Of a stretch of DNA of 64,000 nt, positions 1 through 64,000 are shown one piece after another. Below the pieces are notes generated by a model. The model ran no database searches. It was not told the origin of the DNA and saw only the letters and a list, made by a program, of their open reading frames with translations. The translations under genes were made by a program, and so were the position numbers. Source of the DNA: Naegleria gruberi (Eukaryota); NCBI GenBank assembly GCA_000004985.1, contig GG738879.1; one strand, given 5' to 3'. Each line of letters begins with the position of its first letter. Positions within the stretch are counted from its first letter, which is position 1.

Positions 1-1
1 G

Positions 2-1912
2 CATCCTCTCGAGTTGACCAATTTTCTGAATGGATTTGCAACAAGTGGAGGTTTAAATTACAAAGACAAGAATGAATGGAAGAAGGGATTGACTGAATGG
101 CAACAATTTTGTGAGTGGATGATTGCTAATAAGCAAACAAGTGTTGAATGGGTTTTACTGTATGCAGATGAATGGATGGAATTTGCAGATTCAATTGAAA
201 GATTGGAAAGATTGACAGAAATTGTAAATTTGTCTCATTTGTGGGGAATTGAAGTTGGTTTGGATGTTCCAATTGCTATGGAACAGCAACATGCATGGAG
301 ATTGATTAGAAAATATGGAAATGTCAAGGAGGAAATTCAAGATTTACATCAACACATTGATTATGTCATGAAGGCAGGTTTTGATTTCATTGCCACTGAA
401 TTGGGATTCTCAGAATTCACACACGGAGATCCCAACAAGATGGTCCTCTGGCTTAATGAAACTGCCATCTATATGGATGAAAAATATGGAAAGACAGTCT
501 ATGCCAAGGTCCATGTTTCCAAAGGTCAAACTGTGAATAGTTATATTGATCCATTGACTGGAAAACCTGGATGTAATTTCAATTTTTTATCTTACTATGC
601 TGATTCTAGATTGGGAATAATGCCACATACAGTTCAAATGTTTTCAATGGAGGATCCTGCATACACTTATGGAAATGTCAATTTTACTGACATTAGAGAT
701 TTTATGTATTTGGAATTGGGAAAGAGAAAGATTATTTTCCATCCAGAAACTGCTTATTGGGTAACTTTTGATATTAATGTTCCATTGTTTTTACCAGTTT
801 ATGCTCATAGAAGATTTTCTGATATTAGAAATATTGCAAAGCATACTTCCAAGTATGGAATTCCAATTGATGGACAAATGATTTTCAGTTCTGGTTGGGA
901 ATATGGTTATTGGCTTTCTGATGTATTGACTGCTCGTATGGCATGGAATCCACACTTGGATATTCCAGACGAAACTCTTGCATTACAAACACTCATTGAT
1001 CAAATCACCAAAACTTTTATATTCGACAAGAATGCTCGTTCATCATTCAATCAACTCCTACTCAACCAAATGCAAGAACAAAAAGCATACCTAGTCGATG
1101 GATTAATCTCAGGTAAACCACCTTCCACTCAATTATTAAGGGCGGGAATTGATTACTTAGCTGGATGGGATACTTGGAGTGATTTGAATGATTTTGTAGA
1201 GTCGGTGGCTAATGTTCAAACTGAAACTCAACCAAAGAAAATTCAATTCTATCAGGTTAGTTCAAAAGGAGATCATGGATTGTATGAGAATTCGGTTAGA
1301 CCACTAATTTTTGAAATGACAAATCAATTTAATTTGACACATTTAAAGTATAGGAATTTCCAGAGTCAATATTCATCTGTTTTATTCAAAGGAGAATTGG
1401 AATTGGTAAATGAACTTGCGGATTGCACTCTATTGATTGCTTTGAGATCGAAACTAGTTCTAAGACTATTCGAATATTCTCTATTGAAGAGTAAAATATT
1501 GCCATTCGAACCAGAAACTCCTGCCATGATCTATCAAAGAAGTGATGCGCTATTTGCCATATATCAAGCTCAAAACGTTATCGATGCAAGAATTCTCAAC
1601 TTTCGTCTAGATTCTAATAGAAGTATGTCTTGGGGAGCAAATCCAACTGCCTATTCTTACGGATATTTATGGCACACGAAGAAATTATTCTTTTGGTGGA
1701 GAGATTATGCAAAGGCAATTCTCAATTATCATAATCCATGTTTCATGAATGAGGATAATCCAGCAGATATTGCTTTCGGCGATGGTTTCCCACAAATTGT
1801 TGCAGAAATATTGAAAGATATTTTGGAGAAGGTGAAATATCTTGATTGGGTTGAGGAATGTTTTGCTGTGAATGTTAAAAAGGAACCAACTGTACCTCCC
1901 TTCACTCCTTAA
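2..1912 (+). CDS. Hypothetical protein, 5'-truncated by the window edge. The frame is open from nt 2 and the track ORF runs 14..1912. Possibly a glycosyl-hydrolase-like TIM-barrel protein; function not recognised.
   Basis: A 632-aa ORF with no stop upstream to the window start, in a coding-like composition. No motif I can name with confidence. Confidence 0.5.
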   Translation, partial: HPLELTNFLNGFATSGGLNYKDKNEWKKGLTEWQQFCEWMIANKQTSVEWVLLYADEWMEFADSIERLERLTEIVNLSHLWGIEVGLDVPIAMEQQHAWRLIRKYGNVKEEIQDLHQHIDYVMKAGFDFIATELGFSEFTHGDPNKMVLWLNETAIYMDEKYGKTVYAKVHVSKGQTVNSYIDPLTGKPGCNFNFLSYYADSRLGIMPHTVQMFSMEDPAYTYGNVNFTDIRDFMYLELGKRKIIFHPETAYWVTFDINVPLFLPVYAHRRFSDIRNIAKHTSKYGIPIDGQMIFSSGWEYGYWLSDVLTARMAWNPHLDIPDETLALQTLIDQITKTFIFDKNARSSFNQLLLNQMQEQKAYLVDGLISGKPPSTQLLRAGIDYLAGWDTWSDLNDFVESVANVQTETQPKKIQFYQVSSKGDHGLYENSVRPLIFEMTNQFNLTHLKYRNFQSQYSSVLFKGELELVNELADCTLLIALRSKLVLRLFEYSLLKSKILPFEPETPAMIYQRSDALFAIYQAQNVIDARILNFRLDSNRSMSWGANPTAYSYGYLWHTKKLFFWWRDYAKAILNYHNPCFMNEDNPADIAFGDGFPQIVAEILKDILEKVKYLDWVEECFAVNVKKEPTVPPFTP

Positions 1913-1952
1913 TCACCCAATCGACCAATTATTTTCCCTTTTTCCAATAAAA

Positions 1953-3161
1953 CTATTCGAAACTTTTATTTAATTTTACCAATTTAATTTTCAATGCAAG
2001 TAAAAAGCCAATGATCATGATAATGACTAAACAACCTAACGCAGCAATAGCCAATCCATGTGAAATCCTAAACTCGACTATTGGAGCATGAAGATCTTCT
2101 TCAGAGAGGAAACTAACAACTTTCCATTCTCCATTCGAAACAACATTCACATAGAAAGTTTCGCCACTTTCCAGTTCAACCTTTTCCTTATCCAATTGTT
2201 CAAAATATGCACCCTTAAAACGGACAAGTTTCATAATTTCGGCAACTTTAGGTTCGGCACTTTCTTCCAAGGTCTTTCTTTCAGCTCCATATTCTAAAGT
2301 TGAGTTATAATCAAATGAAATATCAAGTTTAGAAGATGATGCAATAATATATCCATCTTTCTCTGTAATGACATAAACAAAAGAGTTGCTTTCAACTTCT
2401 AATTGAAGGAAATCATTCAAATCTGCCAAATCTACATTTCCACATTCAGTAAATGCCTTGAATTTGTAATCCTGAAAGAGAGGACTCACAAGAGAGAGGT
2501 AATAGGCACCAGAAATGTCATAAACTGGTCCGACCCATGTTTCTTCTGATGATTTGTAGGCAATTTTCCATTGTAAAGCTTCATTAGCATTTGCTAGATC
2601 AATTGCATTGAAATCCAAATTCTTCTCATCTCCATTAATATACTCAGTGTTTGATCTTCCATTAATGATATATCCCAAATAGAATTGATCATCACTTGGA
2701 CAGACAGAAAAATAGGAATTCTCTTCCAAAAGCCATGCATAGTCTATTCCTCCATGAATTACTGAAACTCTTAACAGCCATTACCAATTCTTGAACAATT
2801 GCATTGTAATTAGCTTGTCCAGTTCCGTTCACTTTATAGCCAATCTCAAGTTTAAATTCTTGATTGCCAATTTTGGAGCATCAACATAATATTGAAATAC
2901 TTTACCAGATATATCGTTATCTGGAGATATCAAGTTATCAGGAGGAGTGTACAATACACTCGAGGCAATAAGGAATACAAAACCAATCAAGGCAAAGAAC
3001 ATCATGAGGAATAACAAGAAGAAGAGGCATGTTTTCGGGTGGTGGGTTTTCTCACCACTCTGAGCCATCTTTTCCATCATCATGTTAGTGGTAGTGATGG
3101 TATTGATGGTAATTTCATCTTCATTGATTGGAGATGTTGTTGTTGTTGTGTTATCCATCAA
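1953..3161 (-). CDS. Two-TM membrane protein with a ~220-aa extracytoplasmic domain (sensor-like topology). Two ORF segments, 2829..3161 and 1953..2729, are probably joined by an intron or frameshift.
   Basis: The upstream ORF has a hydrophobic helix (FFLLFLMMFFALIGFVFLIASSVLY). The downstream ORF ends with a second helix (GLAIAALGCLVIIMIIGFLLAL) followed by a basic anchor. The reading frame of ORF 2 extends upstream to ~2790, and a TTTCAG acceptor candidate is present, but I could not find a phase-consistent donor. Confidence 0.4.
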
Positions 3162-3547
3162 AATCTTGTTTGTTTTTTCTCTTTGTGAAATTAAGCATAC
3201 GATTTAACAATACAGTAATAAGCTAATTAGATAAGGCCAATTGGAAGTGAACTTGATACATAAAAATTAACCTTTTCCTTTATGTCCGTAAGAGTTTTTG
3301 CTTTTTTACAATATTATTCAATAATGCATCTCAAAATCGATCATGTTGTGTTTCCTTTCATTCGAATTTAATCCAAATAATATTCAAAACTTTGGAAATG
3401 AAAAATTTATTTGTGTTAATTATTATAAAAATAAACTATATTATGTGTGTGGTGGTATATTTGAATTCAAAAAGGAAATTTAGAGTTCTCTACTAGTAGA
3501 TAAAGAGTTTGTGTGAATGTGAATTATACATGTTGATGAAAAGCAAA

Positions 3548-5257
3548 TTATTTTTGTTGCTTCTTCTTTGCCAATACTTTTGAAACTGAATCAACAAATT
3601 GTTGTCCAAGAACTTTGGTATCCACTGCACAGGTATATTCAACATGAATACTTCTATCAGAATTGTGATTCTTCTCAAGGAATTTGTTCTTTATGAATTC
3701 CTTGGCACTATCATAATCATTACCTCCTGTATATTCTGGTTGATATTTGGAAAGATCTTTAAGAGTTTCAATCTTTTCTCTAAACACATCAGTCTTATTC
3801 AAAAAGAGAATAATATCAGTATCTATATTGATTGAATGAATTTGATGAATTTGATGATTAAATAAATTGAATAGAGATTAGAGGACTAGACAGTAAATAG
3901 TAAACAAACCTTTGAACCAACGGTTATTACAAACATCTTCAAACAAGTACAAGCTTTCGTTTAAACGTTGTGTCGATTCATCTTCATAACACAATTGATT
4001 ATATTCTGATAAACTGCTCACATATAATAAAGCATCAACACCTTCAAAACCTGTCAATTTGTCAAATCACACATTATATTGATTGAATAAATTTGTTAAC
4101 ATTCTAAACTTACAGTGAATCCACTTTTTACGTTCATTTCTCTGACCACCAACATCAATAACCTTTACAGTTTTTTGAATTTCATTCAATTGGAATTCCA
4201 TCTCTGCAATACCAGTTGTCTTCAATCGGGATCTCAAAATATCATCAACAGTTGGAACGTACGATTGTGGATCTTTAATTCTATCCAATGCATTGAAATA
4301 ATAAGCAGCAGAATCAGTAATTTGAATCAAATTTCTTCTCTTGTATGCTTCCTGAATTGCTGGCTCATTCCACAATGATTGAATATCGACAGCAAGAGTT
4401 TCATTCCAATGTTTTTCAATATTGAGAAGAGCATCATCATCCATTCGATTCATCAAATCGGTGGCAATTTTCTGACTGGCCTCCTTCTCAATATTAATAT
4501 TGAATTGTTGAGTGGCTTCTATCAGTGCCTTGATATTCCTCACAATGTTACCATAGATAATTTCTTTAAAGGTGGCACGTTCTTCATCGGTGAATGGTTC
4601 CTTGTGTATAATTCTCATTTGCTTGAAAATTGTACCTATATATTATATTAATATTGATGATAATTATATATATTTAAAAAAGAAGATCATCGTGATGTAG
4701 TATTTTGTTATTATTATTGTTGTTAATTATATGATGATGATATTATTATTAATATAACATGATGATGAAGAGATGAAGATGATGATGATTTGAAGATAGT
4801 CATCATAAACCGTTTGTTATTGTTGTTGTTGTTATTTTGTTATCCCAATCAAAATATCCACACAGCAGCGCACAAGGAAGGTTGAAAACACACAATGAAC
4901 GTTAAATATATCACAGAGTTTCATCATCATTGCAATTGATACCGTCGACAACAAGACAGATAACGATGATGATCGGTGATGAAGATGATGTAGAGGATAA
5001 TTATTTTTCCAAACGTGGTGTGCAAATATCATATCATCACGAATAAATTTAAATAAAAATAATAAAATAATTATCGGGTGATGATTGGAAATTGTTGTTG
5101 TGGTTCGAAAACTTCATATATAGTTTAGCTACATACTTTTACCTGATTCACCGGCACCAATTAACAAGACACTGAGTTTGTTTGGGTCTTTTTTAGACGC
5201 TGGTGCTTGATTGGCTGGTGGTTTAGGTTTACTTTCTTCAGCTCCAAAACATGGCAT
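3548..5257 (-). CDS. Heterotrimeric G-protein alpha subunit. Four exons: complement(join(5137..5257,4114..4635,3910..4050,3548..3822)), ~352 aa.
   Basis: Hand-spliced product reads MPCFGAEES...KLSVLLIGAGESGKSTIFKQMRIIH...[33 protein letters not shown]...NNRWFKDTDIILFLNKTDVFREKI...YTCAVDTK. The G1 GAGESGKST, G3 DVGGQR and G4 NKTD motifs are all present. All junctions are GT-AG (GTATGT, GTAAGT, GTTTGT donors), phase-consistent and sum to 1059 nt. Confidence 0.85.
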
Positions 5258-6158
5258 TTTCTTCTCACTTTAATTTACTTTCGAATAATAAAAATGTTGA
5301 TGTTTTCAAAACAATTCACAGCAATGTTGTTGATGTTTCTCTCTAGTTGTTTAAAAAAAACAAAAAATCGTCGATTGATGTGAGGGCTGTAACGTTTTTT
5401 TTCTAATGACATTTGACCGGTTGAGGGGAGAATGGTATTTCCCTTCACCACCACAAACAATAAGAAAAACATTTGGCGCCAAACAAGAAATGGATTACAC
5501 AATTGGAGACTTTTTCCAAGTCACCTGTAAAGAGAAAATTCATGAAGAAATTGGTGTGTGAACTGAAGGCAACCAAGTCATGACTTGAAATGTAAATTGT
5601 GTCAAGATCTTTGTGTTGTGTTGAAGAGAGACTTGATTGCATAATGGTTTCTAATAAAGTTCGATAATAGACGAAAGTTGTCGTTTGAGAAATTGTAAAA
5701 GTGACACTTTTTTAGTGCTTCAGTTCACTAACTACTGCATCAATTCTAAACTACAGTTTTTTCCTCATATTCTCATTCCCAAAACTTCAAACCTCAATGT
5801 AACCATCTGACATATTCAAACCATTCACGATTCTCGATTATCACATATGAAAGAGAGGACAGTTCGCACCAATTCATGTGAGCACTATCTCTTAATTTGC
5901 GACTCTAACATACACCTTAAAATTCATATCCAACAGTTCATCAGCAACAACAATATCAGTACGACATCAAGGTGAAAATTTGTGCGTGCGCATCTTTTGG
6001 CTCTAATTGCGATAATGAATCAATTTATTAACTGTATTGTTTGGAGCCGATGATGAAGGATTGAAAAACAATTAGAAAAAAATTGAAACAACAAGAATCA
6101 TTAACTTGCAGAATTACATCAAATTTAATATTTAATAATTTTAAATAATTTCGGAAAA

Positions 6159-7712
6159 ATGTTATCAAATGCATCATCTTCATCATGGAAAGAAATTCTA
6201 TTGAACGGTCATAAGAATAATCAAATCAGCTCATCTCCAGAATTACTCGAAGCACTGAAATGCATGTTGCGAGAATTATACAAAATTCTTCCATTACTTC
6301 ATCAGAAAAAGGGATTTTTCAGTAAGAATATTCAATCGGCAATTAGTGGACAAATTCTGAGTGAGTGCATAGGGAAAGTGATGGGGTCGAGTGGTGAATT
6401 GATTGATTATATTGGAAAGTTGATGATTAAAGAGAAAATGATTGAATTGGATGGAGATTCGGATAGTTTACTTTCAGAAAAGAAGAATGTTAAATTCTTG
6501 CATCCTTATTTACCTAGATTAGTCATTGTTGGAGGTGGACATGCTGGATTGACTAGTGCCATTCAATTACATGAATATTTCTCAATTGTTTTGATTGATA
6601 AGAATGATCACATTTCATTGAAACCTGGTTTTCCAATAATTTTTGATAATGTTGAGAATGCTAACAAGATTTCAGTGAAATATTCTGATTGTATGCCATC
6701 TAGTGTTTCATTTGTTCGTGGATTGACCAAGGTAGTGAGAGAAGACGGTGTATTTATTGAGCTAATTGACAAAGATTCTCAAACTAATCTCTTTAGTGTA
6801 AATACAGAACAAGCTAATGATGAGCTGAAGAATTGTAAATATTTAACATTTGATTATTTGGTCATTTCTACTGGTTGTAATTCATGGAGAAATCTTCCAA
6901 GCTACGATGGCAGAGGAGGTGACAATTCGATTTTCTATGCTGACAGCTATGACATGAACATGCTCAAAGTTGCAGTGAATACCATTTCCCAAAGTGATGA
7001 TTCCAAGGCAGTTGTCTTGATTGGTGGTGGAATTGTTGGTTCTGAATTTTTTGGAGCTCTAGCTCTTGGTTTTCCAAAGAAGAAAATTTACATGATTCAA
7101 AGATCTGAATTATTGATGAAACCTAATCAAGATGCTCACAATATTGCAATGGAAACTTTTGGTAAAATGAAGAATGGAACCATTCTGTTGAATAGTCAAG
7201 TGGATCGTCAATCAGATTCTGAAACTCTGGTTGTAAAATCATTGGAAAGTGGAGAAGAAACATCAATCAAATGCAGTGTTTGCATTTTGGCTTCTGGAAC
7301 TGCTCCAAACTCAACCCTGATGAAAGATTACTTTGCATCTAGCTTGGATGAATATGGATATATCAAAGTTAATTCTTCCTTCCAACTTTTCAAATCAAAT
7401 TCAGAATTTTATAGAAATATCTTTGTTTTGGGAGATGTCAGTAATTTGGATTCTTTGAAATTAATGCAAAATGCAAATTTTCAAGCTGAGAAATTTATTG
7501 AGATTGCCAAGTTGATTCTTCAAAAACAGGAAAAGGATTTACCAACCTATCAATCCAACGATGCTAGAGTTATGGCCGTCTCACTTGGTCCTAAATATGG
7601 ATTTGTAATGAAGGAAGATAAGGTAATGTTCAAATCAGGAATTGTTATCAAATTGAAAGGTTTCATCCAATCCTCTACTGTTAAAGGTTACAGCAAACAA
7701 GCCAAAAAATAA
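6159..7712 (+). CDS. FAD-dependent pyridine nucleotide-disulfide oxidoreductase (AIF/AMID-like).
   Basis: Two Rossmann dinucleotide-binding motifs (VIVGGGHAGL and VLIGGGIVGSEF) in a 517-aa single-exon ORF starting at an ATG. Confidence 0.7.
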   Translation: MLSNASSSSWKEILLNGHKNNQISSSPELLEALKCMLRELYKILPLLHQKKGFFSKNIQSAISGQILSECIGKVMGSSGELIDYIGKLMIKEKMIELDGDSDSLLSEKKNVKFLHPYLPRLVIVGGGHAGLTSAIQLHEYFSIVLIDKNDHISLKPGFPIIFDNVENANKISVKYSDCMPSSVSFVRGLTKVVREDGVFIELIDKDSQTNLFSVNTEQANDELKNCKYLTFDYLVISTGCNSWRNLPSYDGRGGDNSIFYADSYDMNMLKVAVNTISQSDDSKAVVLIGGGIVGSEFFGALALGFPKKKIYMIQRSELLMKPNQDAHNIAMETFGKMKNGTILLNSQVDRQSDSETLVVKSLESGEETSIKCSVCILASGTAPNSTLMKDYFASSLDEYGYIKVNSSFQLFKSNSEFYRNIFVLGDVSNLDSLKLMQNANFQAEKFIEIAKLILQKQEKDLPTYQSNDARVMAVSLGPKYGFVMKEDKVMFKSGIVIKLKGFIQSSTVKGYSKQAKK

Positions 7713-7826
7713 ACATTTTCACACACGCTGATAACATTTCAATACTTTTACAAAACTGTTGATGAATCCCATTTAAAAAAACTTTAAAAGGAAAGCATAT
7801 TCCCTAAAGTTTCAAAAAATTAAAAA

Positions 7827-8862
7827 ATGCTTTCTTTTTTACGCAAGGCTTTGACACACAACAATAACAAGAATAATAATAACAATAATAATAATAATAA
7901 TAATACTGATAATAATTATTTTCTTCCCACTGATAGTTTAATAATAATATTTCAATTTCTCAATCAACAAGATTTTATTAAAATTTCATCTGTTTGTAGA
8001 TATTGGAGATTTGTTGTTCAACAACCATTCCGAAAGGAATTTACCAATTATATATTTTACTCTTCTTATTCAATAATTTATGGTAGATGTATTATCAATG
8101 CATTTGAATTTTTTAATTTCTTTTCTTCCATAACATTAGATTTGCATAATACTGTACCTGAATCAACATTTAAAACTCTACTTTCTTCAATGAAATTACA
8201 AAGTTTATTTATAGATTCATGTGTTGTTAAAAATAATATACCATTCAATTCTGTGAAACAATCTAATATTACTGAATTAGGATTAAATTGTTTAATGAAA
8301 AAGAAAGATTTACGTGCTTTATTTACTGTACTTCCAAATTTGAAATATTTAAGTTTAGGAATGAATGTTACAGAATCTTTAATTAGTACAGAATCATTTC
8401 TGAGTACATATTGTCATAAATTAGAAACACTCCATTTACAATTATTACCTGAAAATCAAAAAAAAATTGCAAAATTATTAAATGGAATATTTAATCCATC
8501 AACAACAACAATATCCAATCTCATTGATATTAGAATATTTGTAACAGATAATAATCCAACAAGTAATAGAAAATTAAATAATTTTACATTTGATTTTAAT
8601 TCATTTCCATATTTAAAATATTTATTTCTTGATATTACCTATATTTATACATTGGAATCAATTAGTAATGTATTAAATTCAAATAATATTTCAAAATTAC
8701 AAGAATTTGGATTTGGAACTATTAGAAAATCTATTGAAAAATTACAATTTAATTCTAGTGAAAATTTTAAAAATTTAAAAAAATTATTTTTAAATAGAAC
8801 CGANATGATGACAAATATAGATAATCTTCCTTCATTAGAATTATTATATATAGATGAATATG
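7827..8862 (+). CDS. F-box/leucine-rich-repeat protein with an N-terminal poly-Asn tract. The 3' part is interrupted by an assembly gap.
   Basis: F-box motif LPTDSLIIIFQFLNQQDFIKISSVCRYWRFV followed by LRR-like L..L..L repeats. The ORF runs into the N run at 8863. Confidence 0.6.
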
Positions 8863-8912
8863 NNNNNNNNNNNNNNNNNNNNNNNNNNNNNNNNNNNNNN
8901 NNNNNNNNNNNN
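8863..8912. other. Assembly gap (50 N). A further single N lies at 8804.
   Basis: A literal N run in the sequence. Confidence 0.99.
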
Positions 8913-9066
8913 ATTGGTTGGTAAAATACTGTGTGTAAAGATTTCTTGCAAGAATCACAGCGTCTTTCAAAATAGATACCTTGTTCCTTGTTATTTTGTA
9001 AAGACATTTTTTTTCGTCTAAAAACTGGCTTTCGACTGAAAATTCGAATCAAAAAAAACACAATAA

Positions 9067-10004
9067 ATGCCAGGTAAGTACTTCCACATCAACCTTGTAA
9101 CTTTTCCATCAACTGCCAATTTTACATCATTTCAGCATCATCACCATCAGTAAAAGTAAGTAGTTTAGCACCATTTATTCAACATAAATTATTCTAATAA
9201 CAAAGAAGAAGACTAAATTAACCATAACATGTTTACCAGAAGCCACATATGAAAAGTTGGCTGACTGTTATCCCAAGGCTGCAGTGGGATGGAAGGATAC
9301 TCAACGAGCGTAAGTAAGCAAATTGTTAGTTATTTATTTGATTTTATATAGACTAAAAAGAGAAGTTATGCAATGTATTCGAATTTACTGTAAGCGAAAA
9401 GGGATTCCCCAAAATGATACTGCCATGAGTTCATGTAAAGATTGTCTGCAATTAACTTTTGGTGAAACATTGTTCAGAAAACATGTTAATGGATTGTCAA
9501 CGGATACATATAAATACGTGCAAAGTATTGTAAGTGAAGTTTATCCTTAAATTATTTATTAATTATTTTCCAACAATTAATTAGAGCTATTGTTATGTCA
9601 GTAAGATATTCAGCAATCTGTGGAGTTCTTTTAAAAGAAAGAGTCTAATAGAATTAAAGAAAAAAGAGAAGCCAAAAAGAAAGAAGAATTCCAATGTAGA
9701 AGTTTCTAATATAGAAGGGGTTCCATCCTCAATTCAAGCAACAGCTATTCAACCTTCTACCTCTTCACCAACAAGAGAACATGTCAGAGCCAACAATGGT
9801 CAATTCTCTTCATTGCAGAACTATGTTGCAGAAGATGAACAAGTTGTTTTTTTAACACTTGTTAAAGATTGGATCAAAAAACCTGACACAAGAGCAACAC
9901 AACCTTCAGCAGACGCAATTAATTTGCTTGATATGGAATCAGATGGTGCAGATCTTTATTCAGATAATGGTCAATCAGACGCAGAAGAAGCACAACAATT
10001 GTAA
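9067..10004 (+). CDS. Hypothetical protein. Four exons: join(9067..9073,9240..9309,9352..9529,9585..10004), ~247 aa with an acidic C-terminus.
   Basis: Three GTAAGT donors and YAG acceptors give a continuous frame (MPEATYEKLADCYPKAAVGWKDTQRAALKREVMQCIRIYCKRKG...QSI SYCYVSK...AEEAQQL). The 7-nt first coding exon is the least certain part. Confidence 0.45.
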
Positions 10005-10442
10005 ATAAATAAATCAGTTTTACTCAAATTATGAAAATTGTAATGGTCAACAGAGTAAATTAAGGGAAACTTTCAGTCAAATACCAACACACTAAAAGCC
10101 GCATAGAAACAGAATGTTCACCGAATAGTCACTGAATGTTTACCATATAATAACTGAATGGTTACTGAATATTTATTGAATAGTTACCCACCAATTTCAT
10201 TCCTTTACCCAACAATCAACCGACTACCAACCAACTAACACTGAACTAAAACGGTCAGGAGAGTATGGGCTGATATTCGATTAATTTCTGGAAAATCGTT
10301 CAGTTGTTTTCGGAAACAAGTTGGGGAAAATTAGGGTTGTAGTCGGTGATAGTAGGGTTGTGGATGGGGTTTAGACGGAACATAGCCAACTAAAAACCAA
10401 CTATAACACTGTCTATTACCCAAGTACTCCACTCTTAGGTTA

Positions 10443-11738
10443 ATGAAAAAGAAAGATTTACGTGCTTTATTTACTGTACTTCCAAATTTGAAATATTTAA
10501 GTTTAGGAATGAATGTTACAGAATCTTTAATTAGTACAGAATCATTTCTGAGTACATATTGTCATAAATTAGAAACACTCCATTTACAATTATTACCTGA
10601 AAATCAAAAAAAAATTGCAAAATTATTAAATGGAATATTTAATCCATCAACAACAACAATATCCAATCTCATTGATATTAGAATATTTGTAACGGATAAT
10701 AATCCAACAAGTAATAGAAAATTAAATAATTTTACATTTGATTTTAATTCATTTCCATATTTAAAATATTTATTTCTTGATATTACCTATATTTATACAT
10801 TGGAATCAATTAGTAATGTATTAAATTCAAATAATATTTCAAAATTACAAGAATTTGGATTTGGAACTAATAGAAAATTTATTGAAAAATTACAATTTAA
10901 TTCTAGTGAAAATTTAAAAAATTTAAAAAAATTATTTTTAAATAGAACCGAAATGATGACAAATATAGATAATCTTCCTTCATTAGAATTATTATATATA
11001 GATGAATATGAAAAAAAGTTTTATTCCACTGCAAACTATTCAAAACCATGGAATTTAGCATCTAATGTGAAAATGCCATCTCTAAAATATTTACATTTAA
11101 GTCTTATAAATGAAACTCATTTACCTGATAGATTAAATGTGGAATCATTTAAAAATATTAAATATTTTTATTTTGAATCTCAATATAATATTGATTTATC
11201 AGAATTGAGTAAATTAAATTTAGAAATATTAATTCTTAAAATTTCTTTAAAATATAACAAGAATATATTTCATCACATTTCTAAAATTTCAACCTTGAGA
11301 GATTTAACATTTCGTAAGCCTATTTGGGATATTGATTTGAAATTACTTTGTAAATTACCAAATTTAGAATATCTTAATATTAGATTGGAATTTAAAAGTG
11401 AAATATCTTTTACTTTTAATTCACTAACTACACTCTCAATTTATTCAGATAATTTGAAAGGATTAAACTTTTTTCAAATATCAAATTTACCAAAATTGAA
11501 AACTTTAATAATTCGTAATGATTTGGATAATAACCATACGTGGTGGTTGCAACCATTATTTCCAAATTTACAAATAATTAAAGCAAGTTATAACAGTTTT
11601 GGAATATTTTTAGCATCTCAATATAATGATGGTATGAATTTTGGTGAGTATGAGGTTTCACAAAGAACAGCAACTCATTTACAAAATGAATATGTATGGC
11701 TCTTTCCAAAAAAATTTATTTTTGGCAATGCTCAATAA
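10443..11738 (+). CDS. LRR protein fragment. A duplicate of the 3' two-thirds of the F-box/LRR gene, lacking the F-box; truncated paralogue, pseudogene or assembly artefact.
   Basis: A 431-aa ORF whose first ~190 codons are near-identical to 8300..8860, followed by a further ~240 codons of LRRs. Confidence 0.45.
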   Translation: MKKKDLRALFTVLPNLKYLSLGMNVTESLISTESFLSTYCHKLETLHLQLLPENQKKIAKLLNGIFNPSTTTISNLIDIRIFVTDNNPTSNRKLNNFTFDFNSFPYLKYLFLDITYIYTLESISNVLNSNNISKLQEFGFGTNRKFIEKLQFNSSENLKNLKKLFLNRTEMMTNIDNLPSLELLYIDEYEKKFYSTANYSKPWNLASNVKMPSLKYLHLSLINETHLPDRLNVESFKNIKYFYFESQYNIDLSELSKLNLEILILKISLKYNKNIFHHISKISTLRDLTFRKPIWDIDLKLLCKLPNLEYLNIRLEFKSEISFTFNSLTTLSIYSDNLKGLNFFQISNLPKLKTLIIRNDLDNNHTWWLQPLFPNLQIIKASYNSFGIFLASQYNDGMNFGEYEVSQRTATHLQNEYVWLFPKKFIFGNAQ

Positions 11739-12352
11739 TGTTTGTAAACATTTCATATTATGGAATGCTAAGGAGAATAGAACTTGGGAAAGTTGTCAAT
11801 TTTTCAAAGATCAAAACACATGGATTTGACAACAAGTGAGCCAACACATGAGTGGAACAACAGAAGAGGATTTATATTGGCAACAAGTTTAATTTATTTA
11901 CTGCTGTTAAAGCTAATCCAGGATCAAGTGTTAAAATTCTTGATTTAGTTGAAATTCAAACAATTAACAGTTATGGAGATATTTGGGATAGTTTGCCAAA
12001 ACTGACTTTTCCAAAATGACTCCAAAAGAAATCATGACCTTTTATTTGAGAACTAATGGTCATTACTCTGCTCTCTTCAATAATGATTATCAAACTTAAT
12101 CAAACTGATGGTGGTCTTGTTCGATCGAGACAACCAATAGAATGTAAAACCAATCAATAAAAAGAGTGTAATCAATATGGAAAGTTGGAAATAAATTACT
12201 GTGAAATATCTATATAGAAGGTATGCTCATGTTCACAGTGAATAATACTCTAAAAATAACATGAACATATAAATGGCAAATCTTTAAACAAGTTTCTTAA
12301 ATGAACCTTAAAAAACTTTAAAAAATTAGCACAAACATCAACCAACCAACAT

Positions 12353-12841
12353 ATGAAGAAGATTCTAAACAAGAGAACAACAGCTAACAAGACAACGGTT
12401 GATAATGCTGCTGCACCGAATAAGAAGGAAGGAAGTAGCATAACTTTGCAAGAAGCTTATTCCGAAGCCTTGTTAAGTAATGAATCAGGAAGAAGACAAC
12501 AACAGACAACAAGCTTATTTAAAGAAGAAGAAGAAGAAATATATGAAGGCTATTTTGTATTTTCATCATCATTAATTAATAATCACCAGTTTGATGATGA
12601 TCAAAATGATGAGAAAATTGAACAATTAATTATAAAAGGAAAACAAAGAGATGAGAACAATTTGATAATGAAGAAGGGAGTAGTTAAGGAAATTCATCCA
12701 TTCTATGGAGAAGTCTCATTGAATAGAGGTTCGTTTGAGGGAATGGAAGTTTCTTCAGGAAAGATTAGTTTCATTGTAAAGAAAGGTAAACAATTTAGAA
12801 GAATTTGTTTTGCTGCCTGTAAGGGAGATGTTACAGAATGA
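12353..12841 (+). CDS. Hypothetical Lys/Glu-rich protein. Overlaps the next ORF by 1 nt of frame offset and may be the 5' part of one gene.
   Basis: A 162-aa ORF. A frame switch would be needed at 12810-12841, and the only GT..AG there would make an 18-nt intron, which is too short. Confidence 0.35.
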   Translation: MKKILNKRTTANKTTVDNAAAPNKKEGSSITLQEAYSEALLSNESGRRQQQTTSLFKEEEEEIYEGYFVFSSSLINNHQFDDDQNDEKIEQLIIKGKQRDENNLIMKKGVVKEIHPFYGEVSLNRGSFEGMEVSSGKISFIVKKGKQFRRICFAACKGDVTE

Positions 12842-13724
12842 ACAGCTTTTCAAATTGGAATGGAAAATACATCAAGATATTGAACATGGAGGATGGAATT
12901 TTGTTGAAATTGATGGACGATTGGAATTTTCACATTTGGGAAAAGATGAAGAGTGGATGAATGAGAAACTTACGAATGAATATATTGAAGATGTGGAGCC
13001 AATTGTTGAAAAGTTTATCAGTTCGAAACTTGAAATGATTTCTGTATTGGGAGCTTACAATTGGCAAAATATCTTGTCCTATCTCCATGTGAAAGATTTG
13101 AATACTTGCTATCAAACTTGTAAGATAATGAGAGAGTTGATTTCCTCGAGAGATTTTCTTATCAAGCTCATTGAATCTCAGTGTATAACATTACCAGAAA
13201 TGTACTATCAGGAATCTCAAAGAAATTTAAAACATTGTAAGAAAATTGACTTGTTGAAGCTGTACTATGACAGAAGAGATAAGCTTAGTTGGGGAAGAAA
13301 GTTGAATGGAAGTTATATCATTTGGTTGAATGAAAATTATTGGAAAACCAAAAAGTCATCAAGCAGTGTATTTGGAAAGATTATCAAACTGAGTTCTGTT
13401 TGGTGGTTTGACTTTGGAGCAACCTTAACTCTGAGAAGAGGTCGTTACAAGGTTTCACTCCGTTACAAAACCACTTCTAATGCTTGTGGATTGGCTGATA
13501 GCACTTTTAATGTCATTTCAACAAGTCCACCAAACTCTCACGTTGATACAACCTCCATGAATACTTTGTGTAAATTTAGTAGTGATCAGTGGACATTGTT
13601 ACCACTTGGAGAAGTTCGAGTTGAGGCAGATACAGGATCATTAACCATTCAGATTTTTGATCATAATAATACATACAAGGCAGGATTGAAAATTGATTAT
13701 TTGCTATTTGAAAAATACAATTAA
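12825..13724 (+). CDS. F-box-like domain protein with a C-terminal beta-rich domain.
   Basis: An ATG at 12825 lies in the frame of track ORF 12810..13724. Motif ISVLGAYNWQNILSYLHVKDLNTCYQTCKIMRELI is F-box-like. Confidence 0.5.
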   Translation, partial: EMLQNEQLFKLEWKIHQDIEHGGWNFVEIDGRLEFSHLGKDEEWMNEKLTNEYIEDVEPIVEKFISSKLEMISVLGAYNWQNILSYLHVKDLNTCYQTCKIMRELISSRDFLIKLIESQCITLPEMYYQESQRNLKHCKKIDLLKLYYDRRDKLSWGRKLNGSYIIWLNENYWKTKKSSSSVFGKIIKLSSVWWFDFGATLTLRRGRYKVSLRYKTTSNACGLADSTFNVISTSPPNSHVDTTSMNTLCKFSSDQWTLLPLGEVRVEADTGSLTIQIFDHNNTYKAGLKIDYLLFEKYN

Positions 13725-13935
13725 ATATTATTGTATTCTAATGTGAATAATCTTAATTTGCAACAATACTTATGAAATATTGGTATCTCTATATGAACTT
13801 TTGGGTAATCGTATGTATATATTTATGGAAATTACTCAAATTTGGAATTGTTATAAATACTGAGAAAATTGCCAACCAAGATTTTGTTTAATATTCTACA
13901 ACGCATCGGCTTTTAATTTTCAAAACTTATAAAAC

Positions 13936-15561
13936 ATGCCCGTTACACCTCTTCAATCCAACAAGGAATCTGAACGCAATAACAACCGAACCCCAAAGAA
14001 GAGAAAATCAAAATTTTCATTTCTCTCTTCACAATTCTTTCCGTCAACAGTCAATTCATTAGAAGATGATGCAAATGTTGAATTTGAATTACCAGCCACT
14101 CCTAAAGAATTCAAACCAGCCGAAAGTAAATTAAAGAAAGTAGTAGAAAGGAAAATTACCACCACTACTTTCAATTTCATTGATGAATCAATTGGAGATC
14201 CCTTCATCTTTTATCAAATTCTATCTTATCTTCCAGTCAGTTCTCATCTTGCAACAAGTCTTGATATGGGTAAAATCTTCTCATTCGATTATTGTGTACA
14301 GTATACAAGAAGAGAACTTTACAAAAAAATGGAACATTCTCTATTAAATTGCATGTTGGTTCATTCTCGATGGTATGAATTAATTGATAGGGACATCTTT
14401 TTCAAGATTATTGTAAATTCACAGTTTACAAAATATTTTCAATTTTATTACAATGAACGAGTTTACAATAACGCCATTACAAATGAAATGGATAGATTTT
14501 GGAGGAATACTCTACGAGATATTGTGGAAAACTTTCGGTGGAGTCCTTTCATTTCAAGAGAAAAGGAATATTTCTATAATTATTGGAATTCGAAAGATCA
14601 TGGATTGTTAAGTTTCTTATCTGATTGTTTCCAAGAAGATTTGGTTAGTGAATCGAGTAGTGGAGCTGATACCACCTCTAATTGCGAAAAATCAGTATTT
14701 GCAATGATACGAGACGAAAGTGAGAAGGTTTATATTTGTAGAGGTGGAAGAATTCAAAGTAATGGAAAGGTAATTCAAGCACCAGTTGAGAAGATTCCCA
14801 GATTGAAGTGTACTTATCAATTATTCAGAACTGATAAGCCAATTCTATGTGATATGATTGTAGACTTTCAAGTTTGTAATTTACCTATTAGAAAGTCAGA
14901 AGAAACTATTCCACCTTCTCATGAAATGCTCAACATTCACCAAGATAACTTTATTCTACTTGGAATTATCGATAGTGATCTGTTAAACTCAAGAGGCGAC
15001 TATCTGTCATGTCCAGAACAAACATCACTAGTGACAGATGTCATGACAGAATCAAGTAGTGCCAAATTCAACTATCTTGGGGAGTACAATCTCCAAAGTA
15101 GATTTAGAGGAAGACAACGTGAAATTAATCTCAATCTTGGTTATGCTTCAAATGGTTTCATTTCGTATTCCACAATTATAGATGGAAAGTTCACAGAAAG
15201 ATGGCGAATTGGTGACATTATTAGTTTCGAAATTCGTGGCATTAATTCATTCCTCGACAAGACAGCTACCAGTAGAAAGAAGGAGTATGCCTCTATTACC
15301 ATTATTCGAAACGGAAGATTCGTCTGCCATGTTGAAGACTTTATGATATTGAATCGAACAGTTTCCATCAGAGAAAATTCACCAAATCCATTTCCTAAAC
15401 TGTATTATTTCGCGTGCAACTTTTACTATGGTTCAGTTGCCTCATCACTTAATCAAAATCCTCAAGTCTCGTCGAACCTGTCACAAAATTCGAATTCCTT
15501 GACAGCCAATCAAAATAATTATGTTCCCGCCATTAGAATTAATAGAGTAACTTATTTGTAA
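13936..15561 (+). CDS. F-box-like protein (541 aa), a tandem neighbour of the preceding F-box-like gene.
   Basis: Motif FIFYQILSYLPVSSHLATSLDMGKIF...RWYELI. Single ORF starting at an ATG. Confidence 0.5.
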   Translation: MPVTPLQSNKESERNNNRTPKKRKSKFSFLSSQFFPSTVNSLEDDANVEFELPATPKEFKPAESKLKKVVERKITTTTFNFIDESIGDPFIFYQILSYLPVSSHLATSLDMGKIFSFDYCVQYTRRELYKKMEHSLLNCMLVHSRWYELIDRDIFFKIIVNSQFTKYFQFYYNERVYNNAITNEMDRFWRNTLRDIVENFRWSPFISREKEYFYNYWNSKDHGLLSFLSDCFQEDLVSESSSGADTTSNCEKSVFAMIRDESEKVYICRGGRIQSNGKVIQAPVEKIPRLKCTYQLFRTDKPILCDMIVDFQVCNLPIRKSEETIPPSHEMLNIHQDNFILLGIIDSDLLNSRGDYLSCPEQTSLVTDVMTESSSAKFNYLGEYNLQSRFRGRQREINLNLGYASNGFISYSTIIDGKFTERWRIGDIISFEIRGINSFLDKTATSRKKEYASITIIRNGRFVCHVEDFMILNRTVSIRENSPNPFPKLYYFACNFYYGSVASSLNQNPQVSSNLSQNSNSLTANQNNYVPAIRINRVTYL

Positions 15562-15797
15562 TGCAACTAGTGTTGCTAATTCTGTAGTAAAAAGCGAGAA
15601 AAATCACCTTAATTAGTTTTCAATATTGGGCAATACGAAGTAGTTATTCAATACCTTGAAGGTAAGACTTAAACTGGATTTAGAATACTGACTAAATTGG
15701 AAAATGAACATTCTAAACTTTCCAAAAACATAGCATGTCCAATTTTTGTTATGAACATGGCTAAAGATTTTTCATAATAATTCTGAAAAACAAGAAA

Positions 15798-17992
15798 ATG
15801 GAACGAAATGCTCCCACCCACTTGACCAAAATAAATGATCTTGATGAACGTACTTTGAGAAAATTGTTGGTTAAAGCCACAAAGATTAAATCCAATCCAT
15901 CAATCTATTCTCACAGAATGGAAGATAAGGTTTGTCATCTTTCTTAATCAAAATTTTAACCAATAATCCACAGTCACTGTTAATGTTATTTGAAAAACCG
16001 TCACTTCGTACACGTCTTTCATTCGAAACAGCAATGACATCATTTGGTGGAAATGCCATCTATTATAGTGCCGATGAAGGACCGTTCGGAAAGAAGGAAA
16101 ATGTAAAGGATACTGCCATGTGTGCAGCTCAATATGTTGATGCATTTGTGTTGAGATTAAAGTCTAGAGAAAGTTTGTTGGAATTTGTAAAATATTCAAA
16201 AGTTCCTGTTATAAATGCCTTAGATGATTGGGCTCATCCTTGTCAAATATTGGCTGACCTGTTTACCATTGCAGAATTGAAATTAAATCCAAAACCACTC
16301 CACGAAAATCATCTCAACTTTGATAGACTGAAAATGGCTTACTATGGTGATTGTAGAAATAATGTCACTTATGATTTGATGAGAGCTGCTGCCATGATGA
16401 ATTTCAAACTCGTTCTCTCTTGCCCTGATAATGATGACTATAAACCAGTCCAAGAAGTTTGGGATGAAATCAAGAGAATCAATGAGAAGAGTGTAGAATG
16501 GATTGAAAATCCACTTGAAGCTTCTAAGGGATGTGATGTCATCTATACAGATTCATGGATGTCCTACCACATTCCTGAAAGTATGCTTCAAACCAGAGAA
16601 CAAGCATTGAAAAACTATCAAGTTAACATGCCAATATTGAAAAATGCAAAGAGTGATGTTATTTTCATGCATTGCCTTCCTGCAAAACGTTCTGAAGAAG
16701 TTACAGATGAAGTGATGGACTCTGTACATTCAGTTATCTATCATCAAGCATGGAATAGACAATGGGCTCAACAAGCACTCCTCCTCTATGTCATCTATGG
16801 ACCCAGTATCTTTTCAGAACACGAATATGAATCCGAGCTCTTATCAGAGGAAAAGTACTTTGCTATGGCTCCAAAACATCTTGGAACGATGCACTCCATT
16901 AGTAAGAAGAAGCACGAGTCTGTAAATAAGGGTGAAAAGAAATATCTGAAACATGGAAACAAGGAGAGAATACTTATAAGCTTTGGAGGAAATGCTCTTC
17001 AAAGTGATTCCACAAAGGAGGTAACCTATGAAGATTTACATTCCAACATTGATAAGAATTGTTCTGCACTTGCCAAATTTCTCCAAAATTGCAAGCAATC
17101 CAACATTTGCATTACACATGGAAATGGTCCTCAAGTTGGTTTCATTCACAAGGAATTGAATCATGAATCCCAAATGCCACTCGATGTTTGCGGAGCCATG
17201 TCTCAATCATTCATTGGTTATCAATTCCAACAATCCCTGATGAATAATATGCACCAACAAGACACGAAAGGAAATGTCCATGTTCGTTCTGTTACCACAC
17301 TCATCACACAAACTCTGGTGGATCAAAATGACAAGGCTTTCCAACATCCTAACAAGCCTGTTGGTAAATTCCTCTCTCCTGAAGAGTATGAATCATCAAA
17401 GAAGGACAAACAAATGATGACTTTCCACAAGTTTGATGAAGGCTACAGAAGAGTTGTTCCTTCTCCAACACCTATTGATATCATTGAATTGGACACTATC
17501 AAAACACTCTTCAATGAAGGACACTTGGTTATTTGTAATGGAGGTGGAGGTATCCCTGTTGTTAAAAGCCGAGATGAAGTTGGTGGTGATGAGAAAGCAA
17601 TGATTGGTAAAAAGCAAGCACAAAGAAAGAACCACCTGATGGGCATAGAAGCAGTCATTGACAAGGATAGATCCAGTTCCCTGCTAGCACAAAAGCTTAC
17701 TGTCGATTACTTTATCATTCTCACCAAAGTGGATCATGTCTACTTGAATTACTCTTCAAAAAAGGAGGAGAAGAAGCCTATTACTTCAATGGATGTTGAA
17801 ACTGCTCGACAATACATTACGGAAGGATGCTTTGAAGAAGGTACCATGCTACCAAAGATTGAATCAGCCACTGAATTTGTTACCAAGACTGGAAAACCTG
17901 CTCTCATCACAAGCTTGGACAATTTCATCAGAGAAACTTCCAACAATGAAATCAAACTACGTCATATTGAAGGTACTTGGATTGTTCCATAA
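15798..17992 (+). CDS. Bifunctional ornithine carbamoyltransferase-carbamate kinase fusion protein. join(15798..15929,15974..17992), ~717 aa.
   Basis: The N-terminal half carries the carbamoyltransferase motifs SLRTRLSFE (STRTR), HPCQILAD (HPxQ) and HCLPA (OTC-type HCLP). The C-terminal half carries the carbamate kinase signature ITHGNGPQVG plus the EGTMLPKIE-type C-terminus. Exon 1 (MERNAPTHL...HRMEDK) joins through a 44-nt GTTTGT..CAG intron in phase 0, restoring the conserved OTC N-terminus. Confidence 0.8.
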
Positions 17993-18787
17993 ATCTAAAA
18001 ATTCTATCATCCAACAACATTCACAACATTAATAAACAATAGTGGTGATTATTCGTGATATTTAAATCAAAACAAGAAAAAAATTCCCTTCATGTTGATT
18101 GAACTTGGTGTTGCTTTTATTTTTTAAAAAATTAAAAAAAATTAAAAATGCAAAATCTGAAGATGAGAGATCAAACACATTAATATTGAAACGAGACAAC
18201 CGTTGTTTAGTATTAATAGTAGGATGAAATATTGTTGTGCTTTGCTTTTTTGAAAAGGATCTCCATTACCTGAAATTTCATCAATATTTGCTTACTATGT
18301 ATCATACACACCAAAAAAATTGAAGGCTTGGTGTCCTTGATATTTCCATCACACTTTCAGTAAATATTGGAGGTAGATATTATTGTTTATCGGATCAGTA
18401 ATTCAAGGGTTTGAATTGGTCATTAAGATAATACAATTCATACAAGACAGGAGAAATTCTTGCAAAAAGCTTACCGAATCAAAGCTTCCGTATGTTATTC
18501 AATGATCAAAAGGCTTTTCAGCACAGCACATTTTCCACCAAACCTTCCTCTTTTCAAAAGTTTCATGAAACCTTGTAATAGTTGATACAAAACTATAGTA
18601 ATTTGTCCAAGATGGTCAAGTAATTACAGAAAGGGCAGGTAGTATCCTGAACGATTTAACCAAATTTTGGATGGTTGTTGACTTGTATGTACAGCCGTTG
18701 AGGGTATTTGATGGATACATTATTTTACTGCAATTACCGAGGGTTGATTGTTACAGGCAAAACACATCACAAAAAAACATCAACACA

Positions 18788-20069
18788 ATGGCAACTGACA
18801 CATTGCTCAACAAACAGAGCTATTTCGAAAGTTTGCTGACATTATCAGAATCTAACTCAACTATAACAACAACAAACACTACTCATGCCTCTATTGCCGC
18901 CCTTTTCCCTCAATTCGATGAAAATGTTGGATCCATAGTGGTTTCATGTGTCTTTCTTACATCATACGCCATTGTTCTCTCAGCTATTGCTGTACTATTA
19001 ATACGATATAGACAGGAAATGAAAAAGAACCAAGTGATTGTGTTTCTTTTAGTGTCTTGGTGTATGATACAGCAATCTATCGCCTTGGCATTCAGACTTG
19101 GATACAATGGGAAAGCTCTCTCGTTGAATTTAAACTATTCAGACTATACCACGATTGAGAACTTGAGCTCTCACTTCTTGCCAATCTACATTTGTTCTGC
19201 AATTGAAAATATGGCAGTATACTTGCAGGGAGTTGTGATTGTGGTGATCACTTGTTTCATCTTGAATATGTTGTAAGTTGTCACAACGTTTTTATTTTCA
19301 AATAACTGATATTCTAAATAGTTTGGATACTGCTCGCATTGCACATGCCATGTCAGCTAAGGCTTACAAAATCTTCAAGTACATGTTCAATATTATCATT
19401 GCAATCTTTGCTATTAGCATCCTTCTGTTGGTATTTGTTCATGTGGGTGTTATTTTGGCGTCAAAGGTTGCTCCAAATTTCAATGTGAACGTTTTCCCAA
19501 TTTTGATTGTCATCTTTTTGGCTTTTACTATAATGATTTCAATTGAATCATTGATGTTTATATTTGTTGGAGTTAAATTGATAATATTTGTGAGGAAAAA
19601 TTCTCTTAAACTTGGAGCTCAGGCCAATGCAAATTTCCTTCAAAGACCAGAAACTAAAATTGCAGGATTAATTATTGGAATGTTGATTAGTGCCTACTTC
19701 CAATTATTGGCTGCTATTGTTGGTATCATGACAACAACTTTCAATTCTACTTTCCACTTTCTCGATTATTCCTTTCAAGCTGGAGGAATTTTACTCTTCT
19801 CAATCTTTGTCTTACTGGTTTATAATCCTCTGGTTTCATTCACTGCAAAGGACGGCAACCCATCCACAGAAAGTCTCAAATCAGAGAATAACAAATCAGA
19901 GAATCACAAATCAGAGAAGATAGTTTCAGAGAAATCACTTGCTTCTCAAAGAAAGAGTCAAACCTATCCAAACTCTCCTATTCGTGAATTGGATTGTGTG
20001 TCACCAACAACTACAACATCAGGTGGTGGGCCAACAGAAGAATCCCCTCCTGAAATTGCCAAAATATAA
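18788..20069 (+). CDS. Seven-transmembrane receptor-like protein (putative GPCR) with a Ser/Lys-rich cytoplasmic tail. join(18788..19272,19322..20069).
   Basis: Seven hydrophobic helices in the spliced product. The intron is GTAAGT..AAATAG (49 nt, phase 2) and joins the two track ORFs into one frame (…ITCFILNMF LDTARIAH…). Confidence 0.65.
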
Positions 20070-20260
20070 AAAACATTGTACCATAAACTTTGATATGTTT
20101 ATTTAAAAAGGAAATAGCAAAATATAGGAAAACTGTTACTAGTGAGCTTGAATACCCTCAAAAATCTTCTAATTTTGGATGGCCACTACTTAAACCATAA
20201 TGTTTACCATCTCTGTCATGAACAATTCTTGCAAAGAATTAAAATCCAAAATAAACATAT

Positions 20261-21106
20261 TTACAGTAACTTTTGCATGTCCATTAAAACAAATTCCGTA
20301 GAGGTGTGCACACCCTCAATGATTAATTGTTCATCCTGAAGTAAATTCTTTGAATCAAAGTGAATAAAACATCCATCTCCTTCGCTTAATTCAATAATTC
20401 TGCTTGAACTATTACTTGTCACCTTGATGACAATTGGCACTTCAATATCGTCATCTTTCTTTCTTCCTTGAGATGACTTTCCACTCGTATCTTCCTTCTT
20501 TTGATTAAACAATGGAATGTGAATATAAATTTGTCTATCTGGATGGAGTGAATGTGTCACTTGTTTTCCTTCTTCCAAAACACATGACAGGGCATAGAAA
20601 TCTTGATCGATAGCAATAAGATTTTCACTCTCAGGGTCATTTACAACTTCTTTAGGGGCAATCATCATGCAAAGTTGATTCAATTTCTGAGCTTTCGAAT
20701 AATTTCTTAGTTGATAATTTGGTTTGGAATTCAAAGTTCTAGGTTTCACCCAAATTTGCAACAAATGACAAATATCCCTCTTATTTCTATTAAACTCACT
20801 ATGTTCAATTCCACTTCCAGCAGAAGTAAACTGAACTGAACCTTTCGTACAAACTTCCACATTTCCCATCGAATCAGAATGTGTCAATTGACCACTCAAC
20901 ACATACGTAAATATTTCATAATTTCTATGAGGATGCCTTCCAAATCCATTCGAAACTCCAACAAAATCCTCATTCAACACTCTCAATGGTCCAAATTGAG
21001 TAAATTTTCCATTCGAATATTTTGCAAAATTAAAGGTATGATAAGAATCCAACCAATCTTCTAGGAAATGACCTCGTTGATGAGAGGAGAGAATTTCAAA
21101 TTTCAT
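20261..21106 (-). CDS. Pirin (cupin-fold) family protein.
   Basis: Pirin motifs HPHRNYEIFTYVLSG, HSDSMGN and FTSAGSGIEHSE. Start chosen at MKFEIL, where pirin homology begins. Confidence 0.8.
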   Translation of the reverse strand: MKFEILSSHQRGHFLEDWLDSYHTFNFAKYSNGKFTQFGPLRVLNEDFVGVSNGFGRHPHRNYEIFTYVLSGQLTHSDSMGNVEVCTKGSVQFTSAGSGIEHSEFNRNKRDICHLLQIWVKPRTLNSKPNYQLRNYSKAQKLNQLCMMIAPKEVVNDPESENLIAIDQDFYALSCVLEEGKQVTHSLHPDRQIYIHIPLFNQKKEDTSGKSSQGRKKDDDIEVPIVIKVTSNSSSRIIELSEGDGCFIHFDSKNLLQDEQLIIEGVHTSTEFVLMDMQKLL

Positions 21107-21386
21107 TTTTGTGATTTTTTTTGATTTTGTTTTTTGAAAATTTTTTGATTCTAAATAAAGTTTTTTGCGTATTGGGAAGCGCATTAATTGATGAGTTAGT
21201 GCGCACTCAATTTCTGAAAGAAAAAATGCTGTAAAAAATGGGGTCAATCCTGTGGTTATTTTCTCGATCAATATAGTGGATTAGGAAACGATATTTGAAG
21301 GAAAGATAGATTTACATGTCTAGTTTATGTGGTTAAAATTTTAAAGTTTAACTCCTACTAGGAAGGGCAAAAATTGACATTTCAGA

Positions 21387-21457
21387 TGCGTCGACCGGGA
21401 ATTGAACCCGGGTCACGGCGATGGCAACGCCGTATTCTACCACTAAACCATCGACGC
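21387..21457 (-). tRNA. tRNA-Gly (anticodon GCC).
   Basis: Cloverleaf: acceptor GCGTCGA/TCGACGC, anticodon loop TTGCCAT, T-loop GGTTCAATTCC. Confidence 0.85.
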
Positions 21458-21562
21458 TTCTTGCAAATATTTTGTTAATATCGTCATGGAACCAAAAACA
21501 AAAGTGCCGGCTAGCTTTGTCCACTCAGAAACAATTCGTTCCTTTTGAAAATCATCCTGAAA

Positions 21563-22834
21563 TTAATTTCCTTTACTTTCCCATTGAGATAGAATTTCTT
21601 TGGCTTGAGCATTCTCAGGTTCCACTTCAATAACTCTTCTTAAAAAGCTTAATGCTTGTTCATCTTGTTTGAGGAGTTTGAACATGATTGCGGCAGTGAA
21701 GAGGGCTCTACTATTGTTTGGATTCAATTGTACACCCTTCAAACAACTTTCCAAAGAAGTGTCGAGGTTTTTCATTTCAAAGAGAAGATCTGCCTTGGTA
21801 AGATATAAATTGGATAGCAATTCAGTGTTGGATGGGTCAATCTTTTCAATAATTCCAATTACTGTATCGGTATCTTGAATGCAGCGTTCAAAATCACCAG
21901 CTCTCAAATAACATTCAGCTCTAGTATAGTAGGCATTGAATCGAATATCATTGCTGCTCATTGCACTGCTTGTTTGAGAAGTATCCTGCTTTTCAAAATC
22001 GTTAATAATAATTGTCAAATCATTGATTGCTTGTTCAAATTCTCCCAAATTCACATGACAAAGTGCCTTAAAATAGTAACAAGCACTTGCATCAAGAGTT
22101 GAAATTTGACTAGCAGTCATGACAAGCTTTTCATTATCAACCTTTTGTTCACTCAAAACCTTAATCATTTCAGTAAAATCAGCAATTGCTTCTCTAAACT
22201 TTTGCAAGTGGAAATAACAAGAAGCTCTATTATAAAATCCAAGAGTATGTGATCCATGATCCTTAAATTCCAAAACCTTACTATAATGTTGAATAGCATC
22301 TTCATATTTCTCCATAGATTTCACACAATTTCCAGCTCCGAGCCATGCCTTAACAATCACATCTCCATAATACCCACGATGCTCATCAGTCAATGCACTT
22401 TCATAAATCTCAATAAATCTACAATATTCATCAAAACCATCTTGAAATTTCCCCATAAATTCCAAAGTATTGGCAATCTGGAAAACTATGGATGGATTAT
22501 TTGGTTCCAACTCTTCGGCATGAACAAAATGTTCCAAAGCCTTTGGAAAATTCCTTTGTGAATATTCTTCCATTCCCGAATTAAAAAGTACTTCGGCAGG
22601 ATTTGTTGTTGTATAATTATTGTTATTGCTATTGCTATTAGTATCATGATGATCTTCTCGGATCATGGATGTTAATGAAAAATGTCTTTTTTGGCAATTG
22701 TTAATACTATTAGTATTGCCAAGCTTTCTGAAATTAATTAAATTGAAAGAAGACCTCTTGATTCTCTGAATGATGGTGGTTCGGTTGAACAATAATTTTT
22801 GAGAACAAGTTTTGCCAAGCTTGGAGAGCAACAT
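21563..22834 (-). CDS. TPR-repeat protein (423 aa) with a possible N-terminal mitochondrial presequence.
   Basis: Multiple 34-aa TPR-like repeats (A..Y..RA.CY...G.F..A..D). The N-terminus is basic and hydroxylated. Confidence 0.6.
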   Translation of the reverse strand: MLLSKLGKTCSQKLLFNRTTIIQRIKRSSFNLINFRKLGNTNSINNCQKRHFSLTSMIREDHHDTNSNSNNNNYTTTNPAEVLFNSGMEEYSQRNFPKALEHFVHAEELEPNNPSIVFQIANTLEFMGKFQDGFDEYCRFIEIYESALTDEHRGYYGDVIVKAWLGAGNCVKSMEKYEDAIQHYSKVLEFKDHGSHTLGFYNRASCYFHLQKFREAIADFTEMIKVLSEQKVDNEKLVMTASQISTLDASACYYFKALCHVNLGEFEQAINDLTIIINDFEKQDTSQTSSAMSSNDIRFNAYYTRAECYLRAGDFERCIQDTDTVIGIIEKIDPSNTELLSNLYLTKADLLFEMKNLDTSLESCLKGVQLNPNNSRALFTAAIMFKLLKQDEQALSFLRRVIEVEPENAQAKEILSQWESKGN

Positions 22835-23215
22835 TTTTTTAATCTTGTTTTCAATCAGTTTTGTGTGTTCAGGCCTTTCGTTTACTGGTCTTTGTAATAA
22901 TCATATTTTGGAGTCTAGGTATTCGAAATATTGCTGGAGATTTAGTAGTTGTTGGAAAATGAAAAGAACAAACGATTATTTGGATCAGCAGATCTTGAAT
23001 GATGATGGAAGGTCAATCAAGGTCACATCTCCAACAAGGAATTGAGAAATGAAAAATCGAAATCACTCTTCAGAATGAAACACTTTGATAGAAGGGATAA
23101 ATTGTCAAGATCTACCAACAACAATCATATTACAATACATGCTGCATTCATCACTTAAAAAAAAACGCCAACAAGAAACGTGTGTTGATTTTCAATCACT
23201 CCACAGTCACACAGT

Positions 23216-25114
23216 ATGGTTTTATCCGTTAGCAACAAGGTTATTCTCGACAATTTCGAAAGAACCTCTCCACTATCTTGGACATTTAGTAATGGAGCAG
23301 AGTTTCCTGGTGCTGTGGGATCTCTTTCTTTGGCTCCTAATCAAGGATATGATGGCTCAACAGGTCTTAAATTATCATTCAATTTGACAGCTGGTAATTA
23401 TGTTGCTGCAAGTTATCACTTGCCACAGACACAAACTTTCACAATTTTGGGGTTCAAAGCGTTGGCACCTGTCAATAATTTGTTCAGTGTGAGAATTTCT
23501 GATCAGACTGGACAAGTTTTTCAATACAGAGCATTGAGGTTATTTGAACAATATGAAAGAGAATGGGCAGATATCATGGTAAATATCAATACATCACCAA
23601 CTTCCTCATGGGGAGGTGCTGCTGATAGAGTTATTCATTTCCCAATTAAGGCAATTAGTATCTTGACTGAAATTGCTGAGAAGGGAACTAGTCAAGATGT
23701 TGGTTACGTTATCATTGATGATGTTTTTGTTTCTAATCAATCAGTTATTGATTTGGATGTGACAAATTTTGTCAAAAGTCCATTCGTAGGTCAAAATGAA
23801 GATGGAATTGACATGCTATCAAGAATGGGTGTCAATATTCACTTTACAAGTGATGACAAAGGATTAGATGCTGTCAAAGAAGGTGGTTTCTCGTGGATTA
23901 GAATGGATTTGTTCTGGTCAACAGTTGAAACAACCAAGCAAGTTTACAATTTCTCTTCTTATGACACCTTATTGACTGCGTTGAAATTGAGAGGATTGAA
24001 AGCATTATTCATTCTGACCTATTCCAATACTCTCTACACTGGAAGTTCCTCTACTCCACCAACTACAGATATAGCCATCGAAGCTTTTGCTAATTATAGT
24101 AGAGCAGCTGCTATACATTACGCTAATGAGAATGTTATTTTCGAGGTTTACAATGAGGCAGATCGTCATGGATTCACTCCAACTACTTATGCTGCATTAT
24201 CAAAAGCTGCACTAGCTGCCATTAGAGAGGGAAATCCGAATGCTCAAGTTTCTACAACTGGTGTTGCTGGTTTTTCGTATGGTTTTGTGAGAGGTTTCAC
24301 ATCTGAAGGTGGTGCTGCCTCAAAGAATGGTTCTCAATTGTTTTCTGGAATAGGATTGCATCCTTATGGAGTTGGTGGTCCTAAATCACCTTTTGGAAGA
24401 TTCCCTGGTTTGACTAGAAAGTTCAGATCAATTATTAATGATAATATCAATGCCACTCTTCAAGGACACGCATCTACATTGAAAAGTGCTCAAACATCTT
24501 TGATTTCTACTGTGCCACCTGTTTGGGATACCGAATGGGGTCTCTCAGCAACTGATTTCGACTCCAATTCGAATGGATTGGACGAAACCGCATTGAGACT
24601 TCATGCTAATAATGTAGTAGGAAGATTACTCTCCTCATGCGCAGTTGGTTTCCCAATTTTCATTTATTACGATTTGAGAAATGATGGAGTTATACCAACA
24701 AATAGAGAACACAATTTCGGTTTGCTTTTCAATAATTATACTGACAAGCCAGCCATGAAAGCTGTCAAGCAATTGAGTTCAATGGTAAGAAATAGATTAT
24801 TTGATGGATTTATTCAAATTGAACACCCTTCTGTAACTGCCATGAGGTTTAAAAGTTCAAACGATTCAGTTGTTATCTTGTTGCCAACTGAAAGTGGAGC
24901 TTCAGTTATTGTTAAGGCAAATAATGCCAGTTCAGTAGTGGATATTTTTGGCAGAAATGTAACTGTTTCAAAAGATAATACGTTTATGGTGAAGGAAACT
25001 GAAGGATTGGTCTATGTAACTTTTGTGACGCCTAAAGAAACACCAACCGTATGTCAACCAACAGTTCAAACATCAAACAGCACAAATATTTCATCACCTG
25101 AGAAGGTAATTTGA
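23216..25114 (+). CDS. Glycoside-hydrolase-like protein (possibly GH5/cellulase superfamily) with an N-terminal beta-sandwich (CBM-like) region.
   Basis: Motif VIFEVYNEAD resembles the GH5 NEP acid/base region; TIM-barrel-like alternation. Family assignment is tentative. Confidence 0.45.
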   Translation: MVLSVSNKVILDNFERTSPLSWTFSNGAEFPGAVGSLSLAPNQGYDGSTGLKLSFNLTAGNYVAASYHLPQTQTFTILGFKALAPVNNLFSVRISDQTGQVFQYRALRLFEQYEREWADIMVNINTSPTSSWGGAADRVIHFPIKAISILTEIAEKGTSQDVGYVIIDDVFVSNQSVIDLDVTNFVKSPFVGQNEDGIDMLSRMGVNIHFTSDDKGLDAVKEGGFSWIRMDLFWSTVETTKQVYNFSSYDTLLTALKLRGLKALFILTYSNTLYTGSSSTPPTTDIAIEAFANYSRAAAIHYANENVIFEVYNEADRHGFTPTTYAALSKAALAAIREGNPNAQVSTTGVAGFSYGFVRGFTSEGGAASKNGSQLFSGIGLHPYGVGGPKSPFGRFPGLTRKFRSIINDNINATLQGHASTLKSAQTSLISTVPPVWDTEWGLSATDFDSNSNGLDETALRLHANNVVGRLLSSCAVGFPIFIYYDLRNDGVIPTNREHNFGLLFNNYTDKPAMKAVKQLSSMVRNRLFDGFIQIEHPSVTAMRFKSSNDSVVILLPTESGASVIVKANNASSVVDIFGRNVTVSKDNTFMVKETEGLVYVTFVTPKETPTVCQPTVQTSNSTNISSPEKVI

Positions 25115-25200
25115 AATTCCTGCTTCTTTATCAATGATCAAAAATAAAGAAAACTGCAAAAGGAAACATAATTTTATTAAGGATTTTTGATACCATGCCA

Positions 25201-25274
25201 GCCTTCCTAGCTCAGTTGGCAGTAGCGCTGTCCTAGTAAGACAGAGGTCTTGGGTTCGATTCCCAAGGGAGGCA
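25201..25274 (+). tRNA. tRNA-Thr (anticodon AGU).
   Basis: Acceptor GCCTTCC/GGGAGGC, anticodon stem CTGTC/GACAG with loop CTAGTAA, T-arm CTTGGGTTCGATTCCCAAG. Confidence 0.85.
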
Positions 25275-25313
25275 TCTTTTAGCTGGATTAAGGTTTCATT
25301 CTGCCTTTATTTA

Positions 25314-28069
25314 CTATTTAGTGTCCAATCGATCTTCAAAAGCCCATGAGCTTCGCATACTAACATCGTCCACCATTTCTCTGAGTTTTTCCAATCTCAT
25401 ATTCGCCACGAAATCAGTCGGATCTCTGCTCACAACCTTTCCAAATAACTCAATCGCCTTCACCACATCTTCACTTTTAAGATTATTCATAGTTGAGCTC
25501 ATGTTCATGGAATCCACCACCCCAAAAGTGTGTTTCTGTCCATCAATTGTAAGCTTATCTGGAACGCATTCACCATGAGAGTAACTTCCAAACATTATCT
25601 CGATTGCATCTTCAAAGTTGGTCTTGTTTTTGGCTTTCAATTCGTGCGAGTTATTCGAAACTGTTGAAGGTGTTCTTGTGAGAATTTCAAATACCCAACT
25701 TGCTTGTTGTCTTCCAACAACTGCTAAGCGGCCTATTTTTCTTTGATTCCTCTTTGGAAGAAGTGGAGATGTTTCAATTACTTCCTTCGTAACGAGAATG
25801 TCAACTCTGTAATGTTTAGTCAAAGATTCCAAACGAGCTGCCAAATTGACAGTATCTCCAATAATGGTTGGATCAACTCTTTGATCTTCACCAATCAATC
25901 CAACTGCACATTTACCTCTTGCAATTCCAATTCCAACTCTAACTGTTGGATATTTCTTACTCTTATTGAATTCTAATAATCTTCTTTGTATTTCCATTGC
26001 TGCCAAAACAGATTGACCAGGAGTTAAAAACAATGCCAAAATACCATCACCCAAATACTTGTCAATATATCCACCATGTTCTCTCACAACTGGTCCAACC
26101 AATGACAGATAATTATTCAAAAATTCAAAAGTCTCATCTGGTGTCATCTTTTCACAAATACTTGTATAACCTCTAATGTCAGCAAACAACACATCCAATT
26201 CCATTTCAAAGTAATCTCCGTGCGTAAGGTCCATTACACTCTCCTTCTGAACAATCGACATGAATTCCTTTGGAACAAATTTGTGAACTGTCTCATTGTG
26301 CAATCTTAACAAGTCCTGAATGGTCCTCGAAAAGATTAACGACATAATTGATGAAAGGAAAATTCCCATAATTCCACCCACTGTATATCCTATCAATTCC
26401 TTAATAGCAAGCCCCTCTGATTCATTCTGATCCAACAAAATATCATCCCTAATCATATTCTCAATAGTTTTCAATTCATCGATTTTTTGTGTAATATTCC
26501 AGAACCAATTTTGAGCTGTAAAAATTGTCTTGGCATAGGTCAAATTGAAAGGAGAGGCCAATATGTATGATTCCATCATGTTTGTAACGGTCGCATTATT
26601 CACACTCAATGAAAGTTGCTCAAAATATTTGAAAGATCCAACATTTCTAGATTTGGCATCAATGATTGTGAACATGGTATCAAATCTTGATCTCAAATAC
26701 AAGTAACTGACATAGAAATCATTGGTAAAGGCACCAGCAGCTAATCCATTACTCACAGTAGCTCTCTTCTGACCCAAACTTTCCTTCATGACCATTAGGA
26801 GTGAATAAATATTCGATTTGATAAGAAAATCTGGATCTCTACCTAAACTTGTCGCCACATTTACAATATCAATCATATTCTTAATGATGGTAGTATAGAA
26901 ATCGAGAGCTACCTTCGCCACTGGAAATTTCAATGTTGAAATATTGTAACGATGAGCAGAGAGTATATGAAACGATGCATCAATCATATCGAGAGTTGGT
27001 TCAACTTTTTGTTTGGCAATTGTTTCGTCTTTTGCATAGGTAAAATAATCAATAATCCCCTTTTTTGTCGCATTCCAATTCAGTAATTGTAAATCTGTTG
27101 CATTTCGTTGTAAATCAAGCTCAGTAGTAAATGAGGTACCTTTCGAACCTAAATATAAAGAAGAAGAACCTCTTTCTTTTTGAATTTCATGAATAATATC
27201 CGAAATACCAGTTGTGAATATGGTAAGAAGAGTGTTGGCATCAGATTCTTTCACTCTCTTTCATCAAATTCAGTTTCGAATAATTACAATAAGAAACTTA
27301 CCAAAACTGAATAATTAATTAAAATTCCTTCAAATACTATCATACAAGCTAAAGAAAAGATAAAAATCAGAAGTAATTTGATAGAAAGTGGAATCTTTGC
27401 CAATATTTTTGATAAAGTCCACTTTCTTGCTTCCTTTTTCGAGACAACACTATACGAAATGTTAGAAGAAATACTGGAAGAAACTCCCATCATATTCTTT
27501 TCATATGAAGACCTAGACCCTGTATCCATTGTTCCTTCCTCAAGTGTTGTCAAATAATCTCCCTTCATATCATTTTCCTCAGCTTGTTTCGAATAAGTAC
27601 TTAGTGAACTAACTGATTTCTCCTTTTGCAATAAACTAATTTCCTTAGAACTTCTCAATGAATTCATTGTTGAACCTTGTTTTAGAAGAAAGTTGGTGTT
27701 GAGTGTTTTTTGAGTTCGAACCGAAACTAAACTTGGTTTACTCGCACTAGAACTCATGGCACCTAGATTAAGAGGAGTAATTTGATTTCGTTTAGGAGGA
27801 TTACTTTCAGGTCGAGAAACATGATGCTGATGAAGAAATAAATCTTCTGACTTGTTAGAAACTTTAGACGAATCGCCTACTATTGTATTCCTATCGTGCT
27901 GTTCTTCGTTCATTATTGAGGAAAGTCTTTGATGTTGTATGGATGATGTTTCGTCTATTGAATTCGAAAGTAATTCATCAGTTGTAGCACGGTGATGGTG
28001 TTCATGCGGAGAAGATGAATTACTACTACTACCGGAAGAAGATGTATGTTGCTTATACTTGTCAGACAT
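25314..28069 (-). CDS. Receptor-type class III adenylyl/guanylyl cyclase with an extracellular NIT-like sensor domain (paralogue A). complement(join(25314..27257,27302..28069)), ~903 aa.
   Basis: Exon 1 is a low-complexity cytoplasmic region plus TM1 (KIPLSIKLLLIFIFSLACMIVF). A 44-nt GTAAGT..AAAG intron is in phase 0. Exon 2 holds a NIT-like domain (IIHEIQKERGSSSLYLG; second half-repeat ESLGQKRATVSNGLAAGAF), TM2, and a cyclase domain with FADIRGYTS, KYLGDGILALF and GIGIARG. Confidence 0.8.
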
Positions 28070-28422
28070 GCTATAGTCAATTTTTCAAAGAACTCATGCA
28101 CAGCTGTTTCGAATGAAATGTTTTTTTAAGAGATACTTAAAGTATAGTTCTCTAAGATTCGGTTAATTGTTGGTGAAAACGTAAAAGAACTGAATCATAT
28201 TCTTAATGTTTTATGAGAGAGAAACTTCAACGAATCAACCCTTGGATAGAATAATCGAAACAGATATCTCCTTCGCTTCCTATACATAATAAAGGAAAGA
28301 ATTGTAATTTTTAGTAGTGACTACTACCGCTCTGCTCATCTTACGAATATTCAATCTAGAATTTCCCTCCAAAAAACATCACCCTCTCAAAACAAACCAC
28401 ACCAATTGACCATTCCAATCAT

Positions 28423-31059
28423 TTATTTAAAATCAAGTCGATCTTCAAATGACCACATTGTATTGGCACTCAAAATTTCTTCCAATTTTGTTATTCTCAT
28501 TTGAACTAAATAATCCTGCGAGTCAACTTCTTGAATTTGTTTCAGATAATCAAGTGCTTGAATTGGATTAAACAAATCCTTTTCATACATCATGGCAATG
28601 GATGCTTCGAATTTATCCTTATGTTTCTTCTTACTGTCAACTGAACCAAAAGATGGAGATTCTGTCAAAATTTCAAATATGGTGCATGATTGTTGTCTTC
28701 CAACAACTGCAATCTTTCCAATATTTCTGTATTTGGCATTGGATAAAAGTGGTGATGAATCAATTACATCTCTTGTTACCATAATGTCAACTCTGTAATG
28801 TTTAGTCAAAGATTCCAAACGAGCTGCCAAATTGACAGTATCTCCAATTATGGTTGGATCAACTCTTTGATCTTCACCAATCAATCCAACTGCACATTTT
28901 CCTCTTGCAATTCCAATTCCAACTCTAACTGTTGGATATTTCTTACTCTTATTGAATTCTAATAATCTTCTTTGTAATTCCATTGCTGCTAAAACAGATT
29001 GACCAGGAGTTAAAAACAATGCCAAAATACCATCACCCAAATACTTGTCAATATATCCACCATGTTCTCTCACAACTGGTCCAACCAATGACAAATAATT
29101 ATTCAAAAACTCAAACGTCTCATCTGGTGTCATCTTTTCACAAATACTCGTATAACCTCTAATGTCAGCAAACAACACATCCAATTCCATTTCAAAGTAA
29201 TCACCATGATTCAAATCCATGACGCTATCCTTTTGAACAATCGACATGAATTCCTTTGGAACAAACTTGTGAACTGTCTCATTGTGCAACCTTAACAAAT
29301 CTTGAATAGTCCTTGAAAAGATTACAGCCAAAATGATAGAAGCAATTACAACACTGAAACCACCAACACAATAACCCATAAGAGAATCTTTGGCCGATGA
29401 TTCAATACTTTGCGAGTTATTAAATATGCCATCTCTAATGTTATCTTCCACTACTTTTAATTCATCAATCTTGGTAGTCACATTCCAAAACCAATTCTCT
29501 GCAGAAAACACCGATTGGGCTTTTGTTAAATTGAATGGTGAAGACAACATGTATGATTCCATCATATCAACAACAGCGTTACTCTTTACATATCCAGTTA
29601 ATTGTTGATAGTATCCAAGACTATCCCTGTTCCTCGATTTGGCATCAATGACCATGTACATGGTATCATATCTTGACTTTAAATATAAAAAGTTTACATA
29701 GAGATCATTGGTGAAAGCACCAGCAGCCACAGCATTACTACCAACAGCTCTTCTCTGACCTAAACTTTCCTTCATGACCATCAAGAGTGTATAGATGTTG
29801 GTCACGACGAGGAATTTACGATCTTCAGCCAAAGCAGCCAATACAGACACCACATCAATCATATTCTTAATGCAATTTGTGAAAAAATCCAATGCAGGTT
29901 TGGCCACTGGAAATTGTAAATTTGAAATCTTTTCTCTGTGAGAAGGCAGGACATTCAAATAGATATTCTCAATAATTTGAATAACTGTATACGTCTGATT
30001 CCTTGTAATTTCATCTTGTTCTATCAGTAAATCGAAAAATTCTGCAATAGAAGCCCTAGTTTCATTCCATTTAGAGAGGGCAAGGTTTGTGGCATTCCTC
30101 TGTGTAGCCAATTCAACCACAAACTTTTTACCTTTACCACCAAGAAAGAGTGATGAAGATCCACGTTCCTTTTGCAGTTCGTGGATGATTTGGGCAATAT
30201 TGGTGGAGAAGGTCGTTAATTTCTGAATACTCTGTGCTTCAAGAACTCGCTATATAGAGTAAGGGCCAACACCATGTTATTGTTATTGTGGAAAATCAGA
30301 GTTGTAATGAAACATCAATAAGAAAAATTGACAAATACCCAATTAAGGGATGAAACATACCTTTGCAGAATCATTCACTAATATGGCTCCAAAAACCACA
30401 AGCGAAATGATTGATAAAATCACAATAAAGAAAAGTTTCACAGGAAGAGGAATCATGGCAACGAGTTTTGAAAAGCTTACTCTCTTCTTTCGTTGCTGGT
30501 TTCTACTGACGATAGAGTAAGAGACTACTGATGAGGATATCGATTTCTGCGTGATTGACGTTCTCATCTTTTCCATGTCATCAAATGGATCTGTCTTGGC
30601 AAGATTTTGAAGGTTATTATCAAAGTTTTTAGAACTGGTGATACTGGATAGGAGTGAGCTCTGCGTTTTAACTGCAACTGTCTTGGATTCCTTCTTTTGA
30701 GTAGAGTTGTTTTTATAGTGATGATTCGGTTTGGATGAATTCATGGGAGAAACCTTTGCCTTAGAAGAGAAGAATATTGAGGTACTTAAGGTATTTGTTG
30801 TATTCCTTGTTGATTCTTCTTGTTGTTGCTCTTCATCTTGTTGTTGTTCTTCTTCAATGGTTGTACTCTTTTGATACGAAGGAGCATTTCCTTCCTCACT
30901 ATATGGTTTCTGAACGGGTGAGGGATCCTCTTCCAGAGTAGTAGTCCCACTCACAGTGTATCTATTCTCTCTATGTGAGAGATCCTGATGATGTTCCTCA
31001 TGATGTTGATGCTGATGATTTGTCATTTGGTGTGAATTTGTTTTTTTCTGTTGTACCAA
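28423..31059 (-). CDS. Receptor-type class III cyclase with a NIT-like sensor (paralogue B). complement(join(28423..30249,30362..31059)), ~841 aa.
   Basis: Same architecture as A. Exon 1 ends ...FGAILVNDSAK|GTATGT and exon 2 begins RVLEAQSIQKLTTFSTNIAQIIHELQKERGSSSLFLG. The 111-nt intron is in phase 0, and the catalytic core is ~97% nt-identical to A. Confidence 0.8.
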
Positions 31060-31931
31060 GAGATAGATGCAAACACAGCAAAACGCTCATTCACACTCCT
31101 TGTGACTTGGAAATATAGTAAAATTCGCAATGAAGCTGTTGCACACTGTAAGAGAATATTCAAATCCGTTTTTTCTGCTTCCCAACCCTTAATAAGATAT
31201 TAAGATATAATTTTAGGTAGAAAACTCTAAAGGCCAATAATATAACCACCGAAATTTATAGTAATAACCTGATAGTGAACAATAAACGCGATAATTCTTC
31301 AAGTATTAATAGCTGTAATTGAATAGAGAGCTTTCATTAATTTGTTAAGTTGGTTCGTGGATTGGAAAAGGTAGTTTTTAAATTATCTGACCACAACCTC
31401 CGATAGTTTAGTTAAAACTTGGTAGATACCACATTGTATTCCCATTCATCCAGTTTGATGTTGTATCAAATGGCGATTCATGCAAGAATCGCTTTTTAAT
31501 TTTGAACTACTTCTCCCTGAATCAATAAAGCAGTTTTACAAAAGAATCCCATGTCTATTTCTATCTTGGTGACATTGTTCGATTTGCATCTCGGTAACAT
31601 TACCTTTCTAGTTGTGGCTATCTCTGATTCTATTAACAAACTTTCCAAGTCCATTACCTTAATGTAGATAGCATATTACTGACTATATTTGAAGTTTATC
31701 CGTCCTTCTTAATTATATTTCTAAGATTCTTTACTGTATTGAAAATGTACAATGAACCAGTTGATGATGCATTTGAATCAGTTCATTGACAAAATTGATT
31801 CGAATTGCATTGGGGAAATGTTGAACGTAAACTGTTAACCTTGTGAGTTGTTGCTTTCTGTTTGCACATTGTAAACAACAAACCAAAACCAGTTTTATCT
31901 GGAAAATGGAATTTTAAAAATCATAAAAAAA

Positions 31932-33754
31932 ATGCCCCGAATTACCACAAGTGACAAAAAGCGACGATTGAACAACAAGCGATATGATGAGTTTAGTAAG
32001 AATTTAGCATTCGAACTGGCCGATAATTCCGAAGATGAAAAGGAAATTGCACAACAAGAAGCAAGTGTTGACCATGAAACTTTTAAACAACTTCATCCTG
32101 TACAGATTAGCCCAAAGGATGTTGATATGATCGTGAGTGCTGTGGTTAAAAAGGCTGATTGGAGAGTTAAATTGGGAGAATTAGAGCTCAAGTGGAGGCA
32201 GGAATGCTCAAGGCAGAATATTTCAGTAGCTAGTGCGAATGTTGCTTTTGAAATTCTACGTGACATTAATTTTCAAGGTTAGTTGTTGATTGGATTTTCA
32301 ATTAATTTATTTGATAATTTTTTACATGTTTTAATGTCATCAAATTATTTAGGAAGTGGATCCAAACAATGTTGTGGTAAGTGTTGAAATAATTCTTGAT
32401 AAGTTGTGACACATTGAAAAAAGGATGTTGTGGAGCTAATCCTCAATCAGAAAGAGAGGAAAGAGCATCAATCAGGAAGAATGACAAACCATACGTCCCA
32501 AGAGGTGTAGAAGATCACATCTCAGACGAAGAAGAAGAAGAAGATGAATACTTTGATTTCGAAAGGTACTCTAGAAGTACAAGATTTTGTGAGTGTCCTT
32601 GTGTACATTGCTCAACTAAACTTCCAAAATATAATGGGGCTATTGTTGCTGATAATTTAATTCCCAGCGATTTGAAACAGAGATTGAAAGATGAAATTGC
32701 AAAATTGGAGAATGTTCCAGAAGATAAGAAAGATTGGCATCCAGGAGCAAATAAGCAAGTATTGGACTTGATTCATCCTTCATTGTATTGTTATGTTGAT
32801 AAGGTTAGTGTTTCTGAAAAGGAAATGGAACCTGAAGTTGAAAAAGAAAGACATTGGTATCAACCAAAACCAAGTTATGAAAAACCAAAATCCAATAGAT
32901 GTCAATGGTTACCTGCTGAATTTGAAGTAACATATGATAGCAATGTTGGATTAGATGCTAAAGATGCTGAACCTACTGTGAAAATCAATAGCTATATCAA
33001 TAATATCGATCAAATCAAACAACCAGAACTTTATGATGTTATTGGTAAAATATTTGGTAAATTCCACAAACAAATGAAACAGAGTCATCATTCTATTGGA
33101 AGGGCAGACACATTACAAGTCATTGTAAAAGCTGCCAATATTATTGTAACCCCAGATAAGCCATTTTACTCTGGAGGAACTTTCCATATGGAAGGAATGC
33201 CCTATGAACACATTGCTACAACTGGTATTTATTATTATCATTCAGAAAATGTAAAGAATAGTTATTTGGAGTTTAGATCTGGTATTTCAGAGCCATACGG
33301 ATACCAACAAGACGATGTTAAAGGATGTTTCGAGCAATATGGACTTCATGATGGTGATTTACAATTCAGAAGTGAAGGAGCAATTCACACCAAGGAAGAT
33401 AGATGTATCATTTTCAATAATACCGACCAACATAGAGTAAGACACTTTTTCCCTATTGATCCTTCGAAACCAGCCATTAGAAAGATACTCGTCTTTTTTA
33501 TTGTGAATCCAAGGAATAGAATCATCTCTACACAAGATGTTGACGTGCAAAGATTTGATTTCCTTATTAATAGATGCTTTATTTTGAACAAATTACTCCC
33601 ATTCCCAATCGTTCACACAATTGTACAATTTATGCCACACTTTACTCATGAGGAAGCTTTGAAAAATAGAGAAGAACTTATGAACCAGAGAAAGTACTAT
33701 GTCGATGAGCAAAACTTGGAAATAGAAAGAGAATTTTCACTTTGTGAACATTAG
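31932..33754 (+). CDS. Hypothetical protein, possibly DUF4246-like. A 5' ORF 31932..32282 is probably spliced to 32396..33754 (donor CAAG|GTTAGT at ~32279); the exact acceptor is unresolved.
   Basis: 452-aa main ORF with a motif GGTFHMEGMPYEHIATTGIYYY. A GTTAGT donor closes the upstream 116-aa ORF. A candidate 24-nt mini-exon would leave an implausible 27-nt intron. Confidence 0.45.
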
Positions 33755-34147
33755 ATTTATTATAAAATCAATTGTTATATGCTAAAGTTAATAAAAGAAC
33801 ATTTAATTTTTGATGTTCCAAACTTTACTAAATATTAAGAAATGAGGTATTGAACAAGTTGTTCCACTCCTATCTGAAATCAATTGGAAGATGTGAAAGA
33901 AACAAGTAAAGTATAAACATGTTGACCATTTTTCATTTGAAAAAGTATTAAAATAATCTGAATTTTTTTGCAAGCCGTAGCAAGTGCCAATAAAAATGTG
34001 TACTAATCAGAGGCTTCTAAAAATGGAAATATACAATAGTTTAGAAAAATAAAAACACGATTATCAAGATAGAGATCCATACCACCAAAGAATAAAGAAT
34101 AGTCGCCCAAAAATTAAAGGTATTCAATAAAATAGTAAAAGTATGAC

Positions 34148-34217
34148 TCGAGTGCCGGGAATTGAACCCGGGTCGCCAGAGTGACAGTCTGGAATGCTAC
34201 CACTATACCACACCCGA
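34148..34217 (-). tRNA. tRNA-Asp (anticodon GUC).
   Basis: Anticodon stem-loop CCAGA-CTGTCAC-TCTGG, T-arm CCGGGTTCAATTCCCGG, D-arm GTATAGTGGTAG. Confidence 0.85.
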
Positions 34218-34565
34218 TTTCACATATCGTTCACTAAAATATTTCTTTAAAATAAATAACAAAATAAATTTAATATTTACAATTTTTTAAAAAATTAAAT
34301 ATTGTTTCCGACATCAAGCTTACAAGTTGAGGACATGATTCTCTTCCAATTGCTTAATTTTAACCAATACAATCATTTTCAAAGAAACACTATCACTTCA
34401 ATTAAAGATGTCTATTTACTGAGTAGTGCTGCTAAACACTTTTGTAAACAAACAAAACACCGAACAAAAAAAATTCCCTACAACGTCGAAATTTTTGTTG
34501 TCCATTTTTCTATCATCAAGAACAACACTCTTGTCGGCACCATCATATAAAAATTCATCATCATC

Positions 34566-35591
34566 ATGTACGCTGCAGCACGTAGATTTACCTCTTCTTC
34601 AACTTTGGCATCAGTCTACAAGGCCCAATCTGCCAAGACTCTCTTTGCCAAGAATGCTAAATTTTCTCAACATAGCAACGCCAACAAGCAACTCATGTCT
34701 CAAGTTGGTATGGTCCAAAAGGCCTTCTCTCACGACGTAGAAATTAGCGTTAAATTTGTTTATGATGATCAAAACGTTGTTTTGGAATTGTTGAAGGAAC
34801 ACGGAGGAAAGGTTGAACAAACATCAAACATTAACGTTACATACTTTGATAATGTTCCACAAGATGAAGTCCTTCCAGAAGCTGCTGAAGTTGCCAAGGA
34901 TAGACCACAAACACAAGAAAGATACACCATGACTGCCAAGGATTCTTGGTTGTTGAAGGAAAGTACACAAGATTCTATTGAATGGAAGTGTTCTTATCCA
35001 AATGTCGAAGAAGGAAAGACTCACTTGGATCAACCACTCACTGCAAGAGTTCCAATGTATCAAGAAGCTATTGGAGAAAGAGAAATTCGTAGATTTTTAA
35101 ATTTACAACAAGATATGACTGCTGAAGCTAGAACTGGTACAAAGTTGCCATCTTTGGATGAAGATTTGCGAAAGAGATTAAGTATTGTCCCATTCGCCAA
35201 GATTGACTATACTGAAACTACTGTATCTGTATCACCATCTATTAATTATGCTAATATTAATGTCACTTTGAGAGATGCTTCTTTCGGATACAAATTGGGT
35301 ACTCTTAAATGTAGTGTTCAAAATATTAGCAGAGAAATGGCTGATGATTTGGGTGTACATTTGTTGCGTTTGTTCGAATCCACTAAATTGAACAAGTTAA
35401 TACAACCACACGCTAGATCTATTGTTGAAGAATACTTGTATAGAACTCGTCAAGGAACCCACTACAAGACTCTTTTGGAAGCTGGTATTCGTGATGATAA
35501 GCTTATGGATCCTGAAACTGCCAGAAATGAAATTAATGCCATGTTGGAAAAGCAAGGAAAGTCACCACTCGCTGAACCAGAAGAAAACTAA
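34566..35591 (+). CDS. Hypothetical protein with an N-terminal mitochondrial-presequence-like region.
   Basis: 341-aa ORF starting at an ATG. The N-terminus MYAAARRFTSSSTLASVYKAQSAK is basic and amphipathic. No firm family assignment; a CYTH-like EISVKF motif is only a weak hint. Confidence 0.45.
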   Translation: MYAAARRFTSSSTLASVYKAQSAKTLFAKNAKFSQHSNANKQLMSQVGMVQKAFSHDVEISVKFVYDDQNVVLELLKEHGGKVEQTSNINVTYFDNVPQDEVLPEAAEVAKDRPQTQERYTMTAKDSWLLKESTQDSIEWKCSYPNVEEGKTHLDQPLTARVPMYQEAIGEREIRRFLNLQQDMTAEARTGTKLPSLDEDLRKRLSIVPFAKIDYTETTVSVSPSINYANINVTLRDASFGYKLGTLKCSVQNISREMADDLGVHLLRLFESTKLNKLIQPHARSIVEEYLYRTRQGTHYKTLLEAGIRDDKLMDPETARNEINAMLEKQGKSPLAEPEEN

Positions 35592-35899
35592 ATTTCTCTC
35601 TCAGCAATAATTTTCACTGTGTAATTAAACCTAAAATATTTTATAAAAAAATGGGGCTGATACCTAATGTTAAATAGTCAATTTGTTGTTTGACAGGAAG
35701 TTAATTTGATTCATGACATTTCATCATTATGAAAATTAATTTCTATCATCATGTTATTCCAATCCGAGAATTATTTAATATTAGAATTTAACAATAAGAA
35801 GAAAAATGCCACTCCTTCAAATTAGTGAAGATGAAATGGATGAAATCAGAGCCTTCTATGAGCTCTTACTAACAGGGAGATGATGATGAAAAAACCGAG

Positions 35900-36631
35900 T
35901 TGGCAGTTAGTATTAAAATTCCAGGAGGTAAATCATTGTCAACCTCCAATCTAATAACCAATAGGAGAATGACTTCAACAGATATTCAAAGTCTCTTCCA
36001 TAGAATTGGATTAAAAGTAACCTCCGATCAAATCAGAGAAATTATTAAGGGAGCACACGAATCCTACTATAGAAAGTCTGACAATTCACTCCCTAATGAT
36101 TCAATCAATTTTAATGAATTTGTTCATCTCATCAATGATAAACCACCAGCCAATGTTTCTCGAGAGCAATTAATCACAGCCTTTAAAATCCTCTCAGAGA
36201 ATGAGGAGGGAGAAACAGAGGGCTACATGTCCGTTGATGAATTGGAGAGGTACCTCACTCATTTTCACTACTGTACCGAGAAGCACTTTGAAGAGGAACA
36301 GGAAATGAATGATGAAGATGCCGAGTATTTGGAAAATAGTAATGTTAATACTTCCCTCAATTTGAAGCAAGTTAAAAAGGCTCGGAATTTCCTCACCGAT
36401 CCTCAATATGATATGAGACCTTTCACTAAGAAGGACTTTCACAAATTGGTTGATATTTTAGATCCCTATTGTAGTGGACATATTAATTATTTGAAATATG
36501 TTAGCATGATGTATGATGGATTAATACAAGGTGAAGAAATTTCCGAGAGTAATAATAATAACACTAATAACAACACTAATAACACTAACAACACCAATAT
36601 TCATCACCACCATAACCATAATGGAAAGTAA
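35900..36631 (+). CDS. EF-hand (calmodulin/myosin-light-chain-like) protein with a C-terminal Asn/Thr/His low-complexity tail. The 5' end is uncertain.
   Basis: EF-hand-like segment QLITAFKILSENEEGETEGYMSVDELERYL. The ORF opens with TTG; the first in-frame ATG gives MTSTDIQSLF. An upstream small ORF (35806..35880) may be a uORF or an upstream exon. Confidence 0.45.
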   Translation: MAVSIKIPGGKSLSTSNLITNRRMTSTDIQSLFHRIGLKVTSDQIREIIKGAHESYYRKSDNSLPNDSINFNEFVHLINDKPPANVSREQLITAFKILSENEEGETEGYMSVDELERYLTHFHYCTEKHFEEEQEMNDEDAEYLENSNVNTSLNLKQVKKARNFLTDPQYDMRPFTKKDFHKLVDILDPYCSGHINYLKYVSMMYDGLIQGEEISESNNNNTNNNTNNTNNTNIHHHHNHNGK

Positions 36632-37049
36632 TTATATCACCTCCATCTCTTTCATTACTGAACAGCAACCTGTTGTCCTAACGGGCTTATTGAATATATT
36701 GTGAGATACGAATTCAGCAAGAAATCAAAGAAGAATAACCCTGAACTGGATTGCATCACAATGATGAAAATACGTTAACTGATAATAATTGTCCGTTTAA
36801 CAACATAAGAAGCAAGAAGAATCTGCTTTAAGGTCACCTTAGTCTTTATTAAGAAGATAACAAGTAAAAAAACAAACATCATCACCATTGCGTCGTTCAT
36901 CATCATTGCTTGGAAAAATTGCTCTCAAGTCCTCTCTCACTGATAGAATAGATATGGAAATATAAGGACAATTCACCACATCAAATAGATCAAATTTTTA
37001 TTATAATATATAATATTATTGAATACATAGAGAAAGTAGAGAAAATAGA

Positions 37050-39521
37050 ATGAATAACTTTGTAACAGCTTTTCACTTAACTTCTATAGAGGATTTTAGT
37101 CCTATACAACGAGCTTACTTTCAAAACAATGGCGACCCGCAGCAACATCCACCTAATACACCTGACAATTCAACTACCACCTCTCACACCCCAATATCTG
37201 TACTCTCCTCAATTCCCTTCTATTCTTCGAAGGCCATTTCCAAGAATAATAGTGTTGCTCCTCTTCATGTATCAAATTATAGACCAACCACACCAAAGAT
37301 TAGAAAACAAACTTCTCTAAGCTTTATAAGAAGTTCCAAGACCTTTGATGTTTCACATTTACAGCGAGTAAGAATCTCAACCAGCTCATCAACGAGTCCT
37401 CTCATTGAGGAACATGTAGAAAAACCGAAAATCACAACATCACTACAAAAGTCTATTGCAGCATCTTCGACTGTTCCCTATGCTGTGGTTACATCATGTG
37501 ATACGAAGAGGATTAATCTTTCAAAATTAGTGGCAATGATTCCACTGCGAATCAAATTGTTCTTTATTGTCATTGTATCGATAGTTTCACTAGTGGCATT
37601 TGGTGCTATTCTTATTAATGATGCAGCAAAGGTATGTTTTTAAGCAATATATTAATTTGACAAGTTAATTATTTAACATTAATTGAACCTTTTTCAGAGA
37701 GTGGTGGAAACACAAAGTGTAAAACAATTAACGTTATTTTCAACAAATATGGCACAAATGATTCATGAATTACAAAAGGAGAGGGGTGCATCCTCTCTCT
37801 ATCTAGGAGCTAGAGGGACTAAATTTGGTTTAGAGCTTGGAAAACAAAGAAATGTAACAAACTCAGCTATTGAAAATTGGCCATCAACAAAAAAGTCTAT
37901 CGATGAGTTTTTCAATTTACTGACAGATAAGGATGATGTAGCTAGAAATCAAACTTATTCCATGGTGTCAAAAATTGATGAATATCTGGGTCAGCTGCCA
38001 AATCAGAGAGAAATGATTCAAAATTTACAATACAACTCATCCAAGCCAGTTATTGATTACTTTTCAGATTGTATTAGGGATATGATTGATGTAGTTTCAG
38101 TGGCTGCATCTTTGGCAGACGATAGAAAATTCCTAGTCATATCAAATATTTACACACTAGTCATGGCTTTAAAAGAAACATTGGGACAAAGAAGGGCCAT
38201 TGGAAGTAATGCTATGGCCGCAAGCGCTTTCTCTAATGATTTTTTCTTTTCATTTCTTGATCTCAAATCTAAATATGTGGCCCTCTATCAGGTTATAGAC
38301 ACCAAGTCAAGAAATAAGGATTGTATTGAATTATTTACCGATTTGGCAAATTATGTACAAAATTCATCATTGATAGATATGATGGAAAGAAACATGTTAT
38401 CCTCCCCTTTTAATTTATCACAGGCTGAACAATCATTTTCTGCTGAAATGTGGTTTTGGACCATTACTGAGAAAATTAACCAACTCAAAATGGTCGAGGA
38501 CAAGATTAGAGATTCAATATTTTCAAATGGTGAGGACATGAAAAAAAGTTCCATGGATGCTTTGATTGGATATAGTGTTGGAGGTTTTTGTGTGGTTCTT
38601 TCCTCCATTATTTTAGCTTTAATCTTTTCAAGAACGATTCAAGACCTGATGAATCTGTACGATGAGACAGTTCACAAATTCGTTCCAAAGGAATTCATGT
38701 CGATTGTACATAAGGATAATGTTGTAGATTTAAAGCACGGAGATTACTTTGAAATGGAATTGGATGTCATGTTTGCTGATATTCGTGGTTATACAAGTAT
38801 TTGTGAAAATATGACACCAGATGAGACGTTTGAGTTTTTGAATAATTATCTGTCATTGGTTGGACCAGTTGTGAGAGAACATGGTGGATATATTGACAAG
38901 TATTTGGGTGATGGTATTTTGGCATTATTTTTAACACCAGGTCAATCTGTTTTAGCTGCAATGGAATTACAAAGAAGGTTAATTTCTCTGAACCAATCTA
39001 AGAGGTATCCAACAGTAAAAGTTGGTATCGGTATTGCAAGAGGTAAATGTGCAGTTGGATTGATTGGAGAATCTCAGAGAGTTGATCCAACCATTATTGG
39101 AGATACTGTCAATTTGGCATCACGTCTTGAATCCCTTACAAAATATTACCAGGTGGATATTGTGGTAACAAGGGAAGTTATTGAAGCATCTCCACTGTTG
39201 GATCCATCAAGATTTAGAAATATTGGAAAAGTTGCAGTTGTTGGAAGACAACAGGCATGTTCAATTTATGAAATTATTACTCAATCTCCAAACAATGATA
39301 AGGAATTGAAGAAGGCTGTCACAAAAGAAAAGTTTGAGGCAGCTATTGAAATGATGTATGATAGGGATAATTTTTATCCAGATGAAGCTCTTGAATATCT
39401 CAAACAAGTTGTTGAAGAGGATGAAAATGACTATGTAGCTCAATTGAGAATGTACAAGCTGGAAGAAATTCTAAGTTCAGAATGCACTTGGCAGTATGAA
39501 GATCGATTAGATTTTAAATAA
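37050..39521 (+). CDS. Receptor-type class III cyclase with a NIT-like sensor (paralogue C). join(37050..37631,37698..39521), ~801 aa.
   Basis: Exon 1 ends ...LVAFGAILINDAAK|GTATGT. The 66-nt intron ends CCTTTTTCAG, and exon 2 begins RVVETQSVKQLTLFSTNMAQMIHELQKERGASSLYLG. TM2 is GYSVGGFCVVLSSIILALIF. The catalytic domain is near-identical in protein and nt sequence to A and B. Confidence 0.85.
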
Positions 39522-39806
39522 AAGTTAGTATTATTCCATTTTGTTTGTCAGAAACAAAAGCGAACCTTGTGGTTTTAGGTTCCCCTGCGCGTCAGCTGTT
39601 GGTGGTTACAACAGCTTTTGTCACCTGGCAGAACATTTGGATATAACCACAATACCAATTGTAGAACCTAGGAGGCGCATATACTACCTATTAATTTACT
39701 TCTTACCAATGCGAGCATAATTTGATGATTACAACATTTTGGTTTGCAAATAAAAAAATGGAAAATACTGACTATTATTTCAAGAGATAACTTTATGTAA
39801 ATATTA

Positions 39807-41175
39807 TTAATTGTTATTTCTAAAATTGTTGATATTTTGAGTTACAGATTCAATTTGATTGGCAAAGAAGAAATGTCCACAATCTCCATAAGCTACCAAT
39901 TTAGAATTTGGAATGTTTTTGAAAGCATAAAACGCATTTTCATCAAAATCAACATTCTTATCATAGATAGAAGCAAGTATTTGAGTTGGAACTTTGATGG
40001 ACGAAAGGTACTTCTTTCTGTCAGATGCCATGTTCAGAAATAGATACATATCGAAAAGGTATCCAATGGTTTTTCTTTGAGTGAAGGCAAAGTTCAAAAG
40101 GAAAACGTTATAAATATTGCGGTTTGTAAAGTTTTCGTCCATTTTTGGGAAACATTGGGATTGTAACTTGGTGGAATCAGAACTTACTCCAAAAACGAAT
40201 AAAGTTAAAGAAGGTTTCATGGACAATATTCTATACAGAGCATAACTTCCCCATCTTAATAAATTTGGATACTTTTGGAAGGAGAAGAAAGGATCCCAAG
40301 AATATATACGAAAGCTTTCTTCAGACGAATCTCTATAACTTTCTTGATACCTCAATAATAAATCAGTAGCATTTTTCTTATCATAGATAAGATAAGGGTC
40401 ATTGCCTTTTTCCAATTTAATTTCCAAATCTTTGAAACTTCTCGTAGTTTCTCCTCTAATAATAATCATGTTTCGAACAATTCCAACAATTAGATGGAGA
40501 CTTGAAATTCGTGAAGGATTCATCTTGGCAATATGTAGAGCATAAGGTCCTCCTCCAGAAACTCCAATCACTGAAAAGTTTGCATTCTCACCCACCAAAT
40601 GATTCATCAACGAAACCATCAATAAATTAGACGAATCCAAAATAAAGTCCAATGAAGGAATTTCACTCCCAGATTTCCCCTCCAATTCTAATATTTGTTG
40701 CAAATGGGAAATATTGGTAAAATCAAAGGTGTGATTGTTGAAAGTTTCTCCTCCCATATAGAAATTAATAATCTTTCGTTCAGTTTCTGAAAACTTTTCA
40801 AACATGGTTTTACAATATCCAATTCTAACAGGGCTAATCAGAACCCAATCAGATGGAATAGTAGTTGCAAATATTTTACCTTCTTCATATCCACTTGGAG
40901 ATCCATGGCTATTGAGGAAGTTTCCCCAAGTTAGAATAATGTTTAGTAAATAATAAATCAACTTACAGATGAAGAAATACCTTCTTTGTAACATTCTTGT
41001 TCAATAAATGGCCATTAAGAATGTGATACTGAATAGTTCCATAATCTGATTGATAAACTATTGTTTCTGATTCTTCCATTTTTGGAATGTCAACATTCAT
41101 TGTCTTGTTGTAATCATAAACCACAACAGAAACCAACAAGATAACCAAAAACCATATGAATTGACTTGTTTTCAT
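39807..41175 (-). CDS. Secreted alpha/beta-hydrolase-fold enzyme (proline iminopeptidase/S33-like). complement(join(39807..~40917,40967..41175)).
   Basis: Exon 1 has a signal peptide MKTSQFIWFLVILLVSVVV and ends ...KKVFLHL|GTAAGT. A ~50-nt intron ends CTCAATAG. Exon 2 continues HGSPSGYEEG (HGxP oxyanion motif), GVSGGG (GxSxG nucleophile) and GDCGHFF (catalytic His). Confidence 0.7.
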
Positions 41176-42634
41176 TTTTTATTATTGTATTTAAAAACAG
41201 TTTTGACACATTTTGGGTTTTTAATTGGAGAAATCTTTCGAATAGTTTCAACGCGCAATACGCAAGAGTGCTTTTTTGTAAATTTTTCAACTAGACCCAT
41301 TTTGAACACACACTGAAACCTTAAAGATTATTCACACACTTATCAAATAACACGATACTTTTCTAATAAGCTGCCAATTAAAACAATGAATAGAGACATT
41401 CTCACCATATTATTATTACCATTTCACTCTAACCATCACAAACTTCTTTCTATTGAGAATTGCTCACAAACGTGTCTGATATCTTTCTTGTCATCATCTC
41501 ATCTGTATCGAATGAATTGAAAGAGAGTGCGCCTAATATGATGTTGTGTAACAACTCTTTTGTGTTGCACAACATTATTTGATGATCAGAAAATGGTTTA
41601 TTTGTGACAACTTAAGAGAAATTCAATCGAATCAAAGAGCATTCAATAGATTTAGAGCATTCAATACTATTGAAAAGGAAGGCTTGCTCTGACAATGAAC
41701 TTTCTGATAATAATTTTGTATATAATAGCTAGTAACTTATTAGAAACTGTGCTTAAAATTTTAATTTACCATTTTACGTGCATAGCTCACGGTAGGTATT
41801 GTAATATTCTTAATCGGCAGTATCTGAGGTTTTTGAAATCTAAATCCTGTTTCCAATAAAGATTTCGTTCATTTTAGGAACTTATTTAGAAAAGTGGATT
41901 CCAAGAAAATGAAGTTCTTCCATTATCGATTACCAATCATATCGAATAATGTAAAATGCAATTTTTTTATTAAGAAAACAGTCGTTTTATTACATATTAT
42001 CAAACTATTCGAAAGGAATCATGTCATGATGATTTCTGTCGATTTTCGAATAATATTGATTCAGATAGAAACATGGAGGATTGTATGCTGAGAAGATGTC
42101 TTTCATCGCTGTCAATCCAAAGTGAAATCAGTCTAACTTTCATAGGAGATTCCGTTACTAAATCAAGGTTTCTGATAATCCAAACTATTCTCCAACTCTT
42201 CCAGTTCAAAGAAGAAGAAGGAGCTGAATACAAGACAAAGGAAATAGGAGCAATAAAATCGAATAAGAGTTATCATGTCGATGCTTTTTTTTAAAGAAGA
42301 ACTATTCAATCTGAAAGTTGCCATTCTTGTTGTTGTGTTTTGAATATCTAACCAACAAATTAACATATTTAGAAAGATACCAAACATAACATGTAGATAA
42401 AAAACGGTCGAGCAATAACAATAATTCAATTTCTGTTAGACTCTACACCATGCAAATGAAGAAGATTGTGTTAAACCAAGAGTTCAAACTCTCAAAAGAC
42501 GAGTTGGAGGAAATATTATAAAGGATATACGAACAATGAGATTAAGGCACAAAATTTGAATGATTTGCAATGGGAAGTTAATTGGACAACGACCACTGCA
42601 TGTCATATTAAGGAGAATTTCATTATGAATGTAA

Positions 42635-42708
42635 GCAGCGATAGATCAGTTGGTTAGATCGTAAGCCTAACACGCTTAAGGTCGCGGGTTCAAGCCCCGC
42701 TCGCTGTA
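42635..42708 (+). tRNA. tRNA-Val (anticodon AAC), copy 1.
   Basis: Acceptor GCAGCGA/TCGCTGT, D-arm GATC...GATC, anticodon loop CTAACAC, T-arm GCGGGTTCAAGCCCCGC. Confidence 0.85.
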
Positions 42709-42728
42709 TCCATTTAGTCTTTTTTCAT

Positions 42729-42773
42729 TTATTGAGATTGACATTTAGCATCGATCTAAGGTTGAGCTTAAAA
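42729..42773 (+). promoter_or_regulatory. Conserved tRNA-downstream element (TTATTGAGATTGACATTTAGCATCGATCTAAGGTTGAGCTTAAA), external-B-box-like, copy 1.
   Basis: The same 45-nt block follows both tRNA-Val copies ~20-40 nt downstream. AGGTTGAGCTT resembles the B-box consensus GGTTCGANTCC. Confidence 0.5.
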
Positions 42774-43671
42774 ACTCAATATTTCCTCAAAATATTGTGA
42801 GAATTGTTTGGATTGAAGTGTGAAAAAGTTCTTTTTGCATCTTTGCTTAGCATGGAATGATCTATAATTCAACATTGAGTTACAGGTGTGAGAATAGGAG
42901 TTTTGAGAATGTGAAAGAATCCCAGTTTGTGATTTCTTTTTGTATTTAATGAACGGCATGGTGTATACTAATTCGAATGTGGGTTTGTTTTTGGGTTAAG
43001 TATCAAAATGAAATTATTCGACACCATTGATTCGAATCATTTGAAACGGAAAGAAGCTGTGCTCGGCAAGAACTTAAACAGAGATGTGAACAAAGTAAAC
43101 ATTTATTTCAGTTTCTAATAGTGTGGAGTATACATGAGAAGACACTTCCACTCAGGAAGTTAAATTAGTAAGGATTGAAATCAATCCATTCTTCATTGTA
43201 TTTTTCTAGATTCAAAGATATTTCAAGCGTAAAATTGTAAATACAGTGAGTGCACTCACTCATAAAGTAATATATATTCGAAAGTGGTTTCTTGTTACAA
43301 CCATTCAAGATCCATCCAACTCTCTTTTATCACTCCATCCAACACGCAATCAAATTCATCAAAATCAAAGAACGAAAACGAACTGAAAAGCAAGTGGAGC
43401 AGAAAGAGACAACTCTCTATTAAGAAGTCTATCATTTTGTTTTGTTTTGAATAAATTGAATGCGTGCTAGCCAGCTTTTCATATTTTGATGTTGTAGTAT
43501 TTGGAAATTTCCTTTTTCATTTCATGAGTATTTCGCAATCTCAATTGTTGAGTTCGTTTGCGAATTGAGAAAGAGGATAATATGTGCGTTTATAACCAAA
43601 TGCGTATGTGTATTAGACTTATCTCAAAACTCAAACCAGCAATTCAGTTTATAGATTTTCTTTCAACTGCA

Positions 43672-43703
43672 AAAGTGATGAGGCAAAAGTGATGAGGCAA
43701 AAG
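43672..43703. repeat. Short tandem repeat (AAAAGTGATGAGGC x ~2.3) abutting the 3' side of tRNA-His.
   Basis: Direct tandem copies are visible in the sequence. Confidence 0.5.
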
Positions 43704-43704
43704 G

Positions 43705-43776
43705 TGTAGGAAGACAGGGAATCGAACCCTGATCTTAGGAACCACAATCCCATGTTCTACCACTGAACTATCTCCC
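43705..43776 (-). tRNA. tRNA-His (anticodon GUG).
   Basis: Anticodon stem-loop TGGGA-TTGTGGT-TCCTA, D-arm GTTCAGTGGTAGAAC, T-arm CAGGGTTCGATTCCCTG. Confidence 0.8.
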
Positions 43777-43909
43777 TTCTTGCCATTATCTTTCAATATT
43801 CACTAACAGCACATACTTCAATAAAGTCAATCAAAAATTTATCCTATCAAAATCCTTAATTTAAACCTTCTTATTCCTCGTATAAGAAGGAACCTACAGA
43901 GAATCATCA

Positions 43910-44747
43910 GTGCACTCCACAAACTGCAACACATCAAAAAAAATGTCCAGCTCACCATCCAATATCAACAATACCACAACTCTCTCAACATCAGCACCAC
44001 CAGCCACTACCACCACAACAGAAGTCGCTGCTGAGAGCATGGAACAATCCTCCCTTCGTTACTTGGGTTATTTGGGTCGTTTGAAGACTGCCATTGTTGC
44101 TGGAGCTCGTTATTTGGCCTACACTTCCGATGTTGGTATGTAACAAGTGATGATGTGTTATCTTTACTCATGAAACTCTATGATGATGATATATTTACCA
44201 TTCATATTTGGATATGATACTAAATGCTACTATTTTCCCGACCTATTTTATTACTGTTTATTATTATACTTGGAATAATTTCATTATTTGATGATGAATA
44301 TGAACAAATATTAAAATGATTATATTTATTAAAATAGGTGAGGCATTTAGACCAATTGTCCATCCATTGATTGTGAGAGCTGGTTATGGTATTTCATGGG
44401 CTTACGTTCTTGGTGATGTTGGTATTCAAACTTATAGAGAAAAGGAAAAGGGATCATCAACTAATACAGTTCTCAGAACTGCAACAAAGACGGCAATTTT
44501 CCAATCGACAGCTTCAATGATTTTGCCAATGATTACCATTCACCAAACTGTTCACGTTGTTTCTGCAATTTTGAAGAAGGTTGGATACAAATCAAAGGTT
44601 ATTCCAACAATTTCAGGTTTGGCTGTTATTCCTGCATTGCCATTCATGTTCGATCACCCAGTTGAACATTTTGTTGATACTGTTTATGATAAGTATTGGC
44701 CTGTTGATGAAAAGGATTCACATGCTGAAAAGGAAAAGCAACATTAA
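43910..44747 (+). CDS. Mitochondrial fission process protein 1 (MTP18/MTFP1 family). join(43910..44135,44338..44747). The start may instead be the internal ATG at 43943.
   Basis: The spliced product YLGYLGRLKTAIVAGARYLAYTSDVG|GEAFRPIVHPLIVRAGYGISWAYV matches the conserved MTP18 core. The intron is GTATGT..AAAATAG (202 nt) in phase 1. Confidence 0.7.
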
Positions 44748-44774
44748 TGAAATTATTTATTGAACTCTTTAATT

Positions 44775-47700
44775 CTATTCGTCTAGTTCACTAATTGGCC
44801 AATCTTTTGGAGATCCTGTAATAAAAGGAGATGTAGAGGAGGCCGTATCATCAACAATTGCATGGAAATCATTCAAATTTAGACCAACCATATTTCTATT
44901 GGGTGTGACTGGATAATTTACATTCTTTGGAGGAGAAATAATTTGTGGAATTTCATCACTATTGGTCTTGACAAAGTCTAAATCTGATACTGAAATCATG
45001 ACATCATCGGTGGTGAGAGTTGGTTGGAAACATTCAGCAAGTTTTGGAGCTTGAATTTGGGCTATGGTAGCTCCATTCTGTCTTTCATTCAGATATTGCA
45101 GAATTATATTCGTCTCTTGACTATCTTCATTCTTTAATCCATTTGGTGTCGAAACTCGATTTCTCTTCAAAAAACCGTGAGAAAGGAGTTTCTCTGCTGT
45201 TGGACGATTCTTTGATTTCAAACACTTTCTCAAAAATTCCTTCAAACTACTGTCACACCAACTAGGAATGACATCTTTGAGTCGTTCCCAATTTTCAGTC
45301 ACTACCAAGATCATGGTATTAGCCTTGTATGTGGACGAGTCCATTCTCTGTTTCACACCTGAAATTAAATTGTAGGGATTTTCTCCTCCCAATAACAGTT
45401 GGAATACTGTCACACCAACACTCCAAATATCAATCGAGTAGTCAATAGTGATTGGCTTCACCTTGAAAATATCACCTGGCAAGTAGCATGTCGTTCCAAA
45501 TGCTGCGCTAGTGACTGTTCCTTCATTCGATTCTCCAAAATCTGATAATTTAATACAATCCTGATTCTCAATTAAAATATTGTGAGCTATTATCAATATA
45601 ACAATGAATTAAGAAAGTGGTAAATGAAAAATAACCTACGTTTGATATCGCAATGATAAATTCCACGATCATGTAAATGCTGTACAGCGAGAAGTAATTG
45701 ACGTGTATAGAGGGCAATTCTTGATATTGACAGAGATCCCTTCTTTGTCTTCAAATGCTCAACTCTATTTCAATGTACATATTAATAACAATTTCTGATA
45801 GTTAATAAACTTACAAATCAAACAAGTTTCCTCCAGGCATGTATTGCAATTTCACAAAATACTTTCCATTTCCCTCCTTATATCCAAAATATTGAATGAT
45901 ATTCTGATGCATGATGGTATCTTTTTTGTAAGCTTCCAATTCTCTCTTAATCTTTTCAGTGTTGATTTCTTTCAGGGCAAAGAGTGATTTATCATTGTGA
46001 TCGAGGCACAAATAGACAACACCGTATTGCCCCTTTCCCAATTCACCCAATCGAGTCCAATCCTCCATAACATATTCCATTGTAACAATGAATGGATCTT
46101 CATTGCTCTCATATGCATCATTGATCATTTGTTTGAATAAATCAGTGGTGGTTGCATAGAGCTCCTTTCCATTGAGAATGTACTTGAAACGGAGCTCTCT
46201 CATAGTGAGAATTCTGCCCTTAATAATATTATTATTGATGAAATTTCTCAAATCAAACTCTGTTGTTGAAGATGTGAACATGAATTTGTAACTCTTTTCC
46301 TTATTTTGATTGTCCTTGTATGAAATCAGCATGGTTTTTTCTCTCCTCTGAAGGAAACAATATCTAGCATGATCTATAATGTCGTTCTTTCTAATTCTTC
46401 GTTTGGTCAATTGGTTTATATCTACATCGTACCTCTTAATGATCACCTGCATTGCATCTTTGTTTTCACATTGAGCTGCAATTACTAAATATTCCAAAAA
46501 GAATGCCTTAAGTTCTGACTCTAAACTTTCCACTTGGTTGGATTGTAAATTTGAAAGCTGTTTCTCAATTTGGTCAATTTTGAATGCCTTCATATATTCG
46601 AGTGAAATGATGAATGATTCTCTTTCATACTCTGTTTGAATAAATCCTTTTTGAAGAATTTCATCTATTCTTCGTATCATTTCTTGTCGTTTGACATTTT
46701 CCGAAATGGTATCAAATCTGGAGAATTGTTCAATTTCTTTTGCTATGGATTGAGAACTCGAGTATGAATTTGGCAGTTTTCCATCACAATCCAAAGCATA
46801 TTTGTTTGCTCCATTCATGAGTAAGAAATGAACAACTTGCTCGTTATTATGATGGCACGCCCAGTGGAGAGGAGTCTTTTTATAAATATGATGTGAGCTA
46901 TTCATATCCGCTTTCATAAATAGAGAAACAATTTCCTTATCAGCATTCAATTCTGTTAATATTAAGAGTGGAGTTCTGTTTGCTTTTTTATCATTGGCTA
47001 AACGAGCTCTCTCACTCTCTCCAGTTCCTTTCGCCCTCACTGTTCTACAATCAATATAATCATTATAATTTACATCGTGATATCTCAATAGGAGAGATAT
47101 TATCTTCTTGAAGGCATTAATATCCTTCTCATTTCTATTCTTTTCACATATTAATTCACAGCATACATGTATACACCTCTGTGTTGATATTGTTCCATAA
47201 ACAAATTTTCACATTTCAATTTTGGAAAAAAACATACCATCTATATTTGAAATTATATTCGAAACAAAATTTCCAAAGAATATCAACTTACTCCTTGCTA
47301 TTTATCAAAATTTCATTCTACTCCAATAATTTTCAATTACTTACATCATTATAATCCAAATCTCTTACTCCCAATTCCAATAATTTCTCCACCACTTCCC
47401 AATGTTTCGACTTGACAGCAAAAAACATTGGAGTTCTCCTTATCAAAATCATTTTTCACAAACAATCTCGTGTTGTACTTTTCCAATAATTGTAATACTG
47501 AAACATGTCCAAATTTACAAGCAATATGAATTGGATAAATAACATCAATCTTTTGACGAATGCTCTTATTAGTATCAGCTCCTTTTTGTATTAGAAACTC
47601 GACAATATCCAAAGCACCAACTGAACAAGCATAAGCCAATGGTGTATATTGCTACAATAAATTTTACAATAAATTTTCCATTCAAATCATAAATTCCAAT

Positions 47701-47992
47701 AATTAAACAATTTTCAATCAAGAAATTACGATTTGATTTTCCAATGCAAATTTTATGAATCATCAAAATATTCCGAATTTCGTTTGATGATCAAATTTCA
47801 TAAGAAACAAACCTCGTAAACTCCAATATCACTCGGGTGAGTATCTTCTAGTTTCGTCTTTCCACTTTGAATAAACTTTTTAACTGAATTCAAGTCCTTC
47901 TTTTCGATCGCATCAAAAATGTCATAATCCCGTGATGTGAGTTCGGTGCTTCGTGTGGGAGAACGAGCAATAGAATCAAAGATTGATGACAT
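44775..47992 (-). CDS. Ankyrin-repeat protein kinase, multi-exon. Confident exons: 47813..47992, 47345..47651 (with a 1-nt frameshift), a large middle exon ending at 45815 (ORF 45811..47088 plus an unresolved 5' junction), 45640..45764 and 44775..45586.
   Basis: ANK repeats (TPLHWACHHNNEQVVHFLLMNGAN; PIHIACKFGHVSVLQLL). Kinase subdomains GELGKGQYGVVY, ALKEI, HCDIKPHNILI (spliced across two introns), DFGES and a CLK/SRPK-like C-lobe. The introns 45765..45814 and 45587..45639 were verified to be phase-consistent. Confidence 0.65.
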
Positions 47993-48408
47993 TTTTTTAT
48001 AATATATTAAATATATTAAACATTAAATATAACATGTTTAATATTCATTCAATAATAATACTAATTCTTCAAACTTGTTCTGTTCCGATGATGATGATAA
48101 AAAGTTTAATCATCTAACAAGTTATTAAAAAATCTTATTTCATCAAAAGTTGTCAATCATCATATATTAAAAAAATAGTTTTTTCATCACCCGAAGATTT
48201 TGATCAAAAAACTCTCTTCGGATCAATCCAAATAATTATAATTTTATAATAATAACATCATGTTTCTCACCGAGTGGTATTATACACTAAAGTATGATAA
48301 CGCTCTGAGGATTAAAACATCTGTCGTGTAGGTTTTTTAGAGTTTCAAAATTTGTGTGTTTAAAACCAACAACAATAATAATTTAGAGCGTTTTGTTTAT
48401 TAGCCTTT

Positions 48409-49226
48409 TTGGATGCTGTAACTTCATTACCAATAGGATTGTATGGAATTATTGTTGGAGCCATTAATACACCGAATGAGGATGAAGAAATTGATAATTG
48501 TAATCATGGATTGTTGTTGAATATTTTGATTGCTTTGGGATTTATGGATTTGGTTAGTTTAACATTATATTTAATAATATTTACAATAATAATAATAATT
48601 AATTGATTGAATATATTAAATAGATTGGATCAGTACTTTCTCTGATATTTGGATCGATAATGGCAATTTTGACTTTTAATATTTTCACTGATGACAAGTA
48701 TGATGAAAATTCGGAAAGTGTTAGATATTATGGAGAATTTGATCAAGCTCATGCTGAAAATACTGAAGAAATCGACGATCATGCCAGAACCACTTTGGAA
48801 ATATTCAAAAATGATGACAAGACAGTTGCCAAATTCCATAACGCAACAATCTATGTTACTCTCACAAGAATTCTCTTTGGAACAGTCTTCTTTTTCCTCT
48901 CAATTGTTGGCTCCAATATGATTTTCGGTATGAACTCTTCCTGTAAAAACGATAATCCATTCCTCTATGAAATGTCTGCCACCTACATGATTGTTCGATG
49001 GGTAGTATTCATCTTCTCCTTCCTCTTATTTATTCCACTCTCTGTTCTTTTCTGTAGGCACATTCTCTCTTCCTCCTCATCAAAGTTAGTTAAATTTGTA
49101 AAGAACGCAACGAGTGATTGTTTCTCCATGATGATTAGTTCCATTTCGAACTTGATAGCAAAGTTGAAAGGTAATAATTCAGCACATCAACAAGCAGTTG
49201 ATCAACACTACGACGATAATTTATAA
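48409..49226 (+). CDS. Multi-pass membrane protein of unknown function. join(48409..48552,48624..49226). The 5' end may lie further upstream, as the ORF starts at TTG.
   Basis: GTTAGT..AAATAG intron (71 nt, phase 0) joins ...ALGFMDL|IGSVLSLIFGSIMAILTF. Several hydrophobic helices. Confidence 0.5.
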
Positions 49227-49624
49227 ATCCCACTAGTAGTAGAAAAGCGATGATCTGTTTATTAACCAACTTTTCATAACAAACCATCATGAAAAACCGT
49301 TTGAAAATGTCAAATAAGGGAAGCCTTTTGTTGACAGAATATTGGCTTGATATGAGGCAACCAATAAAATTGCCAATCAGCAAGCATAAGGTGACTCATG
49401 CCTTGTTCTTTGTCAATCAACGACTTGAACAAATTTCATAAAAAAAAATCCATTGACGGTTGACGTTGCATCACTTGTTGACTCTTCACACATAATCCCC
49501 TGCCCCAAAAACTGTTGTGTTCTCTCTACTACCACATCATTCCATTCGAAACAACAACAAATTATTGTACTCTACCAATATAACAAACGAATATATATTT
49601 AAAAAATAGGAATATATTACAAAA

Positions 49625-51985
49625 ATGTCTTCCAGCAATGATGAAGAACCAACAATAACAACAACCCATGTCGAAGAGCAACAATCGTCATCTAGTGATA
49701 ATTCGGATGGAAGTTCTGTTGCTGCTATTGTTGCCACTACTTCTGTTGATGCAACAATAACAACTTCTCCCGCCAATTCTATCGTAGTCGTGGAGGCCAA
49801 ACAAAAAGCCACAACACCAACTCCTTCCACACCTCAACATCCACCTCCACAACATCACTCTACACCGTCCGATTCAACATCGAGTATTGGTACACCAGTT
49901 ATTACATCGGCTGTGATTGAATCTGATGATGGCTTGTGGGTAACTGTCTATGATCCAACAACAAAGAGAAATTACTATCATAACAAGACTACCAATGAAA
50001 CAACATGGAGTTTACCTATGAATCTTTCGTCACCTAATTTGGGTGCACATTTACGTAGTCAGAGTAGTATTGGTGAAGAAATTCAAAGAGTTGTTAGTAC
50101 TAGTACACCAAGTGCTACTCCTAAAACTCCTGGAGGAAATCATGAGGCTTTGGTTCCTCAATCTGAAAAGGTTGACCGTACACGTCATTCAGGTGGACAT
50201 CAACGTAGTTTATCTCAAGATGGCACTGTATCTAATTTAAAGAGCCGAGTTTCACATTTACACTCTATTCCTATCAATGTTAAAAAGGAACTTGATAATA
50301 ATGATCCACCAATTATTGCCATGTCAATGGATGACCGTTCAGGATTATTTACCAGATCTCAGGCTAATAGTGATGATGAGGAAACACCAATTACTATTGA
50401 AGAAAATCCAACACCAAGACAATTGGATCATGGTCAAATTGTTTTTGCAACCACTCCAAATGTTGTTGCTGAACCACCTAAAACAACTCCAGTAACTACA
50501 CCTTCTGCTTCTAACGAAGGAGAATTAGAGGATGGATGGGAAGCTACAATTGACCCATCTACTGGACGTACTTACTATTTCCATAGACAAACTCAAAAAT
50601 CTTCTTGGGATAGACCTGTCAAAAAATCAGGAGCTTCTGTAGCTACAGTCTCTACTGCAACAGTTTCTACCCCTGTTGCTGCAGCTTCTACAACAATTTC
50701 CACACCAAGTGAATCACACGAACCAGAATCTGATTTGCTTCCTAGAATTGCACCAGGAGATCATACCTTGCTCAAATACGGAAAGGCCAATTTCCAAAAA
50801 ATCAAGAAGGGTTTCTTCAAAACCTCAGTTAAGGTTGAAAAGTTGATTGAATTTTCAAAGGATAGATTAAATCAAACATTGCATCCAATCAAATTGGAGC
50901 AACATCAAGAAAAGGCTCTCAGATGTTTCGAACTTATTCAATTATTTATGGGAGATAGAAATTTGGAAAAGTGTTCTCCAACAGTCAAACAAATTGTCAA
51001 GTCTGGTACCAATGTTCATGATTTCTTCCTCTCTAAGGAAATTCTCCAAATTGCCCTTCTCAACGTTCCAATCAGAAATGAAATTGTAATCTACTTGTGC
51101 AAACAAACCAATAATCATGCCAAGATTGAAAATGCTCTTAAAGGTGTACAATTACTTGGTTTGATGCTCTCTGCATTCCCTCCAACTACATATGATTTGC
51201 AAGAGGCTGTATTATATTATTTACAAAAAACACTCGTTACCCACCCAAAAATTGGTCGTGATGATCGTATCAGACAATTCTCACTCCTCTGTGAAAAACA
51301 CTTAAGAAGATCTTGTGTAACAGGTCCAAGAAAAACTCTTCCATCAGATAATGAAATCAAGAACATGTCTAATCCAAATCCACCAGAACCAATTTTCGGT
51401 GTTTCAATTTCAGAATATTGGAGATGGCAAAAGGACAAGTTCCCTAATGGGGACCAAGCCAAACCATTTATTCTTAACTTGTTGAGTGAAGCCCTTAAAA
51501 AGACTAATTTATATACTGTAGAAGGTATTTTCAGATTGCCTGGTGATGTTTCTCGTGTTGAAGGTCTTAAAGAAAAGCTCTGTAAATCCAACTTTGAAAT
51601 TAACGAGAAGGATCCTCATGTATGTGCCTCCTTGTTCAAATTATGGTTGCGTGAATTGGCAGACCCTCTCATTCCTCATCGCCTCTATGAACATTGTGTC
51701 TCTGTTGCCAATGATGAAAAGCAATCAGCAGCTGTTTTAGATCAGTTACCAGCTGGTAATAGAGCTATCTTGGTATTTGTTTTGGACTTTTTATCTGACA
51801 TGCTTCCTCATTCAAAGAAGACTATGATGACAAGCGAAAACTTGGCTGTTGTTTTCTGTCCAAACATTTTAAGATCACAATCATCAGATCCAATGGCTAT
51901 CATGAGAAATGCTGCCTCAGAAAAACAATTCGTTCGTAATCTCATTCTCCACTGTGCTCACCAAAAGGGTATTGCAGAGAAATAA
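49625..51985 (+). CDS. RhoGAP with two WW domains and a MyTH4-like domain (ARHGAP39/Vilse-like architecture).
   Basis: WW 1 is GLWVTVYDPTTKRNYYHNKTTNETTWSLP; WW 2 is GWEATIDPSTGRTYYFHRQTQKSSWDRP. RhoGAP motifs GIFRLPG, LFKLWLRELADPLIP and NLAVVFCPNILR. Single 786-aa ORF from an ATG. Confidence 0.75.
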   Translation: MSSSNDEEPTITTTHVEEQQSSSSDNSDGSSVAAIVATTSVDATITTSPANSIVVVEAKQKATTPTPSTPQHPPPQHHSTPSDSTSSIGTPVITSAVIESDDGLWVTVYDPTTKRNYYHNKTTNETTWSLPMNLSSPNLGAHLRSQSSIGEEIQRVVSTSTPSATPKTPGGNHEALVPQSEKVDRTRHSGGHQRSLSQDGTVSNLKSRVSHLHSIPINVKKELDNNDPPIIAMSMDDRSGLFTRSQANSDDEETPITIEENPTPRQLDHGQIVFATTPNVVAEPPKTTPVTTPSASNEGELEDGWEATIDPSTGRTYYFHRQTQKSSWDRPVKKSGASVATVSTATVSTPVAAASTTISTPSESHEPESDLLPRIAPGDHTLLKYGKANFQKIKKGFFKTSVKVEKLIEFSKDRLNQTLHPIKLEQHQEKALRCFELIQLFMGDRNLEKCSPTVKQIVKSGTNVHDFFLSKEILQIALLNVPIRNEIVIYLCKQTNNHAKIENALKGVQLLGLMLSAFPPTTYDLQEAVLYYLQKTLVTHPKIGRDDRIRQFSLLCEKHLRRSCVTGPRKTLPSDNEIKNMSNPNPPEPIFGVSISEYWRWQKDKFPNGDQAKPFILNLLSEALKKTNLYTVEGIFRLPGDVSRVEGLKEKLCKSNFEINEKDPHVCASLFKLWLRELADPLIPHRLYEHCVSVANDEKQSAAVLDQLPAGNRAILVFVLDFLSDMLPHSKKTMMTSENLAVVFCPNILRSQSSDPMAIMRNAASEKQFVRNLILHCAHQKGIAEK

Positions 51986-52119
51986 ACAATTAAATAATAT
52001 TATGATTTCTCATTTAATTACGAATGATTGGAAAAGATTTGGAAATGGGAACTTACAAATGTTAAATGAAGTCAGCGAAAGCAATGAAAAGAAAGAATTG
52101 TTTTCATTGCCTTCGCTGA

Positions 52120-52752
52120 ATGGGCAATGAACTTAAATACTACTTTCGAACAAAGCAAACACAAACAACATTTAAAAAAATGAATCATCCAATCATCCAC
52201 CTCACTATCAAGAAGCCAAATAACCAAAACTGGAACACTACAAAACTCTACGATCCACTCTTATTAAAATCTTTGGAATCTTTCAGGGAATTAACTGTTA
52301 GTGAATTTTATAGAGAACAGGTTGGTCAATCAAATGATTGTACTCTTGTGGTTAAGGTAAAGATGGAAGATGGTAATTATCAAACATTGAATGATGAATT
52401 GGATTGGGAGATAATTGTTAGAATTGTAAAGAATGGACAAACTTTACAATTTCAAGTGAAATTTAAACCCTCAAAGAAAGTTCACAAAAAGCAATTGAGG
52501 GAAATTCAACAACGTTTGAAAGAATTAGAGCAAGAAGTTCAACTCTTACACTTGAAAAAGAAGCTGATCGAGTTAAATTTTGCAAAATCTGAAGAGAAGC
52601 CTCAAGATCCAAGAGATAAACTATTGGAAAGCATCAGAATTGGAAAGGAACTCAAGGAAACTCCAACAACCACCAAAATTACAATATGTCCAAGAGAAAT
52701 TCTCTTAAATAGCATCAAGGATCATCATTTCAATAATTCAGAACAAAATTGA
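52120..52752 (+). CDS. Hypothetical protein with a C-terminal WH2-like actin-binding motif.
   Basis: RDKLLESIRIGKELKET resembles the WH2 consensus (LL..I..G..LKK). 210-aa ORF from an ATG. Confidence 0.4.
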   Translation: MGNELKYYFRTKQTQTTFKKMNHPIIHLTIKKPNNQNWNTTKLYDPLLLKSLESFRELTVSEFYREQVGQSNDCTLVVKVKMEDGNYQTLNDELDWEIIVRIVKNGQTLQFQVKFKPSKKVHKKQLREIQQRLKELEQEVQLLHLKKKLIELNFAKSEEKPQDPRDKLLESIRIGKELKETPTTTKITICPREILLNSIKDHHFNNSEQN

Positions 52753-53170
52753 AATTCCAATTATTTCCATTTATATTTGTAAGAAACTCTTTATTTGAAA
52801 TTTATTTACATGAAAGTAACTTTTTATTTGATTGAAGTTTCAATTTCGAATTGATAAGAAAAAGAGAAACCAAAATTTGCATCAAGCTATTCAACATGTC
52901 AAATGTTCAATAAATATGAAGGTTCAACCTTATCATTATTTTCAACAAAACCTTACTGAACCAACAAGATTCTGTCTTCGTTGCCTTCACTGTTCATACA
53001 GTCAAAGACTGTAGCGGGATTGTCGCCATATTCCTGGCAGGCTTCCCGTCCAAATTTAATAATTGAATATGTTCATTAAACTAAACGAAATCAACTAATG
53101 TAATAATTGAATATTTCATAATTAAGATATCGAATTACTACTGTTGATTATACTATTTTTGAGGTTGTGG

Positions 53171-53277
53171 ATGGCTACGGCCATATCACGATGAATGCAC
53201 CTCATCCCGTCCGATTTGAGAAGTCCACATCAGTACTGTGGTTGGAGACAACTTGGGAACCTGTGGTGCTGTAGTCT
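53171..53277 (+). rRNA. 5S rRNA-like gene, ~107-110 nt, shorter than canonical; possibly a deleted or pseudogene copy.
   Basis: GGCTACGGCCATATCAC...CATCCCGTCCGATTTGAGAAGT...AGTACTGTGGTTGGAGACAAC...GGTGCTGTAGTC followed by TTTT. Closely resembles 5S rRNA (helix I ends pair; loop A/helix IV conserved) but lacks ~15-20 nt of the helix III region. Confidence 0.55.
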
Positions 53278-53363
53278 TTTTATTTCTTTTCACTCATTAC
53301 CTGTTGTTTGTTCGTAAAGATAATTCTCGATAATCATTTAATTTACATTTCTTTTTAATTGAC

Positions 53364-54800
53364 TCAGAATCTTCTCAAATGATTCACAAAGTTTAGTGCT
53401 CTTTCATGGCCTTGATCAGCAGCTAAAAAGATATATTCGAATGCCTTATTGACATCTTTTTCAACTCCAAGACCTTGAAGTAACATTGTACCAACTGAAT
53501 ATTGAGCATCACTATATCCATGTTTTGCTGACATTTCAAGATATTTGAATGCCAATGGATAATCTTGATTACATCCATCTCCATAATAATACGAAGAGCC
53601 AACATAGTATTTGGCCATTTCGTGTCCATTTGTGGCAGCTTTCAAATACCAGTCGAATGCAATATTCTTATCCATTTTCACACCTACTCCAGTGTAGTAG
53701 GCATGTGCTAGATTGTACTGAGAGGCTGGTTCTTTGTTCTGAGCTTTCAAATACCATTTGACTCCTTCTTCTGGATTCTTCTCCACTCCAATGCCATTGC
53801 AATATGCGTATCCAACTTTGTGTTGTCCCATACCGTGTCCAAGATTGGCAGCTCTTAATTGACACTTGAAAGTTTCCTCAAGATTTTCACTCAATCCAAA
53901 ATTTCCCATATAAGCATATCCAAGATTAAAAATTGAGCTAGCATCTCCAAATTCTGCTCCCATTCTCAAATATTTAACCATTTCAGTATAATTTTTCTTC
54001 TTATCATTCTTTCCATACAAGTAGGAAATGCTTTTTATCATTCCAAGTTCAGCAGCTTTGTTGTAATAGTACAAACTCTTCTCTTTATCAACTTGCACTT
54101 CAATTCCCTCTCTGTAATAATATCCAAGAGCGAAGAGAGATTCTGGATCGTCAAATTCAGCAGCTTTTCTGAAATATTCTAAAGATTTCTTCTTGTCAAC
54201 CTCCAAAGATCCCTCTCCAAACGAATACATATCTCCAAGATTTCTCATTGCATAAATATTCCCCTTCTCAGCAGCAATTTCATAAGATCTGAAAGCTTGA
54301 TCAGGATTTTTCGTCAAAACTAAATCAGCCAGCAACACCAATGTATCCGAATGTGTTAAAAATTGTGAAAACCAGTCGAGTATTTGCTTTTTAGTTTGGA
54401 AAATAACAGAAACTGTTATTGAATCTCCACAAATCATTGAAGATGAAAATTCTGTATATTCACCCTCCTCACCCAAACTCTGCAATATGTGATAAACCTT
54501 TTCATAATTAGTTTTAATTCCACCAATTCCTCTCGAATAGCATAGAATGGCCAATGTTTTTCCAATGGGATTGGACATTAATTCATCATCTAAAAGATAG
54601 TCAACTAATTGGACTGATTGTTTGCCGTGAATGGAGGTTTGTTCGATTTGATGATACCACTCGATGCATTTACTTTCGATTTGATCATCAAAACCTGTGA
54701 AGAGGGAGGTGTGTGATGGACAGGTTGATTCTTCCAGTTCAGACATTTTTTTTTGTGTAATTTCGAAATTGAAATTCGATGAAAATGTTGTTGTTGGCAA
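53364..54800 (-). CDS. Sel1-like/TPR-like repeat protein (478 aa).
   Basis: At least eight Sel1-type repeats (A..G...A...LG..Y..G.GV..D..KA..W..KAA). Confidence 0.65.
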   Translation of the reverse strand: MPTTTFSSNFNFEITQKKMSELEESTCPSHTSLFTGFDDQIESKCIEWYHQIEQTSIHGKQSVQLVDYLLDDELMSNPIGKTLAILCYSRGIGGIKTNYEKVYHILQSLGEEGEYTEFSSSMICGDSITVSVIFQTKKQILDWFSQFLTHSDTLVLLADLVLTKNPDQAFRSYEIAAEKGNIYAMRNLGDMYSFGEGSLEVDKKKSLEYFRKAAEFDDPESLFALGYYYREGIEVQVDKEKSLYYYNKAAELGMIKSISYLYGKNDKKKNYTEMVKYLRMGAEFGDASSIFNLGYAYMGNFGLSENLEETFKCQLRAANLGHGMGQHKVGYAYCNGIGVEKNPEEGVKWYLKAQNKEPASQYNLAHAYYTGVGVKMDKNIAFDWYLKAATNGHEMAKYYVGSSYYYGDGCNQDYPLAFKYLEMSAKHGYSDAQYSVGTMLLQGLGVEKDVNKAFEYIFLAADQGHERALNFVNHLRRF

Positions 54801-54935
54801 TCTACTCAGGTTGTGAGGAGGCCATTGGATTTTGTTTTGTAAAAGGACTCAACATGGCGAATGTTCAAACTTGAGACACGTATATTTTAATGAAATAGAA
54901 ATAAGATATTAAGGAGATTTTGACAATGAATGTAA

Positions 54936-55009
54936 GCAGCGATAGATCAGTTGGTTAGATCGTAAGCCTAACACGCTTAAGGTCGCGGGTTCAAGCCCCG
55001 CTCGCTGTA
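54936..55009 (+). tRNA. tRNA-Val (anticodon AAC), copy 2, identical to copy 1.
   Basis: Same 74-nt sequence as 42635..42708. Confidence 0.85.
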
Positions 55010-55049
55010 TCCTTTTAGTGACATAAAACTCAACACACTCTTTTTTCTT

Positions 55050-55093
55050 TTATTGAGATTGACATTTAGCATCGATCTAAGGTTGAGCTTAAA
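55050..55093 (+). promoter_or_regulatory. Conserved tRNA-downstream external-B-box-like element, copy 2.
   Basis: Identical 44-45-nt block to 42729..42773. A partial third copy (cttattgaaattgacatg) lies at ~55141. Confidence 0.5.
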
Positions 55094-55170
55094 GGTTGTA
55101 CCCTTTTTTATTTACTATCTTTATGAACTTACCACTTATTCTTTTGTCCTTATTGAAATTGACATGTTAT

Positions 55171-56157
55171 TTACATTAATGTACACTTTTTATGTTTATG
55201 ATACTCTTCATTGTCCTTAATGTACTTTTTCAAATCTTCAATACTTCTCTTTGGGGTGAAATGTAAATTTGCCGTGTCTCTGAAAAGTGTGTCAACATTA
55301 ATATTATTAATTGCACTTGTTTTTACAATATTGCCATAGCTGACCTGATACTTTTCAATCAATTCGTTCAATATTTTCAAAGCTTCATCTTCCTGATATT
55401 TGTCATTTAATTTGTCAATCTTATTGAGAGTGAATATTATTGGAAACATTTTCAAATCTACATTTCCTTCCATCAGATCCTTCAAATAATTTTCAATATT
55501 TCTAACAGATTCCAAATTATTGATATCACTCATTATTATGAAACATTGGGCTGATTTAAATGCCATTTGTCTAATAGCTTTATAATCATCACCTCCAGCT
55601 TTTCATCCACATTACATCAATCAACTTCCAATATACTTACCCATATAGAGAATATTCAATACAACATTAGCTCCATAGAGATTAATATCCTTTCTAAAAG
55701 AATCCTCAATCCTAGGATAATATTGAGGAAAATGACCATCCACAAATTGATAAATCAATGCTTTTCTTCCACTATCCCCATCACCACAAACAATAATTGT
55801 CATTTCATGATTTTCCTCTTTCTGGTGATGATGTTTATGATGATTATCATTATTAAGGCACATTTTCCTTCCAGAAGAATGAAACAACATCAATGCACAT
55901 CTCCGTAACATATTCTTTTCAATTAATTCTTGTTTAAAATCCAATAATTGCTCACTCTCATACAACATTCCCGAAATTCTCTTAATATTATTCCACCAAA
56001 ATGGTTCAAAATAATTGGAAATTTGATTGGATCGATATGTAGTAGCACATATTGTTTGTAAGGAAAGAACATCCCTCATTATTTGCTCATGTTCCTTCCC
56101 ATCCAACTTTACATATCGGAAAATGAGCAATAGAATTTCTGAAGGCAATTGATGCAT
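55171..56157 (-). CDS. F-box-like N-terminus fused to a Ras-family GTPase-like domain with a degenerate P-loop and shortened switch II, ending in a CAAX box. complement(join(55171..~55577,~55641..56157)); an alternative splice pair 55570/55637 is equally in frame.
   Basis: N-terminal LPSEILLLIFRYV is F-box-like. The Ras core reads IIVCGDGDSGRKALIYQF (P-loop with K to R and S to K), YPRIEDSFRK (switch I), LNILYMG, FTLNKIDK (G4), TSAIN (G5) and a C-terminal CTLM. A GTAAGT donor lies right after YMG. Confidence 0.65.
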
Positions 56158-56477
56158 TTTTTTATGAAGGAATTATAAGTTTCATTGGATTTACAAATCA
56201 TCATCAAGCATTAAGGATGAACTAAATTTTGAATTGGTTTGATTACAAAATAATTATGATATTCTTTGATTTTCTTACAAGATCAAAGATTGTCTCATCT
56301 ATAAATAAAATAATCAATATCCTTCTTCTCCTACAAATTTGATTTTGAATTTCAAGGTCTGAATTTACCAACTATCACACAATACTAATCCATGCCACTT
56401 CAACTTTGTAAATCAATTTCCTTAAATGTATTTAGAGCCCGCCACGTAGTACATTCAATTCTCCATCCAGAAAAAAA

Positions 56478-58331
56478 ATGCTCAACTCATCTACAGCCAC
56501 TCGTTTTGTTGCCTCTTCCATTCAAAAGCTTAACAAAGCAGGCTATTCTGCTTCTGTTGCTTCACACCAAGCGCTCACCACCACCATCATGATACAACAA
56601 CAATCGGGAAGGGAATTGGGAAGAAATTTTACAACAACACTTTGTAATACAAATCCTAATACAACACCTGCTGCTAATACTACTACTGCTGCTAATACTA
56701 TTAATGGTGAACAAGGAAAGTGTCCTTATCATCACGATCAAAAGGTGAATCAGCCAGTAAAATCGTGGTCTGAAGTTCCTGGACCAAAGGGATATCCAAT
56801 TGTTGGTAATGCTATGGATTTTCAAAAGAATGCTTCAAATCTTTCAGATTTTCTCATGTCCTTGTGTAATGAATATGGAGACATGGTTAAATTGAATGTT
56901 TTCAAGTTTAAAATGCTGGTTCTTGCCAATCCATACCTTTTGGCTGATATGTTTAAAAGGGAGGAAAAAAGATCAAATCTTGACAGTTTCAGATATTACA
57001 AACTCCAGAGAAATCAAATTCTCACTCCTGTTGAAATGAAATTTGAAGAAGATTGGAATTCAATGCGTCAACTTTACAACATTGCCATGAAGCCAGAATT
57101 CCAAGAAACTGTTACCATTCCCCAATTATCTGAATTGAATGGAGAATTTATCAGAAGATTGATAAATAATTTGCAATCTGTTCCAGAAAGTGAAATGTAC
57201 AAATATGTAAATAGCTCTGACACAAATTCTAGATATGCCTTTGATGTTGTAATGAAAGTTTTCCTTGTAAGTTGTCAATTAGTTCACAAATTTCAAACAA
57301 TTTATTTAGGGTGTGAAAATTACAGATGAATTAGCAAGCTCTCTTCCATTTGACATTCGTGAATTTGTAAATTATTCAGTTAAAGCTACTGATGCTGCTG
57401 TTCGTTTAGATTCTAAATTTCCAATGTATAAATATTTCAAAACCAAAGAGTATGAAAGCTTTGAAAAATTGATGGATAAATCAACAGAATATGCAAAATA
57501 TTGCATTCAAAGATTCAAAACAAATCCATCACAAAATCCAAGATTATTAGAATTGATGCAAGAAAGAGCTAAAGAGCTTGATAGACCAGATGAGAGAATT
57601 GAAAGTGTATTGATACAATTTTTACAAGCTGGTGTTGATGTTACTGTCAAAATGTTGAACCATTGTTATCATAGATTAGCTCATCATCCTGAACTTCAAC
57701 AGAAGATTTATGAGGAATCAGTTGCAGTATTTGGAGAACCATCTATGGAAGAATTGACATCTGAAAATGGCCTTTCTCTTACTATGGAACAATACAAACA
57801 ACTCAAATATACCAGAATCTTTATTGAAGAGGTTTTGAGATTGGATTTATTCACTCACCTCGCCAGTGGAAGACAATTGACTCAGGATACTGAAATTGGA
57901 GGATACATGATTCCTAAGGATACATTAATTCTTGTACAACAAAAATGGGCCACCCTCAAAGACGAATACGTACCTCGTGGTGCAGAATTCATTCCAGAAC
58001 GTCATGAGAAAGGATCTCCTCTTGCTCCTGTTAATAATTATGTTTCAATGCCGTAAGTGTTTGAGTGTTACTAAAATATTCTTATTATTTGAATAGATTT
58101 GGAGTTGGAGCTCGTAGATGTCCTGGAGCTCGTATAGCAACTACTGAAATTCATTTGGGAATCATCAATGCTGTTAGACATTTCGTACTATCAAACAATA
58201 ATTTACCAAATTTCCCTCCATTCTCTCATGATGCTGCCTTACTTTTCATTGATTCTGACAAGTATCCACTTTATTTCACACCAAGAAGAGATCAAGTTAA
58301 GGACTTTGTTGAAAAGAAGGAAAAGAAATAA
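56478..58331 (+). CDS. Mitochondrial-type cytochrome P450. join(56478..57266,57310..58052,58097..58331), ~588 aa.
   Basis: Presequence-like N-terminus, then KCPYHH...VPGPKGYPIVGN, EEVLRLD (ExxR) and the heme loop FGVGARRCPGARIA. Two GTAAGT introns (43 and 44 nt) in phases 0 and 2 join three track ORFs into one frame. Confidence 0.8.
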
Positions 58332-58380
58332 TTTGTTTCATTTCGTATTGAATCATTATTAAATATTGATTGTGAAAGGA

Positions 58381-59280
58381 CTACTCTTTTTGAACTTTTC
58401 TTAATCCCCCTAATCCTCCTTTAAGCATGGATGGACTGAGCATATTTCCCATTCTCATCGTTGATGGCTTGCTGTCAGTTGTTCCACTATTTGGTAGATT
58501 TGATTTTGAGATGTTTCTCTTTTCAATTTTTGAAATTACAATGCTGAGAATAATTAATTCCAAAAGTGAAAGTTTCTTATTCTCGAATACAGAATCATTA
58601 CTTGCATTCCTATAGTTCGATACTGGTTGACAGACATTTTCGAGTGCTGTATTCATCCAATCCTCCTTTAACATTAAATCTAATTGTATCAATGAAGACA
58701 TGTGATGATCTTCATTCTCATAGGATAATAGTACAATCTTATTATTTGGGAATGCCTTGATAAATTCCATAATTGGTCGAGGAACAGTCTTTTCTTCATA
58801 TCCATAGGCAAATATCATTGCAGTCGAGCAGGAATTTAAATCCATCATTGAAGGAACAATCAAGGCACTTATTAAAACACAAGGTCCATTCCATATCAAA
58901 TCCTTCATGAGTTTTCCAATGTACTTTCCTCCACGACTCGAACATAACAGAATATCTGGTTGATATTCTTTTATGGTCTTCTCAATCAGAGTAATACTAT
59001 TCATAAACGATTCATCCTCTTCATAATCATCATTCGATGAAGTTGGTTCCGAAACCGTAACAATTTTCATATCAAGTGCTGCGAATAATTCATCATTAAC
59101 TTCATTTGAATTATTTTCTAATAATATTGATCGGAATGAATTTAAATTTATTTCCTCCACCACCAATGATCGCCTATCCTTGTAGTATTTCAATAGGTGT
59201 TGTTTGAAAGAAAATCCAAGTCCCTTATCCAAGCATAATATTTTCATTTTTTTTTTTGATCTTTGTGTTCTCAGTTCCAT
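58381..59280 (-). CDS. Hypothetical protein (299 aa).
   Basis: Single ORF from an ATG; no recognisable domain. Confidence 0.45.
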   Translation of the reverse strand: MELRTQRSKKKMKILCLDKGLGFSFKQHLLKYYKDRRSLVVEEINLNSFRSILLENNSNEVNDELFAALDMKIVTVSEPTSSNDDYEEDESFMNSITLIEKTIKEYQPDILLCSSRGGKYIGKLMKDLIWNGPCVLISALIVPSMMDLNSCSTAMIFAYGYEEKTVPRPIMEFIKAFPNNKIVLLSYENEDHHMSSLIQLDLMLKEDWMNTALENVCQPVSNYRNASNDSVFENKKLSLLELIILSIVISKIEKRNISKSNLPNSGTTDSKPSTMRMGNMLSPSMLKGGLGGLRKVQKE

Positions 59281-59367
59281 GACTTCTCATTTCCAATAGT
59301 TAAATGAACTTTGAGAATGAACATTATGAAGTTGTCTGTGTTAAGTTTTTACATAATTTTATTTCAA

Positions 59368-60665
59368 TTATAAACATGTGATTGTTATGTCAGAGTAAAT
59401 GTTATTAGAATTAAAAATTTGTGTGAATCGATTTGATAATTGACATAGTAATTGATTTTTCGTGGATAGAATCTTTGAAATCACAATGAATGCCATGTTT
59501 CCTCCAGAATATGGTTCTATATTAACAATGAAATCATTCCAATTTTGATCACTATTCTTACACAGCAGTGAAAGTTTGAAAGGCATTGAATTAACTTGAA
59601 CATTTGACTTGTAACTCAAAAAAAATATTGGCATTTCACCTTGGTGGTATGCTGTGAATGATTTGAATCTTGATTGACCATCTATTTCTTTTGTTATTAT
59701 TATTGTTTGATTATATCCTGAACTAATTGAAGATATTGGAGTATTGGGGAATTGAAAGTTTTCATCCTCTTTCACAGTGCACTTTTGATTTCTTTTAATT
59801 TCTTAATAATATATTCTAATCAACTCAAATGTTTAAACTGAGATAAACTTACTGAGCTTGTAAAAATTATTCGATTGTGTCATGACCATAAAGTAATCTT
59901 TTTTCAGTGCAATGTGTTTCACTCTATTTGCTCTCTTGTTAAAATAGGGAATCAATAATAATGAAGCAGAACTCAAAACTCCATCTTCAATTGGTACATA
60001 GTACAATCTATTATCACTTTCACCATTTGAGATTGTTTGAAAAAACACCATTGTTGCAGTGCAATAAATTGATTCAATATTTCCATAAATAGAAATATCA
60101 AAATCCAACTCTTTAATTTCAAAGTTAATTTGATTGTAAATATATATATTATTTTCGTTAGTTAAAATTAATAGGGGTAACAGTAAGAAGCTACCATTTT
60201 TGAAATATTTAAATTCTCTAATTTTTCAATTCTATTGAAATTGTCCTGTGGAAGTCTAGAATCATTTCCAATCCAATAAACATCTCTTCTACCAGTATTC
60301 GAAACTGTTAGAAAATATGAAGAATTTGTTGAAGGAATAATATCCAACACATCCAATCCATTTTCCCTTAAAAAAGAATCAACCCTTTCCAATTGACCTC
60401 GCTTTCTAAACATCTTGTGTGTTACGCAAAATCCCCAAATTTCAAATTTTGATTTTTCATTCATTGCATCCTTGATCATAAATAAAGTATAGTTACTTGT
60501 TGGTATAATTTTCCAAATTATTGGTTGAGTGTGCTCGGAGCAAGAAAACAATTCTTGTTTAATATTGGTGAAGAGATTTGTTGGAGAGTGGAATGGTTTC
60601 GGGTAGGATGTTGTTTTTGTCATGAATAATAAGTGAAATAATTGTGTGGATTCAATTCGTACCAT
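59368..60665 (-). CDS. Hypothetical multi-exon gene. Three same-strand ORFs (60168..60665, 59833..60108, 59368..59775) are separated by ~60-nt stop-containing spacers.
   Basis: Colinear same-strand ORFs with intron-sized gaps. Beta-rich composition; junctions not resolved. Confidence 0.35.
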
Positions 60666-60766
60666 TTTTTTAAATCTATTAGTAAGTTCGTGGTCAACTG
60701 TGTGTGTAAATTGTAAACAAATTGCTTCAAAATCATCAACTCAGACAATAAATATGTGAAAATAAT

Positions 60767-63053
60767 TTACTGTCTTGGCTCCTGTTCAAGAGATAAATTA
60801 TACAAATCATCATCTGTATATCTTCCAGCCATGTAAATATTGCTCCATTTGGTTTTACAGTCGTGGAATGGATAATCGTATGGTTTCTTCTGATATTCTA
60901 CAATTCTCTTAATAATCGAAGCAAGTTGATAGCGTTTGTTAATGTTGATTTTCCCATCCCTTTCATCTGGATTACCGTCCTCAAAGAATGTCAAATCAGA
61001 CAATAAAATTCCCATAAATGGAAGACTTGGCAATTCGGCTTGTTTCATGGCATCTCTCAGTACCTTAGAGTTTGCACTTATGCTGACAAGTTTTTCCAAT
61101 TCCTTATACTGAACCATTCTTTTTTGAGAAACTAATTCCCAAGATTTCTTCAATCTGTAAATACTGTTCGAAAGGAGAGACATCATGATTGCTCTCATAC
61201 TGTGGAAATTGTTCAAATTTCTTAACACAAAGGCAATCTTGATAAACTTTTCAATTACTTTAGCTCTCTTCTTTGGTGTGTCAATGTTCAAAATTAAGAA
61301 TGCCACATAGATTGCCAAATGGTTACTTCTCTCAATAAAATTGAAAATATTTGGTGCGTTTTTTCTTCTATTGGCATCACTCCATGCTTGATTGAGACAT
61401 TCCTATAAATTTAACGAATCATTCATGTGTTAATTAAAAATCGATTAGTTTACAAACCTTTGGTTGGATTCTATTGAAAATTTCCATATCAATGACACAC
61501 ATTTGTCTTGCAATATTCATTGAACTGTCCATAAGTTGTTCCTCAGTATTGTCACTAATTGATAAGGAAGCGCTCGCAAATGACTCTGACTCTGATGTTG
61601 AATTGAAATTAAAGAGTTTCTTAAAGATAGATGTCTTGTTCTTACTCTTCTCCTCCTCCAATTGTCTCCTGAGAGCTTCGAGTTGTTGCTGCTGTCTCTG
61701 AAATTGTTGAGCTGAGAAGGTTTCTCTCTGTTTTCTCTTCATATTCCAACATTTTTGAATGATACTTGCTGCCTTTATCATTTTGCTGTTGGATATCACA
61801 TCATTGATAAAGTGATGAGTTTCATTCTGTAATTCCAAATCCTTTCTGAAATTGTAGAAGAAATTATGAATCCAAGCATAGAGAATTTCACAAATTCTCA
61901 ATCTAATTTCGAACAATTTCCTCTTCCACTCTTGGAAATCAACACAACCAACTGGAGGTGGTGTATTGAATCTACTCTTTAAAAATTTCAAAACCTCCAT
62001 CGATGTTGTAAATGATTTGTAAGTTAATAGGAATGTAAATAGGAAATCTCCATCATTTTCATGTGGATCAGTTAAAAGTTGGAAGACCTTCTCCAATGTT
62101 GCATATTGTACTCCCTGTGTAATGCCCTTTCTTTCAATAACTTGACAAGTTTCTCCCAAATCTTGATATTGTGGCAATTCAGATATTGGTTCTGTATAGT
62201 ATTCTTGCAATTCTTCCAAAGAATAGGTACTCTCCTCCAAATATTCTTGAATATTTTCTCGAATGGCTTGCATTTGCTTTTCTGTAAATGTTGGAATATC
62301 CAAAATTCTTCTCAACTGTTCCAACCAATACTTTTTCAAATTGGAATTCTCATTGGTTGTGAAAATTTCACTCTCACCTTCCAATTTCAAACAAAATGCA
62401 TTGATAAAACTCGAATCATCTGCCAATCCCTTGACAGTCCAATCATATTGATCAAATCTAATAATTCTAAACTCTCTTCCTCCCATTGATGGATCTGTTT
62501 GTGTTAATTTTCCGATAAATAAGAATTTACTAAAGAGAAATGCTTTCACCTGAACAAACTTTTCATCCCCCAAATATCTACTCAAATTCGAAGGTCCCAA
62601 TACGAAACGTAATTCATAATCTTTTTCCCATTCCATTTTTCCATCAATTTCTGCAGAGATAAATGATGGATATTCTTGCGAAATTAAACTAATCATTTCT
62701 TCTACTTTCGGATCCATCAATAAAGTGGACGATAATGTATCGTTTGGAGTTGTAGGAGAGGCAGGTGAGTTAATTTCTTCTAAAATGTCGTTTGACGATG
62801 TAGACATGAGGTTTCTGAAAGTATTTTGTTTTCTGTATTCCTTTCTTGTTGTATTCGAGTTTAAAAGATTAGTTCCCAACTTTATTTCACTTTCGGCTAA
62901 AGAGGCAGTCGAATGATGTGAAGGTTGATGACGTCCCCTCTGTGTTGTATCACTAGTGGTAGTGGTACAAGCAGTGTTACCATCACTTGGAGTGTTGTTG
63001 CTGCCCTTCAGTGAAGAAGTAGAACTTGTTCTTGGTAGTGTAATTTCTTGCAT
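60767..63053 (-). CDS. Ras guanine-nucleotide exchange factor with a PH-like domain, RasGEF-N, IQ motif and Cdc25-homology domain. complement(join(60767..61402,61458..63053)), ~743 aa.
   Basis: The spliced junction IARQMCVIDMEIFNRIQPK|ECLNQAWSDANRRKNAPNIFNFIERSNHLAIYVAFLIL is the canonical start of the Cdc25 domain. The 55-nt intron is GTTTGT..TATAG. Other motifs: SMRAIMMSLLSNSIYRLKKSW, LPFMGILLSDLTFFEDGN and the RasGEF-N LFTFLLTYKSF. Confidence 0.8.
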
Positions 63054-63423
63054 TTTTTTATGTTTGTTGAATAATAAAGGACGGATGACATTTTCAAATT
63101 ACCTGAAGTTGCTATATTCGTCAGCTGTTTCACTCAAAATACTACAATCCCATTCAGAAGAGAATATAATTTCTGATATCTTGTTGGTAATATGTGACAT
63201 TTTTACAAGGTATGTGAATGGTTTGGTTTGAAAGTTCAACTATCTCACAAACACCAAAATTTACAATCTCATTTACAGTTTCTTTTTACGAGTTTACAGT
63301 TTACCAAAACCAACTCTAAATTGGCTTAATTCAGACTTTAAAAACCAAAATATTCTTCCTATTGCGAAAGCCACAACTCCAACCCCTCGTGCCTCCTAAC
63401 TACACATAATTCGCAACTACATA

Positions 63424-64000
63424 ATGTCCAATTCATTTCCATCTCCTACCTCGACGATTCTTTCTTCGGATTGCGCCAACACAAAGTTCTCTCCAGTACA
63501 AAACACATCAGCAAGCTTGCATGAATTGGTTCAACACACTAAAAAAATGTCAACAAGCTCTGCTCCTCCTCAACAACAACAACAACAACAACGAGAAAAA
63601 CAGCAAAAATTGGAATCTTCCTCCAAACCTGCTTCCACTGAACCTGCTTTACAATTAACCACTGGACCTGATTTAATAATTACAGAAAAGCAAATAGCTC
63701 AAGCATATCCATCACTTCCATTGTTGGAGAGACCTTTTGATATTGTGATTGTTTTGTTTTATTTAACATTTATATTGTCAACTGCATTCTTTGATTATCA
63801 CAATGTGTTGGCTCCTGCTTTGGGTGTGACAGTTAGGGATTTAATTGACAAGGATATTGATAGGCCATTTAATTGGCCTCCTGCACAATTTACCAAGACA
63901 GCTTTTAGAATTTGGGGAGAATATATTGATCCAGTCATGATCACTAATCCATTGTTTTGGGAAATTATGGAATGGATTAATAATATTTTCTTGACACCTG
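63424..64000 (+). CDS. Membrane protein, 3'-truncated at the window end (ATG at 63424, no stop through 64000).
   Basis: A 192-codon open frame with a poly-Gln run and hydrophobic helices (IVIVLFYLTFILSTAFF; NPLFWEIMEWINNIFL). It is absent from the track only because it has no stop. Confidence 0.5.
   Translation, partial: MSNSFPSPTSTILSSDCANTKFSPVQNTSASLHELVQHTKKMSTSSAPPQQQQQQQREKQQKLESSSKPASTEPALQLTTGPDLIITEKQIAQAYPSLPLLERPFDIVIVLFYLTFILSTAFFDYHNVLAPALGVTVRDLIDKDIDRPFNWPPAQFTKTAFRIWGEYIDPVMITNPLFWEIMEWINNIFLTP

Follow-up and report, generated by a model that had tools for sequence, protein, structure and literature searches.

Does a gene segment that occurs twice, on either side of a scaffold gap, in the stretch of Naegleria gruberi DNA analysed here (the window; 64,000 nt from GG738879.1) represent two pieces of the genome, or one piece that was written twice? 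We refer to the sequence to the left of the gap as contig A and to that on its right as contig B. Three exact matches to proteins of strain NEG-M assign the window to this strain; a different species, which the best match of the neighbouring oxidoreductase (54%) might have suggested, was rejected on these matches.

The duplicated segment

Base-by-base comparison at a start-to-start offset of 2148 matches 571 nt of the two contigs, a match that, at 99% identity, is far above chance level. The features are:

8292–8862, plus strand: copy 1, at the end of contig A; probably the read overhang of an empty insertion site (see below)
8863–8912: scaffold gap of 50 N, from a scan for N runs; under the explanation favoured below, it represents the absent left part of a mobile element
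10440–11010, plus strand: copy 2, adjoining that element on contig B

A preliminary description of this DNA had reported the near-identical pair with its four substitutions, as found here. Its coordinates require adjustment, since copy 1 begins at 8292 rather than 8291 and the interval given for copy 2, 10441–11012, is 2 nt too high. The substitutions (copy 1/copy 2) are 8546 A/G, 8722 T/A, 8731 C/T and 8768 T/A, spread over 223 nt and including three amino-acid changes; in addition, copy 1 has one ambiguous base, an N at 8804. The resulting divergence of 0.7% could equally well be that of alleles or of paralogues. The last 141 nt of copy 1 hold the ambiguous base and three of the four substitutions, a bias towards the end of contig A that is suggestive and weakly significant (P ~0.03 with the N included, 0.085 without it). 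The 64 kb contain no gap other than the 50-N run, outside which position 8804 is the sole N. On the 5' side of 8292 and 10440 the sequences are unrelated, position 8291 being T and 10439 being G, and the duplicated segment begins in both copies with the four bases TTAA.

The F-box/LRR gene

When 7827–8291 is joined to 10440–11738, a single uninterrupted open reading frame (ORF) of 587 residues results, with an F-box followed by leucine-rich repeats (LRRs). The ORF listing shows that the reading frame of contig A is also continuous over 8291/8292. The parts of the gene are:

7827–8862, plus strand: 5' part, on contig A, running through the unoccupied target site (ORF listing)
7863–7916, plus strand: poly-Asn tract, an AAT repeat (TRF)
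~7923–8027, plus strand: F-box, residues 33–67 (Pfam)
10440–11738, plus strand: 3' part, with ~14 LRR-like repeats, an in-frame ATG at 10443 and the stop codon at 11736–11738

The F-box is identified by the Pfam F-box-like family (E 3.6e-7; 30.3 bits against a cut-off of 24.3) and by F-box itself (E 3e-6). Copy 1 does therefore belong, as first described, to an ORF with an F-box and a poly-Asn 5' end, which starts at 7827 and runs into the 50 N at 8863–8912. The assignment of the 3' LRR part to copy 2 also holds, with the ORF continuing to the stop at 11738. The predicted LRR nature of the gene comes from a Pfam LRR_4 match that falls short of its cut-off (20 against 27 bits), together with an AlphaFold model (pLDDT 57) in which short strands recur at regular spacing. 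The matches of this model found by Foldseek in the PDB at E ≤ 0.001 are LRR proteins without exception, MAX2 and D3 being among the fold matches, and the closest PDB match in sequence, a weak one, is SKP2 (E 0.02). The predicted arrangement of an N-terminal F-box and an LRR solenoid is like that of the FBXL (SKP2/MAX2-type) receptors of SCF ubiquitin ligases. Unlike these, the Naegleria gene has no detectable sequence homologue, contains a poly-Asn tract and has a GC content of 21.8%, compared with 34–38% in the neighbouring genes.

The ORF is unannotated and is absent from the N. gruberi protein set. No homologue was returned by a word-indexed search of 15 billion proteins, including the N. 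gruberi proteome, or by a search of IMG/VR, and when 1.84 billion representatives were scanned in full with HMMER, the sole matches were two marginal ones to LRR proteins of bacteria; the window contains no second copy of the gene. Because these homology searches returned at most two marginal bacterial proteins, a viral or foreign origin of this AT-rich gene is unsupported, and no paralogue was found. Rfam, applied to 7700–12400 at E ≤ 1, detected no RNA family.

The intervening DNA

The sequence between the gap and copy 2 differs from the gene that it interrupts, with a GC content of 33.8% against 21.8%, and has features of its own:

8913–10439, plus strand: right-hand part of a putative mobile element (1,527 nt), at the start of contig B
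9067–10004, plus strand: element gene, complete, 242 residues in five exons (9067–9073, 9136–9155, 9206–9309, 9352–9529 and 9585–10004), from a hand-built splice model that keeps the frame
8913–9007, minus strand: start of a second ORF (ATG at 9007–9005; MSLQNNKEQGIYFERRCDSCKKSLHTVFYQP...), running leftward into the gap (translation and ORF listing)
10098–10187, plus strand: degenerate direct repeats, ACTGAATGGTT-like, with an 11-nt period (repeat-family search; TRF periods 11 and 22)

The product of the element gene matches XP_002679016, XP_002674185 and XP_002668307 of N. gruberi at 98–99% identity, all three encoded on scaffolds other than this one. These scaffolds measure 530, 362 and 7.2 kb, and the last protein is on the 7.2-kb one, an orphan scaffold. 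We conclude from these matches that the 1,527-nt DNA is a dispersed repeat, which would also explain why contig B starts inside it. A further copy is present in an ENA metagenome contig, L001, with 95% identity over 393 nt. No other copy occurs in the window, and none was found in the JGI metagenomes, queried with the protein, or in IMG/VR.

All four modelled introns are short (42–62 nt) and have the form GTAAGT...AG. Alternative splice models of the gene gave no exact match in the protein collection. The 242-residue protein contains no Pfam domain, and its structure model, with a pLDDT of 37, is uninformative. There is likewise no Pfam match for the 31 residues of the minus-strand ORF; since this ORF enters the gap, element sequence must be missing there. 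The preliminary description had noticed degenerate direct repeats upstream of copy 2, and these correspond to the 11-nt-period array at ~10098–10187, which we interpret as subterminal repeats of the element.

The 2.1 kb between the copies might instead be taken for a giant intron, with copy 1 as a spliced version, cDNA-like or retrocopied. Such a reading draws on the sequence ...CTTAG|G before copy 2, which resembles a splice acceptor, and on a GT at 8290–8291, but with the AG as acceptor the second exon would start with G at 10439, where copy 1 has T at 8291. The intron would, moreover, include all of one five-exon gene and the beginning of a second, whereas the introns modelled in the element are of 42–62 nt, and on its upstream side contig A passes without a break into the promoter and the adjacent gene. 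We regard an intron as extremely improbable and reject it on the mismatch at 8291/10439 and the content of the segment.

Terminus and target site

The boundary between the intervening DNA and copy 2 is defined by the following features:

10425–10439, plus strand: putative right terminal inverted repeat (TIR), TACTCCACTCTTAGG; its outer end reads 5'-CCTAAGAGTGGAGTA on the opposite strand, and the element ends at 10439
10440–10443: TTAA beside the right end of the element, the presumed target-site copy
8292–8295: TTAA, the unoccupied target site, with which copy 1 begins

The last 16 nt of L001 include an exact, inverted 15-nt match to 10425–10439 that stops precisely at 10439/10440; none of 2,000 shuffles gave a match longer than 13 nt. 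In its sequence this 15-mer looks like a terminal inverted repeat, with CCTAAGAGTGGAGTA in left-end orientation on L001 and TACTCCACTCTTAGG as the right end here, so that the two ends come from different copies. L001 shows just 16 nt of terminus, and the base pairs beside its TIR are ATAT, not TTAA. Searched for as an exact DNA pattern in metagenomes, TTAA plus the 15-nt TIR gave no match. Within the F-box/LRR gene, TTAA starts at 1.9% of positions. The window includes only the right end of the element, the left end, left TIR and left TTAA lying outside it, with the left flank in the gap. At the empty site there is one TTAA, and the ORF is intact; this would be expected after precise excision and equally in an allele that had never been occupied.

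Origin of the duplicate

The explanation that we favour, and consider probable, is that the insertion is heterozygous or partly excised, and that contig A represents the empty site and contig B the filled site, scaffolded in series. One F-box/LRR gene would thus exist in two states in NEG-M DNA, either intact or with the element inserted in the TTAA at 8292–8295, the two states belonging either to the two alleles of a clone that is heterozygous or to a mixture of filled and precisely excised chromosomes. Reads from the empty site would have been attachable only to the upstream contig A, extending it by 571 nt beyond the site as a thin, low-quality end. Reads from the filled state would have given contig B, which starts inside the repeat, where extension would have stopped, and passes through the right end of the element into the rest of the gene. 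In scaffolding, A would then have been set before B with a gap inserted as a placeholder, and the tandem duplicate would be spurious. The near-identical segment, the joined ORF, the multi-copy intervening DNA, the inverted 15-mer in an independent copy and the boundary TTAA are direct observations; to these our explanation adds empty and filled sites that would co-exist, in allelic or mosaic form, and a tail of contig A that would be of low coverage.

Copy 1 breaks off at the end of the contig, 571 nt beyond the breakpoint, a length that would fit one Sanger read if the N. gruberi assembly is, as we presume, Sanger-based. N. gruberi is described as heterozygous in the part of PMC9928731 that cites Fritz-Laylin 2010. 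The locus resembles the haplotype-redundancy artefacts of heterozygous drafts, in which allelic contigs follow one another at an indel, in that almost the same segment stands on either side of a gap, with one copy cut by a contig end, a poor-quality base close to this end and a structural difference at the boundary. There is no difference in kind, except that the structural difference can here be identified as a probable mobile-element insertion. The preliminary description had preferred a single gene written twice, possibly from two haplotypes, and that much is favoured by the 587-residue joined ORF and by the truncation of copy 1 at a contig end. Its general account of a collapsed or mis-scaffolded gene overlooked the likely cause, an insertion polymorphism, to which we are led because the 1.5 kb before copy 2 is a multi-copy element that ends at a TIR beside TTAA. 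The gene would have been written twice because the assembler strung together an element-free and an element-bearing version.

It is unlikely, in our judgement, that contig B or its first 1.5 kb comes from elsewhere, whether through a chimeric clone, through a repeat-induced mis-join or as an element-interrupted, near-identical paralogue at another locus that was scaffolded here. Repeats are a classic source of mis-joins, and the element is multi-copy, with one copy on the 7.2-kb orphan scaffold; the minus-strand ORF (9007–8913) that enters the gap is, moreover, not continued on contig A. A chimeric join would not, however, be expected exactly at a TIR and TTAA. Beyond 11010 the same ORF continues in frame, followed by ordinary single-copy genes whose products match N. 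gruberi proteins encoded on one 384-kb scaffold, and the paralogue version is opposed by the lack of a second gene copy in the window and of any related protein among the 15 billion, N. gruberi proteome included.

A real duplication would mean that part of the F-box/LRR gene had been copied on the same chromosome by a transposon-associated rearrangement, giving the order gene, remainder in the gap, element and 5'-truncated gene copy, which is the order of the deposited scaffold. It could have arisen by alternative transposition or by repair after aberrant excision; alternative transposition, involving sister chromatids or reversed ends, has reportedly been described for maize Ac. Copy 2 starts at an element terminus and TTAA, where the junction of such a rearrangement would be expected, although simple insertion polymorphism accounts for the same junction without a rare event. 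The three amino-acid changes over 223 nt are not obviously error-like, and an in-frame ATG (10443) lies 3 nt after the start of copy 2. Copy 1 is, on the other hand, cut short by the contig end after no more than about one read length, with an N near that end, and the gap, written as 50 N, would need to conceal 728 nt or more of the gene as well as the left part of the element. Cut-and-paste insertion itself yields duplications of 4 bp, not 571 bp (PMC5381638). We therefore consider a real duplication quite improbable. Somewhat more doubtful still is its specific form, in which a TTAA-targeting transposon made a tandem partial duplication by aberrant transposition and left a 5'-truncated, LRR-only copy. 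If this were true, the LRR-only copy could be expressed as a new protein, because its in-frame ATG is 3 nt in, directly downstream of the rightward-transcribed gene of the element.

For users of the N. gruberi reference, a false duplicate would mean a local assembly error by which a 587-residue F-box/LRR gene is split, partly duplicated and missing from the protein set. It would be an ordinary artefact, and an unsurprising one in the draft assembly of a heterozygous protist.

Affinities of the element

The dispersed copies, the apparent TIR and the TTAA at the boundary mark the element as a likely cut-and-paste transposon that targets TTAA, with ends (5'-CC...GG-3') like those of piggyBac, and it is from these features that we infer the superfamily. 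Elements of the piggyBac type target TTAA and have TIRs of 12–19 bp, the motif C[C/A/T][C/A/T][T/G/A][T/A/G][T/G/A], subterminal direct repeats and precise excision, their cut-and-paste insertion duplicating 4 bp at the target (PMC5381638). The element here shares with them the adjoining TTAA, a TIR of at least 15 nt whose outer hexamer CCTAAG fits the motif, the 5'-CC...GG-3' ends and the putative subterminal direct repeats. The ATAT that flanks the L001 copy is among the rare non-TTAA piggyBac sites listed in PMC5381638. Unlike known piggyBac-like elements, it carries an intron-containing gene of 242 residues without recognisable domains and a second, divergent ORF start, only one of its ends being visible. 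The DDD transposase of piggyBac elements (PF13843-type), which has a cysteine-rich domain at its C-terminus, was detected neither in six frames of 8913–10439 at Pfam E ≤ 1 nor in the 242-residue protein and the 31-residue ORF. A transposase may be encoded in the left part, which the scaffold lacks, or this copy may be non-autonomous.

Two other groups were considered. Kolobok elements are TTAA-specific, have been reported in Naegleria, have termini of the form 5'-RR...YY-3' and in some families encode two proteins (PMC9587614). The target, the presence in Naegleria and the at least two ORFs of the element agree with this, but its 5'-CC...GG-3' ends are opposite to those of Kolobok. With one more base counted as part of the element (GGT in the window, GGA in L001), TA would follow both copies, as in the TA duplication of Tc1/mariner; this would need a variable terminal base and a flanking base shared by chance.

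Repeats annotated as piggyBac have been found in N. lovaniensis (PMC6125883). Since the copies of the element are 98–99% identical and at least one insertion is apparently unfixed, the sequences indicate that a cut-and-paste element with piggyBac-like ends has probably been mobile recently in the NEG-M lineage, carrying an intron-containing gene of no recognisable function. An element with such recent mobility might be suitable for testing as a genetic tool in Naegleria, and its insertion in the F-box/LRR gene might also serve as a marker for heterozygosity or excision.

The direct repeat and the assembly gap

Base comparison at a fixed offset across 7000-12500 reveals a direct repeat of 571 nt, in which 8292-8862 (copy 1) corresponds to 10440-11010 (copy 2), starting 2148 nt further on. 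Four substitutions separate the copies (8546 A/G, 8722 T/A, 8731 C/T and 8768 T/A), along with an ambiguous base, N at 8804; the sequences to the left of 8292 and of 10440 are unrelated. Copy 1 is cut off by a 50-N gap at 8863-8912, the sole gap in the 64-kb window, where position 8804 is the only other N. The preliminary description of a repeat with four substitutions, whose first copy runs into the gap, is borne out by this comparison; it placed copy 2 2 nt too high and the start of copy 1 one base too early, and is otherwise accurate. We refer to the assembled sequence left of the gap as contig A and that to its right as contig B.

The F-box/LRR gene

An ORF with a poly-Asn tract starts at 7827 and stays open straight through 8291/8292 up to the gap; residues 33-67 match the Pfam F-box above the curated cut-off (E 3.6e-7). 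The frame of copy 2 remains open to a stop at 11738, and 7827-8291 joined to 10440-11738 gives a single ORF of 587 aa. Its C-terminal 431 aa contain ~14 LxxLxL-type repeats, and a single-sequence AlphaFold model of this part has short strands at regular spacing (pLDDT 57, pTM 0.55). Foldseek gives 22 PDB matches at E <= 0.001, every one an LRR protein; among them are TLR8, internalin A, LRRC8, MAX2 and D3, the last two being F-box/LRR proteins. The Pfam LRR_4 match lies under the cut-off, and the best PDB sequence match is SKP2 (E 0.02). Given the F-box, the LRR-like repeats and the LRR-only Foldseek matches, the architecture is therefore of FBXL type, and the assignment of an F-box and poly-Asn to the gene part with copy 1, and of 3' LRRs to copy 2, holds.

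No homologue of the protein turned up when 5.8 billion proteins were searched by word index, and a full HMMER scan over 1.84 billion cluster representatives returned only two marginal bacterial LRR proteins; the gene is without homologue among 15 billion proteins, and no viral relative was found in IMG/VR. Both copies are missing from the N. gruberi protein set, and the GC content is 21.8%, compared with 34-38% in neighbouring genes. The joined segments 7827-8291 and 10440-11738 are an unannotated orphan of foreign-looking composition, and this AT-rich gene is a real feature of the locus.

The segment between the gap and copy 2

Features of the intervening segment (8913-10439)
9067-9073, 9136-9155, 9206-9309, 9352-9529, 9585-10004, + strand: five-exon gene, 242 aa (frame-keeping splice model)
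from 9007 leftward into the gap, - strand: ORF (translation)
~10098-10187: degenerate direct-repeat array, 11-nt period (repeat detection)

The array accounts for the degenerate direct repeats already noticed 5' of copy 2. The four introns of the five-exon gene, each 42-62 nt long, are all of the form GTAAGT...AG. Its unannotated product has 98% identity with N. gruberi XP_002679016, which shares a 90% cluster with XP_002674185 and XP_002668307, and differs by a few residues from each of the three; these lie on records of 530,355, 362,555 and 7,225 nt. Three near-identical proteins on other records, together with the window copy, show that 8913-10439 belongs to a dispersed repeat of which at least four nearly identical copies exist, which by itself accounts for a contig beginning there; the window holds no second one. 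As the minus-strand ORF runs into the gap, repeat sequence must be missing there. No Pfam match was obtained for the 242-aa product, the minus-strand ORF or any of the six frames, and a structure model of a 193-aa relative is too poor for use (pLDDT 37).

That the segment is a giant intron, with the duplicate a spliced copy, is scarcely credible; we reject it because 8291 and 10439 differ (T/G) and because of what the segment contains.

In the subterminal region (10190-10439), C-rich stretches alternate with G-rich ones. At ~10330-10375 there are short motifs like degenerate telomere repeats (TTAGGGTTG, GTAGGGTTG and GGGGTTTAG), with telomere-like motifs of the CCAACTAA type on the other side, and a 14-nt inverted pair is present at 10219-10232 and 10334-10347.

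The end of the element

A relative of the segment, L001, is a 510-nt ENA metagenome contig (ERZ929261, k127_325338) reached via a 47-aa fragment in the 90% cluster. It is 95% identical to 9773-10163 and diverges beyond, and its final 16 nt (CCTAAGAGTGGAGTAA) include the exact reverse complement of 10425-10439 (TACTCCACTCTTAGG), the final 15 nt ahead of copy 2, so that the match ends exactly at 10439/10440. Because shuffling the L001 tail 2,000 times gave no match to 10164-10439 longer than 13 nt, and the observed match lies at the very terminus, a chance origin is negligible. Thus 10425-10439 looks like a terminal inverted repeat (TIR), a right-end sequence found in left-end orientation in another genome, and the boundary of copy 2 is, on this comparison, the probable end of a mobile element. 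TTAA, which starts at 1.9% of positions in the F-box/LRR gene, follows directly at 10440-10443 and also opens copy 1 (8292-8295).

Relative to the window, L001 has a 2-nt deletion in the coding region at 110-120, and this environmental copy is therefore frameshifted; relatives of the element exist outside the NEG-M laboratory strain.

Elements of the piggyBac-like group insert at TTAA, excise precisely and frequently carry direct repeats near their ends; their TIRs are 12-19 bp, with C[C/A/T][C/A/T][T/G/A][T/A/G][T/G/A] as the first six bases, and non-TTAA flanks, ATAT among them, are rare (PMC5381638). The outer hexamer CCTAAG, the TIR of at least 15 nt, the 11-nt subterminal repeats and the ATAT flank of the L001 copy all fit. 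In N. lovaniensis, piggyBac repeats have been annotated (PMC6125883). Kolobok elements also target TTAA and occur in Naegleria, with termini 5'-RR...YY-3' (PMC9587614), whereas those here are of the opposite pattern, 5'-CC...GG-3', so that a Kolobok assignment fails on the termini. A TA target of the Tc1/mariner type would require the element to extend one base further and to end in a variable base. We conclude that the element may work like a piggyBac-type element and is a candidate, not a proven, member, because no transposase is visible and one end only is present. This young, multi-copy element, with piggyBac-like ends and an intron-containing gene aboard, is a real feature of the locus.

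Origin of the duplicate

Contig A reads ...AAATTGT-TTAA-TGAAAAAG... at the empty site, and the right filled junction in contig B reads ...CTCTTAGG-TTAA-TGAAAAAG...; both are exactly the junctions predicted by insertion at TTAA. The duplicate probably represents the empty and filled states of a transposon insertion in a single gene, joined in series; most likely no chromosome carries it. The reading preferred in the preliminary description, one gene seen twice and possibly two haplotypes, was probably right, and lacked the specific cause, a transposon insertion polymorphism. The sequenced DNA would hold both states; reads from the empty site would clash with the element and attach to contig A only, lengthening it by 571 nt, which is short of one read length, while all shared sequence from TTAA onward would go to contig B. 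Since the segment is a multi-copy repeat, leftward extension of contig B would be blocked within it, and a scaffolder facing linked but overlapping contigs would insert a placeholder gap. A thinly covered contig end would fit the N at 8804 and also the late substitutions, three of the four lying within the last 141 nt of copy 1, although this clustering is statistically weak (P 0.03 when the N is counted, 0.085 when it is not). A passage in PMC9928731 reports N. gruberi as heterozygous; the same pattern would arise if the element had excised precisely from some of the cultured cells. Both the biology and the artefact are ordinary.

It is unlikely that the join is chimeric, or that a second, paralogous locus was scaffolded at this position: the junction falls exactly on the TIR and TTAA, contig B carries the remainder of the gene in frame and, beyond it, single-copy genes of the same scaffold, and no paralogue is detectable in the window, the word-indexed search or the HMMER scan. 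We consider a real duplication on a single chromosome, with the element at its junction, to be about as unlikely. Aberrant transposition is known to generate such structures, and the gap conceals the right end of copy 1, but this is the rarer event and needs a gap much larger than that written.

The insertion-site TTAA overlaps an in-frame ATG at 10443 (window 10440-10445), toward which the five-exon gene is transcribed. In the filled state, read-through transcripts could in principle yield an LRR-only protein of 431 aa.

Neighbouring genes

Three window ORFs (ATG-to-stop) are identical letter for letter to XP_002675167, XP_002675171 and XP_002675244 of N. gruberi NEG-M, all on one 384,281-nt record of what we take to be the JGI whole-genome-shotgun assembly of Fritz-Laylin et al. 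2010. The NIT-cyclase genes and a GC content of about 34% are in keeping with N. gruberi.

Neighbouring F-box and NIT-cyclase genes
12810-13724, same strand as the F-box/LRR gene: F-box plus phloem-protein-2 (PP2) ORF (Pfam)
13936-15561, same strand as the F-box/LRR gene: F-box-like ORF (F-box matches under the Pfam cut-off)
25314-27254 (-), 28423-30120 (-) and 37683-39521 (+): three paralogous NIT (nitrate/nitrite-sensing) plus adenylate/guanylate cyclase genes

Three successive same-strand genes with F-box matches occupy 7827-15561, apparently forming a small cluster of F-box genes, and the NIT-cyclase paralogues all lie inside 14 kb. A clean 517-aa pyridine-nucleotide-disulphide oxidoreductase ORF at 6159-7712, best matched by an N. 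gruberi paralogue (54% identical), is absent from the protein collection and appears to be unannotated or differently modelled. Aspartate/ornithine carbamoyltransferase and amino-acid-kinase domains share one ORF at 15932-17992, whose product resembles a fusion of an OTCase with a carbamate-kinase-like protein.

Follow-up and report, generated by a model that had tools for sequence, protein, structure and literature searches.

A fused ornithine carbamoyltransferase-carbamate kinase gene of Naegleria gruberi belongs to an already catalogued protist fusion family

We analyzed a stretch of 64,000 nucleotides from contig GG738879.1 of Naegleria gruberi (the window) and found that it carries a real gene fusion, in which an ornithine carbamoyltransferase (OTC) is followed by a carbamate kinase (CK) in a single reading frame. 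The fusion is already catalogued and thus not new: by sequence comparison, the gene is in both halves an orthologue of a family of protist OTC-CK fusions. Both halves are textbook enzymes and their fused architecture is present in public databases, hence the gene does not represent a new kind of system. A covalently joined OTC-CK pair nevertheless lends itself to testing whether labile carbamoyl phosphate is channelled in the thermodynamically uphill, catabolic direction.

Gene structure

The open reading frame at 15932-17992 on the plus strand runs for 686 codons without a stop, and Pfam identified OTCace_N (4.7e-33), OTCace (3.4e-46) and AA_kinase (1.2e-22) in this order from the N to the C terminus. 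Neither in the frame nor in the linker sequence was a stop, frameshift, intron or splice signal detected between the OTC and CK halves. Upstream, exon 1 (15798-15929, plus strand) begins with an ATG and supplies 44 codons, corresponding to the N-terminal helix of the carbamoyl-phosphate domain of OTC; it is followed by a 44-nt intron (15930-15973, plus strand, GT..AG, 27% GC) and joins exon 2 (15974-17992, plus strand) in frame at 15974. In alignments, the 44 residues of exon 1 correspond to the N-terminal residues of the orthologues from N. fowleri and N. lovaniensis. In N. fowleri a 75-nt intron is located at the position of intron 1, and N. lovaniensis also has an intron at this codon position, which is read through in frame. 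Exon 2 encodes the remainder of OTC, with the catalytic body at residues 45-319 (15974-16798), a 55-aa linker (residues 320-374, 16799-16963) and the CK domain (residues 375-716, 16964-17989), all on the plus strand, and ends with a TAA stop at 17990-17992. The spliced product of this nuclear gene thus comprises 716 aa.

An earlier note, made from the DNA letters, had proposed one gene for both enzymes with a small upstream exon completing the OTC N terminus, a linker of about 55 aa and four characteristic motifs, and the analysis recovered every one of these elements. The motifs are SLRTR (16001-16015, residues 54-58), HPCQ (16235-16246, residues 132-135) and HCLPA (16670-16684, residues 277-281) in the OTC half and HGNGPQVG (17117-17140) in the CK half. 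Neither the spliced product of 716 aa nor the reading frame of 669 aa counted from its ATG start was contained in the protein collection, where models of neighbouring N. gruberi genes are present, and no N. gruberi entry was found among the homology-search matches for the fusion. The genes around it are typical of Naegleria, three NIT-domain cyclases among them.

Identity of the two halves

When exon 1 was included, the N-terminal half passed both curated OTC models, TIGR00658 (291.1, cut-off 280.85) and NF001986 (309.5, cut-off 306), whereas without exon 1 it scored slightly under the curated OTC cut-offs. An identity as aspartate carbamoyltransferase (144, cut-off 237) or putrescine carbamoyltransferase (235, cut-off 500) was ruled out by the curated HMM cut-offs, in agreement with the OTC assignment made in the earlier note. 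SLRTR, HPCQ and HCLPA are invariant or nearly so among 30 aligned fusions. The closest solved relative of this half is the Giardia OTC (3GRF, 7e-70), followed by the OTC of Pyrococcus furiosus (1A1S), and the OTC half of an AF2 model, which covers exon 2 only, gave target-normalised TM scores of 0.79-0.82 to solved OTCs; the assignment of the catalytic body rests on Pfam, TIGR00658, the 3GRF match and these TM scores. As judged from its sequence, the N-terminal half is a complete OTC of the Giardia/metamonad catabolic type, for which OTC activity is predicted.

In the CK half, the motifs GGNAL (16985-16999), NKPVG (17351-17365), VIDKD (17654-17668) and MLPK (17846-17857) are intact, as is HGNGPQVG. 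Its matches in the PDB were 1E19 of P. furiosus, which was the best and could be aligned over residues 3-301 of 314, 3KZF of Giardia, placing the Giardia CK among the top three CK matches, and 1B7B of E. faecalis. In the same AF2 model, this half gave target-normalised TM scores of 0.85-0.90 to six solved CKs. Together with Pfam AA_kinase and with TIGR00746 (arcC) as the best-scoring NCBIfam, these matches support the complete CK after the linker that had been proposed earlier, with all CK motifs and the full CK fold; the arcC cut-off was, however, not reached (306.8, cut-off 358.25).

The fusion is genuine

The linker is translated and constrained, confirming that the fusion is not an artefact of assembly or of reading. 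Its core, ELLSEEKYFxMAPxHLxxMH, is conserved in three Naegleria species, and comparison of N. fowleri with N. lovaniensis gave a dN/dS of 0.08 for the linker, 0.058 for OTC and 0.14-0.20 for CK. The GC content of the linker (38%) matches that of the exon, as opposed to the AT-richer intron 1 and flanks (27-30% GC). The other two linker frames contain 2 and 5 stops, and at the intergenic stop frequency an open frame of 55 codons would be expected by chance in about 3% of cases.

A contig of a second, N. gruberi-like strain (L001, 99% identical) shows at most one indel, in frame, across the gene of about 2.2 kb, whereas the roughly 100 nt upstream of it contain 4 indels and the roughly 470 nt downstream contain 11. 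The linker has no differences at all from this contig, while 13 substitutions are located in the CK half and 1 in the OTC half. In N. fowleri, a single exon encodes OTC and the linker together with most of CK. When N. fowleri was compared with N. lovaniensis, all indels within the large exon except one of 1 nt had lengths divisible by 3, which does not hold for most indels in the introns. Beyond Naegleria, the fusion is carried by Trinity transcripts from Barthelona and Mastigella, as it is by many contigs some 2 kb in length.

Two trivial origins of the linker were considered and rejected. An unspliced intron or intergenic spacer does not agree with the exon-like GC content, the coding frame being the only one open, the low dN/dS and the lack of strain indels. 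Misassembly, against which the earlier note had asked for a check, or bacterial contamination is contradicted by the spliceosomal intron, the Naegleria neighbours and the intron position common to two other Naegleria genomes, which share the same architecture.

Distribution of the fusion

The orthologue of N. fowleri is XP_044562927.1 (FDP41_002729; UniProt A0A6A5BVC9, named 'Carbamate kinase'), a protein of 713 aa, and that of N. lovaniensis is C9374_003042, the assembly of which carries a 1-nt deletion within OTC that is skipped by the NCBI model. Both share with N. gruberi the domain order, the position of intron 1, the linker core ELLSEEKYFxMAPxHL and a DSWMSYH ornithine-binding loop. In contrast to N. 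gruberi, their CK part is interrupted by a second intron and has a low-complexity stretch inserted behind HGNGPQVG, and it lacks an insertion of 17 aa in a CK surface loop. The CK half diverges faster than the OTC half, since the OTC half of N. gruberi is 74-75% identical to those of N. fowleri and N. lovaniensis, whereas its CK half is only about 50% identical to that of N. lovaniensis. The presence of an orthologue in N. fowleri, the brain-eating amoeba, adds to the interest of the family; humans are not known to have a carbamate kinase, and the CK of Giardia has reportedly been investigated as a disulfiram target.

OTC-CK fusions are also catalogued in Carpediemonas membranifera, Mastigamoeba balamuthi (m51a1_g3115), Pelomyxa schiedti, Mastigella eilhardi, Barthelona spp., Reticulomyxa filosa and Paulinella micropora, in two cases under explicit names ('fused Aspartate/ornithine carbamoyltransferase and carbamate kinase' in Carpediemonas and 'carbamate kinase fused with ornithine carbamoyltransferase' in Mastigamoeba). 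These proteins have the OTCace_N-OTCace-AA_kinase architecture of N. gruberi and full-length identities of 37-45%, but their linkers of about 8-35 aa are unrelated in sequence to the Naegleria linker, and they carry SYG in the ornithine loop where Naegleria has SYH. The earlier suggestion that such a fusion was undescribed is thus not upheld, as it had been catalogued in N. fowleri, N. lovaniensis, Carpediemonas, Mastigamoeba and further protists, although no paper describing or testing an OTC-to-CK fusion was found in the literature searched. Nor is the host an amoebozoan, as had been assumed: two reading frames of the window match proteins of N. gruberi NEG-M exactly, and this organism belongs to Heterolobosea within Discoba.

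Neighbour-joining of the OTC and CK halves resulted in congruent groupings, and both N. gruberi halves grouped with eukaryotic sequences of the Giardia/Carpediemonas type. In these rough trees, OTC and CK of Giardia adjoin the fused Carpediemonas gene; in Giardia, however, they are two genes encoding two proteins, without a linker. The majority of the species with the fusion are anaerobes for which an arginine deiminase (ADI) pathway has been reported (PMC5052871).

Proposed function and direction of the reaction

The reading that we consider probable is that the protein is a cytosolic bifunctional OTC-CK enzyme working in the catabolic direction, from citrulline, Pi and ADP to ornithine, NH3, CO2 and ATP, with carbamoyl phosphate kept local. 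The OTC half would convert citrulline and Pi to ornithine and carbamoyl phosphate, and the CK half would use carbamoyl phosphate and ADP to form ATP, NH3 and CO2. Because the OTC step is thermodynamically unfavourable in the catabolic direction and carbamoyl phosphate is labile (PMC6022934), a CK tethered to OTC would hold the intermediate nearby and draw the first reaction forward. That carbamoyl phosphate is channelled is plausible; the inter-domain geometry of the AF2 model is undefined (pTM 0.54), and the model thus shows no channel. OTCs are trimers and CKs are dimers, therefore a closed assembly of higher order is expected of the fusion, which could be a D3 hexamer or a tetrahedral dodecamer. 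We infer the catabolic direction, the channelling and the oligomeric state, and the protein is presumably cytosolic, as its N terminus does not extend beyond the OTC fold.

The same bifunctional enzyme could instead run anabolically, with CK making carbamoyl phosphate from carbamate and ATP and OTC making citrulline for arginine synthesis or nitrogen assimilation, which we regard as possible but rather unlikely. N. gruberi is mainly aerobic, with no known ADI here, and the CK reaction is reversible, both of which count against the catabolic model. On the other hand, the nearest solved relative of the OTC half is an enzyme of Giardia that functions in the catabolic ADI pathway, and the prevalence of anaerobes with ADI among the fusion holders likewise disfavours an anabolic role. 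In the window, no arginine deiminase was found among the 28 other reading frames of at least 220 aa, as the earlier note had also observed, and the 16 species for which Novak et al. reported a full ADI set (PMC5052871) do not include N. gruberi; both points weigh against the catabolic reading.

A precedent for an anabolic role is provided by Pyrococcus, whose CK and OTC belong to the same enzyme families and are both top structural matches of the Naegleria protein: among solved structures, the CK half is matched best by 1E19, the 'CK-like carbamoyl phosphate synthetase' of P. furiosus, and the OTC half second best by the OTC of this species. In Pyrococcus, the two enzymes associate physically in a channelling complex that protects labile carbamoyl phosphate, and P. 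furiosus CK is anabolic in vivo (PMC6022934). In contrast to the Naegleria fusion, this complex is non-covalent and is that of a hyperthermophile, and it works anabolically, from carbamoyl phosphate synthesis to citrulline.

An anabolic role has also been proposed for the arcC-OTC fusion of anaerobic APM ciliates, in which CK and OTC are likewise combined in one polypeptide (PMC13198582). The ciliate protein has CK first, whereas that of N. gruberi has OTC first, and the ciliate fusion was reported to originate by bacterial lateral transfer, with a Cloacimonetes CK and a proteobacterial OTC, and to have no relationship to the OTC and CK genes of other eukaryotes (PMC13198582). With its reversed domain order and with halves that group with eukaryotic sequences, the N. 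gruberi protein is not of the ciliate type. The OTC-CK family is under-recognised: published surveys of eukaryotic ADI enzymes omit the fusion, and the ciliate paper of 2026 reported no similar sequences in nr and called CK/OTC fusions almost unique to ciliates (PMC13198582), a statement on nr that overlooks the OTC-to-CK family.

Being a rare change of the genome, the fusion may be of use in choosing between an ancestral origin and a lateral spread of the eukaryotic ADI module. We speculated if a single OTC-to-CK fusion event might mark one origin of the eukaryotic arginine-fermentation module, which would have been passed on as a whole, by descent or by transfer, among Discoba, Metamonada, Archamoebae and Rhizaria, been split again in diplomonads (Giardia), and survived in the largely aerobic Naegleria, including the pathogen N. 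fowleri, without arginine deiminase as a self-contained citrulline-to-ATP or carbamoyl-phosphate-handling machine, the Naegleria-specific linker organising a cage-like channelling assembly of trimers and dimers. This scenario, of which the literature searched holds no description or test, appears doubtful to us.

Substrate, integrity and unity of the protein

The ornithine-binding loop of the OTC half (16550-16570) reads DSWMSYH, and that of most other fusions DSWMSYG, as compared to the canonical DxWxSMG, a departure that could point to another substrate, such as putrescine in an agmatine deiminase route. However, an identical DSWMSYHI is present in 3GRF, the PDB chain deposited under the name of Giardia OTC, indicating that the variant is compatible with OTC; the Giardia enzyme has reportedly been characterised kinetically as an OTC. 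Since the OTC equivalog model is passed and the putrescine carbamoyltransferase model falls far short of its cut-off, use of another substrate is very improbable.

The CK half contains 17 additional codons in a surface loop (17579-17629, plus strand; VGGDEKAMIGKKQAQRK), seen in N. gruberi only and absent from the aligned homologues covering the loop, also from N. fowleri. The insertion starts with GT and ends with AG, has an exon-like GC content of 39%, is purine-rich, offers only AAG as candidate 3' sites and has a pLDDT below 50 in the AF2 model; most likely it is a coding loop, a small in-frame intron being the lesser possibility. Removing the 17 aa raised the arcC score to 316 (cut-off 358.25), while the Carpediemonas and Mastigamoeba orthologues, the only two tested, pass with 404.6 and 381.8. 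A CK half that is decaying to a relic in aerobic Naegleria, leaving only OTC functional, would account for the low arcC score, the unique insertion and the faster evolution, but is hardly to be expected of a domain with all motifs intact, with dN/dS values that still reflect purifying selection and with a frame of 342 codons that is open in three Naegleria species.

Finally, two separate proteins, arising from an internal promoter or start at the two linker methionines (MAPKHL..MH), which are conserved in all three Naegleria species, or from proteolysis in the linker, which is predicted with low confidence (pLDDT 44-58), are most unlikely, since stops, frameshifts and splice signals are all absent between the halves, purifying selection acts on the entire linker and not on the methionines alone, and fusions with linkers of only about 8-20 residues are known from other taxa as well as from single transcripts.

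Gene structure and identity of the two halves

The earlier note had proposed that ornithine carbamoyltransferase (OTC) and carbamate kinase (CK) share one open reading frame, and this was borne out by 686 open codons (ORF 15932..17992, +), along which the Pfam domains OTCace_N (4.7e-33), OTCace (3.4e-46) and AA_kinase (1.2e-22) follow in that order. The small upstream exon it had suggested was likewise confirmed: exon 1 (15798-15929, +; 44 codons) begins with the ATG at 15798 and is followed by a GT..AG intron of 44 nt (15930-15973, +) and by exon 2 (from 15974, +) in frame with exon 1, giving a spliced product of 716 aa. In alignment, the 44 residues of exon 1 match the N-terminal ends of both the N. 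fowleri and the N. lovaniensis orthologue, and the N. lovaniensis gene is interrupted by an intron at exactly the same codon. The motifs quoted previously were all found and could be placed precisely, with SLRTR at 16001-16015, HPCQ at 16235-16246, HCLPA at 16670-16684 and HGNGPQVG at 17117-17140, together with GGNAL at 16985-16999, NKPVG at 17351-17365 and VIDKD at 17654-17668. The linker, given as about 55 aa, does comprise 55 aa (residues 320-374; 16799-16963).

With exon 1 included, the OTC half passed both NCBI curated OTC models, TIGR00658 (291.1; cut-off 280.85) and NF001986 (309.5; cut-off 306), and failed those for putrescine carbamoyltransferase (235 against a cut-off of 500) and aspartate carbamoyltransferase (144 against 237), so that the curated cut-offs uphold its assignment as OTC rather than either of these enzymes. 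Its best solved relative is the Giardia lamblia OTC (3GRF, 7e-70). The ornithine loop, usually DxWxSMG, reads DSWMSYH in N. gruberi; the Giardia OTC carries the identical loop (DSWMSYHI), so the variant is compatible with OTC and probably characterises this clade of OTCs rather than a different substrate.

Evidence that the fusion is genuine

A misassembled junction at the linker had been raised as a possibility, and judged by five independent lines of sequence evidence the fusion is genuine and not an artefact. Firstly, the same OTC-linker-CK architecture is present in N. lovaniensis and in N. fowleri (713 aa), where a single exon covers OTC, linker and most of CK. Secondly, the linker sequence is conserved across the three Naegleria species (core ELLSEEKYFxMAPxHLxxMH), and between N. 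fowleri and N. lovaniensis it has a dN/dS of 0.08 at a dS of ~0.94 (OTC 0.058, CK 0.14-0.20), which together with its conservation indicates that it is translated and constrained. Thirdly, the indels that separate these two species in the large exon have lengths divisible by three, with one exception, a 1-nt deletion in the assembly of N. lovaniensis; those in both introns mostly do not. Fourthly, a contig from an environmental metagenome (ENA ERZ929261, k127_22354), which is ~99% identical to window 15612-20400, shows zero indels across 15719-17942 and one in-frame 15-nt insertion (KQGDV) at 17942, near the CK C-terminus, with four indels in ~100 nt upstream and 11 in ~470 nt downstream. Third codon positions hold eight of the 14 coding substitutions in this contig, which are strikingly uneven in distribution (one in the OTC half, 13 in the CK half). 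Finally, the linker has an exon-like GC content of 38%, against 27-30% in intron 1 and the flanks, and is open in the coding frame only (two and five stops in the other frames). Moreover, single Trinity transcripts carry the fusion in Barthelona PAP020 and Mastigella eilhardi, and in other taxa it is also found on many contigs of ~2 kb, the length of one mRNA.

The N. lovaniensis deletion lies in the OTC C-terminus (PYSW02000017.1, 5971-8252) and, relative to N. fowleri, breaks the gene into two ORFs that overlap; it is spanned in the NCBI model by the omission of ~18 conserved residues (VMDSAHSYVYHQAWNRQ). More probably it reflects an error of assembly than a pseudogene.

The CK half and predicted structure

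The CK half aligns over the whole fold with the carbamate kinases of P. furiosus, Giardia and E. faecalis and retains every conserved CK motif. Unlike the Carpediemonas and Mastigamoeba orthologues, it falls under the cut-off of the curated CK family arcC (306.8 against 358.25), and it evolves faster than the OTC half, with purifying selection still present. A 17-codon insertion (VGGDEKAMIGKKQAQRK; 17579-17629) in a CK surface loop was seen only in N. gruberi and the metagenomic contig, being absent from N. fowleri and the aligned homologues spanning the loop. It starts with GT, ends with AG and can be excised with the frame intact; however, its GC is at the exon level, it is rich in purines and its acceptor sites are all AAG, which makes a coding loop more probable than an intron.

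In an AlphaFold model built on exon 2, both domains were folded confidently, with target-normalised TM scores of 0.79-0.82 against known OTC structures and 0.85-0.90 against known CK structures; comparison of the model with solved structures returned no chain covering both halves. Confidence was low in the linker (pLDDT 44-58) and in the 17-aa loop insertion (pLDDT <50), and the pTM of 0.54 means that the model does not fix how the two domains are placed relative to each other.

Distribution and evolution of the fusion

The earlier note was not aware of any description of such a fusion, but at database level it is already catalogued, an outcome that the note itself had named as counting against its claim. 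The homology search returned ~30 proteins of 570-690 aa that share these three Pfam domains, and catalogued fusions include N. lovaniensis C9374_003042, N. fowleri XP_044562927.1 (named 'Carbamate kinase' in UniProt), Carpediemonas membranifera ('fused Aspartate/ornithine carbamoyltransferase and carbamate kinase' in NCBI), Mastigamoeba balamuthi ('putative carbamate kinase fused with ornithine carbamoyltransferase'), Pelomyxa schiedti, Mastigella eilhardi, two Barthelona strains, Reticulomyxa filosa and Paulinella micropora. The N. gruberi protein was not found in the protein collection, where neighbouring N. gruberi models are present, and no published description of an OTC->CK fusion was found in the searchable literature. 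The N. gruberi gene is thus a further member of a catalogued, biochemically unstudied fusion family. A survey of eukaryotic arginine deiminase (ADI) pathway enzymes handles OTC and CK separately, placing the N. gruberi OTC in a metamonad-type clade and not naming N. gruberi among CK holders (PMC5052871). In anaerobic ciliates, an arcC-OTC fusion of bacterial origin, with the domain order opposite to that of N. gruberi, was reported in 2026 as extremely rare, nearly unique to ciliates and without similar sequences in nr (PMC13198582), a statement that overlooks the NCBI OTC->CK fusions of Naegleria, Carpediemonas, Pelomyxa and Barthelona.

Neighbour-joining trees of each half, which are distance trees with limited sampling, gave congruent groups, with bootstrap values of 98-99% for an Archamoebae-type clade, 99-100% for Naegleria and, in the CK tree, 82% for Naegleria with two further sequences. 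The unfused Giardia OTC and CK each adjoin the fused Carpediemonas gene within the fused clade, with weak support, a position consistent with a single fusion that was passed on as a unit, by inheritance or transfer, and later split in diplomonads. Fusion of CK to pathway partners has happened more than once, as many prokaryotic proteins of ~790 aa (P0052-P0103 among the homologues) join CK to a DcuC-type anaerobic C4-dicarboxylate carrier (PF00696 + PF03606), and one homologue (P0036) joins OTC to CK in a bacterial-type fusion whose loop is the canonical SMG.

Proposed function

Citrulline phosphorolysis by OTC is thermodynamically unfavourable and yields labile carbamoyl phosphate, hence catabolic pathways rely on the removal of this intermediate by CK; the Pyrococcus CK and OTC associate physically in a channelling complex (PMC6022934). 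We infer that the N. gruberi protein most likely works as a catabolic module, in which CK would be tethered to a Giardia-type catabolic OTC and carbamoyl phosphate would be consumed where it is produced, with the net reaction citrulline + Pi + ADP -> ornithine + NH3 + CO2 + ATP. Because CK is reversible, a Pyrococcus-type anabolic role is a serious, if rather unlikely, rival. As had been noted, no ADI gene was detected among the 28 other ORFs of at least 220 aa in the window, and the survey of ADI pathway enzymes does not include N. gruberi among species with the complete pathway (PMC5052871). The catabolic module is probably cytosolic, since the protein begins directly with the OTC fold, without a presequence. 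Joining OTC trimers to CK dimers is predicted to give a closed assembly, a D3 hexamer or a tetrahedral dodecamer, and the conserved Naegleria linker may set its geometry.

Host and neighbouring genes

The host had been taken for an amoebozoan; exact matches of the ORFs at 34566-35588 and 49625-51982 to the Naegleria gruberi NEG-M proteins XP_002675167.1 and XP_002675171.1 instead place it in Heterolobosea (Discoba). The earlier interpretation is partly supported, being right in enzymology and gene model and wrong in novelty and taxon. Three paralogous genes combining a NIT (nitrate/nitrite-sensing) domain with an adenylate/guanylate cyclase (25314-27254, -; 28423-30120, -; 37683-39521, +) lie inside 15 kb; expansion of this type of cyclase is a hallmark of N. 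gruberi. A 5S rRNA gene (53173-53277, +) and six tRNA genes (21387-21457, 25201-25274, 34147-34217, 42635-42708, 43707-43777 and 54936-55009) are scattered between the protein-coding genes; two of these tRNAs (42635 and 54936) score identically and may be duplicates of each other. A cytochrome P450 (56478-58056, +) is spread across two overlapping ORFs (56478-57329 and 57313-58056) that differ in frame, indicating a short intron or a frameshift.

Follow-up and report, generated by a model that had tools for sequence, protein, structure and literature searches.

The definition of the NIT domain reportedly goes back to Shu, Ulrich and Zhulin (2003), and the only solved NIT structure known to us is that of NasR from Klebsiella oxytoca (4AKK), a soluble cytoplasmic NIT-ANTAR RNA-binding antiterminator. 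Single-chain receptor cyclases with an extracellular sensor likewise exist in Dictyostelium, where ACG carries a CHASE domain in that role. In NasR, E175 and R176 have been named as pocket residues (PMC7496416), and NIT domains of chemoreceptors bind nitrate and nitrite with Kd values of 2-47 uM (PMC12358799). The PA4520 NIT domain of P. aeruginosa bound neither of these two anions; the authors of that study suggested a NIT superfamily whose members differ in ligand (PMC6381276), a point likewise made for Streptomyces CvnA kinases. Among eukaryotes, TM-NIT-TM-cyclases have been described in placozoans and many bilaterians (Moroz et al. 2020, PMC7400543), and NIT proteins have been reported in pelagophyte algae (PMC9481584). 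Platynereis NIT-GC1 makes cGMP on addition of an NO donor and requires its NIT domain to do so (bioRxiv 10.1101/2023.08.02.551600), which sets a precedent for NIT-dependent cyclase activation, the activator there being the NO donor.

Within the window, i.e., the whole 64-kb stretch of Naegleria gruberi DNA analysed here, three neighbouring, paralogous genes (A, B and C) share one order of parts: low-complexity N-terminus, TM1, NIT domain, TM2, class III cyclase and helical tail. We read the trio, with a probability of about 0.6, as single-chain, homodimeric receptor adenylyl cyclases whose NIT domains would sense a nitrate/nitrite-type anion. The features are as follows.

25314-28069, minus strand: gene A, 903 aa when spliced, matching XP_002675238.1 "adenylate/guanylate cyclase" (ORFs, splice sites, exact public match); exon 1 27302-28069, intron 27258-27301 (44 nt), exon 2 25314-27257 including the stop
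28423-31026, minus strand: gene B, 830 aa when spliced, matching XP_002675239.1 (ORFs, splice sites, exact public match); exon 1 30361-31026, intron 30250-30360 (111 nt), exon 2 28423-30249
37050-39521, plus strand: gene C, 801 aa with the splice proposed here (ORFs, splice sites); exon 1 37050-37631, intron 37632-37697 (66 nt), exon 2 37698-39521
37551-37622, plus strand: predicted TM1 (signal anchor) of C, from hydropathy and a K/R-rich upstream flank; equivalents on the minus strand at 27311-27382 (A) and 30370-30441 (B)
37698-38555, plus strand: NIT domain of C, aa 195-480, putative ligand residues R223 (37782-37784) and R360 (38193-38195)
29389-30249, minus strand: NIT domain of B, aa 223-509, putative ligand residues R251 and R389
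26403-27257, minus strand: NIT domain of A, aa 257-541, putative ligand residues R285 and R421
38562-38756, plus strand: predicted TM2 (38562-38627) and cytoplasmic linker (43 aa) of C, from hydropathy and the AF2 model; equivalents on the minus strand at 26202-26396 (A) and 29188-29382 (B)
38757-39275, plus strand: class III (IIIb-type) cyclase domain of C, from Pfam, CyaB alignment and conserved columns; equivalents on the minus strand at 25683-26201 (A) and 28669-29187 (B)
39276-39518, plus strand: C-terminal tail of C, 81 aa, modelled as three helices and a terminal strand; equivalents on the minus strand at 25317-25682 (A; 122 aa, with an insertion) and 28426-28668 (B)
25797-26216, minus strand: gene-conversion tract in A, 98.1% identical in DNA to B 28783-29202

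Each gene consists of two exons and one short GT..AG phase-0 intron, located right behind TM1 at a position conserved across A, B and C; one intron per gene is required because an in-frame stop ends exon 1. The spliced A and B proteins are identical to the public models at every residue, which bears out the exon joins that the initial annotation had proposed for these two genes. For spliced C no exact counterpart was found among public protein models, and its exon 2 is 99% identical to a metagenome protein (P0001). The gene limits given earlier hold for A and C, while B starts at the ATG at 31026 and not at the TTG at 31059. No fourth copy was detected by tblastn in the window. Since the window proteins match Naegleria gruberi NEG-M exactly, the host is a heterolobosean; orthology with the dictyostelid cyclases (ACA, ACB, ACG, sGC, GCA) was rejected, and the dictyostelid frame of comparison adopted earlier is inapplicable. 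The trio itself is not new: GenBank has listed the genes since the 2010 genome, with the architecture already annotated. The NIT-receptor-cyclase architecture in Naegleria is real, and it is already known from bacteria and animals. Given the annotation since 2010 and the animal NIT-cyclases described (PMC7400543; bioRxiv 10.1101/2023.08.02.551600), it was an overstatement to imply that a bacterial-style NIT receptor cyclase is new to eukaryotes.

The Pfam NIT profile (PF08376) matched all three proteins, with E-values of 7e-40 (A), 7e-30 (B) and 1e-36 (C) and scores of 105.6-138.3 bits against a curated gathering cut-off of 24.9. In A and C the match spans profile positions 1-238 (of 239), in the truncated B ORF positions 28-237. 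With phmmer, the C domain matched NasR (E 2.6e-6) over residues 61-300 with both signature motifs aligned. The AF2 model of the C ectodomain (pLDDT 91.7) is all-helical, and Foldseek against the PDB returned NasR as the sole significant fold match (TM 0.79-0.81, E 1e-8; runner-up E 0.33). The domain, of ~285 aa, is predicted to form two four-helix bundles, as in NasR. In an alignment of 28 NIT domains (A, B, C and 25 from bacterial chemoreceptors), A, B and C retain 15 of the 15 invariant columns. Two invariant columns hold an arginine in 28/28 domains (R29 and R166 in exon-2 numbering); this pair is predicted to sit at the bundle interface, in the HExQKERG and KExxGxxRA motifs, aligned to the NasR motifs. 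Naegleria and NasR thus share sensor fold (TM 0.81), motifs and arginine equivalents, whereas the Naegleria domain is placed between two TM helices and its output is a cyclase. The NIT assignment of the initial annotation is upheld by profile, NasR match and predicted fold alike, and the motifs quoted there are all present (HELQKERG.SSLYLG and LGQ+RA.GSNA.AA.AF in the sensor; FADIRGYT, KYLGDGILALF and GIGIARG in the cyclase). Where it had named a missing NIT match, another fold or a cytosolic domain as grounds against it, we found a match, the NasR fold and a domain predicted to be extracytoplasmic.

In the proposed mechanism, A, B and C would act as homodimers, in line with all class III cyclases. 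The conserved arginine pair would hold a small anion between the two bundles, nitrate and/or nitrite being the most likely, with R223 and R360 of C corresponding to R50 and R176 of NasR; the equivalence to R50 rests on an inferred 27-residue tag offset. Movement induced by the ligand may then be transmitted by the continuous helix that connects the last NIT helix, via TM2, with the linker; it would shift the register of the paired catalytic domains and so change the rate of cAMP synthesis.

Nitrate/nitrite is a putative ligand here, as some NIT domains bind neither (PMC6381276). It is possible, if less probable, that the same architecture responds to some other small anion, to a species derived from NO or to a metabolite from prey, and each of the three diverged sensors may have its own ligand. 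The PA4520 result and the superfamily proposal (PMC6381276), the CvnA kinases, the NO donor that stimulates Platynereis NIT-GC1 and the mutual identity of just 43-57% among the Naegleria NIT domains all point this way. However, the pocket arginines and every family-invariant position are kept in A, B and C, and the NIT domains with an identified ligand to date all bind nitrate and/or nitrite. Also against nitrate, Naegleria is not known to assimilate it, which makes the physiological purpose of nitrate sensing puzzling.

Hydropathy analysis revealed two hydrophobic segments in each protein, one on either side of the NIT domain, with TM1 maxima of 2.7-3.1 and a K/R-rich flank upstream of TM1. 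The AF2 model of the full exon 2 of C (pLDDT 91.1) contains one continuous helix, exon-2 residues 249-328, that spans the last NIT helix, TM2 and linker; the linker of C carries an HKFVPKEF element immediately N-terminal to the catalytic domain, and this FVP.EF motif is conserved across the family. These data agree with the TM-sensor-TM-cyclase topology proposed previously. Judged purely from hydropathy and the positive-inside rule, the N-terminus would be cytosolic and the NIT domain extracytoplasmic. Naegleria is a phagotroph, and the orientation, readable from sequence just as extracytoplasmic, would also suit a NIT domain that faces the lumen of the contractile vacuole, a phagosome or the ER and reports its contents, for example nitrogen oxides from ingested bacteria, instead of the state of the external medium. 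No information on targeting was found. We consider a luminal sensor unlikely, by analogy with bacterial and animal NIT receptors, which point outward; nothing specific otherwise speaks against it.

The conversion tract comprises 420 nt of catalytic-domain DNA, and a core of ~190 nt shares ~96% identity with C (C 38735-38926 against A; C 38796-38977 against B). Identity at third codon positions is 94-96% inside the tract vs 26-46% in the NIT domains, a pattern which indicates that gene conversion has homogenised the catalytic-domain DNA while the sensors remain diverged. The likely consequence is that the three receptors differ in ligand specificity or affinity but share a common output. The active site of class III cyclases is built by both subunits, and conversion could keep the catalytic/dimerisation domains alike so that A, B and C heterodimerise. 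Mixed dimers with diverged NIT ectodomains of separate specificity would in that case combine several small-anion cues from outside the cell, nitrate or nitrite included, into one cAMP signal in this free-living amoeboflagellate. Such a combinatorial array, which we regard as doubtful, would, if true, represent the first case of an inorganic nitrogen oxyanion directly gating a eukaryotic adenylyl cyclase.

The catalytic domains matched Guanylate_cyc (PF00211) with E-values of 1e-15 to 1e-17 (57-63 bits; cut-off 21.9), and 43 class III cyclases of solved structure were retrieved at E < 1e-3. The closest were the class IIIb adenylyl cyclases CyaB, bPAC/OaPAC and CyaC, with P. aeruginosa CyaB (3R5G) at E 4.7e-22. 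In C, the residues predicted to bind metal are D555 and D599, those for the transition state N666 and R670, and those specifying the substrate K595 and T659, with equivalents in A and B; the whole D, K, D, T, N, R set aligns with CyaB, is identical in the closest solved relatives and is near-invariant among 50 relatives. The specificity sites are the Lys in IDKYLGDG and the Thr in DPTIIGD (CyaB: IDKFVGD and DYTIIG). In the classification of Linder and Schultz, a substrate-specifying Lys together with a Thr in place of the class IIIa Asp is reportedly the hallmark of class IIIb. CyaB, CyaC and bPAC/OaPAC differ in their sensor modules (MASE2, BLUF and others) and in having KG[FK] where Naegleria has VGR: the canonical K-G-K motif past the last strand has its first Lys changed to Val, with G-[KR] retained. 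Bacterial relatives retain the tail pattern; the match of the tail to the TPR profile is sub-threshold (E 0.016).

Because the cyclase most resembles class IIIb adenylyl cyclases of bacteria, such as CyaB, and carries the Lys/Thr pair, cAMP is the likely product, and the adenylyl-type, IIIb-like assignment offered earlier is supported by the CyaB alignment and the near-invariant columns. That A, B and C make cGMP, as the animal NIT-cyclases do, is very improbable: the generic public name would allow it, and Cya2 (2W01), a close solved relative that is itself a guanylyl cyclase (GC), has Glu at the Lys position, but the Naegleria proteins carry Lys and Thr exactly as CyaB does, and membrane GCs match far worse (ANPR1, E 2.3e-5). 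The animal NIT-GCs, including Platynereis NIT-GC1/2, share the TM-NIT-TM-cyclase layout in a eukaryote and differ in belonging to the ANPR-type membrane GC group (PMC7400543). Membership of the Naegleria trio in that group was rejected on the ANPR1 match and the pair, which is not GC-type, the animal proteins being compared by description. With catalytic domains of class IIIb adenylyl type and a weak ANPR1 match, the Naegleria and animal fusions are most likely independent.

Bacterial NIT-adenylyl cyclases have the same TM1-NIT-TM2-class IIIb cyclase order, FVP.EF linker, helical tail pattern and invariant NIT and catalytic residues as A, B and C. Examples are P0057, which combines NIT and cyclase and lies in a Mur-ligase/MoaC neighbourhood, and P0072, which adds hemerythrin to NIT and cyclase. 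What sets the Naegleria genes apart from these is an intron and a low-complexity cytosolic N-terminus of 160-230 aa. Relatives were found in N. fowleri, N. lovaniensis, Willaertia, Acrasis, eukaryotic metagenome contigs and bacteria. Introns, a place on a 384-kb N. gruberi scaffold and the occurrence of relatives in four further heteroloboseans mark the genes as truly eukaryotic and conserved. That the trio reflects contamination by bacteria, an artefact of recent transfer or pseudogenes in decay can be dismissed almost entirely: such a domain combination is typically bacterial, as are the best solved relatives, but the spliceosomal introns share one position, the N-termini are long and of low complexity, the AT-rich composition equals that of the flanks, the neighbours are F-box, RhoGAP-MyTH4-WW, RasGEF and ankyrin-kinase genes and tRNAs, the relatives extend to the four heteroloboseans, and the ORFs are intact with complete catalytic residues. 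A crude NJ tree built on the catalytic domain places A, B and C within a eukaryotic NIT-cyclase clade, with the sampled bacterial NIT-cyclases outside it.

The window carries three paralogous N. gruberi genes, A, B and C, with the following coordinates:

25314-28069, minus strand, gene A: 44-nt intron at 27258-27301, spliced product 903 aa
28423-31026, minus strand, gene B: 111-nt intron at 30250-30360, spliced product 830 aa
37050-39521, plus strand, gene C: 66-nt intron at 37632-37697, spliced product 801 aa

The ORF map shows three ORF pairs where the initial annotation had placed three genes, each pair consisting of an ORF of 200-260 aa that stops soon after a hydrophobic segment and one of 565-646 aa that follows 30-220 nt later. 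The three introns are phase-0 GT..AG introns at a common position, 2-4 residues past TM1, exon 2 begins R-V-x-E in every case, and the spliced products can be aligned end to end. Gene B had been started at a TTG at 31059, which is only the start of a mechanical ORF, and was translated here from the ATG at 31026. With C as the query, tblastn found no copies in the window beyond A, B and C. The spliced A and B products exactly match two proteins of N. gruberi NEG-M, XP_002675238.1 ('adenylate/guanylate cyclase', UniProt D2VL74) and XP_002675239.1 ('predicted protein', D2VL75); the proposed exon joins, even across the 44-nt intron, are thus used in public annotation for both genes. An exact-sequence look-up found no public match for the 801-aa spliced C, so the public model of C is likely to depart from it, either in its 5' end or in the splice. 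The nearest entry to C in the exact collection is P0001 (99% identity), whose 587 aa were called on a metagenome contig and comprise exon 2 only. The same contig (L001) shows that ENA sample ERZ929261 contains Naegleria DNA.

In Pfam, all three proteins match NIT (PF08376, cut-off 24.9 bits) over essentially its full length, at E values of 7e-40 (A), 7e-30 (B) and 1e-36 (C). The ectodomain of C also matched residues 61-300 of the chain of NasR, the NIT protein of Klebsiella oxytoca (PDB 4AKK), at a phmmer E of 2.6e-6; in this alignment HELQKERGASSLYL of C pairs with HMLQCERGASNIWL of NasR, and KETLGQRRAIGSNAMAASAFS with KELAGQERALGALGFARGQFS. When the three ectodomains were aligned with 25 bacterial chemoreceptor NIT domains, 15 columns were invariant (H23, E24, Q26, K27, E28, R29, G30, R104, K159, E160, G163, R166, A167, W252 and F253, numbered on C exon 2), and the Naegleria domains retain all 15. 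An AlphaFold2 model of C 195-480 built on this alignment is all-helical (pLDDT 91.7, pTM 0.90), and a Foldseek search of the PDB with it gave significant matches to NasR chains only (TM 0.79-0.81, E 1e-8); E was already 0.33 for the match ranked next. The NIT assignment, which the initial annotation had proposed for checking against Pfam and the NasR structure, therefore passed that test.

Hydropathy revealed exactly two strong hydrophobic segments, which flank the NIT domain, and in A and B four to five of the 15 residues before TM1 are Lys or Arg. Both features support the proposed TM-sensor-TM-cyclase topology and are consistent with a predicted orientation in which the N-terminus is inside and the NIT domain outside. 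Sequence and model go as far as an extracytoplasmic domain, for which the cell surface and an internal lumen fit alike. The density of N-glycosylation sequons was set aside as topology evidence; it is 1.7-2.1 per 100 aa in the NIT region versus 0.7 in the cytosolic part of B and C, too weak a difference in an Asn-rich proteome. In the AlphaFold2 model of the complete C exon-2 product (pLDDT 91.1), a single unbroken helix of 80 residues (exon-2 249-328) spans the last helix of the NIT domain, TM2 and the linker on the cytoplasmic side. After it come a short helix with the conserved FVPKEF, the cyclase fold and a tail of three helices that ends in a strand.

The catalytic domains of A, B and C match PF00211 at E values of 1e-15 to 1e-17. 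Their nearest solved structures are class IIIb adenylyl cyclases, namely CyaB of P. aeruginosa (3R5G, E 4.7e-22), the BLUF-cyclases bPAC and OaPAC, and CyaC. The similarity to membrane guanylyl cyclases is much lower (ANPR1, E 2.3e-5). Alignment with CyaB located both metal aspartates (in FADIRG and GDG), the substrate lysine (IDKYLGDG), the class IIIb threonine that replaces an aspartate (DPTIIGD versus DYTIIG in CyaB), and the catalytic Asn and Arg within VNLASRLE; in C these residues are D555, K595, D599, T659, N666 and R670. The catalytic positions are invariant or nearly so among 50 relatives, and the sole deviation seen was beyond the last strand, where VGR stands instead of the common KG[KR]. 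Given this CyaB-like set of residues, the enzyme is predicted to be an active homodimer making cAMP. The Lys/Thr pair and the nearest solved structures strengthen the adenylyl specificity that had been suggested with some hesitation. The tail of 81-122 aa keeps the pattern K..T...FE.A.....A..F...L...P.D..A..L......W across a wider, mostly bacterial family; its match to a TPR repeat is only sub-threshold (E 0.016) and was rejected.

Our analysis establishes the order of the domains, the fold, the conservation of pocket and catalytic residues, and a coupling helix that runs without a break, and we assign a probability of about 0.9 to the architecture and enzyme class of the three proteins. Nitrate or nitrite as the ligand is a more tentative proposal, to which we give slightly less than even odds. 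E175 and R176 of NasR are predicted nitrate-pocket residues (PMC7496416). Once the PDB numbering is shifted by 27 residues for the tag, an offset that is itself inferred, they correspond to the ER of GQERA and align with R165-R166 in exon 2 of C, the latter being R360 of the whole protein; with the same offset a second conserved arginine, NasR R50, aligns with C R223. By analogy, nitrate, nitrite or a similar small anion would bind this arginine pair, the signal would pass via TM2 and the FVP.EF element of the linker, and cAMP synthesis would thereby be modulated in a cyclase that, judging from class III cyclases and NIT receptors, may act as a dimer. If the ligand is correctly proposed, an extracellular inorganic anion would be coupled directly to cAMP in a eukaryote, without a G protein; the proteins would also serve as a workable protist model for asking which signals NIT domains detect outside bacteria and how a bacterivore living in soil perceives nitrogen-oxide chemistry.

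The 2010 Naegleria genome paper reportedly mentions NIT-cyclases. A literature search for NIT together with Naegleria and cyclase, in a library outside which lie that genome paper (PMID 20211133) and Monteagudo-Cascales et al. 2023 (PMID 37186477), found no paper making this link. The NIT domain was defined in bacterial receptors by Shu et al. 2003, according to the passages citing it in PMC7400543 and PMC6381276. NIT domains of Pectobacterium and Dickeya chemoreceptors bind nitrate and nitrite with Kd values of 2-47 uM (PMC12358799), and that of PA4520 bound neither; NIT has been suggested to form a superfamily whose members differ in ligand (PMC6381276), a point also made for Streptomyces CvnA kinases. 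Pelagophyte algae encode NIT-kinases and one TM-NIT-TM protein (PMC9481584). Placozoans and many bilaterians have TM-NIT-TM-cyclase receptors, which are ANPR-type guanylyl cyclases (PMC7400543), and in Platynereis NIT-GC1 an NO donor raised cGMP only with the NIT domain present (bioRxiv 10.1101/2023.08.02.551600). A, B and C are uncharacterised N. gruberi members of a kind of receptor already known and are publicly annotated. The novelty claimed for them is not supported, since the genes were already public and the same architecture occurs in bacteria and animals. The Naegleria catalytic domains are of the class IIIb adenylyl type whereas those of the animal proteins are ANPR-type guanylyl cyclases, and based on this difference the two fusions look independent. 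Nothing in A, B and C is mechanistically unexpected, which tempers their significance; the interest of the trio lies in the putative ligand, in an origin independent of the animal NIT-GCs and in domain-restricted gene conversion.

A search of 1.84 billion representative proteins with a profile built from the three exon-2 products yielded 78,395 cyclase relatives, only a handful of which match across both domains. An earlier word-indexed search had returned almost only bacterial NIT chemoreceptors, and the eukaryotic relatives came from the exhaustive HMMER search. The heterolobosean relatives are N. fowleri XP_044559791.1, N. lovaniensis XP_044554521.1, Willaertia magna KAL9647576.1 and Acrasis kona KAL0480528.1, and all four contain both NIT and cyclase domains. 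Two full-length metagenome relatives are eukaryotic by their gene neighbourhoods: P0050 lies beside formin, RasGEF and kinesin genes, and P0053, which has an extra RGS domain, is encoded on a 99-kb contig surrounded by split kinase and WD40 genes. At L002 8001-10550 (JGI 3300062347, contig Ga0606064_0034; also P0080), a eukaryotic metagenome protein of the same clade combines NIT and class III cyclase with a C-terminal RGS domain; such a layout would let an anion sensor feed into cAMP and G-protein signalling alike. Two other relatives are bacterial, P0057, which adjoins Mur ligase and MoaC, and P0072 (ENA contig, 762 aa), a NIT-cyclase with a terminal hemerythrin domain. P0083 (NCBI, 1202 aa), a candidate triple-NIT cyclase, proved by Pfam to be a bacterial chemoreceptor with three tandem NIT domains. 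A neighbour-joining tree built from 157 catalytic domains places A, B and C with the Willaertia and N. lovaniensis proteins first. Acrasis and the NIT-cyclases from eukaryotic metagenomes join them to make up a 15-tip clade, and the bacterial NIT-cyclases fall outside it. The tree, too crude to date or direct a transfer, suggests a single old eukaryotic NIT-class IIIb cyclase lineage nested among bacterial enzymes.

Protein identity among A, B and C is 43-57% in the NIT domain and 96-100% over most of the catalytic domain. The underlying DNA shows the following shared segments:

25797-26216 in gene A (minus strand) against 28783-29202 in gene B (minus strand): conversion tract, 420 nt, 98.1% DNA identity
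38735-38926 against A and 38796-38977 against B, in gene C (plus strand): share of the tract, about 190 nt each, about 96% identity

Within the tract 60 nt are identical in all three genes, and the coding DNA beside it is about 55% identical. Third codon positions are 94-96% identical in the tract (A versus B) and 26-46% in the NIT domains, and codons for identical residues differ in 4-9% versus 42-62% of cases. Purifying selection alone does not account for this pattern. As judged from the DNA, gene conversion is what homogenised the output domain while the sensors diverged, among copies of which two are in tandem and one is inverted 7 kb away. The locus is a clean case of domain-restricted conversion, with the sensors free to diverge. 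Because a homogenised output domain would preserve dimer compatibility, heterodimers of A, B and C are a speculative further reading.

Contamination or a pseudogene was ruled out by the introns, the intact ORFs, the heterolobosean relatives and the eukaryotic flanking genes, which are ordinary (F-box, TPR, GH5-like, DUF4246, EF-hand, RhoGAP-MyTH4-WW, RasGEF and ankyrin-kinase). Neighbouring window proteins exactly match XP_002675167.1 and XP_002675171.1 from a 384-kb scaffold of N. gruberi NEG-M, and these matches, with those of A and B, replace the dictyostelid frame of reference by a heterolobosean one. Two 632-aa ORFs (14-1912 and 23216-25114) were rejected as paralogs on comparison. Other features of the window are:

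15932-17992, plus strand: 686-aa ORF with ornithine/aspartate carbamoyltransferase domains (PF02729, PF00185) and an amino-acid (carbamate) kinase domain (PF00696)
32396-33754, plus strand: DUF4246 ORF of 452 aa between B and C (E 1e-78)
21387-21457, 25201-25274, 34147-34217, 42635-42708, 43706-43777 and 54936-55009: six tRNA genes between protein genes

From its domains, the 686-aa ORF looks like a fusion of two steps of arginine catabolism. The tRNA types are Gly-GCC, Thr-AGU, Asp-GUC, Val-AAC (twice) and His-GUG, and the tRNA-Thr gene lies just 40 nt past the stop codon of gene A.

Follow-up and report, generated by a model that had tools for sequence, protein, structure and literature searches.

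How three neighbouring cyclase genes came to share almost the same catalytic domain while the rest of each gene diverged is the question raised by a window of 64,000 nucleotides from Naegleria gruberi (contig GG738879.1, assembly GCA_000004985.1). The window holds three class III cyclase genes with an NIT sensor (A, B and C), each intact and composed of two exons. The original prediction attributed their resemblance to ongoing gene conversion or concerted evolution limited to the catalytic domain or, alternatively, to a very recent domain-level duplication.

Gene layout and enzyme type

Gene A (25314-28069, minus strand) consists of exon 1 (27302..28069), with a low-complexity N-terminus and the first transmembrane helix, a phase-0 intron of 44 nt (27258-27301) and exon 2 (25314..27257, an open reading frame with the stop codon counted in), whose splice acceptor was read as ..AAAG/AGAGTG. 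Exon 2 encodes the NIT sensor, a second transmembrane helix, a linker, the class III cyclase domain and a long C-terminal tail, with Pfam matches to NIT (7e-40) and Guanylate_cyc (2e-15). Gene B (28423-31059, minus strand) presents the same exon 2 architecture (28423..30249, from the open reading frame and Pfam), an intron at 30250-30360 and an exon 1 at 30361..31059, an open reading frame in which the position of the start codon is provisional. The listed open reading frame of exon 2 in B starts at 30120, yet the open frame reaches the acceptor at 30250, with the in-frame sequence RVLEAQ..IHELQKERGSSSLFLG upstream of 30120. Gene C (37050-39521, plus strand) comprises exon 1 (37050..37631, an open reading frame present too on the metagenome contig L001), an intron (37632-37697) and exon 2 (37698..39521, open reading frame and Pfam), with the architecture of A and B. 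Genes A and B are direct tandem neighbours on the minus strand with a spacing of 2986 nt, and C, some 9-12 kb away on the plus strand, is hence an inverted copy.

All three genes showed PF08376 (NIT) followed by PF00211 (cyclase), both above the gathering score, with E-values of 1e-30 to 1e-40 for NIT and 1e-15 to 1e-17 for Guanylate_cyc. The best solved-structure matches of the homogenised domain were Cya2 (2W01), CyaB (3R5G), OaPAC/bPAC and CyaC (1WC0), with E-values of 1e-20 to 1e-16; none of these structure matches represented the NIT plus single-pass membrane architecture. The metal-binding Asp pair aligned with that of Cya2, in FADIRGYT and YLGDG, and the substrate-specifying Lys of DKYLGDG, the Thr of PTIIG and the Asn and Arg of TVNLA(A/S)RLE were invariant across the three genes, which carry the complete class III catalytic residue set. 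The Lys/Thr pair presumably predicts a class IIIb adenylyl-cyclase type. Genes A, B and C are best read as old, lineage-specific paralogues of a predicted single-pass NIT-sensor/class III (IIIb-like) adenylyl cyclase. These bacterial-type homodimeric class III (IIIb-like) adenylyl cyclases inform on the enzyme, not on the evolutionary pattern.

The homogenised tract and the mosaic third copy

The homogenised tract of A and B spans 420 nt, approximately the entire cyclase homology domain, from GDYFEMELD to YRVDI (alignment codons 354-493), at 25797..26216 in A and, on the same evidence, at 28783..29202 in B, both on the minus strand. Within it, A and B differ at 8 sites (98.1% identity, dS 0.08, pN 0.003), whereas the flanks are saturated (dS > 1.3). 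The sliding-window check revealed a local trough of synonymous divergence in the cyclase domain, with pS falling from ~0.7 in the flanks to 0.08. Its 3' edge is sharp, after codon 493; just past position 28783 of B identity falls abruptly, A reading CTC GTT ACG AAG and B reading ATG GTA ACA AGA. A core identity of ~97% among all three genes over ~550 nt had been proposed. This value holds for A and B only, over ~420 nt, and was overstated for C, which is 87.6% identical to A and B across the tract. In the longer register of 551 nt, identities were 94.6% (A-B), 85.5% (A-C) and 85.8% (B-C), and in the block first assigned to C (38690-39130) A-C and B-C both reached 88.0%, with all three genes identical at 86% of positions. 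Similarly, a run of 86 nt (A 26032-26117, minus; C 38841-38926, plus; B 29018-29103, minus), described as identical in all three, is exact in A and C only, since B has one mismatch.

The claim that the flanks are far more divergent than the core was borne out. The NIT region showed 56-64% nucleotide identity among the paralogues with saturated dS, the C-terminal tails 57-67%, and exon 1 pairwise amino-acid identities of 25-42% (only 25-32% for A against B and C). The 34-codon linker that joins the membrane helix to the cyclase domain (38640..38741 in C, plus strand; A 26217-26318 and B 29203-29304, minus strand) encodes nearly the same protein sequence in A and B (pN 0.04) but is saturated at synonymous sites (pS 0.62), and can therefore serve as an internal control. 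The closest pair is A-B in the core, and B-C in exon 1, the outer NIT segments and the tail, so that tract and flanks are phylogenetically incongruent. A further, older A-B-like patch was found in the NIT region (26649..26738, minus strand, codons 180-209; B 29635-29724), with 80% A-B identity and a pS of 0.52, where 27 sites group A with B, 9 group B with C and 2 group A with C.

Among core positions with conserved amino acids, identical codons were used at 129/136 for A-B and at 99/124-125 for A-C and B-C, against ~60-65 expected from the codon usage of the window (65 for A-B), which corresponds to z values of 11.6 and 7.5, respectively; outside the core, synonymous codons coincided as often as codon usage predicts (z 0-2). 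When maximal segments were tested by permutation, using only degenerate codons whose amino acid is conserved, p was ≤ 1e-4 for each pair and < 5e-5 for the A-B tract. The core-flank contrast is therefore far beyond chance. Raised GC3 was not seen in the tracts (core 0.22-0.24, NIT region 0.30-0.35), so the signature of GC-biased conversion is absent, and an Rfam search beneath the tracts returned no family.

Gene C is a mosaic in the homologous segment (38742..39161, plus strand), with ~50 mismatches to A/B. A first sub-tract (38787..38978), which holds the 86-nt run, is 95-96% identical to A and B with a dS of ~0.2; the best B-C segment has 40/41 codons identical (permutation, p ~ 1e-4). Next comes an island (38979..39035) in which C shares only 66.7% of positions with A/B, A and B themselves being fully identical (100%); it corresponds to the helix-to-strand loop, LISLNQSKR in C and LLEFNKSKK in A and B. 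The second sub-tract (39036..39119) is 93-95% identical to A and B (dS 0.1-0.2), and it is followed by a second island (39120..39161), again with 66.7% identity to A/B and 100% between A and B. All four intervals lie on the plus strand.

An apparently different mosaic was found in a sibling strain. The independent metagenome contig L001 is 97% identical to gene C; 9 substitutions fall in 38681-38978, compared with 7 across the remaining 2174 nt. As background divergence between the strains in coding DNA is 0.7-1.3%, this clustering alone is only moderately unusual. Eight of the nine core differences match the state of B (binomial 3e-12), and over 143 consecutive nt the contig is identical to B, although L001 was assembled by MEGAHIT with a de Bruijn graph, in which the merging of paralogue bubbles could mimic part of the B-like states. 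The strength of this evidence appears to lie in the match to the paralogue state and not in the clustering.

Tandem pairs in N. fowleri and N. lovaniensis

Orthologues of A, B and C were searched for in the sister species and none were found; the test of whether cores cluster by species was run on homologous tandem pairs of NIT cyclases, cyc1 and cyc2, in N. fowleri (L004 10001-12321 and 12558-14782) and N. lovaniensis (L003 10001-12314 and 12508-14754). These pairs share the architecture of A/B/C at 37-49% amino-acid identity, and their homogenised block likewise takes in the N-terminal half of the cyclase domain. They are not one-to-one orthologues of A, B and C, which form a separate clade in every tree partition, and no synteny was observed between the neighbouring genes. 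In N. fowleri, cyc1 and cyc2 share a perfect run of 458 nt (L004 11262-11719 = 13785-14242), and in N. lovaniensis one of 424 nt (L003 11289-11712 = 13775-14198), values that short-read polishing of these long-read assemblies could have slightly inflated. The two species differ at 36 sites of the tract, and both paralogues are always altered together. Orthologue dS in the tract was 0.43-0.45, compared with a paralogue dS of 0-0.02; outside the tract, paralogue dS was saturated. Trees grouped the genes by species in the tract only; for the NIT domain, the tail and the cyclase domain's C-terminal half, the grouping followed orthology. Given the perfect within-species runs and an orthologue dS of 0.43, the cores of these pairs cluster by species and the flanks by orthology, in agreement with the pattern anticipated for related species.

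The tract of these pairs is nevertheless shifted in the 5' direction: at 100% identity, it takes in membrane helix 2 and the linker but only the N-terminal half of the domain, whereas homogenisation in A/B spares helix and linker and extends over the whole domain. On the 3' side, the first sub-tract of C stops at most 9 nt from where the N. fowleri and N. lovaniensis tracts stop. As in the N. gruberi genes, no rise in GC was seen there (tract GC3 0.32, flanks 0.24-0.43).

Competing explanations and significance

Recurrent interlocus gene conversion confined to the cyclase domain very probably explains the A/B/C pattern, and the conversion or concerted-evolution reading of the original prediction is supported by the dS trough, the codon statistics, the linker control and the clustering in related species. 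How the exchange proceeds at the molecular level, in which direction sequence was transferred and why the tracts end where they do are inferred, and the following course is proposed. The cyclase-domain DNA has very probably been overwritten repeatedly, by non-reciprocal homologous recombination without crossover; the tandem copies A and B (3 kb apart, direct) very probably exchanged the entire 420-nt domain recently (dS 0.08), and the inverted C, 9-12 kb off, took part in smaller or interrupted patches (192 nt and 84 nt). Only the cyclase domain may have been affected because strong protein constraint would keep the paralogues alike enough there for a heteroduplex to start and extend, and the homogenised domain would then be a still better substrate for conversion. 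Tracts would halt where divergence is high, at the NIT sensor, the helix-to-strand loop and the C-terminal tail, their boundaries possibly being set by mismatch-repair anti-recombination, by selection against overwriting paralogue-specific parts, or by both.

The best of the alternatives, although an unlikely one, is a single recent replacement of the catalytic domain, by domain-level duplication or one conversion event, instead of a recurrent process. One event would suffice for the contiguous A-B tract with its uniformly low divergence (420 nt, dS 0.08), but it fits poorly with the two separate patches of C, with islands of 67% identity between and after them, with the intermediate, older signals in the linker and the NIT patch, with the apparently different mosaic of the sibling-strain C allele, and with the fact that N. 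fowleri and N. lovaniensis each homogenised their own pair after divergence, with slightly different edges.

An assembly artefact, in which paralogous reads were collapsed, merged into a consensus or polished to resemble each other, is considered very improbable. Identical repeats of 400-460 nt are classic sites of polishing errors, both sister-species assemblies are polished long-read ones and L001 was built with a de Bruijn graph; nevertheless, 8 A-B differences remain in the tract and ~50 remain for C, the independent contig reproduces C at 97%, and the pattern was seen in three independent genomes. Polishing, moreover, is unable to raise ~60% identity to 100% with sharp edges or to create species-specific substitutions common to both copies.

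Less credible still is an origin without recombination, by purifying selection combined with codon bias or nucleotide-level selection, such as an embedded RNA element. The protein is indeed best conserved in the core (pN 0.003-0.066), and the codons there are slightly more preferred (mean ln w -0.21 to -0.34, compared with ~-0.4 in NIT), but codon usage predicts ~65 identical codons where 129/136 were observed, the protein-conserved linker is synonymously saturated, Rfam gave no match under the tracts, and synonymous sites of the tract change freely between species (dS 0.43) while remaining identical within a genome. Equally implausible is unequal crossing-over, for which the direct tandem arrangement and fixed 2986-nt register of A and B would speak, since exon 1, intron, NIT, tail and intergenic DNA are all divergent, making the homogenisation gene-internal, and since the inverted C participates, which is impossible by unequal exchange without rearrangement.

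The human fetal globin genes HBG1/HBG2 are the textbook case of a bounded tract homogenised by interlocus gene conversion in tandem duplicates. A and B resemble them in having a block of near-zero divergence with sharp edges in otherwise diverged duplicates, produced by a recurrent process, and the likeness extends to paralogues being closer within species than orthologues between species. Unlike in the globins, the block is a protein domain in coding sequence, an inverted third copy participates, and the same module has been homogenised independently in three heterolobosean genomes; no simple-sequence boundary element was seen. Concerted evolution has also been described for trypanosomatid tandem arrays, including the rac array of receptor-adenylate cyclases of Leishmania (Jackson 2007, reviewed in PMC4413820), in which copies that have not differentiated group by species and differentiated parts hold orthology under conversion pressure (PMC4413820). 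That array, from another member of Discoba, likewise contains tandem receptor-type adenylate cyclases, although with a sensor different from the NIT domain. The review describes the behaviour of whole copies, with differentiation at the array ends, whereas the Naegleria-type cyclases are mosaics within the gene: sensor and tail keep orthology and the catalytic module alone clusters by species. The process is a well-known one, of which the N. gruberi genes are a new, clear example, and it occurs likewise in N. fowleri and N. lovaniensis.

Class III cyclases are obligate dimers with active sites built by both subunits. A tentative and rather doubtful extension is that the homogenised module may stay identical through selection as well, beyond the mere opportunity for recombination: adjacent paralogues that differ in their NIT sensors would form heterodimers. 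If so, conversion would keep the dimer and catalytic interface compatible as the sensors diversify, giving combinatorial receptor cyclases, and selection would account for the reappearance of one module in three genomes, with 3' boundaries that nearly coincide, as well as for the complete A-B identity exactly at the stretches where C diverges.

The perfect intragenic repeats of 420-460 nt mark points at which short-read assemblies will break or become chimeric. Catalytic-domain trees of the large heterolobosean cyclase families will falsely show recent species-specific duplications, the orthology signal being confined to the sensor and tail. The modular layout, a variable NIT sensor joined to a common catalytic cassette, is relevant to protein design and may bear on heterodimer signalling. 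Finally, the recombination biology of Naegleria-type amoebae is otherwise mostly inferred from gene inventories (PMC9928731), and these genes provide direct sequence evidence of active homologous recombination and gene conversion in them, including between inverted copies 9-12 kb apart.

Layout and identity of the three cyclase genes

The three paralogous NIT-class III cyclase genes A, B and C were each found to be intact and composed of two exons. Genes A (exon 1, 27302-28069; exon 2, 25314-27257) and B (exon 1, about 30361-31059; exon 2, 28423-30249) lie on the minus strand and gene C (exon 1, 37050-37631; exon 2, 37698-39521) on the plus strand. In all of them exon 1 encodes a low-complexity N-terminus and the first membrane helix and is followed by a short phase-0 intron, and exon 2 encodes, in order, the NIT sensor, the second membrane helix, a conserved linker, the class III cyclase domain and a C-terminal tail. 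The catalytic domain was closest to the homodimeric bacterial-type class III adenylyl cyclases (Cya2, CyaB, photoactivated cyclases and CyaC), and sequence alignment revealed a complete set of catalytic residues in 3 of 3 copies. No further cyclase copies or fragments were found in the window, which is eukaryotic, with spliceosomal introns and a GC content of ~33%. The best named relatives are N. lovaniensis, N. fowleri and Willaertia magna, so that the organism can be described as a Naegleria-like heterolobosean, and the cyclases share 36-41% identity with those of the same three species.

Codon alignment placed the strongest similarity in a block of 420 nt, in which A (25797-26216) and B (28783-29202) are 98.1% identical; it corresponds to C 38742-39161 and to alignment codons 354-493, essentially the whole Pfam cyclase domain. 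The 3' edge of this A-B tract is sharp, with ~60% identity beyond ..GAC ATT. Across the same block C is a mosaic, 87.6% identical to A and B overall, with values of 89% at 38742-38786, 95-96% in a first sub-tract (38787-38978), 93-95% in a second (39036-39119) and 66.7% in two C-specific islands (38979-39035 and 39120-39161), in which A and B match at 100% of positions. The original prediction had put all three cores at ~97% identity, a value that proved too high: over the blocks it had delimited, A-B identity was 94.6% and A-C and B-C identities were 85.5-88%, and an 86-nt run described as common to the three was exact in A and C, with one mismatch in B. Its claim that the flanks are far more divergent than the core was borne out, with 56-64% nucleotide identity in the NIT region, 57-67% in the tails and 25-42% amino-acid identity in exon 1.

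Several other features of the window were recorded. The tail of A diverges far more than those of B and C and alone carries an insertion of ~35 residues (..GSYSHGECVPDKLTIDGQKHTFGVVDSMNMSSTMNNLKSED..; about 25450-25590, minus strand). A tRNA-Thr(AGT) gene (25201-25274, plus strand) occupies the 200-nt gap between the stop of a GH5-like gene (25114) and that of cyclase A (25314). Genes B and C share an inverted repeat of 431 nt (28963-29393 and 38551-38981, 87% identical) separated by 9.2 kb that hold a DUF4246 gene, a tRNA-Asp gene and three other ORFs; a crossover there, rather than a conversion, would flip this interval. Two direct repeats of 571 nt (8292-8862 and 10440-11010; 99.1% identical, 2148 nt apart) sit where the window is richest in AT (GC 26-27%), each running into the beginning or the end of a long ORF (7827-8924; 10443-11738), and could be a recent tandem duplication or the terminal repeats of an element. 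The ORF at 15932-17992 (plus strand) encodes an ornithine/aspartate carbamoyltransferase fused to a carbamate kinase, 54% identical to an N. lovaniensis protein and with fused homologues named in Carpediemonas, Barthelona, Pelomyxa and Mastigamoeba-type data; it would be a fusion in the arginine deiminase pathway that is shared with anaerobic protists. Two tRNA-Val(AAC) genes (42635-42708 and 54936-55009) have similar flanks (42605-42772 and 54906-55093, 86%), and four other tRNA genes are spread across the window.

Codon-level tests and conflicting relationships

Permutation and codon tests considered only degenerate codons at which the two genes compared encode the same amino acid. The top-scoring A-B segment contained 129 identical codons out of 136, compared with 119 of 212 outside it, and the top-scoring A-C and B-C segments contained 97 of 116 and 40 of 41, respectively (permutation p ≤ 1e-4 for each pair). 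When expected codon identity was calculated from the codon usage of 18 further long ORFs in the window, the A-B core exceeded it strongly (129 observed against 65 ± 5.5 expected, z = 11.6), as did the A-C and B-C cores (99 against about 59, z = 7.5), and codon bias is thereby rejected as an explanation. The codon identities observed in the NIT region and in the tail agreed with expectation (z 0-2), and synonymous sites there are completely saturated (pS about 0.74 in the NIT region). The 34-codon linker just upstream of the tract, compared between A and B, was nearly invariant as protein (pN 0.04) yet had a pS of 0.62, so that strong protein constraint in these genes does not by itself yield nucleotide identity. 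An embedded known RNA was discarded, since no Rfam family lies beneath the tracts, and no signature of GC-biased conversion was seen, GC3 not being raised in them.

Site patterns along the genes supported conflicting relationships, B being nearest to C in exon 1, the outer NIT segments and the tail, and A and B nearest to each other in the core and in an apparently older NIT patch at codons 180-209. In this 90-nt patch (A 26649-26738; B 29635-29724), 27 sites grouped A with B, 9 grouped B with C and 2 grouped A with C, with a pS of about 0.5; it resembles an A-B conversion of greater age, now decayed, that lay beyond the catalytic domain. Repeated non-reciprocal exchange produces mosaic ancestry of this kind. 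At every A-B difference in the tract, one of the two genes agrees with C, a regularity that was dropped as evidence of mosaicism, as any single mutation gives the same pattern. All 8 of the A-B tract differences lie in the two sub-tracts that C has in common with A and B (P about 0.035), a clustering that hints at three-way exchange and is only suggestive.

Paired cyclases of N. fowleri and N. lovaniensis

N. fowleri and N. lovaniensis each carry one tandem pair of homologous NIT-cyclases, cyc1 and cyc2. The two members are joined by a perfect run of 458 nt in N. fowleri (11262-11719 = 13785-14242 of locus L004) and of 424 nt in N. lovaniensis (11289-11712 = 13775-14198 of locus L003), and outside these runs paralogues are 45-70% and orthologues 75-85% identical. 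Between the species 36 tract sites differ, of which 30-31 are synonymous (dS 0.43-0.45), and at all 36 the two paralogues within a species agree (paralogue dS 0-0.02). Synonymous sites in the catalytic module are free to change, and the interspecies dS, together with the linker control, rules out protein constraint as the cause of the identity. In distance trees of the NIT domain, of the C-terminal half of the cyclase domain and of the tail, orthologues paired with each other, (Nl1,Nf1),(Nl2,Nf2), and in those of the tract paralogues did so, (Nf1,Nf2),(Nl1,Nl2). Clustering of cores by species, a comparison raised in the original prediction, was seen here in homologues of A, B and C.

The tract of the two species is displaced 5', covering the second membrane helix, the linker and the N-terminal half of the domain, and its 3' end (..AAIEIQ|) lies ≤9 nt from the end of the first C sub-tract. 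A, B and C formed their own clade in every tree partition, and no synteny was found between the neighbours in the window and the N. fowleri, N. lovaniensis and Willaertia loci; A, B and C on the one hand and the pair of the other two species on the other are therefore separate duplications behaving alike. A neighbouring gene of 423 aa was rejected as a sign of synteny, the length match being coincidental. A search of JGI metagenomes for nearer relatives gave 0 matches to the exact degenerate pattern, and the protein-guided scan gave only relatives of ~35% identity, which were left unused.

The N. fowleri cyc1 frame is broken just past ..MDATIISD (about 11860-12020 of L004), reflecting either gene decay in that strain or an indel in the long-read assembly, and the deposited cyc1 model (P0004) omits the VNLSARLESLTKQ motif bearing the catalytic Asn and Arg. 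A short intron interrupts the cyclase domain of cyc1 (11867-11912 in L003; 11858-11912 in L004) and is missing from cyc2 and from A, B and C; the Willaertia locus (L002) has introns at two other positions of the domain. A LINE-like retroelement with reverse-transcriptase, endonuclease and RNase H genes (L004 16246-22321) lies ~1.5 kb downstream of the N. fowleri pair and is missing from the matching place in N. lovaniensis.

Mechanism, strain variation and significance

Blocks of depressed dS with defined edges, mosaic ancestry, identity within genomes combined with divergence between species, and the participation of an inverted copy were all observed, and the process we infer is interlocus gene conversion without crossover, which would overwrite the DNA of the catalytic module. 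Neither an internal 420-nt block nor an inverted copy can be homogenised by unequal crossing-over; a B-C crossover would invert the intervening 9 kb, and an A-B crossover would lead to gene fusion or gene loss. That only the catalytic module is affected finds its simplest explanation in a dependence on similarity: no other segment would stay similar enough for strand invasion, every event would restore that similarity, and divergent neighbours would halt heteroduplex extension. The two C patches may represent two separate events or patchy repair of a single heteroduplex. Selection for heterodimer compatibility, as a reason for keeping a shared module, is speculative and improbable.

An ENA metagenome assembly (ERZ929261, run ERR1078381) contained contigs of a sibling strain 97% identical to the window, one of which (L016) spans 15612-21454 with coding substitutions of 0.7-1.3%. 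The strain differs from the window by ~1% substitutions and many intergenic indels. Another contig (L001) spans the entire gene C with 16 substitutions, 9 in 38681-38978 and 7 in the remaining 2174 nt, the 9 in 298 nt being only moderately above the strain background. In this MEGAHIT contig, where merging of bubbles between paralogues could itself have created B-like states, 8 of the 9 changes give the B state (binomial 3e-12, B and C differing at only 25 of the 298 sites), and 38796-38938 is contiguously identical to B and flanked on either side by retained C-specific sites (38768-38786 and 38939). The simplest reading of these bases is a B-to-C conversion patch differing between strains, in which case conversion would be ongoing. 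A protein search for A or B orthologues in the sibling strain gave only the C orthologue (P0001), and no paper on PRJEB11402 was found.

The fetal globin genes are the classical case of bounded conversion between tandem duplicates. Concerted evolution has been described for trypanosomatid tandem arrays, including the Leishmania rac adenylate cyclase array (PMC4413820), and the Naegleria pangenome paper goes no further than listing at least 81 cyclases and noting that genes for mismatch repair and conversion are present (PMC9928731). The literature searched contained no description of gene conversion among Naegleria cyclases. The process itself is classical, and the cyclases of the window are a robust and tidy example of it, one that calls for practical caution in cyclase phylogenies and in assemblies.
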